Of a stretch of 34,947 bases of DNA, positions 1 to 34,947 are shown piece by piece. The notes below the pieces were generated by a model. The model was given only the letters and a program-made list of their open reading frames with translations, did no database searches and was not told where the DNA came from. Source of the stretch: an uncultured Thermococci archaeon. Lineage in GTDB: Archaea > CAYQAE01 > CAYVLA01. Position numbers and translations under genes: made by a program. The DNA is taken from contig CAZJVP010000067.1 of NCBI GenBank assembly GCA_964549615.1, positions 1-34,947 on the forward strand. The letters run 5' to 3'. How positions within the stretch are numbered: the first letter of the stretch is position 1; every line of letters begins with the position of its first letter.

Positions 1-2
1 AG

Positions 3-94
3 TGGGGCCGCCCGGATTTGAACCGGAGTCGCCAGCACCCCAGTCCAGCCGACGCCGGAAGCTGGAAGGATGGACCAGGCTACCCTACGGCCCC
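3..94 (-). tRNA. tRNA-Pro(GGG) with a 17-nt intron at position 32/33 (intron = 43..59)
   Basis: The reverse complement reads GGGGCCG-TA-GGGTAGCCTGGTCCATCCT-T-CCAGC-T-[TCCGGCGTCGGCTGGAC]-TGGGGT-GCTGG-CGAC-TCCGG-TTCAAAT-CCGGG-CGGCCCC-A. Acceptor stem GGGGCCG/CGGCCCC, T-loop TTCAAAT, anticodon stem CCAGC/GCTGG. Removing the bracketed 17 nt gives the 7-nt loop TT-GGG-GT. CCA is not encoded (next bases are CT). Confidence 0.93.
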
Positions 95-124
95 GAGAAA
101 CTAGGCCAAGGTGATCTGGAGCTC

Positions 125-131
125 TATTAAA
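125..131 (-). promoter_or_regulatory. Archaeal TATA box (TTTAATA) for tRNA-Pro
   Basis: TTTAATA on the minus strand about 31 nt upstream of the mature tRNA 5' end, preceded by purine-rich TAGAAATGA (BRE-like). Confidence 0.6.
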
Positions 132-317
132 TCATTTCTAGTCCCGTAGATTCCCCAGGCCACGAGCCATTGAGGACTCGTCGCAACGTGGGCAAGCGGA
201 ATTCGCGAAGATTGGCCTGCGCATTGCCCCAACTTCAGCAGTCTCCGGAAAGAACTGCGCCGCCTCCCGGGCCCTCAGTCGCGATACTTTTCAGCTTGGA
301 GACCGTCCCGCGATGCG

Positions 318-764
318 ATGCACGAACTCTCGGCTGCCATCTCCATCGTCCAAACCCTCCTCAAGGTAGCAAGGGAGAGGTCCGTCCGGAAGATCAAGGC
401 GGTCAGGCTTGAGGTAGGCGATCTCACCCTCCTGAATCCCGACCAGCTTAGGTTCTGTTTCGAGGTGGCGGCCCGAGGAACTTTGGCCGAAGGCGCGGAG
501 TTGAGGATAGAGAGGAAACCTACTGTCCTTCGATGTCAGAAATGCAACCGGGTTTTCGAGTGGGCGCCTGAGGAAGACCCCCTCTCGCACCTGCTCCCTT
601 TGCGGCTGGCATGCACGTGCCGGAGCACGGATGTGAAGGTCGAATCCGGCCGCGAACTGCGCGTGGTAAGCATGACGGCCGAGAAGGCGGCTAGGCAAGC
701 GCATCGAGGGAAAGGGCACGGAGGAGGTCCTCGAGTCCCTGTCCGGTCCGGGCGCTCGTCTTGA
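318..764 (+). CDS. hypA: Hydrogenase/urease nickel metallochaperone HypA
   Basis: N-terminal MHE Ni-binding motif; V-L-VG-L---P-QL-F-F---A-GT--EGA-L; CQKC and CTC Zn ligands; C-terminal SGREL-V. Confidence 0.93.
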   Translation: MHELSAAISIVQTLLKVARERSVRKIKAVRLEVGDLTLLNPDQLRFCFEVAARGTLAEGAELRIERKPTVLRCQKCNRVFEWAPEEDPLSHLLPLRLACTCRSTDVKVESGRELRVVSMTAEKAARQAHRGKGHGGGPRVPVRSGRSS

Positions 765-1557
765 CGGCGATGGCCCTTGGGTTTACCGATGCGATATCAC
801 GCTCAAGTTTCCCCACGTCCGTGCCAAAGATCTCGGCCATGTCGATCTTGTTGATCGCGACGACATCGGCATCCCGGAACATCATCGGGTGCTTGACGAC
901 CATTCCCTCTCCCTCCGTGACCGAGATGACCACCACCCTTTTGCTGGCCCCAAGGTCAAACTCCGCGGGGCATATGAGGTTCCCGACGTTCTCGATGAAA
1001 AGCACGCCTATCCTGGATAGGTCGATCCTCTCCAGGGCCCGCCTCACCAGATTCGCGTCGAGGTGGCACTCCTTGCCCGTGTTTATCTGGACCGTCACGG
1101 CCCCCTTCTGTCTGACCCTGTCCGCGTCGATGCTTGTGGCAACATCCCCTCCAAGCATGCCACACTTGACCTTTCTGCCCAGCCTTTCAACGATCAGGGC
1201 GATGAGGCTCGTCTTCCCCGACCCAATGGCCCCCATCACGTCGATGGCCACGACCCCGTGCTTTGAGAGGAGGGCTCGATTGGCTTCGGCAATCTTCCTG
1301 TTGGCCTCGAGCAGATCCTCCTCGATCTCCACATCCAGCATCTCCCCCACCTCAGCCTGGATAGGTTCGAAGCCGGTCGGGGCCGAGAGGGCTCTCTCGA
1401 TGTGGAATAGTGATCTCTCCAGGAGCTTGGACGCGGCGAGCAGATCAGGTTGGGCCCTTTGATCCTCATCTCTGGACAGACCAGCCAGCCTCTCCTTTTC
1501 GCGCCTGATGCGACGGGCGACTGAGCGAAGCTCGTTTTCGGCCATGGGCATCCGCAT
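691..1557 (-). CDS. hypB: Hydrogenase nickel incorporation GTPase HypB
   Basis: GAIGSGKT P-loop, ECHLDA, ENVGNLICPAEFDLG, SVTEG, NKID. The ATG at 1557 sits 1 nt after the aor stop; an alternative start at 1341 has GAGGTG upstream. Confidence 0.95.
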   Translation of the reverse strand: MRMPMAENELRSVARRIRREKERLAGLSRDEDQRAQPDLLAASKLLERSLFHIERALSAPTGFEPIQAEVGEMLDVEIEEDLLEANRKIAEANRALLSKHGVVAIDVMGAIGSGKTSLIALIVERLGRKVKCGMLGGDVATSIDADRVRQKGAVTVQINTGKECHLDANLVRRALERIDLSRIGVLFIENVGNLICPAEFDLGASKRVVVISVTEGEGMVVKHPMMFRDADVVAINKIDMAEIFGTDVGKLERDIASVNPRAIAVKTSARTGQGLEDLLRALSLDALA

Positions 1558-1558
1558 C

Positions 1559-3364
1559 CTAGATCTTCACGAAGTCAAGCCCCAGCTCGTCCAGCGTCTT
1601 CCTGGTGGGAATGCCGTTTGAGTCCCATCCCCTGACCGCGTAGTAGCTGTCCAGCATCTCCTCCAGCTTCACAGTCACTCCCCGTGACCCGCCTTTCAGC
1701 AGGGGCTCCTTGATGAACCGATCGGGCAGGCGGTCATCGCGCCGGTCGAAGCCCTCGCGCACGTTGAAGGCCCTCTCGAGAGAGTACACGCGCTCGCCGA
1801 TAGTCATGATATCCTCTTGATTGTACTCGACACCGGTGACGGCCTTGAGGAGGCGCGCAAGGTACTCCTGGTTCACGTTGTAGCCCAGGAACTTGCACAC
1901 GACCAGCGAATCCATGGCGGCATATAGGTCCTGCCCACGAACAAGCAGGTCGGCCTTGCCTGACCAGCTGAACCTATCGATCAGTTTGGGGACGCCAAGT
2001 ACTTCCCAGCCAATCATGTAGCCGCGCAGGTGGCATCCGCCGCGGTTGGAGGTCGCATAGGCCAGCCCCATCCCCTGCGAGCCCCTAGGATCGTACGCTG
2101 GAAGCTCCAACCCCTTGACGCTCATCGAGTACTGCCCCGCCCCGTATCGCTCGGCGAAGCGTTTCGACCCCTCCCCGAGCTCCAGGCCAAGCCCCTCCCG
2201 GCACGCGATCTGCGGAATGAGGGCCTTCAGCTTCTGGCCGTCGCCGAACTCGACCTTCTCCTTGAGTATGCCCCGCTGGGAGAGCTCCATCGCACAGCCG
2301 ATGGTGACCCCGGTCGAGATCGTGTCCAATCCATAGTCGTTGCACAGGTAGTTTGCCTCTGCCACCGTCTCCAGATCGAAGACTCCACACTCGGGCCCCA
2401 GCGCGAATGCTGTCTCATACTCGGGGCCGTCTCCCGATGCCCTGGAGGTGGCCGTCTTTCTACCACAGCCTATCGGGCAGCCGAAACACGCGCTCCGCCT
2501 CTTGAGTATCTTTTCGGTCACCGACTCCCCCGAAACGTCGTCGGCCTTTTCGGAGAAGCCCTCCTGGAAGTTGCGGACCGGGAGAAGGCCGTGCGAGTTG
2601 ATGACGTTCATGAGCACGTTCGTGCCGAACTTGGGCAAAGCACGCGACGTGATGGGGCTCTCGTCAAGCTTCTTCTTCGTCTCCGCAACATAGAACTTGA
2701 GCGACTCCGGATCCGCAACCTCTACCCTGGCGGACCCTCTTACGAGGATGGCCTTGAGGTTCTTTGATCCCATGACCGCTCCGACCCCGCCCCTCGCTGC
2801 TACCCCGCCTCTACCCCCATCACCCCTCTTGTCGAACATTATCGAAGAAATGAGGACAAGCCTTTCCCCCGCGGGGCCAATGCATGCAACCCGAAATTCC
2901 CTGCCACCGTATCCAGCAAGGGTTTGGGTAGCCTCGTGGACCCTCATTCCCCAGTAGTCGCTGCCGTCCTTAATGTCGACCGCATCCTCCTCGATCACCA
3001 AGAGGCATGGCTTTTCAGCCCTCCCCTCAATGACTAATGCGTCGTAGCCGGCCCTCTTCAGTTCAGGGCCCCAGCTTCCTCCCGCGTTGGCATCGAGTAT
3101 CGTGTTTGTGAGGGGCGACTTGGTCGAGACGCTCATCCTGCCCGAGGTGGGAACGGCCGTACCTGTCACAGGTCCCGTGGCGAAAATGAGCTTGTTCCCG
3201 GGGCTGAGGGGATCCAGGCCGGGTCTCAGCTCCTCGTAAAGCATTCTTGCGGCGAGCCCGCGCCCACCGAGAAACTTCTGCAGGTCAGAGCGCCGGGGAA
3301 CCTCCCTGGAGATTCTGCCCGAAGTAAGATCAACCCTGAGAATCGAGTTCATCCAGCCGTGCGT
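1559..3364 (-). CDS. aor: Tungsten-dependent aldehyde:ferredoxin oxidoreductase family protein
   Basis: LGGRG, KSPLT, GPAGE, RGGVGAVMGSKNLKAI, CFGCPIGC (4Fe-4S), GPEYET, DTIS, YDPRG, RGGCH, DDRLP-RF. The start is uncertain: ACG at 3364 by SD spacing, ATG at 3352, or GTG at 3433 from the ORF track. Confidence 0.95.
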   Translation of the reverse strand, partial: THGWMNSILRVDLTSGRISREVPRRSDLQKFLGGRGLAARMLYEELRPGLDPLSPGNKLIFATGPVTGTAVPTSGRMSVSTKSPLTNTILDANAGGSWGPELKRAGYDALVIEGRAEKPCLLVIEEDAVDIKDGSDYWGMRVHEATQTLAGYGGREFRVACIGPAGERLVLISSIMFDKRGDGGRGGVAARGGVGAVMGSKNLKAILVRGSARVEVADPESLKFYVAETKKKLDESPITSRALPKFGTNVLMNVINSHGLLPVRNFQEGFSEKADDVSGESVTEKILKRRSACFGCPIGCGRKTATSRASGDGPEYETAFALGPECGVFDLETVAEANYLCNDYGLDTISTGVTIGCAMELSQRGILKEKVEFGDGQKLKALIPQIACREGLGLELGEGSKRFAERYGAGQYSMSVKGLELPAYDPRGSQGMGLAYATSNRGGCHLRGYMIGWEVLGVPKLIDRFSWSGKADLLVRGQDLYAAMDSLVVCKFLGYNVNQEYLARLLKAVTGVEYNQEDIMTIGERVYSLERAFNVREGFDRRDDRLPDRFIKEPLLKGGSRGVTVKLEEMLDSYYAVRGWDSNGIPTRKTLDELGLDFVKI

Positions 3365-3504
3365 AGATTCACCGCCAAGTGACCCGTCCTCCGGACCCTT
3401 ATCCGCTTTAATGTTTCCACCGACACGGCTCACAAACCGCTTGCGATTTGGTTGTCGGAAACAGCTTTTAGGCGACGCCAGGGCCGTAAAGTGGGTGGGC
3501 TCGT

Positions 3505-3957
3505 TTGTTCAAGGGTGAAAAGTCCTATAGGTGGATTCTCGTCCTAGTTCTGGCCGCGGTTGTCTACAGCATCGTGATTGCGTTCATGCCCTGGGCAGGA
3601 TACGACGAGAGCGATCGTCTGGTCAAGGCGTCGGCCTACATCATGGTGGGAGCCGTGATCTTCGGAATCCTATTCGTGATGATCTACTTGCGCGGGCGGC
3701 TGCGCAGGACCGCGCCGGTCAAGGTTGCCGGCGAGCAGGTCTTGCCGCAGAAGCTCAAGTACGTATCCGAACCGGTGGGGCCCGGGAGGAAGATGGGTCC
3801 TCAGGCGGAGATGTCGAAACAGGACAGATGGGCAGATGGCAGTTGCAGGCAGGTTTTCGTCGGTGAGATCTGCACCTCCTGCATCCACCACAAGCGCAGG
3901 TACTACGGCAACTTCTGCAAACACTTCGGCATGGTGGTCGACAAGCCCCGCGCCTAA
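3505..3957 (+). CDS. Hypothetical membrane protein, 2 TM helices plus Cys/His-rich C-terminus
   Basis: Two hydrophobic segments (WILVLVLAAVVYSIVIAF; AYIMVGAVIFGILFVMIYL) and a C-terminal C-x8-CTSC-x-HH-x8-CKH. TTG start, divergent from aor. Confidence 0.75.
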   Translation: MFKGEKSYRWILVLVLAAVVYSIVIAFMPWAGYDESDRLVKASAYIMVGAVIFGILFVMIYLRGRLRRTAPVKVAGEQVLPQKLKYVSEPVGPGRKMGPQAEMSKQDRWADGSCRQVFVGEICTSCIHHKRRYYGNFCKHFGMVVDKPRA

Positions 3958-4038
3958 CTGGGATGGTTCCGAGAGCGCTGGGGAACCCAGGACCCCAGGA
4001 CAACAAGGTTAAAAGCGCGGCCGGCGATTCTGGCAGCC

Positions 4039-5967
4039 ATGCCGGGTGACACTCGTCTTCATGTCCTCGTCTCTCCGAGCTCGCCCGCTCCCGTTCGCTA
4101 TGCGGCATCGGAGCTGCGCAGATGCCTGATGAGGATGACGGGCAACACCGTCAAGCTGTCCGAATTTGGACCCGGCTCTCTGCGGGAATCGGAGGGGATC
4201 GTTGTGGGTGAGAGAGGCCTGTTCTCGGATCTTCTGGGGGATGAATGCCCTCACAACGATCTTGACGACGAGATACTCGTAACGCAAAGGGATGGCAACT
4301 GCCTTGTCACGGGCTCCAACCCTCGAAGCGTCCTTTTCGCAGCTTACGATCTCTTGGAGAAGCTGGGTGCACGCTGGGTAGCACCTGGCTACATGGGAGA
4401 GGTTCTTCCCGAGTCGGATTGCTCGGCGGTTTTTGAACAGGAGATAAGCGAGAAGGCCTCCTACCGCCACCGGGGCGTCTGCATAGAGGGAGCGCCGTCC
4501 CTTGAGCACGCGCTTGGTGTGATCGACTGGATGGCCAAACGGAAGATGAACACCTTCTTCCTACAGTTCAAGACCTCGATCTACTTTTGGAGAAACTATT
4601 ACCTCCGCGAGTACAACGAATCCTACGGCATTCGCCAAGAGATAGACGAGAAGCGCTCCCTGGAGATGGACGAGGAGGTCATTCGGGCCGCCAAGCTGAG
4701 GGGATTGTTGTTTCATAGAGTCGGGCATGGGTGGACGGCGGAGTCGATCGGATTCCCGGGCTTGGGCTGGTGGCAGGCAGATAGAGAGCCCGACGAAGAG
4801 ACCAGGAAACTGCTCGCCGAGGTGGGCGGCAAGAGGCAGTTCTTCGGCAACGTCCCGATAAACACCGAACTCTGTTACTCCAATCCGAAGGCGTTCGATG
4901 CCTTGGTCAGCGAGGTTGTGGACTATGCGAGAGCGCACCCCGAGGTGGATTGTCTGCACCTATGGCTGTCGGATGCCGCCAACAACTTCTGCGAATGCGA
5001 CTCATGCAGCAAGCTGACGCCATCCGACTGGTACGTTAGGATCGTTCGGACCGTCGCGGCAGAGATGAAGAAGCAGAGGCTGGCAACCAGGATCGTTTTC
5101 CTCTGTTACACAAACACTCTTTCGCCCCCTCAGGCGGAGGGGTTCTCGCGGGACAAGGACAGGCTCATCTACATGTTCGCCCCCATCTCTCGGTGCTACT
5201 CTCATGCACTGCTGGATCCCTCATGCTTTGGGCGCGGCCAGGCGGGCGGCTGGCCCCGAAATATGGTTCAAGCTCCCAGGACGAACGCGGAGTTCGTCAA
5301 GATACGTGGGTCGTGGTTGAAGGCCTTCGCGGGGGACGGGTTTGCCTTCGAGTACTATCTTTGGCAGCCATATCTTCGACACCTGAACCCCTTGGGCTTT
5401 GCGAGGCTGATAAACACGGACGTCAAGGGGCTTGCCTCAGTGGCGCTGAACGGCATGATCAGCTGCCAAGCGCTGAGGGCCTTCTATCCCATCGGGCTGC
5501 CCATGGCTTCCATGGCTGAGACCCTTTGGGACGCCAGCGTGGACCTTGGACGGATCGTGGACGAGACCCTTCGGGCTTGCTTCGAGGCAAACCACGAGTT
5601 CGTTCGCAAATACCTCGAGGAGGTCGACTGGCTCTTGAGGCCTAGCGAACGCAATCCACACGTGCCGCTGCTGCAGTCTGGGGATGCGGAAAGGATCCTT
5701 GAGCTGGGCCGATATGCTTCGGCGGCCGGGGCCAGAATGCAGGCCCTCAGGCCGGCCGACGAACGGGAGAAGCGCTACCTGAGCTTGCTGGAGCATTTCA
5801 ACCGCATCCTAGAAATGAGATCCAAGGCGTCCGCCTTGAAGGCGAGCGGCCAGGAAGAGGAAGCCGCACGATCGACGGCCGAATGTTCCCAGTTCCTGAG
5901 GGAGACCGAACGTCTCACCCATAGGTACCTCGACACTTGGCTCATGCTCCGCTCGATGAGGCCGTAG
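4039..5967 (+). CDS. DUF4838-domain protein (putative glycoside hydrolase-like)
   Basis: N-terminal YAA-EL---L--MTG ... G-N-RSVLFAAYDLLE-LG-RW--PG (GH20/GH67-type N-terminal domain); DWM-K-KMN; ELCYSNP; D--N-FCEC--C. TATA GTTAAAA about 25 nt before the ATG. No signal peptide. Confidence 0.8.
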   Translation: MPGDTRLHVLVSPSSPAPVRYAASELRRCLMRMTGNTVKLSEFGPGSLRESEGIVVGERGLFSDLLGDECPHNDLDDEILVTQRDGNCLVTGSNPRSVLFAAYDLLEKLGARWVAPGYMGEVLPESDCSAVFEQEISEKASYRHRGVCIEGAPSLEHALGVIDWMAKRKMNTFFLQFKTSIYFWRNYYLREYNESYGIRQEIDEKRSLEMDEEVIRAAKLRGLLFHRVGHGWTAESIGFPGLGWWQADREPDEETRKLLAEVGGKRQFFGNVPINTELCYSNPKAFDALVSEVVDYARAHPEVDCLHLWLSDAANNFCECDSCSKLTPSDWYVRIVRTVAAEMKKQRLATRIVFLCYTNTLSPPQAEGFSRDKDRLIYMFAPISRCYSHALLDPSCFGRGQAGGWPRNMVQAPRTNAEFVKIRGSWLKAFAGDGFAFEYYLWQPYLRHLNPLGFARLINTDVKGLASVALNGMISCQALRAFYPIGLPMASMAETLWDASVDLGRIVDETLRACFEANHEFVRKYLEEVDWLLRPSERNPHVPLLQSGDAERILELGRYASAAGARMQALRPADEREKRYLSLLEHFNRILEMRSKASALKASGQEEEAARSTAECSQFLRETERLTHRYLDTWLMLRSMRP

Positions 5968-6067
5968 CGGCGCCGCTGCCTGTTCCAGACGATGGTAAAA
6001 CAAAACGTTAGAAATAACAGCCGATTTCTACAAAATCACTATATTTTCGTAACAAGTATGGCGTCGC

Positions 6068-6247
6068 GTGGAATACAACGAGGACGAAGTAGTCTACAGC
6101 CTTCTTCAGCGAAAGAAGACCGAATACCAGGTTCGATGCCCAAGGTGCAAGCGCCTCTACAAGCGAGTCGAGCTAAACAACCACATCTTCCAGAAGCACA
6201 GGGCGTACTGGGACAAGCACAAGGTCTCCATAATGCTGAGGTACTGA
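6068..6247 (+). CDS. 59-aa C2H2 zinc-finger microprotein (absent from the ORF track)
   Basis: GTG..TGA translates to MEYNEDEVVYSLLQRKKTEYQVRCPRCKRLYKRVELNNHIFQKHRAYWDKHKVSIMLRY, motif C-x2-C-x11-H-x4-H. TATA-like CTATATTT at 6039-6046; fills an otherwise empty gap. Confidence 0.8.
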   Translation: MEYNEDEVVYSLLQRKKTEYQVRCPRCKRLYKRVELNNHIFQKHRAYWDKHKVSIMLRY

Positions 6248-6335
6248 GCCCAACCTACTTCTTGGCGGCCAATCTACCCTGTCTGAAGCTGCCACTGCTA
6301 ACCGGGGCCCAGTTCTGACAGCGGTCTGCCGGTCC

Positions 6336-7541
6336 CTAGGAAAGCTTCGGGCGCATGGATTCGTCAAATACGACGGGCACGGATCCCTTGGCGATGCTCA
6401 GCCTCACCGCCTCGTTGACTGCGGTGCCGATCAGCGCCTGTTCAGGAAGCGGCCTAATCTTCTTGAGCTTGCGCAGCATCCTCCTGCGGACGGCTTTGGC
6501 CTGGGCGCTCGAAAGCCCCCTAGTCCGGGCGTGGATCCTGAGGATATCGTCGATCGGCTGGACGATGCTGTCCGCACCGTAGCCCGCCCATTCGACCCTC
6601 TGGGGATCATCCCAGTCCGGATAGGGCTTGAAGAAGTAGGGGTTGTAGGTCTCAACGCCGCCCCTCGTGGTCACGAAGTTGCAGTTGCGGTTGGCGTGGT
6701 CGGCCGTGTAGGTGCCCTCGGTGCCCGTCAGCTGAAGCCCTTGATTGGTCAGGTTTGGGTTGGAATCCGGAAGCACCCACGAAGTCTGGACGAACAGGAC
6801 GGAGCCGCCCTCCCACTCGATCACGGCCTGTACGGCGTCGAAGGCGTCCTTCCCTTTCTGGGGCAGGAACTTCTTCTGCCCGAATGCAATGACCCGAACG
6901 GGCTTCAGGCCCGTGATGAAGTAGTACGCATCCACGTAGTGCACCCCGATGTACTCGAAGGGAGAGCTTTGTTCGCACCACCGCCCGAAGACCTCAAGCG
7001 GCATCTCCCGCCTCTCCTCTATCCACGCATGGCCGTGAAGCATCTCGCCAAGGTCGCCGCGCATGTACCTGTACTTCGCCGCCCTTATCGCCTTGTCGTG
7101 CCTCTTGTGGTAGTCGGTGTATACGTAGGCTGCCTCCTCAGAGGCTTTCCTGATTATCGCGTGCGCATCCGCGGTCTTTAGGCAGAGGGGCTTCTCGACG
7201 ATGCAGTCGAAGCCGTGCTCGATCGATCTCAGCACCACGTCGGTATGGAGATGGTCCGGAGTCGCAACCACGACCACGCCTGGCTCCCTCAGGTCGTCGA
7301 GGGCTTCCAAGTAGCAGTCAGGGTGGGACGACTCCGGGTCCGACTTCCTGGGGTCCGGATATCCCTCGAACCTCTCCTTCGGGAAGACCTCACGGAGATG
7401 CAGGATTGTGCTCGGCCGCCTCGTGGCGACCAGGACGCGATCGATCTTGCCCTTCCTTCGCTCCTGGAAAATCGTTGGAAGAATGACCTCCTCCGAGATC
7501 ATACCGCCGCCAACGAGAAGGATGTTCAGCTTGCCGTCCAT
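6336..7541 (-). CDS. Gfo/Idh/MocA family NAD(P)-dependent oxidoreductase
   Basis: ILLVGGGMIS Rossmann motif, VATPDHLH, VEKP, H-VD. TATA TTTATA about 25 nt upstream of ATG 7541 supports a leaderless start. Confidence 0.9.
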   Translation of the reverse strand: MDGKLNILLVGGGMISEEVILPTIFQERRKGKIDRVLVATRRPSTILHLREVFPKERFEGYPDPRKSDPESSHPDCYLEALDDLREPGVVVVATPDHLHTDVVLRSIEHGFDCIVEKPLCLKTADAHAIIRKASEEAAYVYTDYHKRHDKAIRAAKYRYMRGDLGEMLHGHAWIEERREMPLEVFGRWCEQSSPFEYIGVHYVDAYYFITGLKPVRVIAFGQKKFLPQKGKDAFDAVQAVIEWEGGSVLFVQTSWVLPDSNPNLTNQGLQLTGTEGTYTADHANRNCNFVTTRGGVETYNPYFFKPYPDWDDPQRVEWAGYGADSIVQPIDDILRIHARTRGLSSAQAKAVRRRMLRKLKKIRPLPEQALIGTAVNEAVRLSIAKGSVPVVFDESMRPKLS

Positions 7542-7717
7542 GAAGCACGGAGCGGACAGCATTCATATAAATCGCGTGGAAATGCGTTCCGCGGCTACGC
7601 GCCCACTAGGAAATGCCGATGCGGGGACTAAAGGGCCGGGCCTTCTTTCCAAGGGACGCCTAGACGATGCATAAGAATGGGTGCGGCGGCCCGGCGGGCG
7701 GGCTTCCGGTTGCCCCG

Positions 7718-9088
7718 CTAACGGTTTCTGGCGGCCGTGATCGCTTCATCAAGAACGCCTGCGCCCTCCCTGACCGCATCCGCCGTGATCACGAGCGGTG
7801 GCGATATCTTGACCGTGGCGCCACCAAAACCCACCGGGGAGAACATGAGCAGGCCTCGTTTCACGCACTCCTCGACTATCCTGAAGGCCAAGTCCCCGTC
7901 CGGCTCCTTGGAGCCGGGCTTCACGATGTGGACGCCCGCGACCAGGCCTCTGCCGTGGACAGCCCCGATGACCTCGGAGTGGTTTCGCCTGATCTCCTCC
8001 AGCAAAGAGTGCAGAACCCTTCCCACCTTCCTAGAGTTCTCAACTAGCCCCTCCCTCTGGATGGTCTCGATGTTGGCAAGCGCGGCCGCGCAGCAGACGG
8101 GGTTGCCGGTGTGGGTGCTCGTCATCGTTCCGGGCGGATAGAGATCCATCACGTCCGCCCGCCCCAGGACCCCTGAGAGCGGGAGGGAGCTTGTGACGGC
8201 CTTTCCGATGCAAAAGATGTCCGGAACCACGCCGTAGTGCTCAAATCCCCAGAACGTCCCAGTCCGCCCAAAGCCGGCCTGGATCTCATCGAACGCGAGC
8301 AAAGCCTGGTTTTCGTCGCACCAGGCGCGCAGCTTCTGGATGTACCGTTTGGGCGCAAAGCTTGCACCCCCGCCCTGATATGTCTCGGTCATCACGCAGG
8401 CAACGTTGGCCGGGTCCACCCCCTGAGCGTCCAGGCTCTCTTCGAATAGGCGGAAGCTACGGTCCTCGCATCTGAATCCGTCAGGAAACGGGACTTGGAC
8501 AAAGCCTGGGTCGGGGTTAGGAATCCACTCCTTAAGCTCGGGGATGCCCCCTGCGAGCTGGGCGCCCAAGGTCCTCCCATGGAAGGCCCTTTCGAAGGTG
8601 ACTATCACCGTCTTGGTCGAGCTGATCTTCCTCCCGTACGTCCGGGCCAGCTTAATTATGTTCTCGACGGCCTCGGAACCGGTCGTCAGGAGGAAAACCT
8701 TGTCGATCCGCTTTGGGGCAAGCGACACCAGCTTCTCCACCAGCCTAGCCCTGATCTCGCTTGGGAAACAGTAGTTGTGAAGTAGCCGCGACTGAGCCTG
8801 CCGAACGATCGCGTCCACAATCGGGGTTCTCCCGTGGCCGGCGCTGGCAACGAGCACCCCCGAGCTCCAGTCGATCCAGACGTTCCCGTAGGCGTCCTTC
8901 ACTTGATAGCCCTCCGCACGATCCCATACGACCGGCGGCTGGCCCTCCATCGAGATCGGCTCAAACCTCCGGAGCTTCTCCAAGATCGGAAGGGACTCTG
9001 GAACAGGGAACTTGGTTACAATCCTCCTATTCGCCGTCTCAACCTTCTCGACTTCCTTCGGGGTGAGATCGAACCTCTCTCCGGCCAC
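7718..9088 (-). CDS. Class III PLP-dependent aminotransferase (GabT/ArgD-like)
   Basis: D-YGN-WID, GH, TGSEAVE--IK-AR, FHGRT, DEIQAGFGRTG, PD----GK (PLP lysine), THTGNP. GTG start at 9088 chosen; the longer ORF-track start overlaps the upstream gene. Confidence 0.93.
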   Translation of the reverse strand: MAGERFDLTPKEVEKVETANRRIVTKFPVPESLPILEKLRRFEPISMEGQPPVVWDRAEGYQVKDAYGNVWIDWSSGVLVASAGHGRTPIVDAIVRQAQSRLLHNYCFPSEIRARLVEKLVSLAPKRIDKVFLLTTGSEAVENIIKLARTYGRKISSTKTVIVTFERAFHGRTLGAQLAGGIPELKEWIPNPDPGFVQVPFPDGFRCEDRSFRLFEESLDAQGVDPANVACVMTETYQGGGASFAPKRYIQKLRAWCDENQALLAFDEIQAGFGRTGTFWGFEHYGVVPDIFCIGKAVTSSLPLSGVLGRADVMDLYPPGTMTSTHTGNPVCCAAALANIETIQREGLVENSRKVGRVLHSLLEEIRRNHSEVIGAVHGRGLVAGVHIVKPGSKEPDGDLAFRIVEECVKRGLLMFSPVGFGGATVKISPPLVITADAVREGAGVLDEAITAARNR

Positions 9089-9641
9089 CTTTCTCACGCT
9101 CTCGGTCAACCCACAAGAGACAGCTAATATCTGTTTCACGGAGCCCGAGCGAGCCAACCGCGGTGAAGGGTGCTTTCCTTTGGCGCGATGTCTCAGATCT
9201 TCGATGCCGAACCTCTTGGAGGAGCTTCCCGGCCCATAATGCCCCCAGACCGGCTTCAACGCCAATCACCACGAACGCTAGGAGGAGAAACGAGGTGAAG
9301 GAGGAATGGAAGATCACCACCCCCCGGACGTCGGCCAGACTTGCGATCTCCGACGACTCGCAGTTGTCCCCCTTGGTGACTATCCTGTCTCCTTCGATCG
9401 CGACGAGCCTGTGTGCATAGTTGCATTTCTCGTTCTTCACGTGGACGATGTCCCCGATCTCAGGCTGTTTGCTTGAGAGGATGATGAACGCGTCCTTCGG
9501 AATGGCGGGCAGCATCGACTCGCCGACCGCCCTTGCCACGTACAGCCCCAGGCCTCGCGTAAGGAACAGCGAAAGACAGAGGAATATGATCAGTATGCAC
9601 AGCGCCGAGTTCAACGCCGGCAGGTAATGGGCTCCCCGCAT
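9039..9641 (-). CDS. Signal peptidase I (S26, Sec11-type Ser-His) family protein
   Basis: N-terminal TM helix, GESMLP (Ser), GDIV, AHRLV (His), TKGDN, second TM helix. TATA TTTTAT 25 nt upstream of ATG 9641. Confidence 0.8.
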   Translation of the reverse strand: MRGAHYLPALNSALCILIIFLCLSLFLTRGLGLYVARAVGESMLPAIPKDAFIILSSKQPEIGDIVHVKNEKCNYAHRLVAIEGDRIVTKGDNCESSEIASLADVRGVVIFHSSFTSFLLLAFVVIGVEAGLGALWAGKLLQEVRHRRSETSRQRKAPFTAVGSLGLRETDISCLLWVDREREKGGRREVRSHPEGSREG

Positions 9642-10068
9642 CGCCCGCCACAGCACGGCGGTAGCATAAAAGTCTGCGCGAACCCGCCGGATCGAGCGGC
9701 AAGGATAAGATTTCGGAATCCTTGCTGATCCTTGTTTAGCCGTGCCAAGAACTCCGCTTCGGAGGTCGCGGGGCCGACCTACCTTAAAGGAAAACGTTTC
9801 GCGGCGTGGAAAGTGTTATGTAGGAGTTCTGTAGGATTCTCTTCCACGGGCTATCCCACTGCATGCCGGCGCGGTGAAGAGGCTGGCCTCCATCCACTGA
9901 GCGACGCTCGTCCCTCGAAGGTCGCTCATCCGCAAGGCTTTCCCCCCGAGCATCGGGACGCCCACGCAAGGGAAAAGCGCGGGATCTGTGGTCCGCCACG
10001 CCCATCCTTCCGCCTGGGCGCCGAAATCTTTAACTGCGGCATGCCCTCGAGCAGCTCGAGGCAGGGAA

Positions 10069-11664
10069 ATGGGTCCGACCAGACATGCAACCCAAGGGCA
10101 GGCAACGGAATGGTCATTCGAGTCCGGCAAGGCTTACCGAGATCCTTTCAATGACGTCGAGCTCGACGTCATTTTCAGGGACGACGAGGGGCGGCATTGG
10201 CGCGTCCCAGCCTTCTGGGCCGGCGACAGTGAGTGGAGAGTACGCTTCAGCCCTCCGCACCGGGGCAAGTACACCTACGAGACGATCTGCACGGACGCCA
10301 ATAACCCGGATCTCCACGGGCAAACCGGACGATTGGTCGCAACAAAGTATCGCGGGAGCAACCCGCTCCTCCTCCATGGCCCGTTGCGCGTGTCCGGGGA
10401 CGCTCGGCATCTAGAGCACGCCGACGGCACTCCATTCTTCTGGCTCGGCGACACGTGGTGGATGGGGCTATGCAAGAGGCTGGGATGGCCGGACGACTTT
10501 CAGCTCCTGGCGGCCGACAGAGCAAGCCTCGGTTTCACCGTCATCCAGATCATCGCGGGGCTTTACCCCGACATGCCTCCCTTCGATCCGCGTGGGGCGA
10601 ACGAGGCGGGTTACCCCTGGGAGAGGAACTACGCCCGAATCAACCCCGCTTACTTTGACATGGCCGACCTCCGGGTACGATGGCTCGTGAAGTCAGGCCT
10701 TGTTCCATGCATCGTGGGATGCTGGGGCTACTTCCTGCCGTGGATGGGGGTCGCGAAGCTGAAGCAGCACTGGCGATACATCATCGCCCGATACGGCTGC
10801 TACCCCGTTGTGTGGTGCCTAGCGGGCGAGGCCACGATGCCGTACTACCTGTCCAAGAAGCGCGAGGAGGACAAGGCCCTGCAGAGGAGCGGATGGACCG
10901 AGATCGCTAGATACGTCCGGGCCATCGACCCGTACCACCACCCCGTCACCATCCACCCCACCCAGGTTGGGCGCGACCAGCTAGAGGACCCCACATTGCT
11001 GGACATAGACATGCTCCAGACCGGCCACGGCGACAGGGAAAGCGTGCCGAACACCGTCAAGACGATCACCGACTGCCTTGGCCGTGAGCCCAAGATGCCC
11101 GTTCTGGTGGGCGAGGTCTGCTACGAAGGCATAGCTGAGGCAAGCAGATCAGAGATCCAGAGATTCATGTTCTGGTCGTGCATGCTGAGCGGCGCCGCAG
11201 GGCACACATACGGCGCCAACGGAATCTGGCAGGTCAACACCAGGGTCAAGCCGTTCGGCCCCTCGCCCCACGGCAGGTCCTGGGGTAACACGCCATGGGA
11301 AGACGCCTACCGACTGCCCGGTTCCCGGCACGTCGCTTTGGCGAAAAGAATCCTGGAAAGATACGAGTGGTGGAGGTTCGAATCCCACCCCGAGTGGGTG
11401 GAGCCGCACTGGACGGCTGAGAACTACTTCCTGCCCTACGCGGCCGGCATACCGGGAAAGGTGAGGGTGATCTTCCTGCCGTCATGTAGGTCGGTTGTAG
11501 TGAAGAAGATCGAGCCCGGCTCGTCCTACAAGGCCCGCTTCATCGACCCGAAGGACGGCCAGCAGTATCCGGCCGGGCGAGCGGTGCCTGGTGCTGAGGG
11601 GGACTGGCAAGCCCCAACGCCACCAATATTCCAAGACTGGATCCTTCTCCTCGAGCGACCGTAG
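10069..11664 (+). CDS. DUF5060/DUF4038 protein (apiosidase/GH140-like glycoside hydrolase)
   Basis: PF-DVELD--F, PAFWAG---W-VRF-P---G-Y-Y, DGTPFFWLGDTWW, NPAYFD-AD, W-LAGE, TIHP, MLQTGH, GE-CYEG, AGHTYGANGIWQ, C-terminal P----DW-LLL. TATA TTTAA near 10030. Confidence 0.85.
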   Translation: MGPTRHATQGQATEWSFESGKAYRDPFNDVELDVIFRDDEGRHWRVPAFWAGDSEWRVRFSPPHRGKYTYETICTDANNPDLHGQTGRLVATKYRGSNPLLLHGPLRVSGDARHLEHADGTPFFWLGDTWWMGLCKRLGWPDDFQLLAADRASLGFTVIQIIAGLYPDMPPFDPRGANEAGYPWERNYARINPAYFDMADLRVRWLVKSGLVPCIVGCWGYFLPWMGVAKLKQHWRYIIARYGCYPVVWCLAGEATMPYYLSKKREEDKALQRSGWTEIARYVRAIDPYHHPVTIHPTQVGRDQLEDPTLLDIDMLQTGHGDRESVPNTVKTITDCLGREPKMPVLVGEVCYEGIAEASRSEIQRFMFWSCMLSGAAGHTYGANGIWQVNTRVKPFGPSPHGRSWGNTPWEDAYRLPGSRHVALAKRILERYEWWRFESHPEWVEPHWTAENYFLPYAAGIPGKVRVIFLPSCRSVVVKKIEPGSSYKARFIDPKDGQQYPAGRAVPGAEGDWQAPTPPIFQDWILLLERP

Positions 11665-11743
11665 GTGGCGATCCCTCGACAAGGGTCACATTTAAGCCTC
11701 CGGATCCGGAAGATCTAGATAATCGGGGTAGGAGGTGTCGAAG

Positions 11744-11977
11744 GTGGACGAGCCCTACCGGTCTCTCACGCTGATGGGGATCGCCCTCATAGTCCTGGGC
11801 TTTGCGCTCGTGGTGCTGCCCCTTATTGCGAGATCTATGCCGACAGATGTCAGGTGGCCGAAGATCTTGGTCTACGTCTACCACCGCGATGGCTTCTACT
11901 TCGTCACCTCGCCACTTCTCATCGCGATCTCACTCGCCTATCTCGCCTACTTCCTGTGGCGATCCGCAAGCGGATGA
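11744..11977 (+). CDS. Small two-TM membrane protein (DUF2905-like)
   Basis: SD GGAGGTG at 11731-11737 before GTG 11744. Two TM segments linked by YHRDGFYFVTSP. TATA TTTAAG near 11691. Confidence 0.7.
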   Translation: MDEPYRSLTLMGIALIVLGFALVVLPLIARSMPTDVRWPKILVYVYHRDGFYFVTSPLLIAISLAYLAYFLWRSASG

Positions 11978-12113
11978 TGCCGCACCGCGCTGAGCCATGC
12001 CCGGCGTGGGATCGATTCTCTTGGCCCTGCTCGGCGTCCTCCCTCGGGCGGCTCGCCGGTCCCTCCGTCTCCGGTCGACCGAGACCGAATGGCGCCCAGA
12101 GGCCATCATCACC

Positions 12114-13346
12114 CTACACCCAACCCTTGCTTTCCAGTCTCGTGGTGCTCACTTCCCTGTAAGCCTTCCTCCTGACCATGAGGGTCCAGAGCGAAAAGCC
12201 GCAGACCAAGGAGCTGACCGAGACGGCTAGCCACTCAACAAGATACACCCATAACATCGTCTGGTCTTTGAGCTTGACCGCGTCTGCAGACAGGGCGGAC
12301 AGTTCCTGCCTCACCAGGGCCATCGTTTCCAGAACGGAATCGTAGGCCTGATCCAGGTACAGCCCCTCTGCCTGCCTCCTTAGGGGCTCTGTCTCGTACA
12401 GTCGTTTCTCCAAGGGAGCGGTGTTTCCCCCGAAGCTCTCCGCAAATTCCAGCACAGACAAGATCAGGCTTCTCTGCAGGGCGTAACCCGCCAACTCCGT
12501 CCTCACGGCGTGGACGAGCTGGAGATCCTGGGGGATCGAAAGGCCGGAGGCGAGGTAGACGATGTTCACGATGTAGTCCTGGTAGAGCTCCCAGTCGTTC
12601 ATGACGGTGCTGCCCCAGCCGGGGTTCCAGTCGGGCGTGTGCGCCACGGACGCGCCTTTGCCGACCTCCCAGTAGATGAGAACGGGGTACTCCGGGTCTC
12701 CAAGGGCCGTCGGCACCGACCACAAGAGCACGATCGAACTCTGCTTGGGCGTCACGATGTTCATCCCGTTGAAGGGTGGCATCCCGTCCCAAGGAAGCGA
12801 TCTCACGAATGGGTGATCGCGCGCGTCCTCGGCGGGGCGTGCGAAGAACGGCCGGATGTCCCAAGCCTGATTGCTCATGCACTCAACCGGCAGGGCCTCC
12901 TCAACGGCCGACCCCTTCCAGGAGCGACCGTAGGCGAACCCGCCGAACGCCTCGAAGCCCCCGCCCATCACGAGCCCCTGGCCGCGCTGCACCACCCCGT
13001 CCCTGAACCAGAACTCCTGCTGCGAAGTGAAGAGGCTGCGGTCGCTGTCGCTTAGCACCAGAAGATCGACCGTCTCAACGTACGTCTGATAGGTGCGCGG
13101 TATGTACTGCCTCATGAACTTGAGCAAGGCATCGCCCGTAAAGTAGCCCAAGCTGGCAGGCACAGGGACCACGGTGAACGCTGGATCGGCCGTGATGTCC
13201 CGCCAGGTCCGCCAGACGGTATCGCCAACGTAAAGGACGCGCACCCTCCTGGTGTCCGGATCTCGCTTCGGCTCCCTGCCGGCAGATGCTTGGCCGGCCA
13301 GCACGACCACCGCGATCAGGGTGACGGCCCAAGTCCTCTCATCCAT
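12114..13346 (-). CDS. Secreted, C-terminally membrane-anchored GATase1-like (DUF1355) domain protein, paralog 1
   Basis: Signal peptide (AVTLIAVVVLAGQASA); DLLVLSD, GQGLVMGGGFEAFGG, W----VEEALP; helical linker; C-terminal TM followed by VRRKAYREVSTTRL. Confidence 0.8.
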   Translation of the reverse strand: MDERTWAVTLIAVVVLAGQASAGREPKRDPDTRRVRVLYVGDTVWRTWRDITADPAFTVVPVPASLGYFTGDALLKFMRQYIPRTYQTYVETVDLLVLSDSDRSLFTSQQEFWFRDGVVQRGQGLVMGGGFEAFGGFAYGRSWKGSAVEEALPVECMSNQAWDIRPFFARPAEDARDHPFVRSLPWDGMPPFNGMNIVTPKQSSIVLLWSVPTALGDPEYPVLIYWEVGKGASVAHTPDWNPGWGSTVMNDWELYQDYIVNIVYLASGLSIPQDLQLVHAVRTELAGYALQRSLILSVLEFAESFGGNTAPLEKRLYETEPLRRQAEGLYLDQAYDSVLETMALVRQELSALSADAVKLKDQTMLWVYLVEWLAVSVSSLVCGFSLWTLMVRRKAYREVSTTRLESKGWV

Positions 13347-13402
13347 CCGATCGTGCCACCTCTGTCACTCGACGTTGTCCGCTTCCCGATCCGACCTGTT
13401 CC

Positions 13403-14461
13403 CTACTTTGCAGCGGCCTTCGCCCCAAGGCAGCGCTCGAGGAACCCGAAGGCGCCTTTCCCGTGGAATGTGTGCTCACCGTCGAAGATCTCCAGTCCAA
13501 TCCGATCCGGGCATCCGAAGACCCTGTAGATGGCCCTGGCCTTTCTGAATGCGAACTGGGCCGCCTTGTACGGGAAGATGCCGTCCCTGGTGCCGCTCTC
13601 CGCGAAAAGGTACCTTGGCGCGATCAGGCCGGCCAGATCATACATCTCGGCGTAGCGCAGTATGCCGGGCACGTAGTTGTCCATGCAGTGCGATATGCTC
13701 ATTATGCTGTCTCGGAAGGTGTTGAAGTAGCCGCTCACCACCGCCACCGCCACGCGCTGGTCGATGGCCGCAAGATGAAAGGCGGTCGTGCCCCCGCCGG
13801 ATATCCCCATGGCCCCGATCCTCAGGGGATCAACCTCAGGCCTTGACTGAAGGTAGTCGAGACTCCGCATGGCATCGTAAACCCTCCATCCTATCATGGT
13901 CTGGCCCAGAAGGAGAGCTGCCCCGGCGGCAGGCTGGCACGATGAACTTCCGGGACCCGCCTTCTTGGCTCTCTCGTCCCTGCGGCGCCCGAAGCCAAGC
14001 TGTTCGATGGCTAGCGCGGCGTACCCGTGTCCGACGCATTGCAGCGCGAAGTCGTTCTGGTACCCGCCGTACGCCGTCCGCTGGCATCCGTTCTCGTCGA
14101 TGCCTACTATGTCATCCACACCCCTCCCATGTCCGTGCAGGCACAGGATGGCGGGCACCGGTTCGACCGGCGCCGGCTTGGGAAGCAGGAAATAGCCGAA
14201 CACCGTCATGTTGCGCCGGCTCTGCAGAAGTACGTGCTGCCTCGTGTAGTGGTCGAACTCATCAGTTGCGATCACCCGCGGCGTCAGCGGGGAGTCCTTG
14301 GCCGGAAAGCCGCCCAGGAGTTGGACGAGCTTCCTGCGAAGTTTCCTTTGCCAGGCCTTTGCTTCCTCAACCGTCTTTGCCCGGAAGCCGAGCATTGGCC
14401 GATTTGCGCGATATGCCTCAAGAGAATACTTCAGTGTATCGAAATCAGGCTCGATTGTCAA
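13403..14461 (-). CDS. Alpha/beta hydrolase (dienelactone hydrolase/acetyl-xylan esterase-like)
   Basis: PAILCLHGHG, GISGGG nucleophile elbow, HC-DNYVPG, LIAPR, SG--D, GEH-F. SD GGAGGTGC 4 nt before the TTG start. Confidence 0.9.
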   Translation of the reverse strand: MTIEPDFDTLKYSLEAYRANRPMLGFRAKTVEEAKAWQRKLRRKLVQLLGGFPAKDSPLTPRVIATDEFDHYTRQHVLLQSRRNMTVFGYFLLPKPAPVEPVPAILCLHGHGRGVDDIVGIDENGCQRTAYGGYQNDFALQCVGHGYAALAIEQLGFGRRRDERAKKAGPGSSSCQPAAGAALLLGQTMIGWRVYDAMRSLDYLQSRPEVDPLRIGAMGISGGGTTAFHLAAIDQRVAVAVVSGYFNTFRDSIMSISHCMDNYVPGILRYAEMYDLAGLIAPRYLFAESGTRDGIFPYKAAQFAFRKARAIYRVFGCPDRIGLEIFDGEHTFHGKGAFGFLERCLGAKAAAK

Positions 14462-14484
14462 GTTGGCACCTCCTTTCCAGTGGG

Positions 14485-14680
14485 CATGCCCTATCTGACG
14501 TCCTCTTCAATGTCTCGGGTGCCCCTATCCAGCCAGCGCTGGGCTCTGGGCCGTTGTCGGGACAGGCTTACCGTAGATGGGTCCAAGGGCAGCGCCGACC
14601 CATGGAGGGCTTTCACCCTGACTGAGCAGGGGCAAGCCCGCGTCAAGAAGTGTCCTGAGGTCATCAAAGGGCTAGGACAT
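14485..14680 (+). pseudogene. Possible degraded PadR-type winged-helix regulator remnant
   Basis: One frame gives LFNVSGAPIQPAL...RRWVQGQRRP and the adjacent frame continues WRAFTLTEQGQARVKK, resembling PadR S-G-IYP-L...W...RR-Y-LTE-G. Needs a frameshift and has no clear start. Confidence 0.35.
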
Positions 14681-14811
14681 GGCGGACGAACGCCCAGCCT
14701 GCGAGTCCATGATAGGTTTGCGGAGCTGTCCGGAATGGCGTCATCGATCTCGAACAACCACAGGCGCTCCTTTGCAGCTGCCGCTGCACGGCCCCCAAGC
14801 GCCGCGCAGCG

Positions 14812-15423
14812 TTAGAAGAAGATGTCCCGGTGCCCCAGGTGCGTAACCTGGTTTAGATAGTGGATCCTTCCGATCCCATCCTTGATCGAAACCAGCGTGA
14901 AGCAGCAGTTGTGGTGGTAGAATCTGTCCCTCGTCCTGGGCGGGCAGTCTGCCAGGATGGAAACCAGCGCGTCGAGGGAACCCCCGTGGGCCACTGCGGC
15001 GATCCTCTCATGCTTGCCTTCTAGGGACTTAAGCTCCTCTGCAACCGGCCTGACACGGTCGTAGACATCCTCCCAGGTTTCTTCCACCATCGGCCACCAG
15101 ACCTCCGGCATGTCGGGCGGAATGATGAACTGCGGGAACCTTGCCGCGATCTGGCTCTTGGTCTCCCTCTGCCCGGGACCGCTTTTCTCGTGCAACCTGT
15201 GCCTTATCTCGACCGGAAGACCAAGCGTGCGCGAGATGATGAGTGCCGTCTGCATCGCCCTCGGATAGGGACTGGAGAAAAGCCTCTCGATTCCCTGTCC
15301 AACCAGTGCCTGGCCTGCAAGTTCCGCCTGCCTGACGCCGAGCTTGGTGAGCGTGCCCTCCTCGGGCACCGCCTGCTCAGCTCCGCTTTCGCCGTGCCTT
15401 ATGAAGAGTATGTGCAAGGCCAT
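14812..15423 (-). CDS. Histidine phosphatase (phosphoglycerate mutase superfamily) protein
   Basis: RHGES, LT-LG-RQA, SSP--RA-QTA, L-E, VAHGG, N---HL. Confidence 0.92.
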   Translation of the reverse strand: MALHILFIRHGESGAEQAVPEEGTLTKLGVRQAELAGQALVGQGIERLFSSPYPRAMQTALIISRTLGLPVEIRHRLHEKSGPGQRETKSQIAARFPQFIIPPDMPEVWWPMVEETWEDVYDRVRPVAEELKSLEGKHERIAAVAHGGSLDALVSILADCPPRTRDRFYHHNCCFTLVSIKDGIGRIHYLNQVTHLGHRDIFF

Positions 15424-15540
15424 CACCCGCGCGGGGTTTTGGGCATGTCTGCAGACTCTGGGCCCACGGACGTGGTGCTCTTAACTTTGACTTGGTTCCT
15501 GTTGGCACGAGGACAGCTCTGTGCAGCCGGCCCCTTGCAC

Positions 15541-16818
15541 CTAGACATCCAGTGGCCTATCCGTCAGCCTAGTCATCCGGACTTCTCTGTACAGCTTCCG
15601 CCGGACCATCACGGACCAGAGAACGAGGCCGCAGACCATGGCGGTTCCGGTTACGGCAAGCCACTCGATGACGTATATCCAGAACAGGGCCTTGTCCTTC
15701 AGCTCTAGCGCCTTGATCTCAAGATCCGCCAACATTTCGCCCGCATTGCGATAGCTTTCCAAAGCTTCCTCAAAACGAAGTTCAAAGTACTGGGGCCTTG
15801 CGTCCAAGATGACCTGGTCGATCTCATCCATCGCCTCCACGAACTTGCCCGTGTTCGCGCCGAACCTGTCACAGAACTCCAGCAGGCTTAGAAGAAGCGA
15901 CTTCCTGATGGCTATCTCCGACATCTTGAACCTCAGGGCATGGACGAGGTCTATGTCCTGTGGGACGGGGCGGTTATCCAGGTAGATCATCAGGTTGCTG
16001 CCGAAGTCTATGTAGTATGTCCAAACCGGGTTCATCCTGTTGAAGAAGTATATCTCGCCCGTGTAGGCGAAGACCCTTGCGCCGTTCTGCAGGTCCCATG
16101 TTACCATCGCAGGGTCGTTGCCGTACGAAGACCCCTCCACATGCGCGAGCGTTTGTGAGCCCTCCTTGGTCCTCACAAGGTTGTGGTGGAAGTCGGTCAT
16201 GAAGTAAGCGTTCTCCCTCTTCCAGGGCAGGCTGCTGATGAACTCGTGCTCCCATTCATCGATGACTAAGCGAAGCCCAAAGTTTGGGTACTGCACCCAG
16301 GTGTCCGGCACGTCGATGGTGGGGAGCAGCTCCCCAACAGAGGTATCGCCCCAGGGCGGGCGGGCAAACGCCCCGCCGAACGTCTCCCAACCGCCAGCCA
16401 TGAAGAGGCCCATCCCGGCATCCCTCACCCCTGCAGCCAGCATCTCGATGTTCTTCGGGCCGACCGCCTCCCGGTTTGCGTTGGAGAGGACTATGACGTC
16501 AAAGCGCGAACAGAGATCGCGATAGCTGCGCGGCATGTAAAGCCGCACTATTCGGTAGACCTGGCTCTCCCCTTCAGCTTGCTGGATCGGGCCCCAGCCG
16601 GCCCAGTCCCTGAGGGTTGCCTGTACGAAGGTCAGCGAGAACAGTGGATCGTTTCTCATCTCCCAGAAGGGCCGCGACCGTGCGATGCACCCGACGTAGA
16701 GGACGCCGATCCGGCCGTCCTCCAGTGCGGCACAATCCGGCGCCTGGCCGAACAGCTGGAGGGCCAAGAGCGCGCATACAAAGAGAGCCGCTGCAATGGA
16801 GCGATTCGCCGGCCTCAA
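15541..16818 (-). CDS. Secreted, C-terminally membrane-anchored GATase1-like (DUF1355) domain protein, paralog 2
   Basis: Signal peptide; DVIVLSN, GMGLFMAGGWETFGG, W-DT-VGELLP; C-terminal KDKALFWIYVIEWLAV...LWSVMVRRKLYREVRMTRL, closely matching 12114..13346. Confidence 0.8.
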   Translation of the reverse strand: MRPANRSIAAALFVCALLALQLFGQAPDCAALEDGRIGVLYVGCIARSRPFWEMRNDPLFSLTFVQATLRDWAGWGPIQQAEGESQVYRIVRLYMPRSYRDLCSRFDVIVLSNANREAVGPKNIEMLAAGVRDAGMGLFMAGGWETFGGAFARPPWGDTSVGELLPTIDVPDTWVQYPNFGLRLVIDEWEHEFISSLPWKRENAYFMTDFHHNLVRTKEGSQTLAHVEGSSYGNDPAMVTWDLQNGARVFAYTGEIYFFNRMNPVWTYYIDFGSNLMIYLDNRPVPQDIDLVHALRFKMSEIAIRKSLLLSLLEFCDRFGANTGKFVEAMDEIDQVILDARPQYFELRFEEALESYRNAGEMLADLEIKALELKDKALFWIYVIEWLAVTGTAMVCGLVLWSVMVRRKLYREVRMTRLTDRPLDV

Positions 16819-16940
16819 CCGTATACATATCCCACCGAAGCCTCAAATATCTTGGCCCCAAATGCCGAGGCCGAGCCTGAGATATCCTCGAAACGTCTTG
16901 AGCTGCCAATCCCCCGGATGCATTCTTTACGCCGCCCCGA

Positions 16941-18014
16941 CTAGCACCGGACGGGCAGCCGACCGTGCTTCATCACGGTCTGCGTGATGGCCTCAAGCCC
17001 ACGGTCCCTCTGGGCGGGCGGCACCGTCTCGGTTATGCCAAGGACGAGGCCTTTTCCGGGGCTTGCCTGGCTCAAGAGATTTCGCACGTACCCTCGTATC
17101 CCCTCGGAAGCCCTGTAGAATATGACCTCGGGGATGTTGACCCAAATGGCGAGCTTCTCGCCCCATAGGGCTCGCGCCTCCCTGAGCCCGAGGTCCCCGA
17201 TGGGGGGCGGCGTGAAGGCCTCCACCACGTCCAGGCCCGTCTCCGGCAGCAGATCCTTTAAGCACCTCAACCGCCCGTCCATGTGTGACTGGACGATCTT
17301 TCCCCCGGAGTGCAGAATGTCGGAGTAGCTCTGGTAGTAAGGGATGCAGTAGCGACGGAAAAGGTCGGGATTCACCAAGACCCCGTCGATGTTGTCGCCC
17401 ACGTTCACTATCCTCGGCGGGGCACGAGCGACGATCCTCATCCTCTCCTGGACCTTCAGGTCGATCGCCTCCATCAGCTCCTCCACCTTCTCCCTCCTCC
17501 TCCTGAGCTCGACGACGAACCTCCTGAAGCCCATGTAGTTGACGATCAGTTGCATGAGGGGCGTGTAGCCCGTGCCGACCTGAAGGACGCCGTGGTCGGC
17601 AACCTCCTGCATCCTTTGCTCCAAGTCCGCGTATGCAGGCTTGCAGACCTCATCCTCGATGATGAACTTCACGACCCTGTAGTCATCCGGCCCCTTGATC
17701 ATCCGCTCGACGACCCATCTGTCTCCCCTTTCTCCACCCTCGGACGGCAGGTTTATCCTAGTCTTCTGGGTCACCTCGCCAACGGGCGTCTTGTAGGTCG
17801 TGACGGAATAGTCGCCCAGCGTCTGCGTCTCTGAGGTCACGTTGGGCGTGGAGGCCTTGAAGACCGATGTCGGATACGCGATCCCCATGCCCGCCTTCAG
17901 CAGCGCCTCGAGTACCTGAGGGTCCCGCGGGGTGTGCCCTTTCTTGGGCATCCACGGCACGTAGTCCGGCTCGCCCCAGGTCAAGGCTTGTATCGCCCTC
18001 TCCCTCATCCTCAA
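16941..18014 (-). CDS. Uroporphyrinogen decarboxylase/MtaA-like methyltransferase family protein
   Basis: RER---AL----PD-VP, TP-G, MG---F, P-LF--Y--PYY, SHMDG, EAFTPPP-GD, TE-VP. SD GCGGTGA 5 nt before TTG 18014. Confidence 0.85.
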   Translation of the reverse strand: MRMRERAIQALTWGEPDYVPWMPKKGHTPRDPQVLEALLKAGMGIAYPTSVFKASTPNVTSETQTLGDYSVTTYKTPVGEVTQKTRINLPSEGGERGDRWVVERMIKGPDDYRVVKFIIEDEVCKPAYADLEQRMQEVADHGVLQVGTGYTPLMQLIVNYMGFRRFVVELRRRREKVEELMEAIDLKVQERMRIVARAPPRIVNVGDNIDGVLVNPDLFRRYCIPYYQSYSDILHSGGKIVQSHMDGRLRCLKDLLPETGLDVVEAFTPPPIGDLGLREARALWGEKLAIWVNIPEVIFYRASEGIRGYVRNLLSQASPGKGLVLGITETVPPAQRDRGLEAITQTVMKHGRLPVRC

Positions 18015-18154
18015 CTGGATCACCGCGGCCAGCCGTGGGACGCTCTTCAGGTTCGCCTTTCTGGGGATATCTACATTTATGTAGCACCGATCTGCATGGC
18101 CCGCAGAGGGCACAGGACTTGCGCACGATAACGCACCCAATAACCGGAAAGGAG

Positions 18155-19147
18155 ATGCCCGAGTTCCTCACTGGCGTCATCACCCCCATGCTGACGGCGT
18201 TGAATGAGGACCTCACGCTCGACGAGGAAGGCAACAGATCGCTCATCCAGTGGTACAAGAAGACGGGCGCAGTGACCACGGTCTTCGCCAGATCCGGGGT
18301 GGGGCAGATGGCACATTTCTCCTTCGAACAGGTCAAGACTCTCATCGACATCGCGGTGGACGAGGCAGGGGACGAGATCTTCGTCCTTGCCGGGACGTCC
18401 GGGACGCTCGGCGGGCGAGATCCGGCCAGAAGACCGTCGGAGCAGAAATACGTGGAGGAGACGCTGGAGCTCAGCCGTTACGCTGAAAGGCAAGGGGCAA
18501 CGGGCGTTGTCATCGTATGCCTGGGCTTGGAACCCTCCTCCAACCTGGCGGACAAGATCTTCGACTTTTTCAAAAGGGTCAATGCCTCGATCGACATCCC
18601 CATAGTGATCTACGAACCGCCCGCGACAAACCCAGCCTACAGCATAACCCCTGCCCTCCTCCACAGGCTTGCGGACCTGCCCAAGGTCAAAGGGATGAAG
18701 CTGTCCTCCCCCGACATGCTCAAGTTCGGGCTACTTTGCGATGCGACCAAGGACCAGGACTTCACCATGATCTCAGGGCACGAGGGCGCCTTCCTCACCT
18801 CGCTCGTCTTGGGCGCAGGCGGGGTGATAGGTGGAGGCTGCAACACCCACCCAGAGCTGATACGCGAGATCTTCGACGCCTTCATGGCGGGAGACTGGGA
18901 GAGGGCTCGAAGGGCACAGTTCGAAGTTGCCAGGCTGTTGGGAACGAGGACGCTGGTCCGCGACCCTTACTCGGGGGTTGCTCTCAACGCAGCAAAGATC
19001 TACCTTGCCAGGAAGGGCGTGAAGGTCAAGCCGTACCATTGGCCGGAAGGGAGGTCCGAAAGCGGAAGAACGGACCTAACCGAGAAGGATCTGGACCTGG
19101 CCAAGAAGGCGATAGATGAGGCGCTGCAGTCGATCAGGAGAATCTAG
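18155..19147 (+). CDS. Dihydrodipicolinate synthase/N-acetylneuraminate lyase family aldolase
   Basis: GVITP--T, IP-VIYE-P (catalytic Tyr), GMKLS (Schiff-base Lys), GA-G-IGG--N--PE. SD AAAGGAG before ATG 18155. Confidence 0.88.
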   Translation: MPEFLTGVITPMLTALNEDLTLDEEGNRSLIQWYKKTGAVTTVFARSGVGQMAHFSFEQVKTLIDIAVDEAGDEIFVLAGTSGTLGGRDPARRPSEQKYVEETLELSRYAERQGATGVVIVCLGLEPSSNLADKIFDFFKRVNASIDIPIVIYEPPATNPAYSITPALLHRLADLPKVKGMKLSSPDMLKFGLLCDATKDQDFTMISGHEGAFLTSLVLGAGGVIGGGCNTHPELIREIFDAFMAGDWERARRAQFEVARLLGTRTLVRDPYSGVALNAAKIYLARKGVKVKPYHWPEGRSESGRTDLTEKDLDLAKKAIDEALQSIRRI

Positions 19148-20193
19148 AAAGCCTTCCAGCCCTCTTCGTATCCCTTCTCGTACATCGCGACGACGTTCTC
19201 GGGCGGGGTGTTCGCCTGTATGTTGTGGCATGGCGCCAAAATGTAGCCGCCTCCCCTGCCCAGGATGCGCAGGTTCTCCACGACCTCCCTCCTGACATCC
19301 TCCACCGTTCCGAACGGCAGGGTCTGCTGGTTGTCCATCCCCCCGTGGAAGACCAGTTTCTGGCCGAAGTCGCGCTTCAGCCCCTCCCGGTCCATGCCCC
19401 TGCAGCGCCACTGAATGGGGTTGAGCACGTCTATGCCGGCCCTCACCATGTCCGGAAGTATCTGCCGGATGGCCCCGTCGCTGTGGTGGAACACATACGC
19501 CCCTTCGGAGTGTGCAAGATCGATCACCCGCTTCATCCTAGGGATCAGGAACTCCCTTATCTGCGCAGGCGACATCAAAAGGCCAGTCTGGGATCCCAGG
19601 TCCTCCGCCACATAGGTGATCATCACCTGGCCCGGGATCTGCTCATAGATCCTTCGGGTGTTCTCGTAGGCCAGATCGAACAGCTTGTCCAAGCAGTAAT
19701 GAACGATGTCTGGGTGACGGACGAGGTCAACATAGCCCTGCCACTGTCCGCGAAGATTCTTGTAGACCAAGAACGGCTCAGACCCACCACCCCTGATGGG
19801 GCGGTTTTCCATCCCCTTGATCTGGCCCGGTATGCCAGAGTAATCCCACCAATCCGGGTCGGGCCACTCATAGTTCCGCTTGATCTCCTCCAGACTTGAG
19901 TACTGGGCGAGCGGGTGGTACACAACCTCGGTGTACACGCCGGTTCCGTAGTGGACGTCCTTGTACCTGCAACCGTAGATATCCTCCCCCTCCGGCGGCT
20001 TCGGCCCGACGTACCTGGGGGCCACCGTAACCGGCGTGTCGATGTGGAGGATCTCCAAGGCTTCGTCCAGATTCTTGCAACCCAGATACCTGACCAACCT
20101 CTCGTTTGCCTCGTTCGTCGCCCAGTAGTCCATGGGCACCCGGTCAGGCCTCCTTCGCTGAAGCACCGCGAGCCAACGCTCCCTGGGGGTCAT
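19144..20193 (-). CDS. Uroporphyrinogen decarboxylase/MtaA-like methyltransferase family protein
   Basis: MTPRER-LA-L----PDRVP, HPL, WPDP, EDLGSQ, HHSDG, LNPIQ, FHGG-D-Q, GGYILAPCHNIQ--TP-EN. A possible CTG start lies at 20208. Confidence 0.9.
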   Translation of the reverse strand: MTPRERWLAVLQRRRPDRVPMDYWATNEANERLVRYLGCKNLDEALEILHIDTPVTVAPRYVGPKPPEGEDIYGCRYKDVHYGTGVYTEVVYHPLAQYSSLEEIKRNYEWPDPDWWDYSGIPGQIKGMENRPIRGGGSEPFLVYKNLRGQWQGYVDLVRHPDIVHYCLDKLFDLAYENTRRIYEQIPGQVMITYVAEDLGSQTGLLMSPAQIREFLIPRMKRVIDLAHSEGAYVFHHSDGAIRQILPDMVRAGIDVLNPIQWRCRGMDREGLKRDFGQKLVFHGGMDNQQTLPFGTVEDVRREVVENLRILGRGGGYILAPCHNIQANTPPENVVAMYEKGYEEGWKAF

Positions 20194-20388
20194 GGTTTCC
20201 TTTGGCAGACTATCCGCTCCTCTCCCGCGGGTCGCCAGCAGGCGTTTATTTGTTTCACTGTGGGGCAGGCGCACGGAGCCGCAGCGAGCCCATGAAGCGC
20301 TAGCACTTGCCGCTGGGACGCCGCGTCCATTCGCCACAAGCATGCCTTTTCCGCACGTCGGGTCGGTTCTCACGAAGGTCGAGCGTAT

Positions 20389-21498
20389 CTACGCCTGTAC
20401 TGCAGCCGGCCCGAGGTCGAATCCGGCCTTCATGGCTCGGTACCTCTGGTAGTGGCAGAAATTCTGCCAGGAGATGTCGGGGGGCACGGAGTGGTCGATG
20501 TGGGCGATGTACCCGCCCGTAGCGACGACCGGCCAGACCCTGTCCACCTCGGCCTCTATCTCGGCTTTTCCTTTGGTGAGGGCCTGCTTGTCGATGCCGC
20601 CGAACATGACCAGTTTCCGTCCATACTCCTTCCTGAGTTGTCGCACGTCCATGCCGGACCGCACCTCAAGCGGCCAGATGGCGTTGAGCCCGGCCTTGAG
20701 CCATAGGGGGATGAGGGTGCGCACATCGCCATCGCTGTCCACGCCGATCAAGTCCACGCCTCGCGATCGCAGGTACTTGCACACTATCCTGTACCTAGGA
20801 AGCATGAACTCCTTAAACATCTCGGGGGCAAGCAGGGGCCCGGTTCGGTACGCCATGTCCTCCCAGAAGCCGAATATGTCGATGTCGACATCGTCCAGCA
20901 TCTTGCCCAGGATGGCGAGGAGAACCTCAACACGCTGATCCATCATCTTCTCGACGAATTCCGGCCTCTCGTAGAAGGCCCTGCAAAGGTTCTTCAGGCC
21001 CAGCAGGTTCCGCAACGGGCCGAAGAAGCCGCCCCACCTGTCCGGGAAGTACATCAGCGGCGCGGTCCTTTTCTTCCACTCCTTCACTCTCGCCTCCCAG
21101 TCCTTCGGGAATCTCTCATCCAGCTTGGGCGCCAGCCTCTCTCTGACCAGACGATCGAAGTCCTCCTCGGTCTCCACCGGGAACTTCACGAACTGGGGCA
21201 TGCTCGACCAGCCCCTGTGCTCCTTGAACTCACGCTTCAGGATGCCCTCGTGGTCGATGTAAAGGACGGTTTCAGTGGTCTCCTCGATGACGGTCTTCTC
21301 GAACGGGGGCCAGGGGCCAGCCGATACCGGCACGCCCAGCATCGGGTCGTGGGGGAATATCTCGTGTATCGGGCGCCCGTCCCAGCCCTCTTTTCGCCAT
21401 CTGGCTTCGGTCTCGGGCCACGTTCCCTCGCCCGAGATCCAAGGCCGGTCGGGCTTCTCAAAGTGTGTTATGGCATGGTACCTTTCCCTCGGGGTCAT
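20389..21498 (-). CDS. Uroporphyrinogen decarboxylase/MtaA-like methyltransferase family protein
   Basis: MTPRER------F-KPDR, W-ET--RW--EG, EDMAY--GP, VDSDG, P-EV--GMD, GGIDK, GGYI---DHSVPPD. TATA TTTAAG about 26 nt upstream of ATG 21498. Confidence 0.9.
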   Translation of the reverse strand: MTPRERYHAITHFEKPDRPWISGEGTWPETEARWRKEGWDGRPIHEIFPHDPMLGVPVSAGPWPPFEKTVIEETTETVLYIDHEGILKREFKEHRGWSSMPQFVKFPVETEEDFDRLVRERLAPKLDERFPKDWEARVKEWKKRTAPLMYFPDRWGGFFGPLRNLLGLKNLCRAFYERPEFVEKMMDQRVEVLLAILGKMLDDVDIDIFGFWEDMAYRTGPLLAPEMFKEFMLPRYRIVCKYLRSRGVDLIGVDSDGDVRTLIPLWLKAGLNAIWPLEVRSGMDVRQLRKEYGRKLVMFGGIDKQALTKGKAEIEAEVDRVWPVVATGGYIAHIDHSVPPDISWQNFCHYQRYRAMKAGFDLGPAAVQA

Positions 21499-21593
21499 GC
21501 GCGCAGGCCGGAAGGCGGCCAAACTTAAATGAATGGGTGGTCGCCTCCAGCTGGCGGCAGTGGAGCTTTCCTGGAAACGATTCCGGCGTCCGG

Positions 21594-22400
21594 CTAATCC
21601 CGTCGCGCAAGCTCCCGCATGGCCTCGTCCACCCCCATGTTCTCGTGGACTATGCCCGCTATCGCCCAAACCATCTTCGTCGGGTCCTTTGCCTGGAAGA
21701 CATTCCTCCCGATGCTTGCGCCTGCTGCGCCAGCCTGGACGGCTCCCCAAACCGTCTGCAGCAGCTCCTTTTCCTGGCCTCTTGCGGGTCCTCCGGCTAT
21801 TACCACGGGCGCGGGGCATCCCTTGACGACTTCCCTGAATGAGTCGATATCTCCGGTGTAGTTGGTCTTCACTATGTCGGCGCCCAGTTCGGCCCCGACC
21901 CTGGCCGCAAGCTTCACCGAATCGACGTCGAACTCGCTTGGCACCTTCGGGCCCCTGGGGTACATCATGGCAACGAGCGGCATTCCCCAGTGCATGCACT
22001 TCTTTGACACGCGGCCAAGGCTTGCGAGCATCTCGGATTCGTTCTCGGCCCCTACGTTGATGTGCACGCTGACAGCGTCTGCTCCAAGTTTTATCGCTTC
22101 CTCAACCGTCATGACCAGAACTTTGTTGTCCGGGTTGGGCGAAAGCTTGGTGCTTGCCGAAAGGTGCAGTATGAGGCCGATGTCCCTACCGTAGTGCCTG
22201 TGGCCGAACATCACCAAGCCCCTGTGCCCGATGACGGCGTTGGCCCCGCCGTTTGCCACCTGATCCACTGCCCTCGCCATGTCTATGAGGCCGGGAACCG
22301 GGCCGAGCGTGACGCCGTGATCCATCGGTACGATCACCGTCTTGCCCGTCTCCCTGTTCATGATCCTTTCCATTCTAACTGCTTTGCCTATCTGGGTCAT
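21594..22400 (-). CDS. aroA': 2-amino-3,7-dideoxy-D-threo-hept-6-ulosonate synthase (archaeal class I aldolase, DhnA family)
   Basis: [80 protein letters not shown]. Closely follows the MJ0400-type pattern as I recall it. Confidence 0.85.
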
Positions 22401-22738
22401 GTGTTGGGCAAGGCCTCCGCGGACCGTAAATAGGTATCCATAGAGTCGTCGAGTCCCGTATTGCTCAACGCTGGCCGCCGAGGTCCCGACGAACACCTTG
22501 GCATGGCCGTCCAGCCTCCCTCGACGATCCTGAGTAGGGGCGGACGAACCGTTGTATGGGGCCTACGTATGTGGCCGGTCGTAGGATCGTGTACTTCGAG
22601 GATGCCCTTCGGCCAGGTTATCTGGCAGCCGATCGACTTCCTGGGGCGGAGAATCCCGGCCAATCACTCCTCGTCCCGTTACTGGCTGCGCCAGCCCCTT
22701 CGCCTGGTCCGCGGAGGAGCCGAGCGTGCGTCCCAGCC

Positions 22739-23554
22739 CTACCTGATGAGCACTACAGCCGCCGAAACGATCCCCAACGAACCCAATGAAACGGCCCAGT
22801 CGCAGAGGCGGAGGCGACTCTCCCTCAGGAAGGTTCGCCTGCCCTTAAGGCCAAAGCCCCTTCCTTCCATGGACACCGATATGGTGCCTATCCTTTCCAG
22901 GGCCGAGACGATGAGGGGCGTGAAGGTATACCTTGCCAGACGCACAAGGGCGCGAGGCCCGGGGACATCGATCTTCAAACCCCTGGCCAGCTGGGCCCTC
23001 CTCACGGTATTGGCCTCAAGCTGGAATATCGGGATGAACCTGAGGGCGAGAACGAGCATGAAGCCGTACCTGTAGGGCACGCCGTGGCTAATCAAGGAGC
23101 ACGCAAGCCGTGCGGGCTCGGTTGTCGTCACGAAAAAGATGCTGGAAATCAGTATCATCAGCAGCCTCGAGGCCATCACTGCCCCCTTTACAAGCCCGCC
23201 GGAAGTTATCACAAGGTCGGCCCCGATCCCCACAGCCCGAAGGTCAAGGCCGCACAAGGGCCTGCCTGCCCGGGTGAAGAGGACCTGTAGGAGGAAAAGG
23301 ATTGCCAGCAGCCAGATGAGGAACCTGAGCCTCCCTAGGATCCTACGCAGGCCGACCCTGGACCTCCATACCAGAATGAACGCCGACGCCAAACCAGCCA
23401 GCATGAGGCACAAACTACGGGCAAGGACGGCGAGAGCGCAGAAACACGAGAGGATCACGATCTTGGTGAGCGGATCGAGCCGGTGTGCGAACGACTCACC
23501 ATCTGCGTATCCAAGCACGCTCAAGAGCCTCTCCACCCCTCGGGCAGATACCAT
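22739..23554 (-). CDS. ecfT: ECF transporter transmembrane T component
   Basis: HRLDP-TK, TT-P--L---L---G-P, ALRFIP, the two conserved motifs AQLARG and MEGRGF, RTF. Confidence 0.93.
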   Translation of the reverse strand: MVSARGVERLLSVLGYADGESFAHRLDPLTKIVILSCFCALAVLARSLCLMLAGLASAFILVWRSRVGLRRILGRLRFLIWLLAILFLLQVLFTRAGRPLCGLDLRAVGIGADLVITSGGLVKGAVMASRLLMILISSIFFVTTTEPARLACSLISHGVPYRYGFMLVLALRFIPIFQLEANTVRRAQLARGLKIDVPGPRALVRLARYTFTPLIVSALERIGTISVSMEGRGFGLKGRRTFLRESRLRLCDWAVSLGSLGIVSAAVVLIR

Positions 23555-24984
23555 TTCTCATCCTCTTTGTCAAGAGTTGAGAAGACATGGTCCGGAGGCC
23601 CCTGAACGAGCACCCTTCCCCGCTTGAGGAAGGCGATCCTGTCGCAGGATTCAGAGGCGAGATCCGGATCGTGTGTCACCAACAGGCACGATGCTCCGCG
23701 ATCGACCTTCTCGCGAACGATCGCCATGATCCTGTCCACGTTTCCCTGGTCTTGGCCCACGAAGGGCTCATCAAGCAGGTATAGGTGAGGTTCGTACACG
23801 ACCACCGACGCGACGTTCAACCTCCTCTTTTCGCCGAGGCTGAGGGCGTGAGGGGACGACTCTCCCCTATCCCGCAACCCGAGGGTTGCAGCCACGTCGG
23901 ACAGGCGAGCGTCCGCCTCTTCCCTCGGAATCCCGAAGTTCCTAGGACCGAAGAGGATCTCGTCGTTGATGGAGGACTCGAATATCTGGTGGTTGGGATT
24001 CTGGAAGACCATTCCAACCTCGCGCGCGATGGCAGAGGTAACCTCCACCCGGCGCCCTGCAAACTTGACCTGGCCGCGCGAAGGCCTCAGCATCCCCATG
24101 ATCATGAGAAGGAGCGTCGTCTTGCCCGATCCATTGTCGCCCATGAGGCCGACCATCTCGCCCCGCCGGATGTCGAGGGTAACATCCTTCAACACCTCGG
24201 TTCCATCGTATGCAAAGCTGACGTGCTCGATGAGCAGGAGGGGGTCGGGGGACAACGTCTTGGGAGGCTGCCTGCGTGCCGCACTCCTCGCCTGCGTCTT
24301 CTCAATCAGCGGACAGGAGTGTAGGGCGGAGACGGAGCCGTGCGACAGGACCGCCATCCTGCTTGCCCGGGCTGCTATCCACGAATACCGATGCTCGATC
24401 ACAACGATCGTCACTCCCTGTGAATTCAGGCGGCCAAGAACATCTCCTATCTCCCATGCGGAGCGCGGATCCAAGCTCGAGGTGGGCTCGTCAAGAATGA
24501 GGACTTTCGGCCTCAGCGCGAGAATGGACGAGATGGCCACCTTCTGAAGCTCGCCTCCTGAAAGACTTGAGATCTGTCTCTCGGAAAGGCCGATGGACCC
24601 TGTGGATTCCAAGGCCCACGATATCCTCTCTTCCATCTCCCTACGGCCCACGCCCATGTTCTCAAGCCCGAAGGCCAGTTCATCCTTGACGTTCAGGGTC
24701 ACCATCTGCGATTCTGGGTCCTGCTGCACGAGGCCCACGAGGCCTACCAGGTTTTGCCTGGGGACGGCGTGAACATCGACCCCGTCGATCAGGACCTTCC
24801 CTTCCATCTCTCCGCTCCCGGGCCCCAGAAAGCCGGCCATGATCTTGGCAAGCGTGGTCTTGCCGCTGCCGCTTTCGCCGATGATCAGGAAGATCTCCCC
24901 GTCAGCTATCCGAAGGTCTATGTTCTGAAGCGCGGGCAGGGTGCACGACCGGTATCTAAAAGATAGGCCCTCAAGATCGATCAA
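23521..24984 (-). CDS. ecfA: ECF transporter ATPase with two fused nucleotide-binding domains
   Basis: GESGSGKTT / QDPESQ / LSGGE / LDEPTS, then GDNGSGKTT / FQNPNHQ / LSLGEKRR / LDEP / VTHD. Confidence 0.95.
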   Translation of the reverse strand: MIDLEGLSFRYRSCTLPALQNIDLRIADGEIFLIIGESGSGKTTLAKIMAGFLGPGSGEMEGKVLIDGVDVHAVPRQNLVGLVGLVQQDPESQMVTLNVKDELAFGLENMGVGRREMEERISWALESTGSIGLSERQISSLSGGELQKVAISSILALRPKVLILDEPTSSLDPRSAWEIGDVLGRLNSQGVTIVVIEHRYSWIAARASRMAVLSHGSVSALHSCPLIEKTQARSAARRQPPKTLSPDPLLLIEHVSFAYDGTEVLKDVTLDIRRGEMVGLMGDNGSGKTTLLLMIMGMLRPSRGQVKFAGRRVEVTSAIAREVGMVFQNPNHQIFESSINDEILFGPRNFGIPREEADARLSDVAATLGLRDRGESSPHALSLGEKRRLNVASVVVYEPHLYLLDEPFVGQDQGNVDRIMAIVREKVDRGASCLLVTHDPDLASESCDRIAFLKRGRVLVQGPPDHVFSTLDKEDEKWYLPEGWRGS

Positions 24985-24987
24985 TGT

Positions 24988-26022
24988 TCATCTCACTTCC
25001 ACTCTGACGATTCCCTGTATCCACTGGGAACCGTCAAGGTCGTCAGCGACGAGGCTGGATCCATTTCCTGCCCTCACGACTATGATCTCGGGGTTCTCCA
25101 TTACCTGGTGCAGATCCAGCACCACGGAGTACCCGTCGGAAGCCACCAGCCTGACCCTTGACGCGGAAGCCTTCGGGGCAGCCCTTCGTAGGATGGCTGA
25201 CAGCGGCACGCCCGTGTAGTTCCTCGGCTCCAGGTGTATGTACGATCCTTTCAGCTCAGCCTGCACGGTCACTAGGTCCTCGTGGAAATCCGACTCCCTG
25301 TAGTTGAATGGCCTCTCGACCAAGCCTTCCACCTCGAACGAACTGGTCTTTTCCCAACGGTACGCGCAGGCAAAGAACCACAACGCTCCACCGACGAATA
25401 CCGCCATCAACACGTAACCCAGCCGCATCCTCCATCGATGGGCTCCGGATGGCCGGGGCACGGCTTTCAGCAGCCCCGAGCTAGACAAGGAAACCAGCAC
25501 GTGGTGGCAGAAATACCCACCGAATATCACCCCCGAGGCAAAAGCCATCGCGGCAATCACCGAGACCAGCAGGAAGGGGACGCCCGAGAGAAACAACGCT
25601 TGGAAGACGAACACGTTGGAGGCGGTCGCCAGCCCGCCCGCCAAGAGGATCTGGACCGAGCTCTCAGGCCGGGACTTGACCATCGCTGCATCCACGATCA
25701 TCCCTTCCACAGTGGAGACGAGCACGACAAGTGCCCCGTGAATGCTACCCGAAAGCATCTCGACCATGCCTTTGAGCGCGCCCGCCAGCGTGCCGGATCC
25801 CGTCTTCCCGGTGACGCATCTGGCCAGCAGGAGCCAGAACACGTGGAGGCCGGCGAGGAACTGGCCTGCCCCAAACGGCGTCCCGACGAAATCGTTCACG
25901 AGATTGGCTAGGTAGCCAACGTAGGTGCTGAGAACGCCCCCCAGAGCACTGAGGATCGAGATCGTGACAAGGTCGGTCGTCGTGAGATGCTGATGCGGCC
26001 TTGCCAGCTTCATTCCCATCAC
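24988..26022 (-). CDS. ECF S-component (YkoE-like) fused to a C-terminal molybdopterin-binding-like (Oxidored_molyb) domain
   Basis: About 6 TM helices with T-DLV---ILSALGG and K-GSG-LAG--KG-VE, a further TM helix, then V-G-VERP...YTGVPLS-IL...ASDGY...G-QW------V. Alternative ATG starts at 26019 and 26013. Confidence 0.85.
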   Translation of the reverse strand: MMGMKLARPHQHLTTTDLVTISILSALGGVLSTYVGYLANLVNDFVGTPFGAGQFLAGLHVFWLLLARCVTGKTGSGTLAGALKGMVEMLSGSIHGALVVLVSTVEGMIVDAAMVKSRPESSVQILLAGGLATASNVFVFQALFLSGVPFLLVSVIAAMAFASGVIFGGYFCHHVLVSLSSSGLLKAVPRPSGAHRWRMRLGYVLMAVFVGGALWFFACAYRWEKTSSFEVEGLVERPFNYRESDFHEDLVTVQAELKGSYIHLEPRNYTGVPLSAILRRAAPKASASRVRLVASDGYSVVLDLHQVMENPEIIVVRAGNGSSLVADDLDGSQWIQGIVRVEVR

Positions 26023-26041
26023 GGCGTAGGGTCCGACCGCG

Positions 26042-27928
26042 CTACGGGAGGACCATTTCTATCCTTGCTATGTTCTTCACCATCTGTTTGCTGCTAAGCC
26101 CCTCCCCGACAAGCCTCAACGGCCATTCATCGGTCAGGATGTCTCCGTCCTTGAGGTAGGCTAGGATGATCTTGTCGTTGCGCCAAAGCATCGTGCTGTT
26201 GACCGTTGCAGTGAAGCCGTCCGATGCGACGATCCTAACCTCATACCCCCTTCTGGCAAGGTCGTCGTCAAAAAGGTAGTGGCCCTCTGGATCGTCCTTT
26301 CCGTCCACGATGCTGATGATGATCCAGAGGGGAAGCCCCTCGTAAAGGTGGGTCTCGCCCTTGATCGTGACGTTCAGCGCGGTCCTGTGCTTGGTGCATG
26401 TCGCTGCGGACTGGAAGGTGGTTCTGTTCAGGACATACTCCGACTTGCCTGACAGCACAACGGTCCAGTCTTTGACGGGCCTCACGACTCTCAGCCCCAC
26501 GACCTGCTTGACCCAGTAGTGGCCGTCGGTGATCGCGTCGCCCTGCCCTACGAATGCCAGGCGCAACGGCATTCCGCTGAACCGGCGGCTCCCATCCTCC
26601 TCGTAGTACAGGATGCTGGTCAGTGACCCGATGCCCATGCTCTGGCCCCGCACATCGTATACCCTGACCTTTCCCTCAACCTCGGACCGGCTCAGCGTCA
26701 TGACATAACCGTCCGATCCGGTAACCTCGACGCTGTAGTTCTCGGGAAGATCTCCGGCCTGCCGCAGGACGGTGAGCAGCGGAACACCGACAAGTTCGTA
26801 AGGCCCCACGACGGCACCAGTTGTCTTCAGATACCCTCCTCGGCCTCGGACCTGCTCGAGAGCAGTCACCTCGCCGAAGTAGAGCGTCCTTGAAGTTACG
26901 CCCTTCACGCTCAGCACCCAGAGCGGAAGGAGCTCTGCCCTTGCCAGATCCGCCAACACCCAATCGGGGCAGGCAAGCACAGGAGGGCCGGCCAAAGGCT
27001 GTCCGTCCATGCAGTCCGCGACGACGATGGCATCGTTCTTAGCCACCCGGCCGCTCTCCAGACTCACTGAGCCCTCCCCCGTGAGCCTGATCTCGTAGCC
27101 CGACTCCGCGTAGCTTAGGTTGAATGAGTCCTCGCCCCGCCTCTTGCCGCCGTCGATCAGTGCAAGCAACCTCCACAATGCGATTCCGCTCCAGGCCCTC
27201 CCTTGGGGATCGGTCACGTTGACCCTGGCATCGAAGCACAGGGTCCCGAACTCGGTCCGGGAAAGGTTCTTGGTTTGTGAGCCGGCAAGCCAGAGGAACC
27301 ACTCGTGGCCGAAGGCGGGTCCCGGCAGGACGTCGATTCTCCAAACGTTCCTGACCATGCGCCCTCCAGCCGAGGGATTCAGGAAGTATCCCTGGCCCGC
27401 GGCGGACGTGTAGCGCGCATCCTCGTTGCTGAACTCTCCATCATCGGGCAGGAAGACCATGCGCGGTCCCTCCTCCCAGCCTGGAATCCGCGTGCCGTCC
27501 TTCGACAGGGCAAGGATGAGATGACCCTGTAGCGAGTGCAGGTCCGAATCGGGGTAGACGTTGAAGTAGGAGTATTCCTGCAGGTAGCCATCGGTGCTGG
27601 ATACCCTTAAGATATCTCCAGGTGCCATCCCCCCAACCTCCTCCACCAATCTGGACACCAATACTCCCTCGTACGTTGCCGGGGCATCCCAGTTGCCGAC
27701 CCTGTTCTCAAACGCCACAACTCCGGACACCGAAGCCAAGGCCTCCAGATCCGAGTAGCGGAGCACGCGAGTGACGCCGTCTTTTCCCGTGATGGTGACA
27801 TTCGGGTACGTCCCGGTCTCGCTCGTGCCCCTGGCGCGAAAGCCTAGATAGGCTAGCCCTGTGCAGAGGACGGCGGCCGCGAACACGAGGAGGCCAATCT
27901 CCACCTTTCGACTTTCGAGAGCAGGCAT
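26042..27928 (-). CDS. Membrane-anchored protein with four tandem molybdopterin-binding-like (Oxidored_molyb) domains
   Basis: N-terminal TM anchor, then four repeats carrying (Y/W)-G(V/I/L)-L, mostly V---DG(Y/F), IL-----DG, P-R(L/M) and (W/M)V(K/R)-V--I. Confidence 0.8.
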   Translation of the reverse strand: MPALESRKVEIGLLVFAAAVLCTGLAYLGFRARGTSETGTYPNVTITGKDGVTRVLRYSDLEALASVSGVVAFENRVGNWDAPATYEGVLVSRLVEEVGGMAPGDILRVSSTDGYLQEYSYFNVYPDSDLHSLQGHLILALSKDGTRIPGWEEGPRMVFLPDDGEFSNEDARYTSAAGQGYFLNPSAGGRMVRNVWRIDVLPGPAFGHEWFLWLAGSQTKNLSRTEFGTLCFDARVNVTDPQGRAWSGIALWRLLALIDGGKRRGEDSFNLSYAESGYEIRLTGEGSVSLESGRVAKNDAIVVADCMDGQPLAGPPVLACPDWVLADLARAELLPLWVLSVKGVTSRTLYFGEVTALEQVRGRGGYLKTTGAVVGPYELVGVPLLTVLRQAGDLPENYSVEVTGSDGYVMTLSRSEVEGKVRVYDVRGQSMGIGSLTSILYYEEDGSRRFSGMPLRLAFVGQGDAITDGHYWVKQVVGLRVVRPVKDWTVVLSGKSEYVLNRTTFQSAATCTKHRTALNVTIKGETHLYEGLPLWIIISIVDGKDDPEGHYLFDDDLARRGYEVRIVASDGFTATVNSTMLWRNDKIILAYLKDGDILTDEWPLRLVGEGLSSKQMVKNIARIEMVLP

Positions 27929-27931
27929 GAG

Positions 27932-27955
27932 CGATATGTTCGCGTGAGCATATCG
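27932..27955. promoter_or_regulatory. ModE-type palindromic operator CGATATGTTC-GCGT-GAGCATATCG
   Basis: 10-bp arms with one mismatch, 24 bp in total, fitting CG-N-TAT-N12-ATA-N-CG. Lies between the minus-strand TATA (TTAAAA, 27963-27968) and ATG 27928. Confidence 0.7.
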
Positions 27956-28102
27956 ACCTTTTTTTTAACTCTTTCCATCGGGCGTCCTAGGGAAAGAGCC
28001 CTTGGGAAAAAAAGCCCCGCAGCCCTTCCTGAAAGCCGGGAACACTTATCAGCGAAAGCCGGTCCGCGTGTCGAAAACCCAGGTGGACGAGAGAGGTCAG
28101 GA

Positions 28103-29542
28103 TTGGAGATAGATCTCGGACTCGGAAAGGGGTTCTCTTTCTACCGGAGGCAGAAGGCCAACTTCAAGGTGCTCAACGCGAGGACCACCCTCGGCAGCTT
28201 CCTTGGGAATCTTACCGCCCCCTATGACCAGGTCTATGCCAAGGAACTGGGAGCTGAGCCGGTGGAGTTGGGATTTCTTTCCTCGGTCGGATCGGCCTTC
28301 GCCGCATCCTTTGCGCTGCCCGGCGGTTTTCTTGCCGATAGATGCGGGAGGAAGAAGCTGTATCTCATCGGGAGCCTGGTGGGTCTGCTCACACCCATGG
28401 TTTACTTCCTCGCGCCAAGCTGGGTCTGGTTGGTACCGGCCTACGTTTTCTCGAACGTCATGATCGCGCTGAGGGAACCCGCCTACCAAGCCATGTATGC
28501 GAGCTCCGTCGAGCCGCGCGACAGGGGGATTGCCTTCGGGATAGGGTCGACGCTCACGAGCATTCCAGTCATGCTGGCCCCGATTGCCGCGGTCGAGCTC
28601 ATGGGACATCCCGCCGCGATCACCGCTGGCCGGATACGACCACTCTACCTCCTCCAACTGATCGGGCTAGCTGCCCTATGGGTATTCGTGTTCCTACTCT
28701 TGACCGAGGAGGGCCGGAACTGGGTTGGAATTAGATCCGCCTTCGGCCCAACGGATCTTCTCTTCCTCTCCCCGTTCATCGCGATTCCACCCGCGGCCTG
28801 TCTCGTTATGGGATTGGCCCAAGGGATCAGCACAGCCGGCCTGATCCCCCTCGTATTCATGGCCTTAAGCCCCCTTCCTCTGGTCGTCGCATGGCACAGA
28901 CATCGGGATGCAACGCCGGCGCAGGAAAGCCTGAGACAGGGCGTGGGCAGGATGTTGAGCCTTCCTGGCGTCAAGGCATGGTTGGCCATGAAGGGAACCG
29001 GTGCCGCCGCCATGGGGCTGGCAAGCCCCTTCTGGCTCGTCTATGCCGCGTACGTTATCGGGGTGTCGCCCGCAGGACTAGCCTTGATGGTCAGCCTCAG
29101 GACCGTCGGCCAGCTGGTTTCGGCCCTGCCTTGGGGTATCGCGGCCGACCGAAGGGGTCGCAAGTTCACCCTGCTTTTCGGCAGGTCCTTCATGCACATC
29201 GGAATCCTCTGCTTCATATTCTCAAGGAGCCCCTGGATGCTCATCCTGGGCTACGCCCTGATGGGCGTCGCAGATGGATCCGCGTGCGTCTGGACCGTCA
29301 TAAGGATGGAGCTGGTTCCCCCTGAATCCCGGAGCGCGATGGCCAGCATGGACGCCTTCGTTTGGTATCTGCCGGTCATATTCGCAGCGATGTTGGGCGG
29401 GATAATCTACTCCTTCTGGACCAAGCTCATCTTCATCCTCTGCTTTGCGATAGATGTCGGGATCAGAATGCCGCTCGTGGCTTTCGGGGTCCCAGAGACC
29501 TCGAAGACGATTCACGCCGAGTCATGGGCTTCGGCCCGGTAG
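28103..29542 (+). CDS. Major facilitator superfamily transporter
   Basis: Motif A appears twice (GFLADRCGRKK; GIAADRRGRK), with RG-A-G and ELVP-E-R and many TM segments. SD GAGGTCA before TTG 28103. Confidence 0.9.
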   Translation: MEIDLGLGKGFSFYRRQKANFKVLNARTTLGSFLGNLTAPYDQVYAKELGAEPVELGFLSSVGSAFAASFALPGGFLADRCGRKKLYLIGSLVGLLTPMVYFLAPSWVWLVPAYVFSNVMIALREPAYQAMYASSVEPRDRGIAFGIGSTLTSIPVMLAPIAAVELMGHPAAITAGRIRPLYLLQLIGLAALWVFVFLLLTEEGRNWVGIRSAFGPTDLLFLSPFIAIPPAACLVMGLAQGISTAGLIPLVFMALSPLPLVVAWHRHRDATPAQESLRQGVGRMLSLPGVKAWLAMKGTGAAAMGLASPFWLVYAAYVIGVSPAGLALMVSLRTVGQLVSALPWGIAADRRGRKFTLLFGRSFMHIGILCFIFSRSPWMLILGYALMGVADGSACVWTVIRMELVPPESRSAMASMDAFVWYLPVIFAAMLGGIIYSFWTKLIFILCFAIDVGIRMPLVAFGVPETSKTIHAESWASAR

Positions 29543-29698
29543 GAATGCAAAGCTTGCACCCACCCCCTTACGATTCTCACAACGCGCCCGATGCGGCCGG
29601 CGGCAACCAATAAGAACGCCAAGACACCCCGTCGACCGACCGTTGGGCCCGGGTGGCTCCAGACACCGGAAACGACCCAGCTGGAGAATCCGGTTTAG

Positions 29699-30001
29699 AT
29701 GAAGATGGCTTTGGTCGGCATCGGGGCGGCAGGGATAGTTTCGACCGTGGCCTGCACGTTGTTCTTGCCGGGTGAGCGACCATTTGAGATGGCCGACCTC
29801 GTCGACACCTGCCTTCTCCTGGGTCTTGGCTTCGGAGCGATTCTCGCGGTTGGGCTCGCGGCCATGGCGCAGACGGTCCGATCACGGAGACAGGAAGCGT
29901 TGGGATCGGAGATCGACTGGGCCCAGAACTGCCCCAAGTGCGGGGCCTTCATGCGCAAGAGGAGGAGCTTTTGTCCCGCGTGCGGGGCTGACCTAAGGTA
30001 G
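29699..30001 (+). CDS. Small membrane protein with C-terminal zinc ribbon
   Basis: Two hydrophobic segments followed by CPKCG-x8-CPACG-L. Confidence 0.8.
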   Translation: MKMALVGIGAAGIVSTVACTLFLPGERPFEMADLVDTCLLLGLGFGAILAVGLAAMAQTVRSRRQEALGSEIDWAQNCPKCGAFMRKRRSFCPACGADLR

Positions 30002-30020
30002 GCGCGCTTGAGGAGCGCGA

Positions 30021-31415
30021 TCAGAGAATCCGCGTCGGCGGCAGGCGCTTCCTCGGTCTTAGGTTGAAGCGGCTCCGCATCCTCAGGATTTGCCCTGGGC
30101 ACCCTATCCTTCTAAGGAACGAAACCAACAATCCGTGGGCGTGCAGGGCATCCGCCTGCCTTTCCTTCAACAGGTTTCGACTTTCGTCGGGATCTTGGGT
30201 GAGATCGTAGTACCCACTACCCCACTCGTCTCCGCCGTATACGTACAGGAAATCCGCACTGCGGAGGCTTGTAGGGCATCTCACTTCATCATCCTGCCTG
30301 TAGGTGTAGCTCGACACGGCAAGATCGGGCGCATTGGTCGGTTCCCCGCCGATCTCTGCCAGAAGGGATCTTCCTTGAACGTAGGGGGGAATTCCTATCC
30401 CGGCAATGTCCAGGATCGTCGGCATGAGATCGGGGGGCTGCGCGAAGACCTCGACCTTGCCTTCGTTGCAACCCGGAACCTTGACGAGGAGTGGCGCTTG
30501 GGAGATCGTTCTGTAAAGTGGCCATCTGAGCACTATCCTGCCATCCCTGTCAAGTTGGACCTTCCCGATGAGGCCGTGCTCGCCATGATAGAATCCGTGG
30601 TCGCTCGTCAACACGATCGCCGTATCATCGACCAAGCCCATCGCCTCGACCGTCTCGAGCAGGTACCCCACCCACCGATCCACCATGCTCACCTCACCTG
30701 CATACATGAAGCGCATATGTCGGATCTCGGAGTCCGTTGCGTAACCTGCGTGCTCGTATGCGGGCTCGAAGAGCTCATCTCCTTCATAGCCGGGATCGTA
30801 GCGATCGATGTAGTAGCGAGGAGGATTCCACGGCTCGTGGGGATCGAATGTGTCAACGCAGAGAAAGAAGGGCCTGTCGTGTCCGTGCGTCCCCTCAAGC
30901 CATCGGGCGGCGGCGCGCATCGTCTGGGCGGCAAAGCGGTCCTCCTCGCCCTTCCACCCGGATTGCACCTTCAGAATCCTGTACAGCCTTTCGACGGGGG
31001 TCCGGAGCTTCCTTGGGTTGGCCGGAAGCTCCATCGTCTCACCGGGCGCGAGATCGACGCCCTCCCCGGCCTGCCCCGGTATCATCTCGAAATGGGCAAA
31101 GCCGGCCCTGTGTTGCTGGTTGGCCGGGGTGTCCGTCACCATAGCCGTGAGATAGCCCGAGGCCGACATGAGCTCGGCTAGGACCATGTGACTCGGTTTC
31201 CACTCATCCTTCCAACTCGTGTAGGGGAAGGTAAACGTCCCGGAGTGGAGGTCCCTTCTCATCGGGCCCGTCGGGAAGCTGGCCGCATAGAAGTTCGTGA
31301 AGAGGCACGAATCCTCGGCAAGGGCATCGATGTGGGGAGTCCTAATCCACGCGTTCCCGTAACAGCCAAGATAATCAGGCCGCAGCGTGTCCGATATGAT
31401 CAGGATGACGTTCAT
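30021..31415 (-). CDS. Sulfatase-like hydrolase (alkaline phosphatase superfamily), Thr at the formylglycine position
   Basis: NVILIISDTLRPD-LG-YG, TP-ID-LA, T-G-P-M-R signature, FDPHEPW, Y-GEV--VD, TSDHG, DLMPT, YDL--DP-E--NL. Confidence 0.9.
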   Translation of the reverse strand: MNVILIISDTLRPDYLGCYGNAWIRTPHIDALAEDSCLFTNFYAASFPTGPMRRDLHSGTFTFPYTSWKDEWKPSHMVLAELMSASGYLTAMVTDTPANQQHRAGFAHFEMIPGQAGEGVDLAPGETMELPANPRKLRTPVERLYRILKVQSGWKGEEDRFAAQTMRAAARWLEGTHGHDRPFFLCVDTFDPHEPWNPPRYYIDRYDPGYEGDELFEPAYEHAGYATDSEIRHMRFMYAGEVSMVDRWVGYLLETVEAMGLVDDTAIVLTSDHGFYHGEHGLIGKVQLDRDGRIVLRWPLYRTISQAPLLVKVPGCNEGKVEVFAQPPDLMPTILDIAGIGIPPYVQGRSLLAEIGGEPTNAPDLAVSSYTYRQDDEVRCPTSLRSADFLYVYGGDEWGSGYYDLTQDPDESRNLLKERQADALHAHGLLVSFLRRIGCPGQILRMRSRFNLRPRKRLPPTRIL

Positions 31416-31524
31416 CGCACTCTTTGGGTCAGGCAAACCCGTTGATATCTTTACCGGCACGACATCCTCGGAGCTTGGGCTGACGACCACCCGGCTCCGT
31501 CGAGGATAGATGACGCGAACAAGC

Positions 31525-32373
31525 TTACATTTGCTCCAGTGCTTTCAGGCGGGCCCTTATTCCCGCGGTCAACGAAGCCCTCGCGACGTCGTTCGCGACC
31601 GAGGTTTTCACCATCACGAGCTTGTCCATCAACTGCCTTCTTGCATGCATCTTCAGCAACACCCGGAGTGGCATCCCATCGGGAATCTCCCTGTCGCACG
31701 TTGGACACTTCCTGCGACCGGTATACACGGTACCACACCACGGGCAGATACCAAGGAATGCCGGCGCCACATCGCCCATTTCCCGGTCGTTCTTGATGTT
31801 CGTGATGCTGGCGCCGAGAGACCGCGCGACGAGTTCGCAAATGAACAGGACCTCGTTATGGAGGAAGGATGCTAGGTACGCGAAATCCGGGTCCTTCAGG
31901 CTTTCCTCGGCGCCCCGGAGGTCAGTAGCGAGATGCAGGCCGGTGCGCTCAACAATCACCCTAGACACGACATTCCTGACGTTGTAGTGGAAGGCTATCT
32001 CGTGGTTGCTATGCGTCTTGGTGAGCATGAACCGTACGAGTCGGTATCTCTTCATCTCAAGTATCAGATTCTCTCTCACCGGGCCCGCGTCCAGAAGGTC
32101 GTAGTCGAATGAAGCGCGAACGATGCTGGGCAAGAGGGCACCCTTCTGCTGGACCGGTTCCGGAATCCTGGCATGAGCCGCGATCTTGCCTGCACCAACA
32201 TGCTCCAGGGGCGTCGCGATCTTGCCAATTGAGCTCCCCTGGCAGACGTAGCAACGGCCGCCAAACCCGTGAGCCGCGCAGTAGAGCCTGCCGCATGAGC
32301 ACCTCTTGATGTCGAAATCTCCCCCACACTCGTAGCACCGCTTCTTCCCTCGAAGAAAGAGCAACCCGGCCAC
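31525..32373 (-). CDS. Hypothetical protein with N-terminal Cys/His cluster and C-terminal zinc ribbon
   Basis: CYEC...CSC...CAAH...CYVC at the N-terminus and CPWC...CPTC near the C-terminus. TATA TTTATA near 32413-32418 and a purine-rich leader before GTG. Confidence 0.8.
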   Translation of the reverse strand: MAGLLFLRGKKRCYECGGDFDIKRCSCGRLYCAAHGFGGRCYVCQGSSIGKIATPLEHVGAGKIAAHARIPEPVQQKGALLPSIVRASFDYDLLDAGPVRENLILEMKRYRLVRFMLTKTHSNHEIAFHYNVRNVVSRVIVERTGLHLATDLRGAEESLKDPDFAYLASFLHNEVLFICELVARSLGASITNIKNDREMGDVAPAFLGICPWCGTVYTGRRKCPTCDREIPDGMPLRVLLKMHARRQLMDKLVMVKTSVANDVARASLTAGIRARLKALEQM

Positions 32374-32607
32374 CTCTCCCCTTCTACCCTGCTAACTGCC
32401 GCCCCGCCATCCTATAAAGGGTATTCCCTGCAGGCGCTAGGAAGCGGGACCTCATGCTGGAGTCCGTGCATGCGAGCAGGAACGACCCTGATCGATTGCC
32501 GGGGCAGGTAGCGGGACGAACGCCAGAATAACGCAATCTGAGCGGTGGACAACCCTATAACAGTTATGAGAGGAAAGGAACCTGAGCGAAACATTGTACT
32601 GATTGAG

Positions 32608-33609
32608 GTGTTTCGACAACAACGGATTGCTGCAGTTGCCGCAGTTGCGCTGGGCCTGAGCGCCACCCTAGGAACGGTCTTGCCCGCTTCGGCATACCTG
32701 TTCGAGACTTACATACTTCACCTGGAGCCCTCTGACGAGCTCACTCGAGAGTCGATTCAATTCACGATCTCAAACGATGCCGACGAAGTCCTCTACGAGG
32801 GGAACTACACCATAGCGGCGAGCATTCGGAACGTCAGGGTATGTGATCCGAAGGGCCTGCTCCAGCACTCCTCGTCCTTTCGGGACGGCTCAAGCACGAT
32901 CACCTACAGATATCGATCGCCCTTGGCCAAGGGGGATCGCGCGGAGATAAGCATCTCCTTCGAAGTACCGGGCATGGTTGGCAAGAGCACGGTGGTGGAT
33001 GCACAGGGCGTGGAACGCCAGGATCGGATAGTCAACGCTGCCTTCCTTGCCCCGGCTCCGATCCGGCGGTTTGAGGCGAGGGTCGACCTCCCCGAGGAGG
33101 CCTGGCTTGCCCGATCGCTCAACGAATACGCCACCCCTACGGGGTCCCCGCTGCAACCCATCGACGCAAACGTCACCTCGGACGGCACCAACCTGAGGAT
33201 AACGTGGGTGAGGTTGAATCTCTCCCCGGGGGACCGATTTGACTTCTTCGTCGCCTACAGATTCCAGGGACCCGCCATCAGGATACCTGTGTGGGCAATT
33301 GCGCTTGCTGCTGGAGCCGGAGCAGCCGTGGCCGGGGCTTGCAGCTTTTTGCTCCTCAGAAGACGAGCGGTGCAGACCAAGACCGAACGCACACTTGCTC
33401 TTCTGGAAGAGGGGGAAAGGAGGGTCTTGAAGATCCTTCTCGACGCCGGCGGTGAGATGAGACAGGATGATCTGATGAGGATCACGGGCTACTCCAAGGC
33501 CCGCATCAGCCAGCTTGTCACGCACCTTGAGAAGCTCGGGCTCATCCGTAAAGAGAGATTCGAGCGCACGAACAAACTCTATTTGACCGGGGAGGTCAGA
33601 GGGACCTGA
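32608..33609 (+). CDS. Membrane-bound transcriptional regulator: extracellular domain, TM helix and C-terminal winged HTH (COG2512-like)
   Basis: Signal peptide (AAVAAVALGLSATLGTVLPASA), beta-rich domain, TM helix (WAIALAAGAGAAVAGACSFLLL-RRR), then L-EGERRVL-IL---GG-M-Q-DL---TG-SKARIS--V--LE--GLI-K---RTN. Confidence 0.85.
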   Translation: MFRQQRIAAVAAVALGLSATLGTVLPASAYLFETYILHLEPSDELTRESIQFTISNDADEVLYEGNYTIAASIRNVRVCDPKGLLQHSSSFRDGSSTITYRYRSPLAKGDRAEISISFEVPGMVGKSTVVDAQGVERQDRIVNAAFLAPAPIRRFEARVDLPEEAWLARSLNEYATPTGSPLQPIDANVTSDGTNLRITWVRLNLSPGDRFDFFVAYRFQGPAIRIPVWAIALAAGAGAAVAGACSFLLLRRRAVQTKTERTLALLEEGERRVLKILLDAGGEMRQDDLMRITGYSKARISQLVTHLEKLGLIRKERFERTNKLYLTGEVRGT

Positions 33610-33610
33610 T

Positions 33611-33640
33611 TCAACGGTCCTAAACCGTTCTGAACCGCCT
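33611..33640 (+). promoter_or_regulatory. Three 10-bp-phased degenerate direct repeats (TNAACSG), candidate operator
   Basis: TCAACGGTCC / TAAACCGTTC / TGAACCGCCT immediately after the regulator stop codon and upstream of TATA CTATAAAT (33705-33712). Confidence 0.4.
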
Positions 33641-33775
33641 CTCGTTTCCGACGGAGTGCAGATATCGCGTCTCTTGTCGATTGCCGAACGATTTGGCCCA
33701 CAAGCTATAAATCAGGGGCCGACAATTATCCTTTTCGTGAAAAACGACCGATTTGGTCTTCCAGAGGTGAGAAAG

Positions 33776-34947
33776 ATGGAGAGATGGTCTTTGCGCTTCC
33801 GGCGAGTGATGGTGTTTGCGCGGCGCAGAAGGGCCGCCTCATTGCTCTTGGTCTGCGGCTTCGTAGCCGCGGGGTTTGCTGGGTTGGCCGGGGCCCAGGT
33901 GGTCGGTGAGCAGACTATGGACGACGTGATCAAGGCACCTCCCGGCAGGCTCTTGAGGATGTGGAAGAACGGCGAGATAGACCAAGCCGAGCTTGTCAAA
34001 GCGATCAGTTGGAGGCAACTACCGTCTGGCGTTTTGAGGGGCCTCGTCTCGTCGAAGGAGATGAGCAACGAGACGCTCACAGCCATAATAGAGACCCAGG
34101 ACCTCTTCCGGGCCGGCGCCCTCAAAGCCATCCTTGAGAAGAACCTCACCGAAGGCCAGGTTGCCCTGCTCGCCAAGAGCCAGAAACTCAACCCCGACGC
34201 CGTAGACATCATCGTGACGAAGTGGAACCTGAGCGAAAGATCGTTACTGGTCCTAATGGAGCACCAGAACCTCACCCCGAGCAGCATGAAGAGGATAGTC
34301 GAGTCGGAGAACGTAAGCGGTCCGGTCCTCGTCAAGATGCTTGAGAATCAGCAGACGACGCCAAGCCTCTTGGAGGATGTCCTGCTCGGCGACAAGTTGA
34401 AGGCCGCAGATGTGCAATACGTCCTCAGCTGGGGCAGGATCCCGCCCGGCATTCTGGACAAAGTCATAGATGGGAGGGAGCTCGATGAGGGTAGCCTTAG
34501 CGTACTGATAGAATCCCAGGACCTGCCGCCGGGGCAGATCTCCAAGCTTCTTGACAAACAGGACCTGACGGTGGAGCAGCTCGCAAAGCTTCTCGAAAGG
34601 AATCTCCCGAAGCCGCTCAGGGAGCAGATCGAGAGCAAGAAGACCCAGTTGGAGCAAGAACAGCAGCAGGAGCAGGAACAGGAGCAAGAACAGGAGCAAG
34701 GAGAGGCGCAGGGCCAAGGGCACGGACAGGGCCAGGGTAAGTCGGACGATAAAGGCAAACCGGACGACAACAGCAACCCGAACTCAGACGAGACGGCTGA
34801 ACAGGAACAGAACAAAGGCAAACCCGAGGACGCAGGCAAACCCGAGGACGCAGGCAAACCCGAAGACGCAGGCAAACCCGAGGACGCAGGCAAACCCGAA
34901 GACGCAGGCAAACCCGAAGACGCAGGCAAACCCGAAGACGTTCCAAG
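33776..34947 (+). CDS. Secreted repeat protein, 3'-truncated by the window end (absent from the ORF track)
   Basis: SD GAGGTGA then ATG 33776, open to the window end. Signal peptide (RRRRAASLLLVCGFVAAGFAGLAGA-Q), many 14-aa helical repeats, an EQ/GQ-rich tract, GKPEDA repeats. Confidence 0.88.
   Translation, partial: MERWSLRFRRVMVFARRRRAASLLLVCGFVAAGFAGLAGAQVVGEQTMDDVIKAPPGRLLRMWKNGEIDQAELVKAISWRQLPSGVLRGLVSSKEMSNETLTAIIETQDLFRAGALKAILEKNLTEGQVALLAKSQKLNPDAVDIIVTKWNLSERSLLVLMEHQNLTPSSMKRIVESENVSGPVLVKMLENQQTTPSLLEDVLLGDKLKAADVQYVLSWGRIPPGILDKVIDGRELDEGSLSVLIESQDLPPGQISKLLDKQDLTVEQLAKLLERNLPKPLREQIESKKTQLEQEQQQEQEQEQEQEQGEAQGQGHGQGQGKSDDKGKPDDNSNPNSDETAEQEQNKGKPEDAGKPEDAGKPEDAGKPEDAGKPEDAGKPEDAGKPEDVP
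34817..34942 (+). repeat. Coding tandem repeat, 7 x 18 bp (GGCAAACCCGARGACGCA) encoding GKPEDA
   Basis: Units start at 34817, 34835, 34853, 34871, 34889, 34907 and 34925. They differ only at the synonymous GAG/GAA position; the last unit ends in GTT. Confidence 0.95.

What the first reader, a model, noticed from the sequence alone, without database searches (positions are those of the whole stretch)
22739..27968. Candidate new system: Mo/W-regulated ECF transporter for a pterin cofactor or metal
Seen: a tight four-gene minus-strand operon (gaps of 19 and 3 nt, then an overlap) encoding a membrane-anchored protein with 4 Oxidored_molyb-like domains, an ECF S-component fused to a fifth such domain, a fused double ATPase and EcfT, with a ModE-type palindrome over the promoter. 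Known: ECF transporters import vitamins, cofactors, Ni and Co; this fold binds molybdopterin in the sulfite-oxidase/MsrP family; ModE boxes control Mo-uptake genes; Mo and W oxyanions normally enter through ModABC, TupABC or WtpABC. I know of no characterised ECF importer for molybdopterin, Moco or Wco. Inference: surface domains capture intact or precursor pterin cofactor and pass it to the S-component, supplying enzymes such as the AOR in this window.
Basis: partly seen in the sequence, partly recalled or inferred. Interest (0 to 1): 0.88.

Follow-up and report, generated by a model that had tools for sequence, protein, structure and literature searches.

The report
Candidate tungsten/molybdenum pterin-cofactor salvage transporter
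This archaeal operon encodes a vitamin-type (ECF) importer with pterin-binding-like surface domains, found in microbes that have tungsten enzymes but no genes to make their pterin cofactor, so it is probably a long-missing uptake route for that cofactor.

Summary
Four minus-strand genes (22739-27928) encode a membrane-anchored protein with four SUOX/PruR-like domains, a YkoE-type ECF S-component fused to a fifth such domain, a fused double ATPase and EcfT. A ModE-box-like palindrome (27932-27955) lies between a TATA-like run and the start codon.

The interpretation gained independent support:
- In 13 of 21 bacterial homologous loci a Moco/Tuco riboswitch (RF01055) precedes the operon. All 14 alignments viewed lack stem P3, the tungsten-cofactor type.
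- In 39 of 49 evaluable archaeal loci the same palindrome sits at the operon start; in bacteria, 0 of 18.
- The window's genome (99.5% complete) has five AOR genes and a canonical SUOX enzyme. No MoaA, MoaC, MoaE, MoeA or ModA/WtpA/TupA was found.
- Of 50 genomes carrying the fused S-component, 50 have AOR and 36 lack both MoaC and MoeA.
- In 151 Thermoplasmata-class genomes the transporter occurs only in AOR-positive genomes (27 of 27). It is anti-correlated with MoaC.
- Most operons also encode a membrane-anchored Metallophos phosphoesterase fused to the same domain.

Best reading: salvage import of the tungsten/molybdenum pyranopterin cofactor. No binding or transport has been shown. I found no such transporter in print.

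The parts
26042..27928 (-). P0001: membrane-anchored (helix 4-32) extracytoplasmic protein with four SUOX/PruR-like domains. Proposed role: cofactor capture and relay.
   Evidence: Module 1 scores Z 15.9 to sulfite oxidase and Z 15.1 to PruR. PF00174 hits residues 569-625. There is no Cys in module 1 (sequence).
24988..26022 (-). P0002: ECF S-component (YkoE/PF09819 type), an extra seventh helix (196-220) and a C-terminal SUOX/PruR-like domain (about 225-344).
   Evidence: Model pLDDT is 89.5. 5edl (ECF S-component) gives TMt 0.76. The C-domain matches SorA, SoxC, YedY and PruR. Invariant residues include AEL.G, Y-T-G, D-G-Y and G..W.
23521..24984 (-). P0003: fused EcfA-EcfA' double ATPase.
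   Evidence: TIGR04520 359.7 bits (residues 2-220) and TIGR04521 355.7 bits (residues 252-473), both over their cut-offs.
22739..23554 (-). P0004: EcfT (CbiQ family) scaffold subunit.
   Evidence: PF02361, E 2.3e-26.
27932..27955 (.). ModE-box-like operator CGATATG-N10-CATATCG, lying between the TATA-like run and the start codon.
   Evidence: It is unique in the genome at 12/12 and conserved in G052 and G054. The same box is at the operon start in 39 of 49 evaluable archaeal loci. It shares the 9+6+9 geometry and the outer CGNTAT...ATANCG of the E. coli ModE consensus quoted in PMC545781.
27960..27969 (-). TATA-like run (TTAAAAAAAA on the coding strand), about 32-41 nt before the ATG.
   Evidence: Read from the sequence. 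The flanking AAAGAGTT(T)AA is conserved in the two relatives. Promoter function is inferred.
1559..3433 (-). Aldehyde:ferredoxin oxidoreductase (AOR), one of five in the genome. Candidate client of the imported cofactor; not part of the operon.
   Evidence: AFOR_N 259.9 bits, AFOR_C 497.8 bits; five AFOR_C matches in G000.

Best explanation
This is a dedicated (group-I) ECF importer that salvages the pyranopterin cofactor of tungsten/molybdenum enzymes (Wco/Moco, or molybdopterin in a near-mature form) from the surroundings.

Proposed steps, all inferred:
1. Outside the membrane, a tethered protein with four SUOX/PruR-like domains binds the pterin cofactor. In most relatives a tethered Metallophos phosphoesterase carries one more such domain and joins in.
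2. The phosphoesterase may first trim dinucleotide or other phosphoester forms.
3. The cofactor passes to the like domain fused to the S-component, held outside by an extra seventh helix.
4. The S-component carries it across, driven by EcfT and the fused EcfA-A' ATPase.
5. Inside, it serves the five AORs and the one SUOX-family enzyme of an organism that cannot make it.

Expression is probably shut off when the cofactor or metal is plentiful. In archaea this would act through a ModE-like repressor on the operator over the transcription start; in bacteria, through a P3-less (tungsten-cofactor type) Moco riboswitch.

Shown here: gene content, folds, the regulatory elements, and the co-occurrence and anti-occurrence patterns. 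Inferred: the ligand, the relay, the phosphoesterase's substrate, the identity of the repressor and the direction of regulation.
For: 1. Regulation in bacteria. RF01055 lies on the operon strand in 13 of 21 bacterial loci, 15 hits of 46-74 bits against a gathering score of 36. In 11 loci it lies just before the first operon gene and in L038 just before the S gene. All 14 of the 15 alignments printed lack stem P3. Regulski et al. tie that form to tungsten-cofactor genes (PMC2408646, passages).

2. Regulation in archaea. A box matching CGNTAT-N12-ATANCG or TATGC-N8-GCATA at 9/10 or better lies within 300 nt of the operon start in 39 of 49 evaluable archaeal loci and in 0 of 18 bacterial loci. 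There are 21 such hits elsewhere in about 1.0 Mb (stricter count 31 of 49). The genome has a ModE N-domain homologue (TIGR00637, 78.2 bits, E 1.1e-21, below the 98.5-bit cut-off).

3. Fold. The domains match SUOX Moco domains and PruR. PruR binds free pterins in the periplasm through this fold without the Mo-ligand Cys (PMC11194511, passages).

4. Auxotrophy in G000 (99.46% complete). There is no hit to PF06463, PF01967, PF02391 or PF03453. The only PF00994 protein is CinA-like. The SBP_bac_11 and PBP_like_2 hits are PstS and PotD-like. Yet the genome has 5 AOR and a full-length Oxidored_molyb enzyme (119.7 bits).

5. Within the 5-genome phylum: three genomes have the transporter, no MoaC and 5 AOR each; one has no transporter, MoaC and 7 AOR; one has none of the three.

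6. 50 carrier genomes: AOR in 50 of 50. MoaC is in 14 of 50 and MoeA_N in the same 14. By domain, MoaC is in 3 of 34 archaea and 11 of 16 bacteria.

7. 151 Thermoplasmata-class genomes:
- The transporter is in 27, all AOR-positive, and in 0 of 70 AOR-negative genomes.
- MoaC is intact in 3 of the 27 (plus one fragment and one pseudogene with 5 stops), against 42 of 54 AOR-positive genomes without the transporter.
- Fisher p = 8.7e-9, not corrected for kinship.

8. A Metallophos protein with the same domain is encoded upstream of S in 59 of 80 loci, and in 54 of the 68 with more than 2 kb of upstream sequence. G000 has its homologue at C100:2735-4078 (E 1.4e-71).
Against: - No binding, transport or expression data exist.
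- Absence of genes is judged on metagenome-assembled genomes. Completeness is known only for G000 and its four kin.
- 11 of 16 bacterial carriers keep MoaC and MoeA, so there the system is at most a supplement. A Tuco riboswitch need not mark a cofactor-related substrate: in Eubacterium limosum such riboswitches also precede iron transporters (PMC11725836, passages).
- ModE boxes classically control oxyanion uptake, so the operator would suit a tungstate importer equally well.
- The PruR pocket is described as too short for Moco. I could not measure the pocket of these domains.
- In the Thermoplasmata sample, 12 AOR-positive genomes lack both MoaC and the transporter, and 10 of them also lack MoeA_N. 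So the transporter is not the only route, or a variant escaped the search.
- Moco is very labile. All carriers appear from their names to be anaerobes, which is my reading, not a test.
- The pattern counts share ancestry and are not independent events.
Confidence: 0.7

Rival explanations
1. It is an ECF-type importer of the tungstate or molybdate oxyanion. The SUOX-like domains would act as oxyanion-capture modules. This would replace ModABC, TupABC and WtpABC, which the genome lacks.
For: ModE-type operators and P3-less Moco riboswitches typically control oxyanion transporters such as modABC and tupABC. No ModA/WtpA/TupA-type binding protein was found in G000. In L038 the ECF genes lie next to a ModA-like ABC system.
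Against: An oxyanion is useless without molybdopterin synthesis and MoeA, and 36 of 50 carrier genomes lack both MoaC and MoeA_N. G000 also lacks MoaA_C and MoaE. The fold's known ligands are pterins. A conserved surface phosphoesterase (59 of 80 loci) has no role in oxyanion uptake. L038 already has a ModA-like system beside it.
Confidence: 0.08
2. It imports another micronutrient that tungsten enzymes need or that merely co-varies with them, such as iron, a folate- or methanopterin-type pterin, or a queuosine precursor. Cofactor-responsive control would then only coordinate supply.
For: Tuco riboswitches precede two iron transporters and a FocA-like gene in E. limosum (PMC11725836). PruR binds small non-Moco pterins.
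Against: This does not explain why carriers so often lack the whole Moco pathway while keeping AOR. It also does not explain why the transporter was found in 0 of 70 AOR-negative genomes.
Confidence: 0.1
3. It is an ordinary YkoEDC-type thiamine/hydroxymethylpyrimidine ECF transporter, as some database names say, with decorative extra domains.
For: The S-component core is PF09819, and its best solved match is 5edl, an ECF S-component. I recall 5edl as YkoE with thiamine; no call shows that. JGI names several homologues 'thiamin/hydroxymethylpyrimidine transport system permease'.
Against: No TPP riboswitch precedes any of the 21 bacterial loci. The only TPP hit (L003, 2323-2435) is on the opposite strand about 2.4 kb upstream of the Moco riboswitch. 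The regulatory elements found are Mo/W-cofactor types. The gene-content correlations concern Moco genes.
Confidence: 0.03
4. It is a surface redox enzyme system: real SUOX-type molybdoenzymes tethered outside, with the ECF module unrelated or serving their maturation.
For: The Pfam name Oxidored_molyb applies, and some database entries say 'molybdopterin-dependent oxidoreductase'.
Against: No conserved cysteine exists in the C-domain alignment (26 sequences), and module 1 of P0001 has no cysteine. No Mo-co dimerisation domain or haem domain was found. The genome cannot make the cofactor. ECF systems are importers, which is established knowledge and was not tested here.
Confidence: 0.02

Closest known systems
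Group-I ECF transporters with a YkoE-type S-component (YkoEDC of Bacillus subtilis; solved S-component 5edl)
   Same: The S-component family (PF09819), the fused double ATPase, a dedicated EcfT and a single operon.
   Different: An extra seventh helix and an outside SUOX/PruR-like domain on the S-component. Accessory multi-domain capture protein and phosphoesterase. Controlled by a Moco/Tuco riboswitch or ModE-like box instead of a TPP riboswitch. Linked to loss of Moco biosynthesis.
PruR periplasmic pterin-binding proteins (PDB 7kom, 7kp2, 7rkb, 7kos; PMC11194511)
   Same: A small extracytoplasmic SUOX-fold module without the Mo-ligand cysteine. VIA Z is 14.1-15.1, rmsd 2.6-3.1 over 132-136 residues for module 1. 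Foldseek TMt is 0.60-0.74.
   Different: PruR is a stand-alone signalling partner of the DcpA c-di-GMP enzyme in Proteobacteria and binds small pterins. Here the modules are tandem or fused to a transporter or a phosphoesterase, occur in archaea and anaerobic bacteria, and have no DcpA-like gene in the window.
Sulfite oxidase family Moco domains (chicken SO 1sox/3hbg, SorA 2blf, SoxC 2xts, YedY/MsrP 1xdq)
   Same: The Moco-binding fold (Z up to 15.9). The profile matches the WxGVPL and YWVK regions of SorA and SoxC.
   Different: No conserved cysteine, no dimerisation or haem domain, and not an enzyme by these criteria.
ModABC, TupABC and WtpABC oxyanion importers and their ModE or Moco-riboswitch control
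   Same: The same two regulatory devices.
   Different: ECF architecture rather than a binding-protein-dependent type-I ABC system. The carriers often lack the enzymes that would use an oxyanion.
Surface capture-and-relay systems for large cofactors (haem NEAT-domain relays; B12 surface binders with ECF-CbrT or BtuB). Recalled from the literature, not tested here.
   Same: Tethered tandem binding domains upstream of an importer. This is an analogy of design only.
   Different: Unrelated folds and ligands.

Membership tests
ECF transporter (group I, dedicated module) | S-component of a known ECF S family | tested here: met
   PF09819, E 3.4e-16. Foldseek 5edl TMt 0.76.
ECF transporter (group I, dedicated module) | EcfT (CbiQ family) and two EcfA ATPase domains encoded with the S gene | tested here: met
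   PF02361, E 2.3e-26. TIGR04520 and TIGR04521 both over cut-off in one chain. Gaps of 3 nt and a 34-nt overlap. Same gene order in the loci surveyed.
ECF transporter (group I, dedicated module) | ATP-driven import of a micronutrient | not testable with these tools
   Needs a transport assay.
YkoEDC thiamine/HMP transporter | Control by a TPP riboswitch in bacteria | tested here: not met
   0 of 21 bacterial loci have a TPP riboswitch before the operon; 13 have RF01055.
YkoEDC thiamine/HMP transporter | Thiamine or HMP binding by the S-component | not testable with these tools
   Needs a binding assay.
SUOX-family molybdoenzyme (PF00174) | Moco-binding fold | tested here: met
   Z 15.9 to 3hbg residues 98-312. 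PF00174 hits.
SUOX-family molybdoenzyme (PF00174) | Conserved Mo-ligand cysteine | tested here: not met
   No cysteine among the invariant or nearly invariant columns of A3 (26 sequences) or of the C-domain part of A1. Module 1 of P0001 has no Cys.
PruR-type pterin-binding protein | Small extracytoplasmic SUOX fold lacking the cysteine | tested here: met
   TM anchors in the models.
PruR-type pterin-binding protein | Pterin ring stacked between a conserved Tyr and Trp, with an Asn H-bond (Y104, W160, N102 in A. tumefaciens) | tested here: inconclusive
   An invariant Tyr (N-Y-T-G) and an invariant Trp (G..W) exist in the C-domain. I obtained no residue-level structural alignment to PruR.
PruR-type pterin-binding protein | Operon partner DcpA (GGDEF-EAL) | tested here: not met
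   No such domain among the window's ORFs scanned.
ModE regulon | Inverted repeat of ModE-box geometry in the promoter | tested here: met
   CGATATGTT-N6-AGCATATCG against the consensus CGNTATATA-N6-TATATANCG quoted in PMC545781. Conserved across loci.
ModE regulon | ModE protein present and binding the box | tested here: inconclusive
   A ModE N-domain homologue scores 78.2 bits, below the 98.5-bit cut-off. No Mop/TOBE hit. Binding not testable.
Moco/Tuco riboswitch regulon (RF01055) | Aptamer upstream on the same strand | tested here: met
   Met for bacterial homologues only: 13 of 21 loci. The window has none, only a tRNA.

The most novel reading that the evidence does not exclude
Many uncultured anaerobic archaea (Thermoplasmata, Thorarchaeota and other Asgard-labelled genomes, the window's own small phylum) and some bacteria have given up molybdopterin synthesis and metal insertion altogether. 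They would live on ready-made tungsten/molybdenum pyranopterin cofactor released by neighbours. The cofactor would be taken up intact by this ECF system after capture by PruR-like domains and trimming of dinucleotide forms by the surface phosphoesterase. That would make Moco/Wco a traded 'vitamin' in anoxic communities and this the first prokaryotic transporter for it.
Probability: 0.45. Interest if true: 0.95.

Novelty: new variant of a known kind. Interest (0 to 1): 0.9.

Why it matters
Moco is usually said not to be taken up as a nutrient; the abstract of PMC9026282, seen in the listing, begins that statement. The only uptake I found in the library is dietary Moco in nematodes (listing). 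Six full-text searches turned up no Moco, Wco or molybdopterin transporter of prokaryotes.

If this system imports the cofactor, several things follow:
- It names the missing transporter.
- It explains how genomes with up to 13 AOR genes can lack the whole biosynthetic pathway.
- It adds Moco/Wco to the cofactors that are cross-fed in anoxic sediments and hot springs.
- It suggests a supplement for cultivating such archaea.
- It gives a handle for delivering a very labile cofactor into cells.
- It assigns a function to a widespread fusion now named 'thiamin/HMP permease' or 'molybdopterin-dependent oxidoreductase' (249 relatives found among genomes of 185,579 species).

Tried and rejected
- **Complex prediction** of P0002 with the P0001 ectodomain: verdict 'no answer', score 0.00. 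Not evidence either way.
- **Sequencing runs**: no RNA holder listed. One DNA holder has 0.96 of the words (hot springs metagenome) and two have small shares.
- **Regulon search in G000**: apart from the operon's own box there are only 9/10-type matches. The best other one (C104:64278) lies inside a 410-aa ORF and is taken as chance. The upstream region of the separate Metallophos gene (C100) shows no such box.
- **ModE-like gene near the operons**: phmmer with the G000 protein found none in the 80 loci.
- **Residue-level comparison with PruR**: the search of solved structures with the C-domain profile found only SoxC and SorA at E up to 1, no PruR. The Tyr/Trp equivalence therefore stays open.
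- **The 12 AOR-positive, MoaC-negative, transporter-negative Thermoplasmata-class genomes**:
  - A looser search with A1 hit only C-domain-like parts in 6 of 12.
  - The two I scanned are canonical Oxidored_molyb enzymes (146.1 and 82.9 bits), not transporters.
  - 2 of the 12 have MoeA_N at a contig edge, so their MoaC may be an assembly gap. The other 10 remain unexplained.
- **Two whole-genome searches were wasted** because the window's class and phylum hold only 5 genomes.
- **Other candidates in G000 set aside**: the PF00384 match is a NuoG-like subunit beside NiFe-hydrogenase genes, the PF00994 match is CinA-like, and the PBP matches are PstS and PotD-like.
- **Supplements of papers are closed.** The gene lists behind Regulski et al. 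2008 and the SI figures of the E. limosum paper might list ECF genes after Moco riboswitches. I could not see them.
- **Unpublished genome**: the tallies (MoaC in 88 of 151, and 83 of 124 without the transporter) include G133. No other claim rests on it.

Full report
**What is there.** On the minus strand of the window lie four tightly packed genes: 26042-27928 (P0001, 628 aa), 24988-26022 (P0002, 344 aa), 23521-24984 (P0003, 487 aa) and 22739-23554 (P0004, 271 aa). They are separated by 19 nt and 3 nt and then overlap by 34 nt. P0004 is an EcfT/CbiQ protein. P0003 carries both ECF ATPase equivalogs in one chain. P0002 has a PF09819 (YkoE-type) S-component core followed by a weak PF00174 match. 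P0001 has a PF00174 match only near its C-terminus.

**Models and folds.**
- The P0002 model (pLDDT 89.5) shows the helical S-component, a seventh helix (196-220) and a beta-rich C-domain. ECF S-components are generally described with both ends in the cytoplasm; that is my knowledge, not a test. On that basis the seventh helix would put the C-domain outside.
- Foldseek matches the P0002 core to 5edl. It matches the C-domain to the Moco domains of SorA, SoxC, YedY and sulfite oxidase, and to the PruR pterin-binding proteins.
- The P0001 model (pLDDT 82.2) has an N-terminal anchor helix and four modules.
- Module 1 scores Z 15.9 against sulfite oxidase residues 98-312 and Z 14.1-15.1 against PruR structures.
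- The other modules are tied to this fold by Pfam (module 4) and by BLASTP links among modules and to the S-component C-domain.
- No cysteine is conserved in the C-domain alignments and module 1 has none. These are binding modules of the PruR kind, not SUOX enzymes.
- PruR binds free pterins in the periplasm with this fold (PMC11194511, passages read).

**The promoter.**
- Between a TATA-like run (27960-27969) and the ATG lies CGATATG-N10-CATATCG (27932-27955).
- It is unique in the 3.21-Mb genome at full match.
- The two other carriers in the window's phylum have CGATATGCA-N6-TGCATATCG and CGTTATGCA-N6-TGCATATCG at the same place.
- The geometry (9+6+9) and the outer CGNTAT...ATANCG are those of the E. 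coli ModE consensus as quoted in PMC545781 (passage).
- Across 80 related loci, a box of this kind lies within 300 nt of the operon start in 39 of 49 evaluable archaeal loci and in 0 of 18 bacterial ones. There are 21 hits elsewhere in about 1.0 Mb (31 of 49 by the stricter pattern). Several of the remaining archaeal loci show visible variants.
- G000 encodes a 193-aa protein with a ModE N-terminal domain (78.2 bits, below the curated cut-off). That this protein binds the box is inferred.

**Bacterial relatives.**
- The fused S-component is widespread. 262 proteins scored E 0.001 or better among 8000 candidates. 249 relatives were found in one-genome-per-species contigs, of which 80 loci were kept. 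They are labelled Thermoplasmata, Thorarchaeota, Hadarchaeota, Odinarchaeota, Bacillota (Pelotomaculum, Syntrophaceticus), Thermotogae and Bipolaricaulota.
- In 13 of the 21 bacterial loci Rfam finds the Moco/Tuco riboswitch RF01055 on the operon strand. In 11 loci it lies just before the first operon gene and in L038 just before the S gene.
- Of the 8 loci without a hit, 4 have the operon start at or within about 100 nt of a contig end.
- All 14 alignments printed lack stem P3 (L027 was not printed). Regulski et al. associate that variant with tungsten-cofactor genes.
- No TPP riboswitch precedes any of these operons.

**Gene content of carriers.**
- G000 (99.46% complete, 2.81% contamination) gave no match to MoaA_C, MoaC, MoaE or MoeA_N. 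Each of these searches rang in 11 of 14 control genomes.
- Its single MoCF_biosynth protein is CinA-like. Its only SBP_bac_11 and PBP_like_2 matches are PstS and a PotD-like protein. A Pelotomaculum ModA-like query found nothing.
- Yet G000 has five AOR genes and a full-length SUOX-family enzyme.
- The window's phylum holds only five genomes. Three have the transporter, no MoaC and five AOR each. One has no transporter, MoaC and seven AOR. One has none of the three.
- Among the first 50 of the 80 loci's genomes, AOR is present in 50 of 50 with 1-13 matches. MoaC is present in 14 and MoeA_N in exactly the same 14. By domain, MoaC is in 3 of 34 archaea and 11 of 16 bacteria. L051-L080 were not profiled.

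**A wider sample.** I searched 151 Thermoplasmata-class genomes at 85% completeness or better.
- 27 carry the transporter and 81 have AOR. All 27 carriers are AOR-positive, and none of the 70 AOR-negative genomes carries it.
- MoaC is present in 88 (this tally includes the unpublished G133).
- Among carriers MoaC is intact in 3, a fragment in G007 and a pseudogene with five in-frame stops in G189.
- Among the 54 AOR-positive non-carriers MoaC is present in 42. Fisher p = 8.7e-9. Kinship makes this an overstatement.
- The pattern recurs in genomes labelled as several phyla.

**Against the reading.**
- 12 AOR-positive genomes have neither MoaC nor the transporter. Two have MoeA_N at a contig edge and 10 lack it too.
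- Most bacterial carriers keep the pathway.
- Tuco riboswitches can precede iron transporters.
- ModE boxes classically serve oxyanion uptake.
- PruR's pocket is described as too short for Moco.

**A further conserved part.** In 59 of 80 loci (54 of the 68 with more than 2 kb upstream; in 47 directly next to S) the operon also encodes a Metallophos phosphoesterase. It has an N-terminal hydrophobic stretch and usually a C-terminal module like P0001's first. G000 encodes its homologue elsewhere, at C100:2735-4078 (E 1.4e-71). Its weak nearest named relatives are cyclic-nucleotide phosphodiesterases. I infer that it trims phosphoester forms of the cofactor, such as the guanine or cytosine dinucleotides, before uptake. 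This is untested.

**Reading.**
- The simplest account of all this is a salvage importer for the tungsten/molybdenum pyranopterin cofactor.
- Because MoaE and MoeA are missing along with MoaC, a precursor (cPMP) or the bare oxyanion would not suffice. The imported species should be metal-loaded or nearly mature.
- The ligand, the relay between domains, the role of the phosphoesterase and the repressor are all inferences.

**What is known.** Six full-text searches found no prokaryotic Moco, Wco or molybdopterin transporter and no ECF system linked to the Moco riboswitch. A 2026 review of bacterial pterin signalling states that how pterins cross the membrane is unknown (PMC13259868, passage).

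**Verdict.** This is a new variant of a known kind of transporter with a potentially new class of substrate. It is high interest and directly testable.

Noticed in passing
G189:C4:48611-49027 and G007:C1:608214-608465: In two transporter-carrying Thermoplasmata-class genomes moaC looks decayed. In G189 it is a full-length match with five in-frame stops. In G007 only positions 62-136 remain, beside an intact MoeA_N match. This may be pathway loss in progress.
   Followed up: partly
G060, G066, G070, G080, G085, G097, G113, G125, G132, G139 (whole genomes): Ten Thermoplasmata-class genomes have AOR-like genes, and at least G070 also has a canonical SUOX-type enzyme. None of the ten shows MoaC, MoeA_N or this transporter. 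Another uptake route or a diverged variant may exist.
   Followed up: partly
L032:12282-17028 and L038:12278-12398: A second P3-less Moco riboswitch lies downstream of the ECF operon in two Pelotomaculum loci. In L032 it precedes an open frame of about 1415 aa with one PruR-like module.
   Followed up: no
window 16941-21999: Three URO-D/MtaA-like genes (16941-18140, 19144-20373, 20389-21999) lie just downstream of the operon, with a DHDPS-family gene and a DeoC-family aldolase. No link to the transporter was found.
   Followed up: no
window 27944-29542 (+): A divergent MFS transporter gene shares the intergenic region with the operator. It has a 64% identical counterpart beside the operon in G052 but none in the G054 stretch fetched. 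Whether it is co-regulated is unknown.
   Followed up: partly
G000:C72:57628-57897 (L087:1348-1929, minus strand): The ModE-like protein (193 aa) has a C-terminal stretch of about 55 residues with no family hit, and it lies next to a NikR-like gene. What a ModE-type sensor detects in an organism with no found oxyanion transporter or MoeA is unexplained.
   Followed up: partly
G000 whole genome: The window's class and phylum hold only five species genomes in the collection searched. The one near-complete DNA holder of the stretch is a hot springs metagenome. The closest named relative record is labelled Candidatus Hadarchaeota (L001).
   Followed up: no
window 691-1557 and 3-94: A HypB nickel-insertion GTPase gene lies directly downstream of the AOR gene (263.6 bits to TIGR00073). 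A tRNA lies at 3-94 on the minus strand.
   Followed up: no
P0001 residues 54-128; L024:6873-7913: NCBIfam NF041762 (GEGP motif-containing diheme protein) gives weak partial hits to these modules (E 1.6e-7 and 2.9e-6). That family may contain a related module.
   Followed up: no
L003 (record labelled Betaproteobacteria): Its operon and riboswitch are nearly the same as those of the Bacillota loci L005, L016 and L024. The label may reflect a binning error.
   Followed up: no

Follow-up and report, generated by a model that had tools for sequence, protein, structure and literature searches.

A YkoE-type ECF S-component fused to a Cys-less SUOX-fold domain, a candidate element of molybdopterin-type cofactor salvage

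The fusion protein and its neighbours

The window, which denotes the whole 34,947-nucleotide stretch of archaeal DNA analyzed here, carries a gene encoding a YkoE-type ECF S-component to which a seventh TM helix and a SUOX (sulfite-oxidase-fold) domain of 120 aa, devoid of Cys, are appended (Table 1). A first-pass annotation made from the sequence alone had proposed such a fusion. The two-part architecture was recovered by Pfam, by the AF2 model and by structural alignment with VIA-align, and the further TM helix behind the core by hydropathy and AF2. The annotation had placed the soluble domain at about 24988-25340, close to the boundaries found here.

Table 1. Coordinates of the features discussed in the text.
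Feature	Position	Strand	Basis or remarks
S-component fusion gene	24988..26022	(-)	344 aa; ORF, Pfam, homologue search, AF2 model
S-component core, six helices, residues 12-194	25441..25989	(-)	PF09819; VIA-align Z 23.7 to 5edl
Seventh TM helix, residues 196-220, linking core and (probably) outside domain	25363..25437	(-)	Hydropathy and AF2
Cys-less SUOX-fold, PruR-like domain, residues 223-344	24991..25356	(-)	PF00174, profile A2 against PDB, VIA-align
Fused EcfA-EcfA' ATPase, 487 aa	23521..24984	(-)	TIGR04520 E 9.4e-108, TIGR04521 E 1.3e-106; two ABC_tran stretches
EcfT, CbiQ-family T component, 271 aa	22739..23554	(-)	PF02361 E 2.3e-26
Accessory exported protein, 628 aa, anchor residues 7-32 and four SUOX-fold domains	26042..27928	(-)	ORF, hydropathy, PF00174, HMM
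Accessory domain 4, SUOX metal-ligand Cys kept (C511, codon 26396-26398)	26051..26476	(-)	hhalign, AF2
Aldehyde:ferredoxin oxidoreductase (AOR family)	1559..3433	(-)	AFOR_N E 2e-77, AFOR_C E 3e-149; outside operon

Residues 17-133 of the fusion match the YkoE-type S-component family PF09819 ABC_cobalt (E 3.4e-16), and residues 264-326 match PF00174 Oxidored_molyb (E 1.6e-5, 25.0 bits at a cut-off of 24), the latter match spanning only positions 66-133 of the 169-position model. The AF2 model (pLDDT 89.3, pTM 0.83) is helical at residues 15-181 (the core) and 196-220 and rich in beta structure at 229-343; the hydropathy scan puts the extra helix at ~199-222, including LGYVLMAVFVGGALWFFAC. The modelled core superimposes on the YkoE-type S-component 5edl, which we take to be YkoE with thiamine bound, with an rmsd of 2.6 A over 181 aa (Z in Table 1). 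It also aligns with the FolT, ThiT, RibU and PanT chains at Z 11-14, which identifies it as an S-component fold. JGI annotates homologues of the fusion as thiamin/HMP permeases.

The fused domain resembles the pterin binder PruR as much as it does SUOX enzymes: the model aligns with the sulfite dehydrogenase SorA (2blf) at Z 15.3 (rmsd 2.0 A, 121 aa), with PruR (7kos) at Z 14.0 (rmsd 2.1 A, 113 aa) and with the PruR neopterin complex (7rkb) at Z 13.8. When its profile (A2) was compared with the PDB, SoxC (E 5.1e-8) and SorA (E 1.6e-6) ranked at the top, and PruR (7kom) reached an E of only 1.2. The protein ends with the ~120-aa SUOX-fold core, and neither the AF2 model nor Pfam reveals a dimerisation domain beyond it. 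All three motifs listed by the first-pass annotation were located, YTGVPL from residue 269, ASDGY from 294 and GSQW from 331. Its statement that the domain has no Cys to serve as SUOX ligand holds as well: the only Cys residues of the fusion are 69, 172 and 219, and the SUOX metal-ligand column is occupied by a near-invariant Ala, A255 of 'AEL' (hhalign probability 96.4%). D296, G297, Y298 and W334 are invariant. By the offsets of the aligned ranges, and not by a residue-level alignment, D296-G-Y298 and W334 match N102-x-Y104 and W160 of PruR, where Y104 and W160 are described as the pterin-stacking residues (PMC11194511).

The loop ahead of TM7, SSSGLLKAVPRPSGAHRWRMR, contains five Lys/Arg, and the stretch beyond the helix is net acidic. 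This charge distribution, a TM helix count that is odd, and the SLH or lipoprotein-type anchors that related SUOX-fold domains bear elsewhere make it probable that the fused domain is located outside the cell.

The S gene is adjoined by EcfT and two ABC ATPase domains, in a gene order that is repeated in related loci. Iterated HMM searches divided the 628-aa protein into four tandem SUOX-fold domains (residues 38-201, 217-334, 333-482 and 485-626), of which the second is degenerate; PF00174 matches residues 569-625 (E 5.2e-9). The anchor is its single hydrophobic segment, and no twin-arginine signal is visible in its sequence. Domain 4 was modelled by AF2 with a pLDDT of 94.8 and aligns with residues 151-309 of chicken sulfite oxidase (3hbg) at Z 16.0 (rmsd 1.9 A, 124 aa). 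In the hhalign comparison of its profile (A3) with seven true SUOX proteins (probability 97.9%), the domain-4 Cys falls in the sole SUOX column with Cys in at least six of the seven sequences. This invariant Cys is common to 52 of 314 domain instances. A complex prediction for the fused domain (A2) and accessory domain 4 (A3) scored 0.00, which speaks neither way.

Conservation, riboswitch linkage and host gene content

A one-off fusion or an assembly artefact, the outcome that would have undone the first reading, is excluded by the 263 homologous proteins at E<=0.001 (query coverage 94-100% among the 120 listed), a number well above chance expectation, and by relatives encoded in 131 genome loci across six or more phyla. 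A 50%-identity library yielded 99 clusters at E<=1e-30, with at least 36 full-length fusions among the 150 matches listed. Sequencing runs with matching DNA comprised two hot-spring metagenomes, one of them probably the source, and no RNA run was listed. Of the 80 loci retained, almost all have the S-fusion, AA' and T genes side by side and most also have extra SUOX-fold proteins, usually exported; in most loci the S gene is preceded by a homologue of the 628-aa protein. Phosphodiesterase genes of two unrelated families are found at fusion loci, Metallophos in 24 (archaeal and Bacillota) and NPP in 14 (Chloroflexota), and APH/RIO-like kinase genes with weak similarities to Bud32, RIO and APH are found in 17. 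The window's own locus has neither a linked phosphodiesterase nor a linked kinase, and no clear kinase homologue was found in its genome. Chloroflexota operons additionally encode a membrane-anchored protein in which two CxxCH heme motifs are fused to a SUOX-fold domain (a diheme cytochrome fusion), and NCBIfam gave weak matches to a diheme GEGP protein.

The Moco/Tuco riboswitch RF01055 was detected in 25 of the 53 bacterial loci scanned, with a match length of 119-125 nt in 18/25. In 21/25 Chloroflexota loci it precedes the S gene on the same strand, at a distance of up to ~500 nt, and at a 22nd locus (L065) it precedes the neighbouring four-domain gene; in six Bacillota genomes it stands at the operon head (L015, L032 from Thermovorax subterraneus DSM 21563, G017, G018, G021, G038). 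The first two Rfam batches had found it in just 3/28 loci because the Bacillota operon heads are located more than 6 kb upstream. L060 and L015 lack the P3 stem, which L077 has; the P3-less type has been tied to tungsten-cofactor genes (Regulski 2008, PMC2408646). No TPP, THF or other vitamin riboswitch was found in cis across the 53 bacterial loci, and a TPP riboswitch near L022 is on the opposite strand, divergent from the operon. The window, which is archaeal, contains no RF01055 match.

Five AOR matches were found in the window's own genome (99.46% complete), counting the one in Table 1, which is likely to use the cofactor that the proposed importer would bring in. The same genome was found to contain none of MoaA-C, MoaC, MoaE and MoeA, and no Mo/W transporter with a ModA-, WtpA- or TupA-type binding protein. 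Its PF13531 and PF12727 matches were rejected as tungstate-binding proteins, being PstS and PotD/F, and its MoCF_biosynth match proved CinA-like. AOR is encoded in 40 of 41 carrier genomes, in 1-17 copies each. MoaC is present in 16 of the 41 and MoeA in the identical 16, both are missing from the other 25, the window's own genome among them, and MoaE is present in eight; the absences refer to genomes that, where reached through loci, come without a completeness estimate.

The window's class and phylum comprise the same five genomes, so that comparisons at both levels are identical: MoaC is missing from the three fusion carriers, each of which has five AORs, the AOR-positive genome that lacks the fusion encodes MoaC, and the AOR-negative one has neither fusion nor MoaC. 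Among 151 Thermoplasmata genomes, 27 carry the fusion. AOR is present in 27/27 carriers against 54/124 non-carriers (Fisher p 6e-9), and MoaC is absent from 22/27 carriers against 41/124 non-carriers (Fisher p 6e-6), both p-values overstating the case since related genomes are not independent. The fusion occurs in 0/70 AOR-negative Thermoplasmata, and 12 of the 34 that are AOR-positive and MoaC-negative are without it.

A proposed salvage importer and its alternatives

What the fusion means depends on the upstream paralogue, the control by the Moco riboswitch and the absent host biosynthesis; the Cys-keeping four-domain protein, the riboswitches of the bacterial relatives and the missing biosynthesis had all escaped the first-pass annotation. 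We consider it rather probable that the four genes at 27928-22739(-) encode an ECF importer of the dedicated type (group I), by which MPT, Moco or tungsten cofactor is salvaged from the environment. A molybdopterin-type cargo is suggested by the riboswitch linkage, by the presence of AOR together with missing biosynthesis in carriers, and by the co-occurrence in Thermoplasmata. cPMP was rejected as the cargo of the biosynthesis-less genomes, from which MoaE and MoeA are also missing.

In such an importer, the 628-aa protein, Sec-exported and anchored, would trap free cofactor with its four cofactor-free SUOX-fold domains, and domain 4, with its metal-ligand Cys kept, could bind a metal-loaded form. 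The cofactor would then pass to the Cys-less domain tethered by TM7 above the S-component and on to the YkoE-like core, and ATP hydrolysis by EcfAA'T would topple the S-component, freeing the cargo inside, where the five enzymes of the AOR family could use it. The surface phosphodiesterase of other lineages may act on cofactor in dinucleotide or phosphate form and trim it, some lineages also have a small kinase, and in bacteria the operon would be switched off by the Moco/Tuco riboswitch. A role in capture or hand-off, already put forward by the first-pass annotation, appears to be the most natural reading of the fused domain since its nearest small relatives, the PruR proteins, are non-catalytic pterin binders. 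That earlier interpretation is thus partly supported: the fusion and the missing Cys stand, and sidedness, binding, hand-off and the identity and metal state of the cargo are inferred.

A further-reaching version of the proposal, which we advance tentatively and to which we give somewhat less than even weight, is that the intact, metal-loaded W/Mo cofactor is a shared 'vitamin' in anoxic communities, trapped by cofactor-free surface SUOX domains, some of them with the metal-ligand Cys, and handed via the Cys-less domain to the ECF importer, so that many multi-AOR archaea and bacteria make neither the pterin nor the metal-insertion enzyme and need no tungstate transporter. Several points count against the salvage reading. 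The closest solved relative of the S-core is presumably a thiamine-type S-component, the pocket of the S-core for a large anionic dithiolene cofactor is putative, and 16 of the 41 carriers keep MoaC and MoeA. Moreover, the extracellular supply of Moco is uncertain because free Moco is very labile. The 12 AOR-positive, MoaC-negative Thermoplasmata without the fusion also count against it, as do the absence of a riboswitch and of a linked phosphodiesterase or kinase in the window, and the scheme gives no account of the diheme cytochrome fusions of Chloroflexota or of the RIO/Bud32-like kinases.

The same riboswitch linkage would suit a molybdate/tungstate importer or genes for Moco enzymes equally well, and Moco riboswitches commonly control molybdate/tungstate transporters (PMC2408646). 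A new ECF importer for these oxyanions, whose SUOX-fold domains bind the oxyanion and not a pterin, would also agree with the missing ModA-, WtpA- and TupA-type binding proteins in the window's genome and with the metal-ligand Cys kept in one accessory domain. We nevertheless regard it as unlikely: the metal alone would be useless to the 25 carriers that have neither MoaC nor MoeA, the conserved residues seem to lie where the fold contacts pterins, oxyanion uptake would give a surface phosphodiesterase nothing to do, and S-components of this family are known to bind organic micronutrients. Import of a non-Moco pterin or heteroaromatic vitamin, for example thiamine/HMP or a precursor of folate or methanopterin, is in our estimate quite unlikely. 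It fits the YkoE ancestry of an S-core that belongs to PF09819 and is best fitted by 5edl, the permease labels given to homologues by JGI, the APH/RIO-like kinases and the TPP riboswitch near L022, and PruR is reported to bind small non-Moco pterins, which it prefers (PMC11194511). However, vitamin riboswitches in cis were found in 0/53 loci against 25 with the Moco riboswitch, the L022 element does not face the operon, and the fusion follows the presence of AOR and the loss of the Moco pathway.

The exported SUOX-fold proteins might instead be genuine Mo/W oxidoreductases that work outside the cell, like SorAB/SoxCD, and that the ECF module serves by delivering cofactor or taking up product, with a riboswitch because they use Moco. 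SoxC and SorA are the best sequence matches, a subclass with the Cys kept exists, and the two-CxxCH anchored protein of Chloroflexota, with the weak diheme GEGP matches, would be in keeping with such enzymes. Against this, the domains are just ~120-140 aa long and match part of the 169-position Pfam model, the 628-aa protein shows no twin-arginine signal, hosts unable to make the cofactor could not load the enzymes except by import, Ala replaces the ligand in the S-fused domain, and ECF systems are known as importers; we therefore judge this explanation to be very unlikely.

The prevailing view is that most organisms cannot take up Moco as a nutrient (PMC9026282), and our literature searches found no prokaryotic Moco uptake system. 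A comparative-genomics survey described several hundred 'orphan molybdoprotein' organisms that are without the biosynthetic pathway, most of them also without a known Mo transporter; the explanations offered are unknown biosynthetic components or metal-independent enzymes, and 'salvage' is a word that its text does not use (PMC6147048). According to a 2026 review, how pterins cross membranes is unknown (PMC13259868). If the salvage proposal is true, such an importer would explain orphan molybdoprotein genomes, Moco/Tuco would be exchanged as a cofactor within the communities of hot springs, the subsurface and digesters, and auxotrophies would be scored differently when the metabolism of Hadarchaeota, Thermoplasmata, Bipolaricaulota, Thermotogae and Anaerolineae is reconstructed. 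ECF transporters would also gain their first tethered extracytoplasmic binding domain, and the seventh helix raises the question of how toppling of the S-component copes with it.

Comparison with known systems

Our literature searches turned up neither a description of this system nor any ECF S-component that carries such a tethered binding domain, and a survey of the S-component fold (PMC11109136) contains no occurrence of 'molyb', 'YkoE' or 'PF09819'. The nearest known system is represented by YkoEDC of Bacillus subtilis, a group I ECF importer that shares the Pfam family and the fold of the S-core, and which, like group I importers in general and the system described here, has dedicated EcfAA' and EcfT in the same operon. 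The present system differs from YkoEDC by the added TM helix, the outside domain and accessory exported paralogues of that domain, and from the YkoE thiamine/HMP S-components in that its bacterial homologues are under a Moco and not a TPP riboswitch.

Like the fused domain, whose place outside the cytoplasm is probable, PruR of Agrobacterium and other Proteobacteria (7kos, 7kom, 7rkb, 7kp2) is a small non-cytoplasmic SUOX fold without the Mo-ligand Cys, the position being Trp in PruR (in a Pro-Trp motif; PMC11194511) and Ala here. PruR is described as a soluble periplasmic signalling partner of the DcpA cyclase (PMC11194511), whereas the fused domain is tethered to a transporter in a Moco-regulon context; no pruR-dcpA operon context was seen at the fusion, whose neighbours are ECF genes.

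The SUOX Moco domains (SorA 2blf, SoxC 2xts, chicken SO 1sox, YedY 1xdq) have the same fold at Z 12-16, with a sequence E of 5e-8, and share their ligand Cys with accessory domain 4 but not with the fused domain. In contrast to SUOX enzymes, the window proteins consist of ~120-140-aa cores without a dimerisation or heme domain, and their domains occur in tandem arrays that are exported without a visible Tat signal.

To our knowledge, ECF importers work without extracytoplasmic binding proteins. In the type I ABC importers GlnPQ and OpuA, substrate-binding domains are fused to the transporter, and in metal ECF systems CbiN/NikN is an extracytoplasmic element that works with the membrane transporter. 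The system described here is like GlnPQ, OpuA and CbiN/NikN in its putative extracytoplasmic feeding element, but differs from them in the fold of that element and in transporter class.

Architecture of the fusion and its operon

The 344-aa fusion product had been described in the first-pass annotation as an ECF S-component followed by a further transmembrane helix and a C-terminal domain, and Pfam, a hydropathy scan, an AF2 model and VIA-align agree on this architecture. Residues 17-133 matched PF09819, the YkoE-type S-component family (E 3.4e-16), residues 264-326 gave a partial match to PF00174 (Oxidored_molyb; E 1.6e-5, 25.0 bits, cut-off 24), and an extra hydrophobic segment lies at about 199-222. 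The AF2 model, built from 78 homologues (pLDDT 89.3, pTM 0.83), has a helical core (15-181), a helix (196-220) and a beta-rich domain (229-343), the last of sulfite oxidase (SUOX) fold. Among solved structures, VIA-align matched model residues 12-194 best to the S-component 5edl (Z 23.7, rmsd 2.6 Å, 181 aa) and residues 223-344 best to SorA 2blf (Z 15.3, rmsd 2.0 Å, 121 aa). Since both termini of S-components are cytoplasmic, the added seventh helix would place the fused domain outside the cell; five Lys/Arg residues lie in the loop preceding this helix and a net acidic stretch follows it.

The fusion lies second in a compact minus-strand operon, and the window has just this four-gene core. 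A whole-genome search found the domain only in the fusion and the 628-aa accessory protein. The MFS transporter gene, as called from GTG, begins just 15 nt away from where the 628-aa gene starts, and its true start therefore probably lies further inside the ORF. Because the longest of the three consecutive URO-D ORFs overlaps the aldolase ORF, one of these two probably has a shorter start site.

Features of the window and their coordinates
Feature	Coordinates	Strand	Remarks
tRNA	3-94	(-)	at window edge
HypA- and HypB/CobW-type nickel chaperone genes	318-1557		adjoin the AOR gene
AOR (aldehyde:ferredoxin oxidoreductase family) gene	1559-3433		one of five matches in the genome
URO-D family paralogue	16941-18140	(-)	
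URO-D family paralogue	19144-20373	(-)	
URO-D family paralogue	20389-21999	(-)	longest of the three
DHDPS-family gene	within 16941-21999	(+)	between the URO-D paralogues
DeoC/LacD-family aldolase ORF	21594-22496		
EcfT	22739-23554	(-)	downstream of fusion
Fused EcfA-EcfA'	23521-24984	(-)	downstream of fusion
S-fusion	24988-26022	(-)	
Accessory protein, 628 aa	26042-27928	(-)	upstream of fusion; single N-terminal anchor, residues 7-32; four tandem domain copies, 38-201, 217-334 (degenerate), 333-482, 485-626
MFS transporter gene	27944-29542	(+)	divergent from operon

Distribution, accompanying genes and riboswitches

A word-indexed search with the fusion returned 263 proteins at E ≤ 0.001, and the 120 relatives listed were 325-379 aa long and covered 94-100% of the query. 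In a 50%-identity library 99 clusters scored E ≤ 1e-30, with at least 36 full-length fusions among the 150 matches listed; some matches, about 190 aa long, spanned just the S-core and may represent fragments or split genes. When species-representative genomes were scanned, 131 stretches encoding a relative emerged; the 80 retained belong to Hadarchaeota, Thermoplasmata, Odinarchaeota, Bacillota (the isolate Thermovorax subterraneus DSM 21563 among them), Bipolaricaulota, Thermotogae and Chloroflexota. A one-off or assembly artefact, which had initially been considered, is ruled out by these 131 stretches from many phyla. A second copy of the domain was found within the Chloroflexota fusion. 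All matches to profile A1 were long in 27 Thermoplasmata carriers (26 reached model position 345-346, that of G136 ended at 314), and no stand-alone close S-core was seen with this profile among 151 Thermoplasmata. At one locus (L075:5971-7042) the S-core (5971-6537) and the domain (6449-7042) are encoded by separate, overlapping ORFs, owing either to a frameshift or to a true split of the gene.

Accompanying genes were scored by custom HMMs over 81 loci, the window included. AA' and T come after the S-fusion in nearly all loci, and most loci encode additional exported proteins of the same fold as the fused domain; an iterated HMM identified 314 domain instances. Among the proteins with this domain are a 184-aa form with a signal-peptide-like N-terminus, one accessory protein with SLH cell-wall anchors and, in Bacillota, very large proteins (about 2,000 aa and above). 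A Metallophos phosphoesterase, often fused to the domain and with the cyclic-nucleotide phosphodiesterases CpdA and SpdA as best named relatives, was found at 24 loci and is replaced in Chloroflexota by a type I phosphodiesterase/nucleotide pyrophosphatase (NPP; 14 loci). A small RIO/Bud32/APH-like kinase occurs at 17 loci. Chloroflexota loci further encode a membrane-anchored protein (18 loci by blast clustering, 21 by HMM scan); the member inspected (L066:9732-10646(+)), located after EcfT and before the NPP gene, contains two CxxCH heme-c motifs followed by a SUOX-like domain, which hints at an extracytoplasmic redox step.

Rfam scans at the gathering threshold detected RF01055, the molybdenum/tungsten pterin cofactor (Moco/Tuco) riboswitch, in 25 of 53 bacterial homologue loci (three of 11, none of 17, all of 15 and seven of 10 loci in scan batches 1 to 4, respectively). 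All 25 Chloroflexota loci fall in the batches of 15 and 10; in 21 of them the aptamer lies on the operon strand, 5' of the S gene by at most ~500 nt, in L065 it precedes the adjacent four-domain gene, the region upstream of S being cut off, and at L070, L071 and L072 no RF01055 was found. The aptamer heads the operon in the Bacillota loci L015 and L032 and, as seen from a genome-wide scan and upstream DNA, in four further Bacillota genomes, where it lies 140-165 nt before giant domain-repeat ORFs (G017, G018), before the first ORF (G021) or before the first domain ORF (G038), amounting to six of the 12 Bacillota-type genomes scanned genome-wide. RF01055 was found nowhere in 11 Thermotogae and Bipolaricaulota genomes. 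The optional P3 hairpin is missing from the alignments of L060 and L015 and present in that of L077; judged by their length of 119-125 nt, 18 of the 25 aptamers look P3-less, a form linked by Regulski et al. to tungsten-cofactor genes (PMC2408646).

In Syntrophomonas-type genomes three giant ORFs (L082:1-6578(-), L083:2399-8284(-), L084:486-5498(+)), ranging from 1,670 to more than 2,190 aa, lie directly behind a Moco riboswitch; two contain five or more domain copies, and that of L084 gave no domain match. No TPP or other vitamin riboswitch was found in cis by Rfam at the 53 bacterial loci; a TPP riboswitch at L022:4860-4963(-) lies ~800 nt from the S-fusion gene on the opposite strand, in divergent orientation. 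In the window Rfam found no riboswitch, as expected in an archaeon.

Cofactor genes in carrier genomes

Among 41 carrier genomes searched, 40 contained an AOR N-terminal domain (1-17 copies), 16 MoaC, the same 16 MoeA_N and eight MoaE; that MoaC and MoeA coincide in every carrier speaks against random gaps in the assemblies. No MoaE (PF02391) was detectable in nine of the 16, mostly Bacillota (G002, G003, G014, G016, G018, G021, G029, G030, G038), where MPT synthase is either missing or divergent. The genome of the window, 99.46% complete, has five AOR matches and one PF00384 protein, and profile searches found no MoaA C-terminal domain, MoaC, MoaE or MoeA. Searches with PF13531 and PF12727 found no recognisable ModA, WtpA or TupA in it; their matches were PstS, encoded within a pst-phoU cluster, and a homologue of PotD/F, and a MoCF_biosynth match was CinA-like.

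Its phylum comprises five genomes (G000 and G041-G044). G000, G042 and G044 have the fusion, no MoaC and five AOR matches each, G043 has MoaC and five AOR matches and no fusion, and G041 has none of the three. The match coordinates of G044 are those of G001, the Hadarchaeota MAG of locus L002, and both entries appear to represent one genome.

Of 151 evenly sampled Thermoplasmata genomes (completeness of at least 85 requested), 27 contained the fusion, 88 MoaC and 81 AOR. AOR was present in all 27 carriers compared with 54 of 124 non-carriers, while MoaC was absent from 22 of 27 and 41 of 124, respectively. The fusion occurs in 22 of 34 AOR-positive, MoaC-negative genomes, in five of 47 positive for both and in none of 70 AOR-negative genomes (Fisher p 6e-9 for AOR and 6e-6 for MoaC, values that overstate the case because related genomes are not independent). 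Among the five MoaC-positive carriers, one match is partial and one has five stop codons. In the Thermoplasmata carrier G012 (G012:C4:48211-50094) the Moco gene cluster looks as if it were decaying: MoaE is intact, MoaC has five stop codons (one TGA, three TAG, one TAA) and MoeA_N is matched over no more than positions 42-160, in a frame of 182 aa. One unpublished genome of the sample (G125) has MoaC and neither fusion nor AOR.

Proposed function and comparison with known SUOX-fold proteins

The single conserved Cys of the SUOX family is the metal ligand. Its column was set by seven genuine SUOX-family proteins from carrier genomes, being the only one with Cys in at least six of seven, and in the alignment with the profile of the fused domain (A2; probability 96.4%) it faces an Ala that belongs to a near-invariant 'AEL' motif. 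This residue is A255 in the window fusion, in which the motifs YTGVPL, ASDGY and GSQW begin at positions 269, 294 and 331 and the only Cys residues are 69, 172 and 219; the initial observation of a Cys-less fused domain therefore holds. An invariant Cys occupies the column (A3, probability 97.9%) in 52 of the 314 domain instances, from 33 loci and all within accessory multi-domain proteins, among them domain 4 of the 628-aa protein (C511). The AF2 model of domain 4 (pLDDT 94.8) matched chicken sulfite oxidase (Z 16.0, rmsd 1.9 Å, 124 aa) over chain residues 151-309, a range covering the C185 of the entry titles, and PruR 7kom (Z 15.6).

We propose that the operon is probably a salvage system for a molybdopterin-type cofactor. 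Exported, cofactor-free SUOX domains would trap the cofactor, surface phosphodiesterases, where present, would trim its dinucleotide or phosphate forms, the tethered domain, which lacks the Cys, would hand it to the S-core, and EcfAA'T would import it for use by AOR enzymes; in bacteria, the cofactor riboswitch would turn the operon off once supply is sufficient. Import of the intact, metal-loaded cofactor is plausible, if on balance somewhat doubtful, since the genome of the window lacks MoeA and a known Mo/W transporter and the accessory domain retains the metal ligand.

Several points count against salvage: 16 of the 41 carriers retain MoaC and MoeA, 12 of the 34 AOR-positive, MoaC-negative Thermoplasmata lack the fusion, free Moco is labile, and the heme proteins and kinases are unaccounted for. 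Riboswitch control alone would be the same for a cofactor importer, a metal importer or a cofactor-using enzyme; beside the frequent absence of MoaC from carriers, an ECF importer of tungstate or molybdate appears unlikely. The closest solved relative of the S-core is a thiamine-type component, a further point against salvage, and the bacterial aptamers are of the Moco/Tuco class; we consider it slightly less likely still that the cargo is a small non-Moco pterin or else of thiamine type. The least probable of these readings is that the exported proteins are genuine SUOX-type oxidoreductases acting outside the cell, with the ECF module in their service; this would suit the Cys-bearing accessory domains but not the Cys-less domain on the S-component.

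No published description of the preferred salvage system was found in the literature searched. In the portions available, a riboswitch regulon survey has no Moco uptake category (PMC3766115), a survey of the S-component fold mentions neither 'molyb' nor 'YkoE' (PMC11109136), a survey of Mo utilisation describes orphan molybdoprotein organisms but does not put salvage forward (PMC6147048), and a 2026 review describes how pterins cross membranes as unknown (PMC13259868).

The periplasmic pterin-binding protein PruR is a small SUOX-fold protein without the conserved Cys; its description, which restates the single conserved SUOX Cys as metal ligand, shows the pterin ring stacked between conserved Y104 and W160 and hydrogen-bonded by N102 (PMC11194511). 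VIA-align matched fusion model residues 226-344 to PruR 7kos (residues 31-168; Z 14.0, rmsd 2.1 Å, 113 aa), and D296, G297, Y298 and W334 are invariant in the fusion family (78 sequences). Y298 lies 72 residues from the start of the aligned range compared with 73 for Y104, and W334 10 residues from its end compared with 8 for W160, positions suggesting that Y298 and W334 may correspond to the PruR pair. Like PruR, the fused domain is predicted to be a small Cys-less SUOX fold with Tyr and Trp at similar offsets, whereas SUOX enzymes, which share the fold of domain 4, keep the Cys where the fused domain has Ala.

Follow-up and report, generated by a model that had tools for sequence, protein, structure and literature searches.

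A putative ModE operator in front of an ECF transporter operon in uncultured Thermococci archaea, and a possible link to tungsten and molybdenum cofactor salvage

Which protein acts on a palindrome placed between the promoter and the start codon of an ECF transporter operon, and what does this operon import? The question is raised by a contig of an uncultured Thermococci archaeon (CAZJVP010000067.1, assembly GCA_964549615.1), whose 34,947 nucleotides are the window analysed here. Its genome has 3.2 Mb and will be called G000; the features of the window are collected in Table 1. The palindrome, CGATATG-TTCGCGTGAG-CATATCG, is 24 bp long, with perfect 7-bp arms and a 10-nt spacer. Read along the minus strand, the elements are GGAAAGAG, TTAAAAAAAA, GGT, palindrome, CTC and the ATG at 27,928: the palindrome starts 3 nt past the run TTAAAAAAAA and 7 nt past a TTAAAA hexamer, and ends 3 nt before the ATG. 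Both the sequence and the distances agree with the first-pass annotation, which had placed a 24-bp palindrome between a TATA box and the ATG of the ECF operon. In archaeal promoters the TATA box lies at about -30 to -23 from the transcription start, so that transcription is predicted to start inside the downstream half-site of the palindrome.

Table 1. Features of the window around the palindrome and elsewhere (window coordinates)
Feature	Position	Strand	Basis
ModE-type operator (putative), CGATATGY-N8-RCATATCG	27932..27955	.	Equals the consensus of archaeal sites before orthologous operons
TATA-like run TTAAAAAAAA, predicted ECF operon promoter	27959..27968	-	Sequence; G001-G003 have similar runs, 3-8 nt ahead of the box
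Predicted BRE-like run of purines, GGAAAGAG	27969..27976	-	G001 and G002 retain AAAGAG
Predicted transcription start, about 27938, in the downstream half-site, short leader	27935..27941	-	Promoter geometry
First gene of the operon, 628 aa, N-terminal membrane anchor, sulfite-oxidase/PruR-like repeats, candidate extracellular binding protein	26042..27928	-	PF00174
ECF S component (YkoE-like, PF09819) with C-terminal cysteine-free SUOX/PruR-like domain	24988..26022	-	Pfam; structure model
ECF double ATPase (AA)	23521..24984	-	TIGR04520 above cut-off
ECF T component	22739..23554	-	PF02361
Divergent MFS transporter with inferred TTG start at 28103; the box probably does not act on it	28103..29542	+	Replaced in G002
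AOR-family gene, one of five in G000, a client that needs the cofactor; no box found nearby	1559..3433	-	Family match

The symmetry of the palindrome means little by itself, since G000 contains 265 perfect inverted repeats of the form 7-N10-7, whatever their sequence; its sequence and its position carry the weight. The pattern CG-N-TATR-N10-YATA-N-CG has a single match in the window, where 0.01 are expected from shuffled sequences, and a single exact match in the whole genome, which is again the palindrome. In its length of 24 bp, its CG-N-TAT arms and its fixed spacer the palindrome has the form expected of a ModE operator.

We will start with a comparison with known ModE sites. The consensus for Escherichia coli is ATCGNTATATA-N6-TATATANCGAT, as given in an excerpt of PMC545781. 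The palindrome shares with it the length of 24 bp and the CG-N-TAT arms, but it departs from it at 5 of the 16 specified positions, which corrects the first-pass annotation, where this consensus was quoted. The likeness to Methanosarcina, which had also been pointed out, is closer. The ModE of Methanosarcina acetivorans has one Mop domain; it binds RTTATGT-N8-RCATAAY in EMSA, represses in vivo according to CRISPRi evidence and is unresponsive to molybdate in vitro (PMC12327845). On its best strand the palindrome has only 2 mismatches to this motif, both where the E. coli consensus has N; at the variable third position it has A and the M. acetivorans motif has T. The two systems share the length and symmetry of the operator, a ModE with a single Mop domain and a repressor-type position near the start codon. 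They differ in their targets: one ECF importer operon in G000, mod/wtp transporters or nitrogenases in M. acetivorans.

The element is conserved. Orthologues of the first gene were found in two of the 60 relatives searched, G001 and G002, and both have the same 24-bp element in the same promoter position. It lies 7–8 nt before the ATG and right after a TATA-like run; the spacer and the flanks have diverged. G002 has a different gene in place of the divergent MFS gene and retains the box, which indicates that the box belongs with the ECF operon. Upstream of the MFS gene there is another stretch of 17 bp shared with G001 (window 28,033–28,056), probably the promoter or operator of that gene.

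More distant loci were obtained from a scan of GTDB genomes, which gave 252 relatives of the fused S component (the S fusion). The best 80 loci were taken, 55 archaeal and 25 bacterial; 12 archaeal and 3 bacterial loci with less than 200 nt of upstream DNA were left out, leaving 43 and 22. Among these loci from the best 80 of 252, 32 of the 43 archaeal loci and none of the 22 bacterial ones have the core G.TATR-N10-YATA.C in their 350-nt start region, with a mean of 0.08 and a maximum of 1 in shuffles. One locus (L037) repeats a family site; without it the archaeal count is 31/42. The spacer is remarkably constant: a length of 10 gives 32/43 archaeal loci, lengths of 6–9 and 11–14 give 0–1/43. 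A weight matrix built from the sites outside the family has the consensus CGATATGCT-N6-AGCATATCG and ranks the palindrome first in G000, with 30.9 bits as against 15.2 for the runner-up. The conservation that the first-pass annotation had proposed to look for is thus found before orthologous operons, within the family as well as among distant archaea.

These sites also bear on a quite different reading, in which the palindrome works as a hairpin in RNA (an intrinsic terminator on the plus strand with a 10-bp stem and a T run, or a riboswitch) or is the end of a mobile element. The plus strand does fold at -13.2 kcal/mol before eight Ts, but no plus-strand gene ends at the palindrome and the repeat would be incomplete in the predicted transcript of the operon. 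In 39 orthologous sites of fixed length the third pair is complementary in just 19, a pattern more in keeping with an operator in DNA than with a stem in RNA. No Rfam match, such as the TPP riboswitch expected of a YkoE thiamine/HMP transporter, was found in positions 27,700–28,300, and there is no recombinase among the 30 open reading frames scanned in the window. We have rejected the terminator, riboswitch and mobile-element readings on the pairing pattern across sites and the absence of an Rfam match, and consider this whole class extremely improbable.

If the palindrome is an operator, the genome should contain its regulator. There is a single ModE-type gene in G000, outside the window (contig C72), with a score of 78 bits, which is below the TIGR00637 cut-off of 98.5. 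Its best PDB matches, both in sequence and in fold, are ModE proteins, and its winged helix is homologous to that of E. coli ModE (structures 1b9m and 1o7l). The ModE-like regulator that the first-pass annotation had suggested searching for is therefore present elsewhere in the genome. Orthologues in a conserved context are found in G001, G002 and a further relative, G003, so that all four family genomes have the gene; in all four it lies (L001:2550–2972 in one locus) two genes downstream of a gene that by eye is NikR-like, of the ribbon-helix-helix type. In G004 we found neither ModE nor AOR, MoaC, the ECF operon or an exact box.

Besides its winged helix the G000 ModE has a single OB/TOBE-like C-terminal domain, which is beta-rich and more degenerate than that of M. 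acetivorans. None of the four family ModE proteins has a Pfam TOBE match or a SARN motif, the oxyanion-binding motif of ModE; SARN/TOBE is present in four of five comparison proteins. E. coli ModE has two molybdate-binding Mop domains, whereas the G000 protein has one degenerate domain without SARN instead of the two Mop/TOBE domains with an oxyanion-binding motif that characterize molybdate sensing of the E. coli type. Direct sensing of molybdate or tungstate by this protein is therefore doubtful.

Next we looked at the genomes which carry the operon. Fifty of the 80 carrier genomes were tested: all 25 bacterial ones and 25 archaeal ones with long contigs and a spread of taxa, chosen before the results. 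A ModE-type gene is found in 23/25 archaeal and 4/25 bacterial carriers, mirroring the box. Two genomes, G090 and G099, have the box and no ModE was found in them. The latter observation would suit a different regulator, for instance the product of the winged-helix gene at window positions 32,545–33,609, or a core-promoter element, the operon being then a thiamine-type YkoE operon unrelated to Mo/W; the YkoE-like S component and the lack of linkage between ModE and the operon in G000 point in the same direction. But the box tracks ModE across domains, it precedes tup, moa or modE genes elsewhere and it is a near-match to an experimentally shown ModE motif, so that this alternative is very improbable. 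On these comparisons the palindrome is very probably a binding site of ModE.

The architecture of ModE varies among archaea. Many Thermoplasmatota have a ModE fusion in which the winged helix comes first and a Nudix domain, its Nudix box apparently intact, forms the C-terminal part, the reverse of the order in NrtR (L124-L132, L139-L141, L144, L148, L311-L313, L317, L318, L320 and L322-L326). Such fusions occur both with and without the ECF operon. In Asgard, Theionarchaea and Methanofastidiosa carriers ModE is a bare winged helix. We considered the Nudix fusion as a mark of cofactor salvage and rejected it, as it is also found in MoaC-positive genomes without the importer.

We will now turn to the operon itself. 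It has genes for the S component, the ATPase and the T component, as group I ECF transporters do. The S component matches the fold of YkoE (5edl) at 19% identity. The structure model of the S fusion (pLDDT 89) gives Foldseek matches with 5edl (E 2e-6), the SUOX family (E 1e-5) and PruR 7kos (E 9e-4); 262 homologues of the fusion were found among 8000 scored candidates. The group I transporter YkoEDC, whose S component is 5edl, has the same S fold and likewise encodes its own AA and T proteins within a single operon. It differs from the present operon, in which S carries a fused SUOX/PruR-like domain, a multi-repeat binding protein comes first, a ModE box is present and AOR co-occurs.

The 628-aa protein contains at least three repeats detected with an HMM of the S-fused domain; its only PDB sequence match is a weak one with PruR 7kos (E 0.7). 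The Mo-ligating cysteine that a sulfite oxidase enzyme would have is absent from the S-fused domain (residues about 226–344). PruR, as described in an excerpt of PMC11194511, shares this cysteine-free, truncated SUOX fold facing outward, and the DGY tyrosine aligns with the N-D-Y stretch of PruR. PruR proteins bind small pterins other than Moco and are paired with the signalling enzyme DcpA; here the domain is instead tied to an importer, repeated and membrane-anchored, and no DcpA-like gene was found among the conserved neighbours of the operon. A domain related to the first gene of the operon occurs elsewhere in G000 (contig C100, L005:601–1944), fused to a membrane-anchored metallophosphoesterase; this fusion, a possible salvage accessory, is also found in G001 and G002 and has no box.

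The substrate of the importer is suggested by the genes which accompany or replace it. G000, G001 and G002 (99.5, 100 and 96% complete) have five AOR-family genes each, together with matches to the DMSO-reductase family. In these three genomes we did not find MoaA above cut-off, MoaC, MoeA, TupA or ModA/WtpA; their solute-binding matches are PstS- and PotD-like on inspection. A tblastn search of G000 with the proteins of G003 did not detect TupA, TupB, MoaE, MoaC, MoaB or MoeA, and gave only weak radical-SAM, ABC-ATPase and MoaD-like matches. G003 (91% complete, about 500 contigs) also has five AOR genes; the ECF operon was not found in it, and its one exact box lies 8 nt before tupA of the cluster tupA-tupB-ABC ATPase-moaA-moaD-moaE-moaC-moaB-moeA.

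Four Thermoplasmatota genomes, picked for showing a strong site, have related arrangements. The box precedes moaA-moaE-moeA-mobB in G121, in G123 and G137 it separates modE from a divergently oriented tupABC, and in G113 it stands before two PruR-like genes; the latter genome is ModE-positive, without MoaC and MoeA. Promoters of Mo/W uptake or cofactor genes, where a ModE operator is expected, thus have the box in G003, G121, G123 and G137, and its target in G000 is the ECF operon. The link between operon and Mo/W drawn in the first-pass annotation holds, as the same box stands before tupABC, moa and moe genes or modE in relatives. The exchange with tup/moa/moe operons is the best argument at the sequence level for cofactor salvage here. 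After the PruR-like genes of G113 there is a gene for an unclassified 243-aa membrane protein (contig C41, L327:450–2355), possibly a second form of salvage; considered as an S component, it was rejected, having no match to the S-component alignment.

We propose the following explanation. A ModE dimer would bind between the TATA box and the transcription start and would repress the ECF operon when the supply of Mo/W cofactor is sufficient; that ModE acts as a repressor of this operon is likely. The ModE regulon of the lineage would have been reduced to one operon and its content exchanged, G003 having tupABC uptake with de novo synthesis by moa/moe and G000–G002 having an ECF importer whose binding domains are of the pterin fold. 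What the importer salvages for AOR and the enzymes of the DMSO-reductase family would be the finished metal-pyranopterin cofactor or one of its late forms. A metal-loaded cofactor is favoured by the lack in G000 of known enzymes to finish a precursor, and import of the ready-made W/Mo-pterin cofactor has a somewhat better than even chance of being correct. The explanation as a whole (ModE operator, one-operon regulon, importer salvaging cofactor) appears highly likely to us.

Two alternatives keep the ModE operator and change the substrate. The importer might carry a smaller pterin or a precursor, such as a PruR-like ligand, cPMP or metal-free molybdopterin: the fused domain is cysteine-free and PruR-like, the pocket of PruR is too short for Moco according to excerpts of PMC11194511 and PMC13259868, and metallophosphoesterase domains are fused to related domains. 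However MoaE, MoaB, MoeA and an oxyanion transporter were not found in G000, where known enzymes could not complete a metal-free precursor; we consider this alternative unlikely. The ECF system might also be a new importer of molybdate or tungstate replacing TupABC, as it stands in place of tupABC under the same box and adjoins modABC or tupA in three bacteria of the Desulfotomaculaceae group (L040, L041 and L087, with the operon just after modABC and tupA genes between in two of them). Yet a cell lacking moa/moe, as 22/25 archaeal carriers do, could make no use of imported oxyanions, and the binding domains are modelled with a pterin-cofactor fold, which makes an oxyanion importer improbable.

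Returning to salvage of the finished cofactor, we have compared the distribution of importer, enzymes and synthesis genes. AOR is encoded in 50/50 tested carrier genomes. MoaC and MoeA are found in the same 3/25 archaeal carriers; MoaC is found in 15/25 bacterial ones. Among 201 Thermoplasmatota genomes 5 have the operon and 97 have AOR matches, 53 of them at E <1e-60. In these 53 genomes with a canonical AOR, MoaC is present in 0/5 with the operon and in 24/48 without it (Fisher p 0.056, for genomes which are non-independent by kinship); AOR without moaC is thus common even where there is no importer. Of the 24 Thermoplasmatota which have AOR but neither moaC nor the operon, 22 are also without ModE. 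A post hoc split of the 20 ModE-positive Thermoplasmatota, again not independent because of kinship, gives 14 with MoaC, 4 with the operon and 2 with neither. The 24 genomes with neither route include G111, G133, G162 and G183. A split form of the importer was rejected as the cause of most of them, since PF00174 is present in only 7/24.

The operator is of a known type; the novelty lies in its single target and in an uncharacterised ECF family under a ModE box. The box gives evidence, independent of protein sequence, which places this family in Mo/W-cofactor supply. In a wider proposal, to which we give an even chance, many uncultured archaea (Hadarchaeota-like, Thermoplasmata, Asgard, Theionarchaea, Methanofastidiosa) would have dropped oxyanion uptake and cofactor synthesis and would import the cofactor through ECF systems that bear tethered pterin-fold receptors; their ModE, with a degenerate TOBE domain, a Nudix fusion or a bare winged helix, may sense the cofactor pool and not molybdate. 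They offer simple systems to study how a single-Mop archaeal ModE senses metal, a question left open in PMC12327845.

Peng et al. (2018) reported several hundred organisms which have molybdoenzymes and no complete cofactor pathway; in the excerpt of their paper (PMC6147048) unknown biosynthesis genes or metal-free enzymes are suggested, and import is not proposed. Cofactor import would be a third answer to such orphan molybdoenzymes and, if true, Moco/Wco would be a cross-fed vitamin in anaerobic communities. A literature search, with most subscription journals outside its scope, gave nothing on a prokaryotic Moco/Wco importer or a ModE-controlled ECF operon, and an excerpt of PMC13328260 contains no uptake or scavenging terms. 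Dietary Moco uptake in Caenorhabditis elegans, the subject of PMC7849362 and PMC9793310, likewise uses Moco made by others, but in an animal and without relation to ECF transporters.

Two observations on other genes may be added. A sulfite-oxidase/MsrP-like gene of G000 (contig C30, 28,928–29,938) has, by eye, an apparent serine at the expected Mo-ligating cysteine. In the window, positions 16,941–21,999 contain three tandem URO-D/methyltransferase-fold genes beside aldolase, phosphatase and glutamine-amidotransferase-like genes.

Finally we have searched for other sites. ModE operators are expected at several co-regulated sites per genome; G000 has one. The weight matrix gives no second strong site, the next best being inside a gene. 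One-mismatch sites number 9, with 5 for a reversed control, and none of the contexts shown is beside Mo/W genes, so that the enrichment before such genes, for which the first-pass annotation had proposed a test, is not seen in G000. No tup, mod, wtp, moa or moe genes that could be regulated were found there. A near-match in G000 (C104:64278) was rejected, as it lies inside an ORF. Extra exact matches in G001 (C227) and G002 (C12) have no recognisable Mo/W gene beside them. A loose pattern, GWTATRY-N8-RYATAWC, matched 81 of the 201 Thermoplasmatota genomes and was discarded as unspecific: of 30 loci retrieved only L160 and L161 adjoin relevant genes, and L168 and L175 score about as high as L160 without any such gene.

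A gene-blind metagenome scan with the strict consensus gave at least 121 stretches, of which the 80 listed were examined, with no matched background. Among these 80, 19 adjoin Mo/W genes, 16 by family matches and 3 by HTH_1 domains which are ModE-like by eye. The families beside the 16 loci are ModE, TupA/B, WtpA/ModA-like, ModC-like, AOR and the FAD subunit of the xanthine-oxidase family; in L268 the box has a divergent modE on one side and a PruR-like repeat gene on the other. Another 29 of the 80 are a look-alike with self-complementary spacers, the others are unexplained, and 7/80 adjoin an integrase or IS21 gene according to Pfam; it is these two counts that speak for the mobile-element reading rejected above. 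The look-alike has the form CGTTATGCA-(self-complementary 6 nt)-TGCATAACG with extended arms (L192, L197, L198, L202, L203, L205-L208, L217-L219, L236, L239, L253, L259, L261, L262, L267 and L269). Some copies are beside tyrosine recombinase or IS21 genes; it is probably a mobile-element site and a source of false ModE calls.
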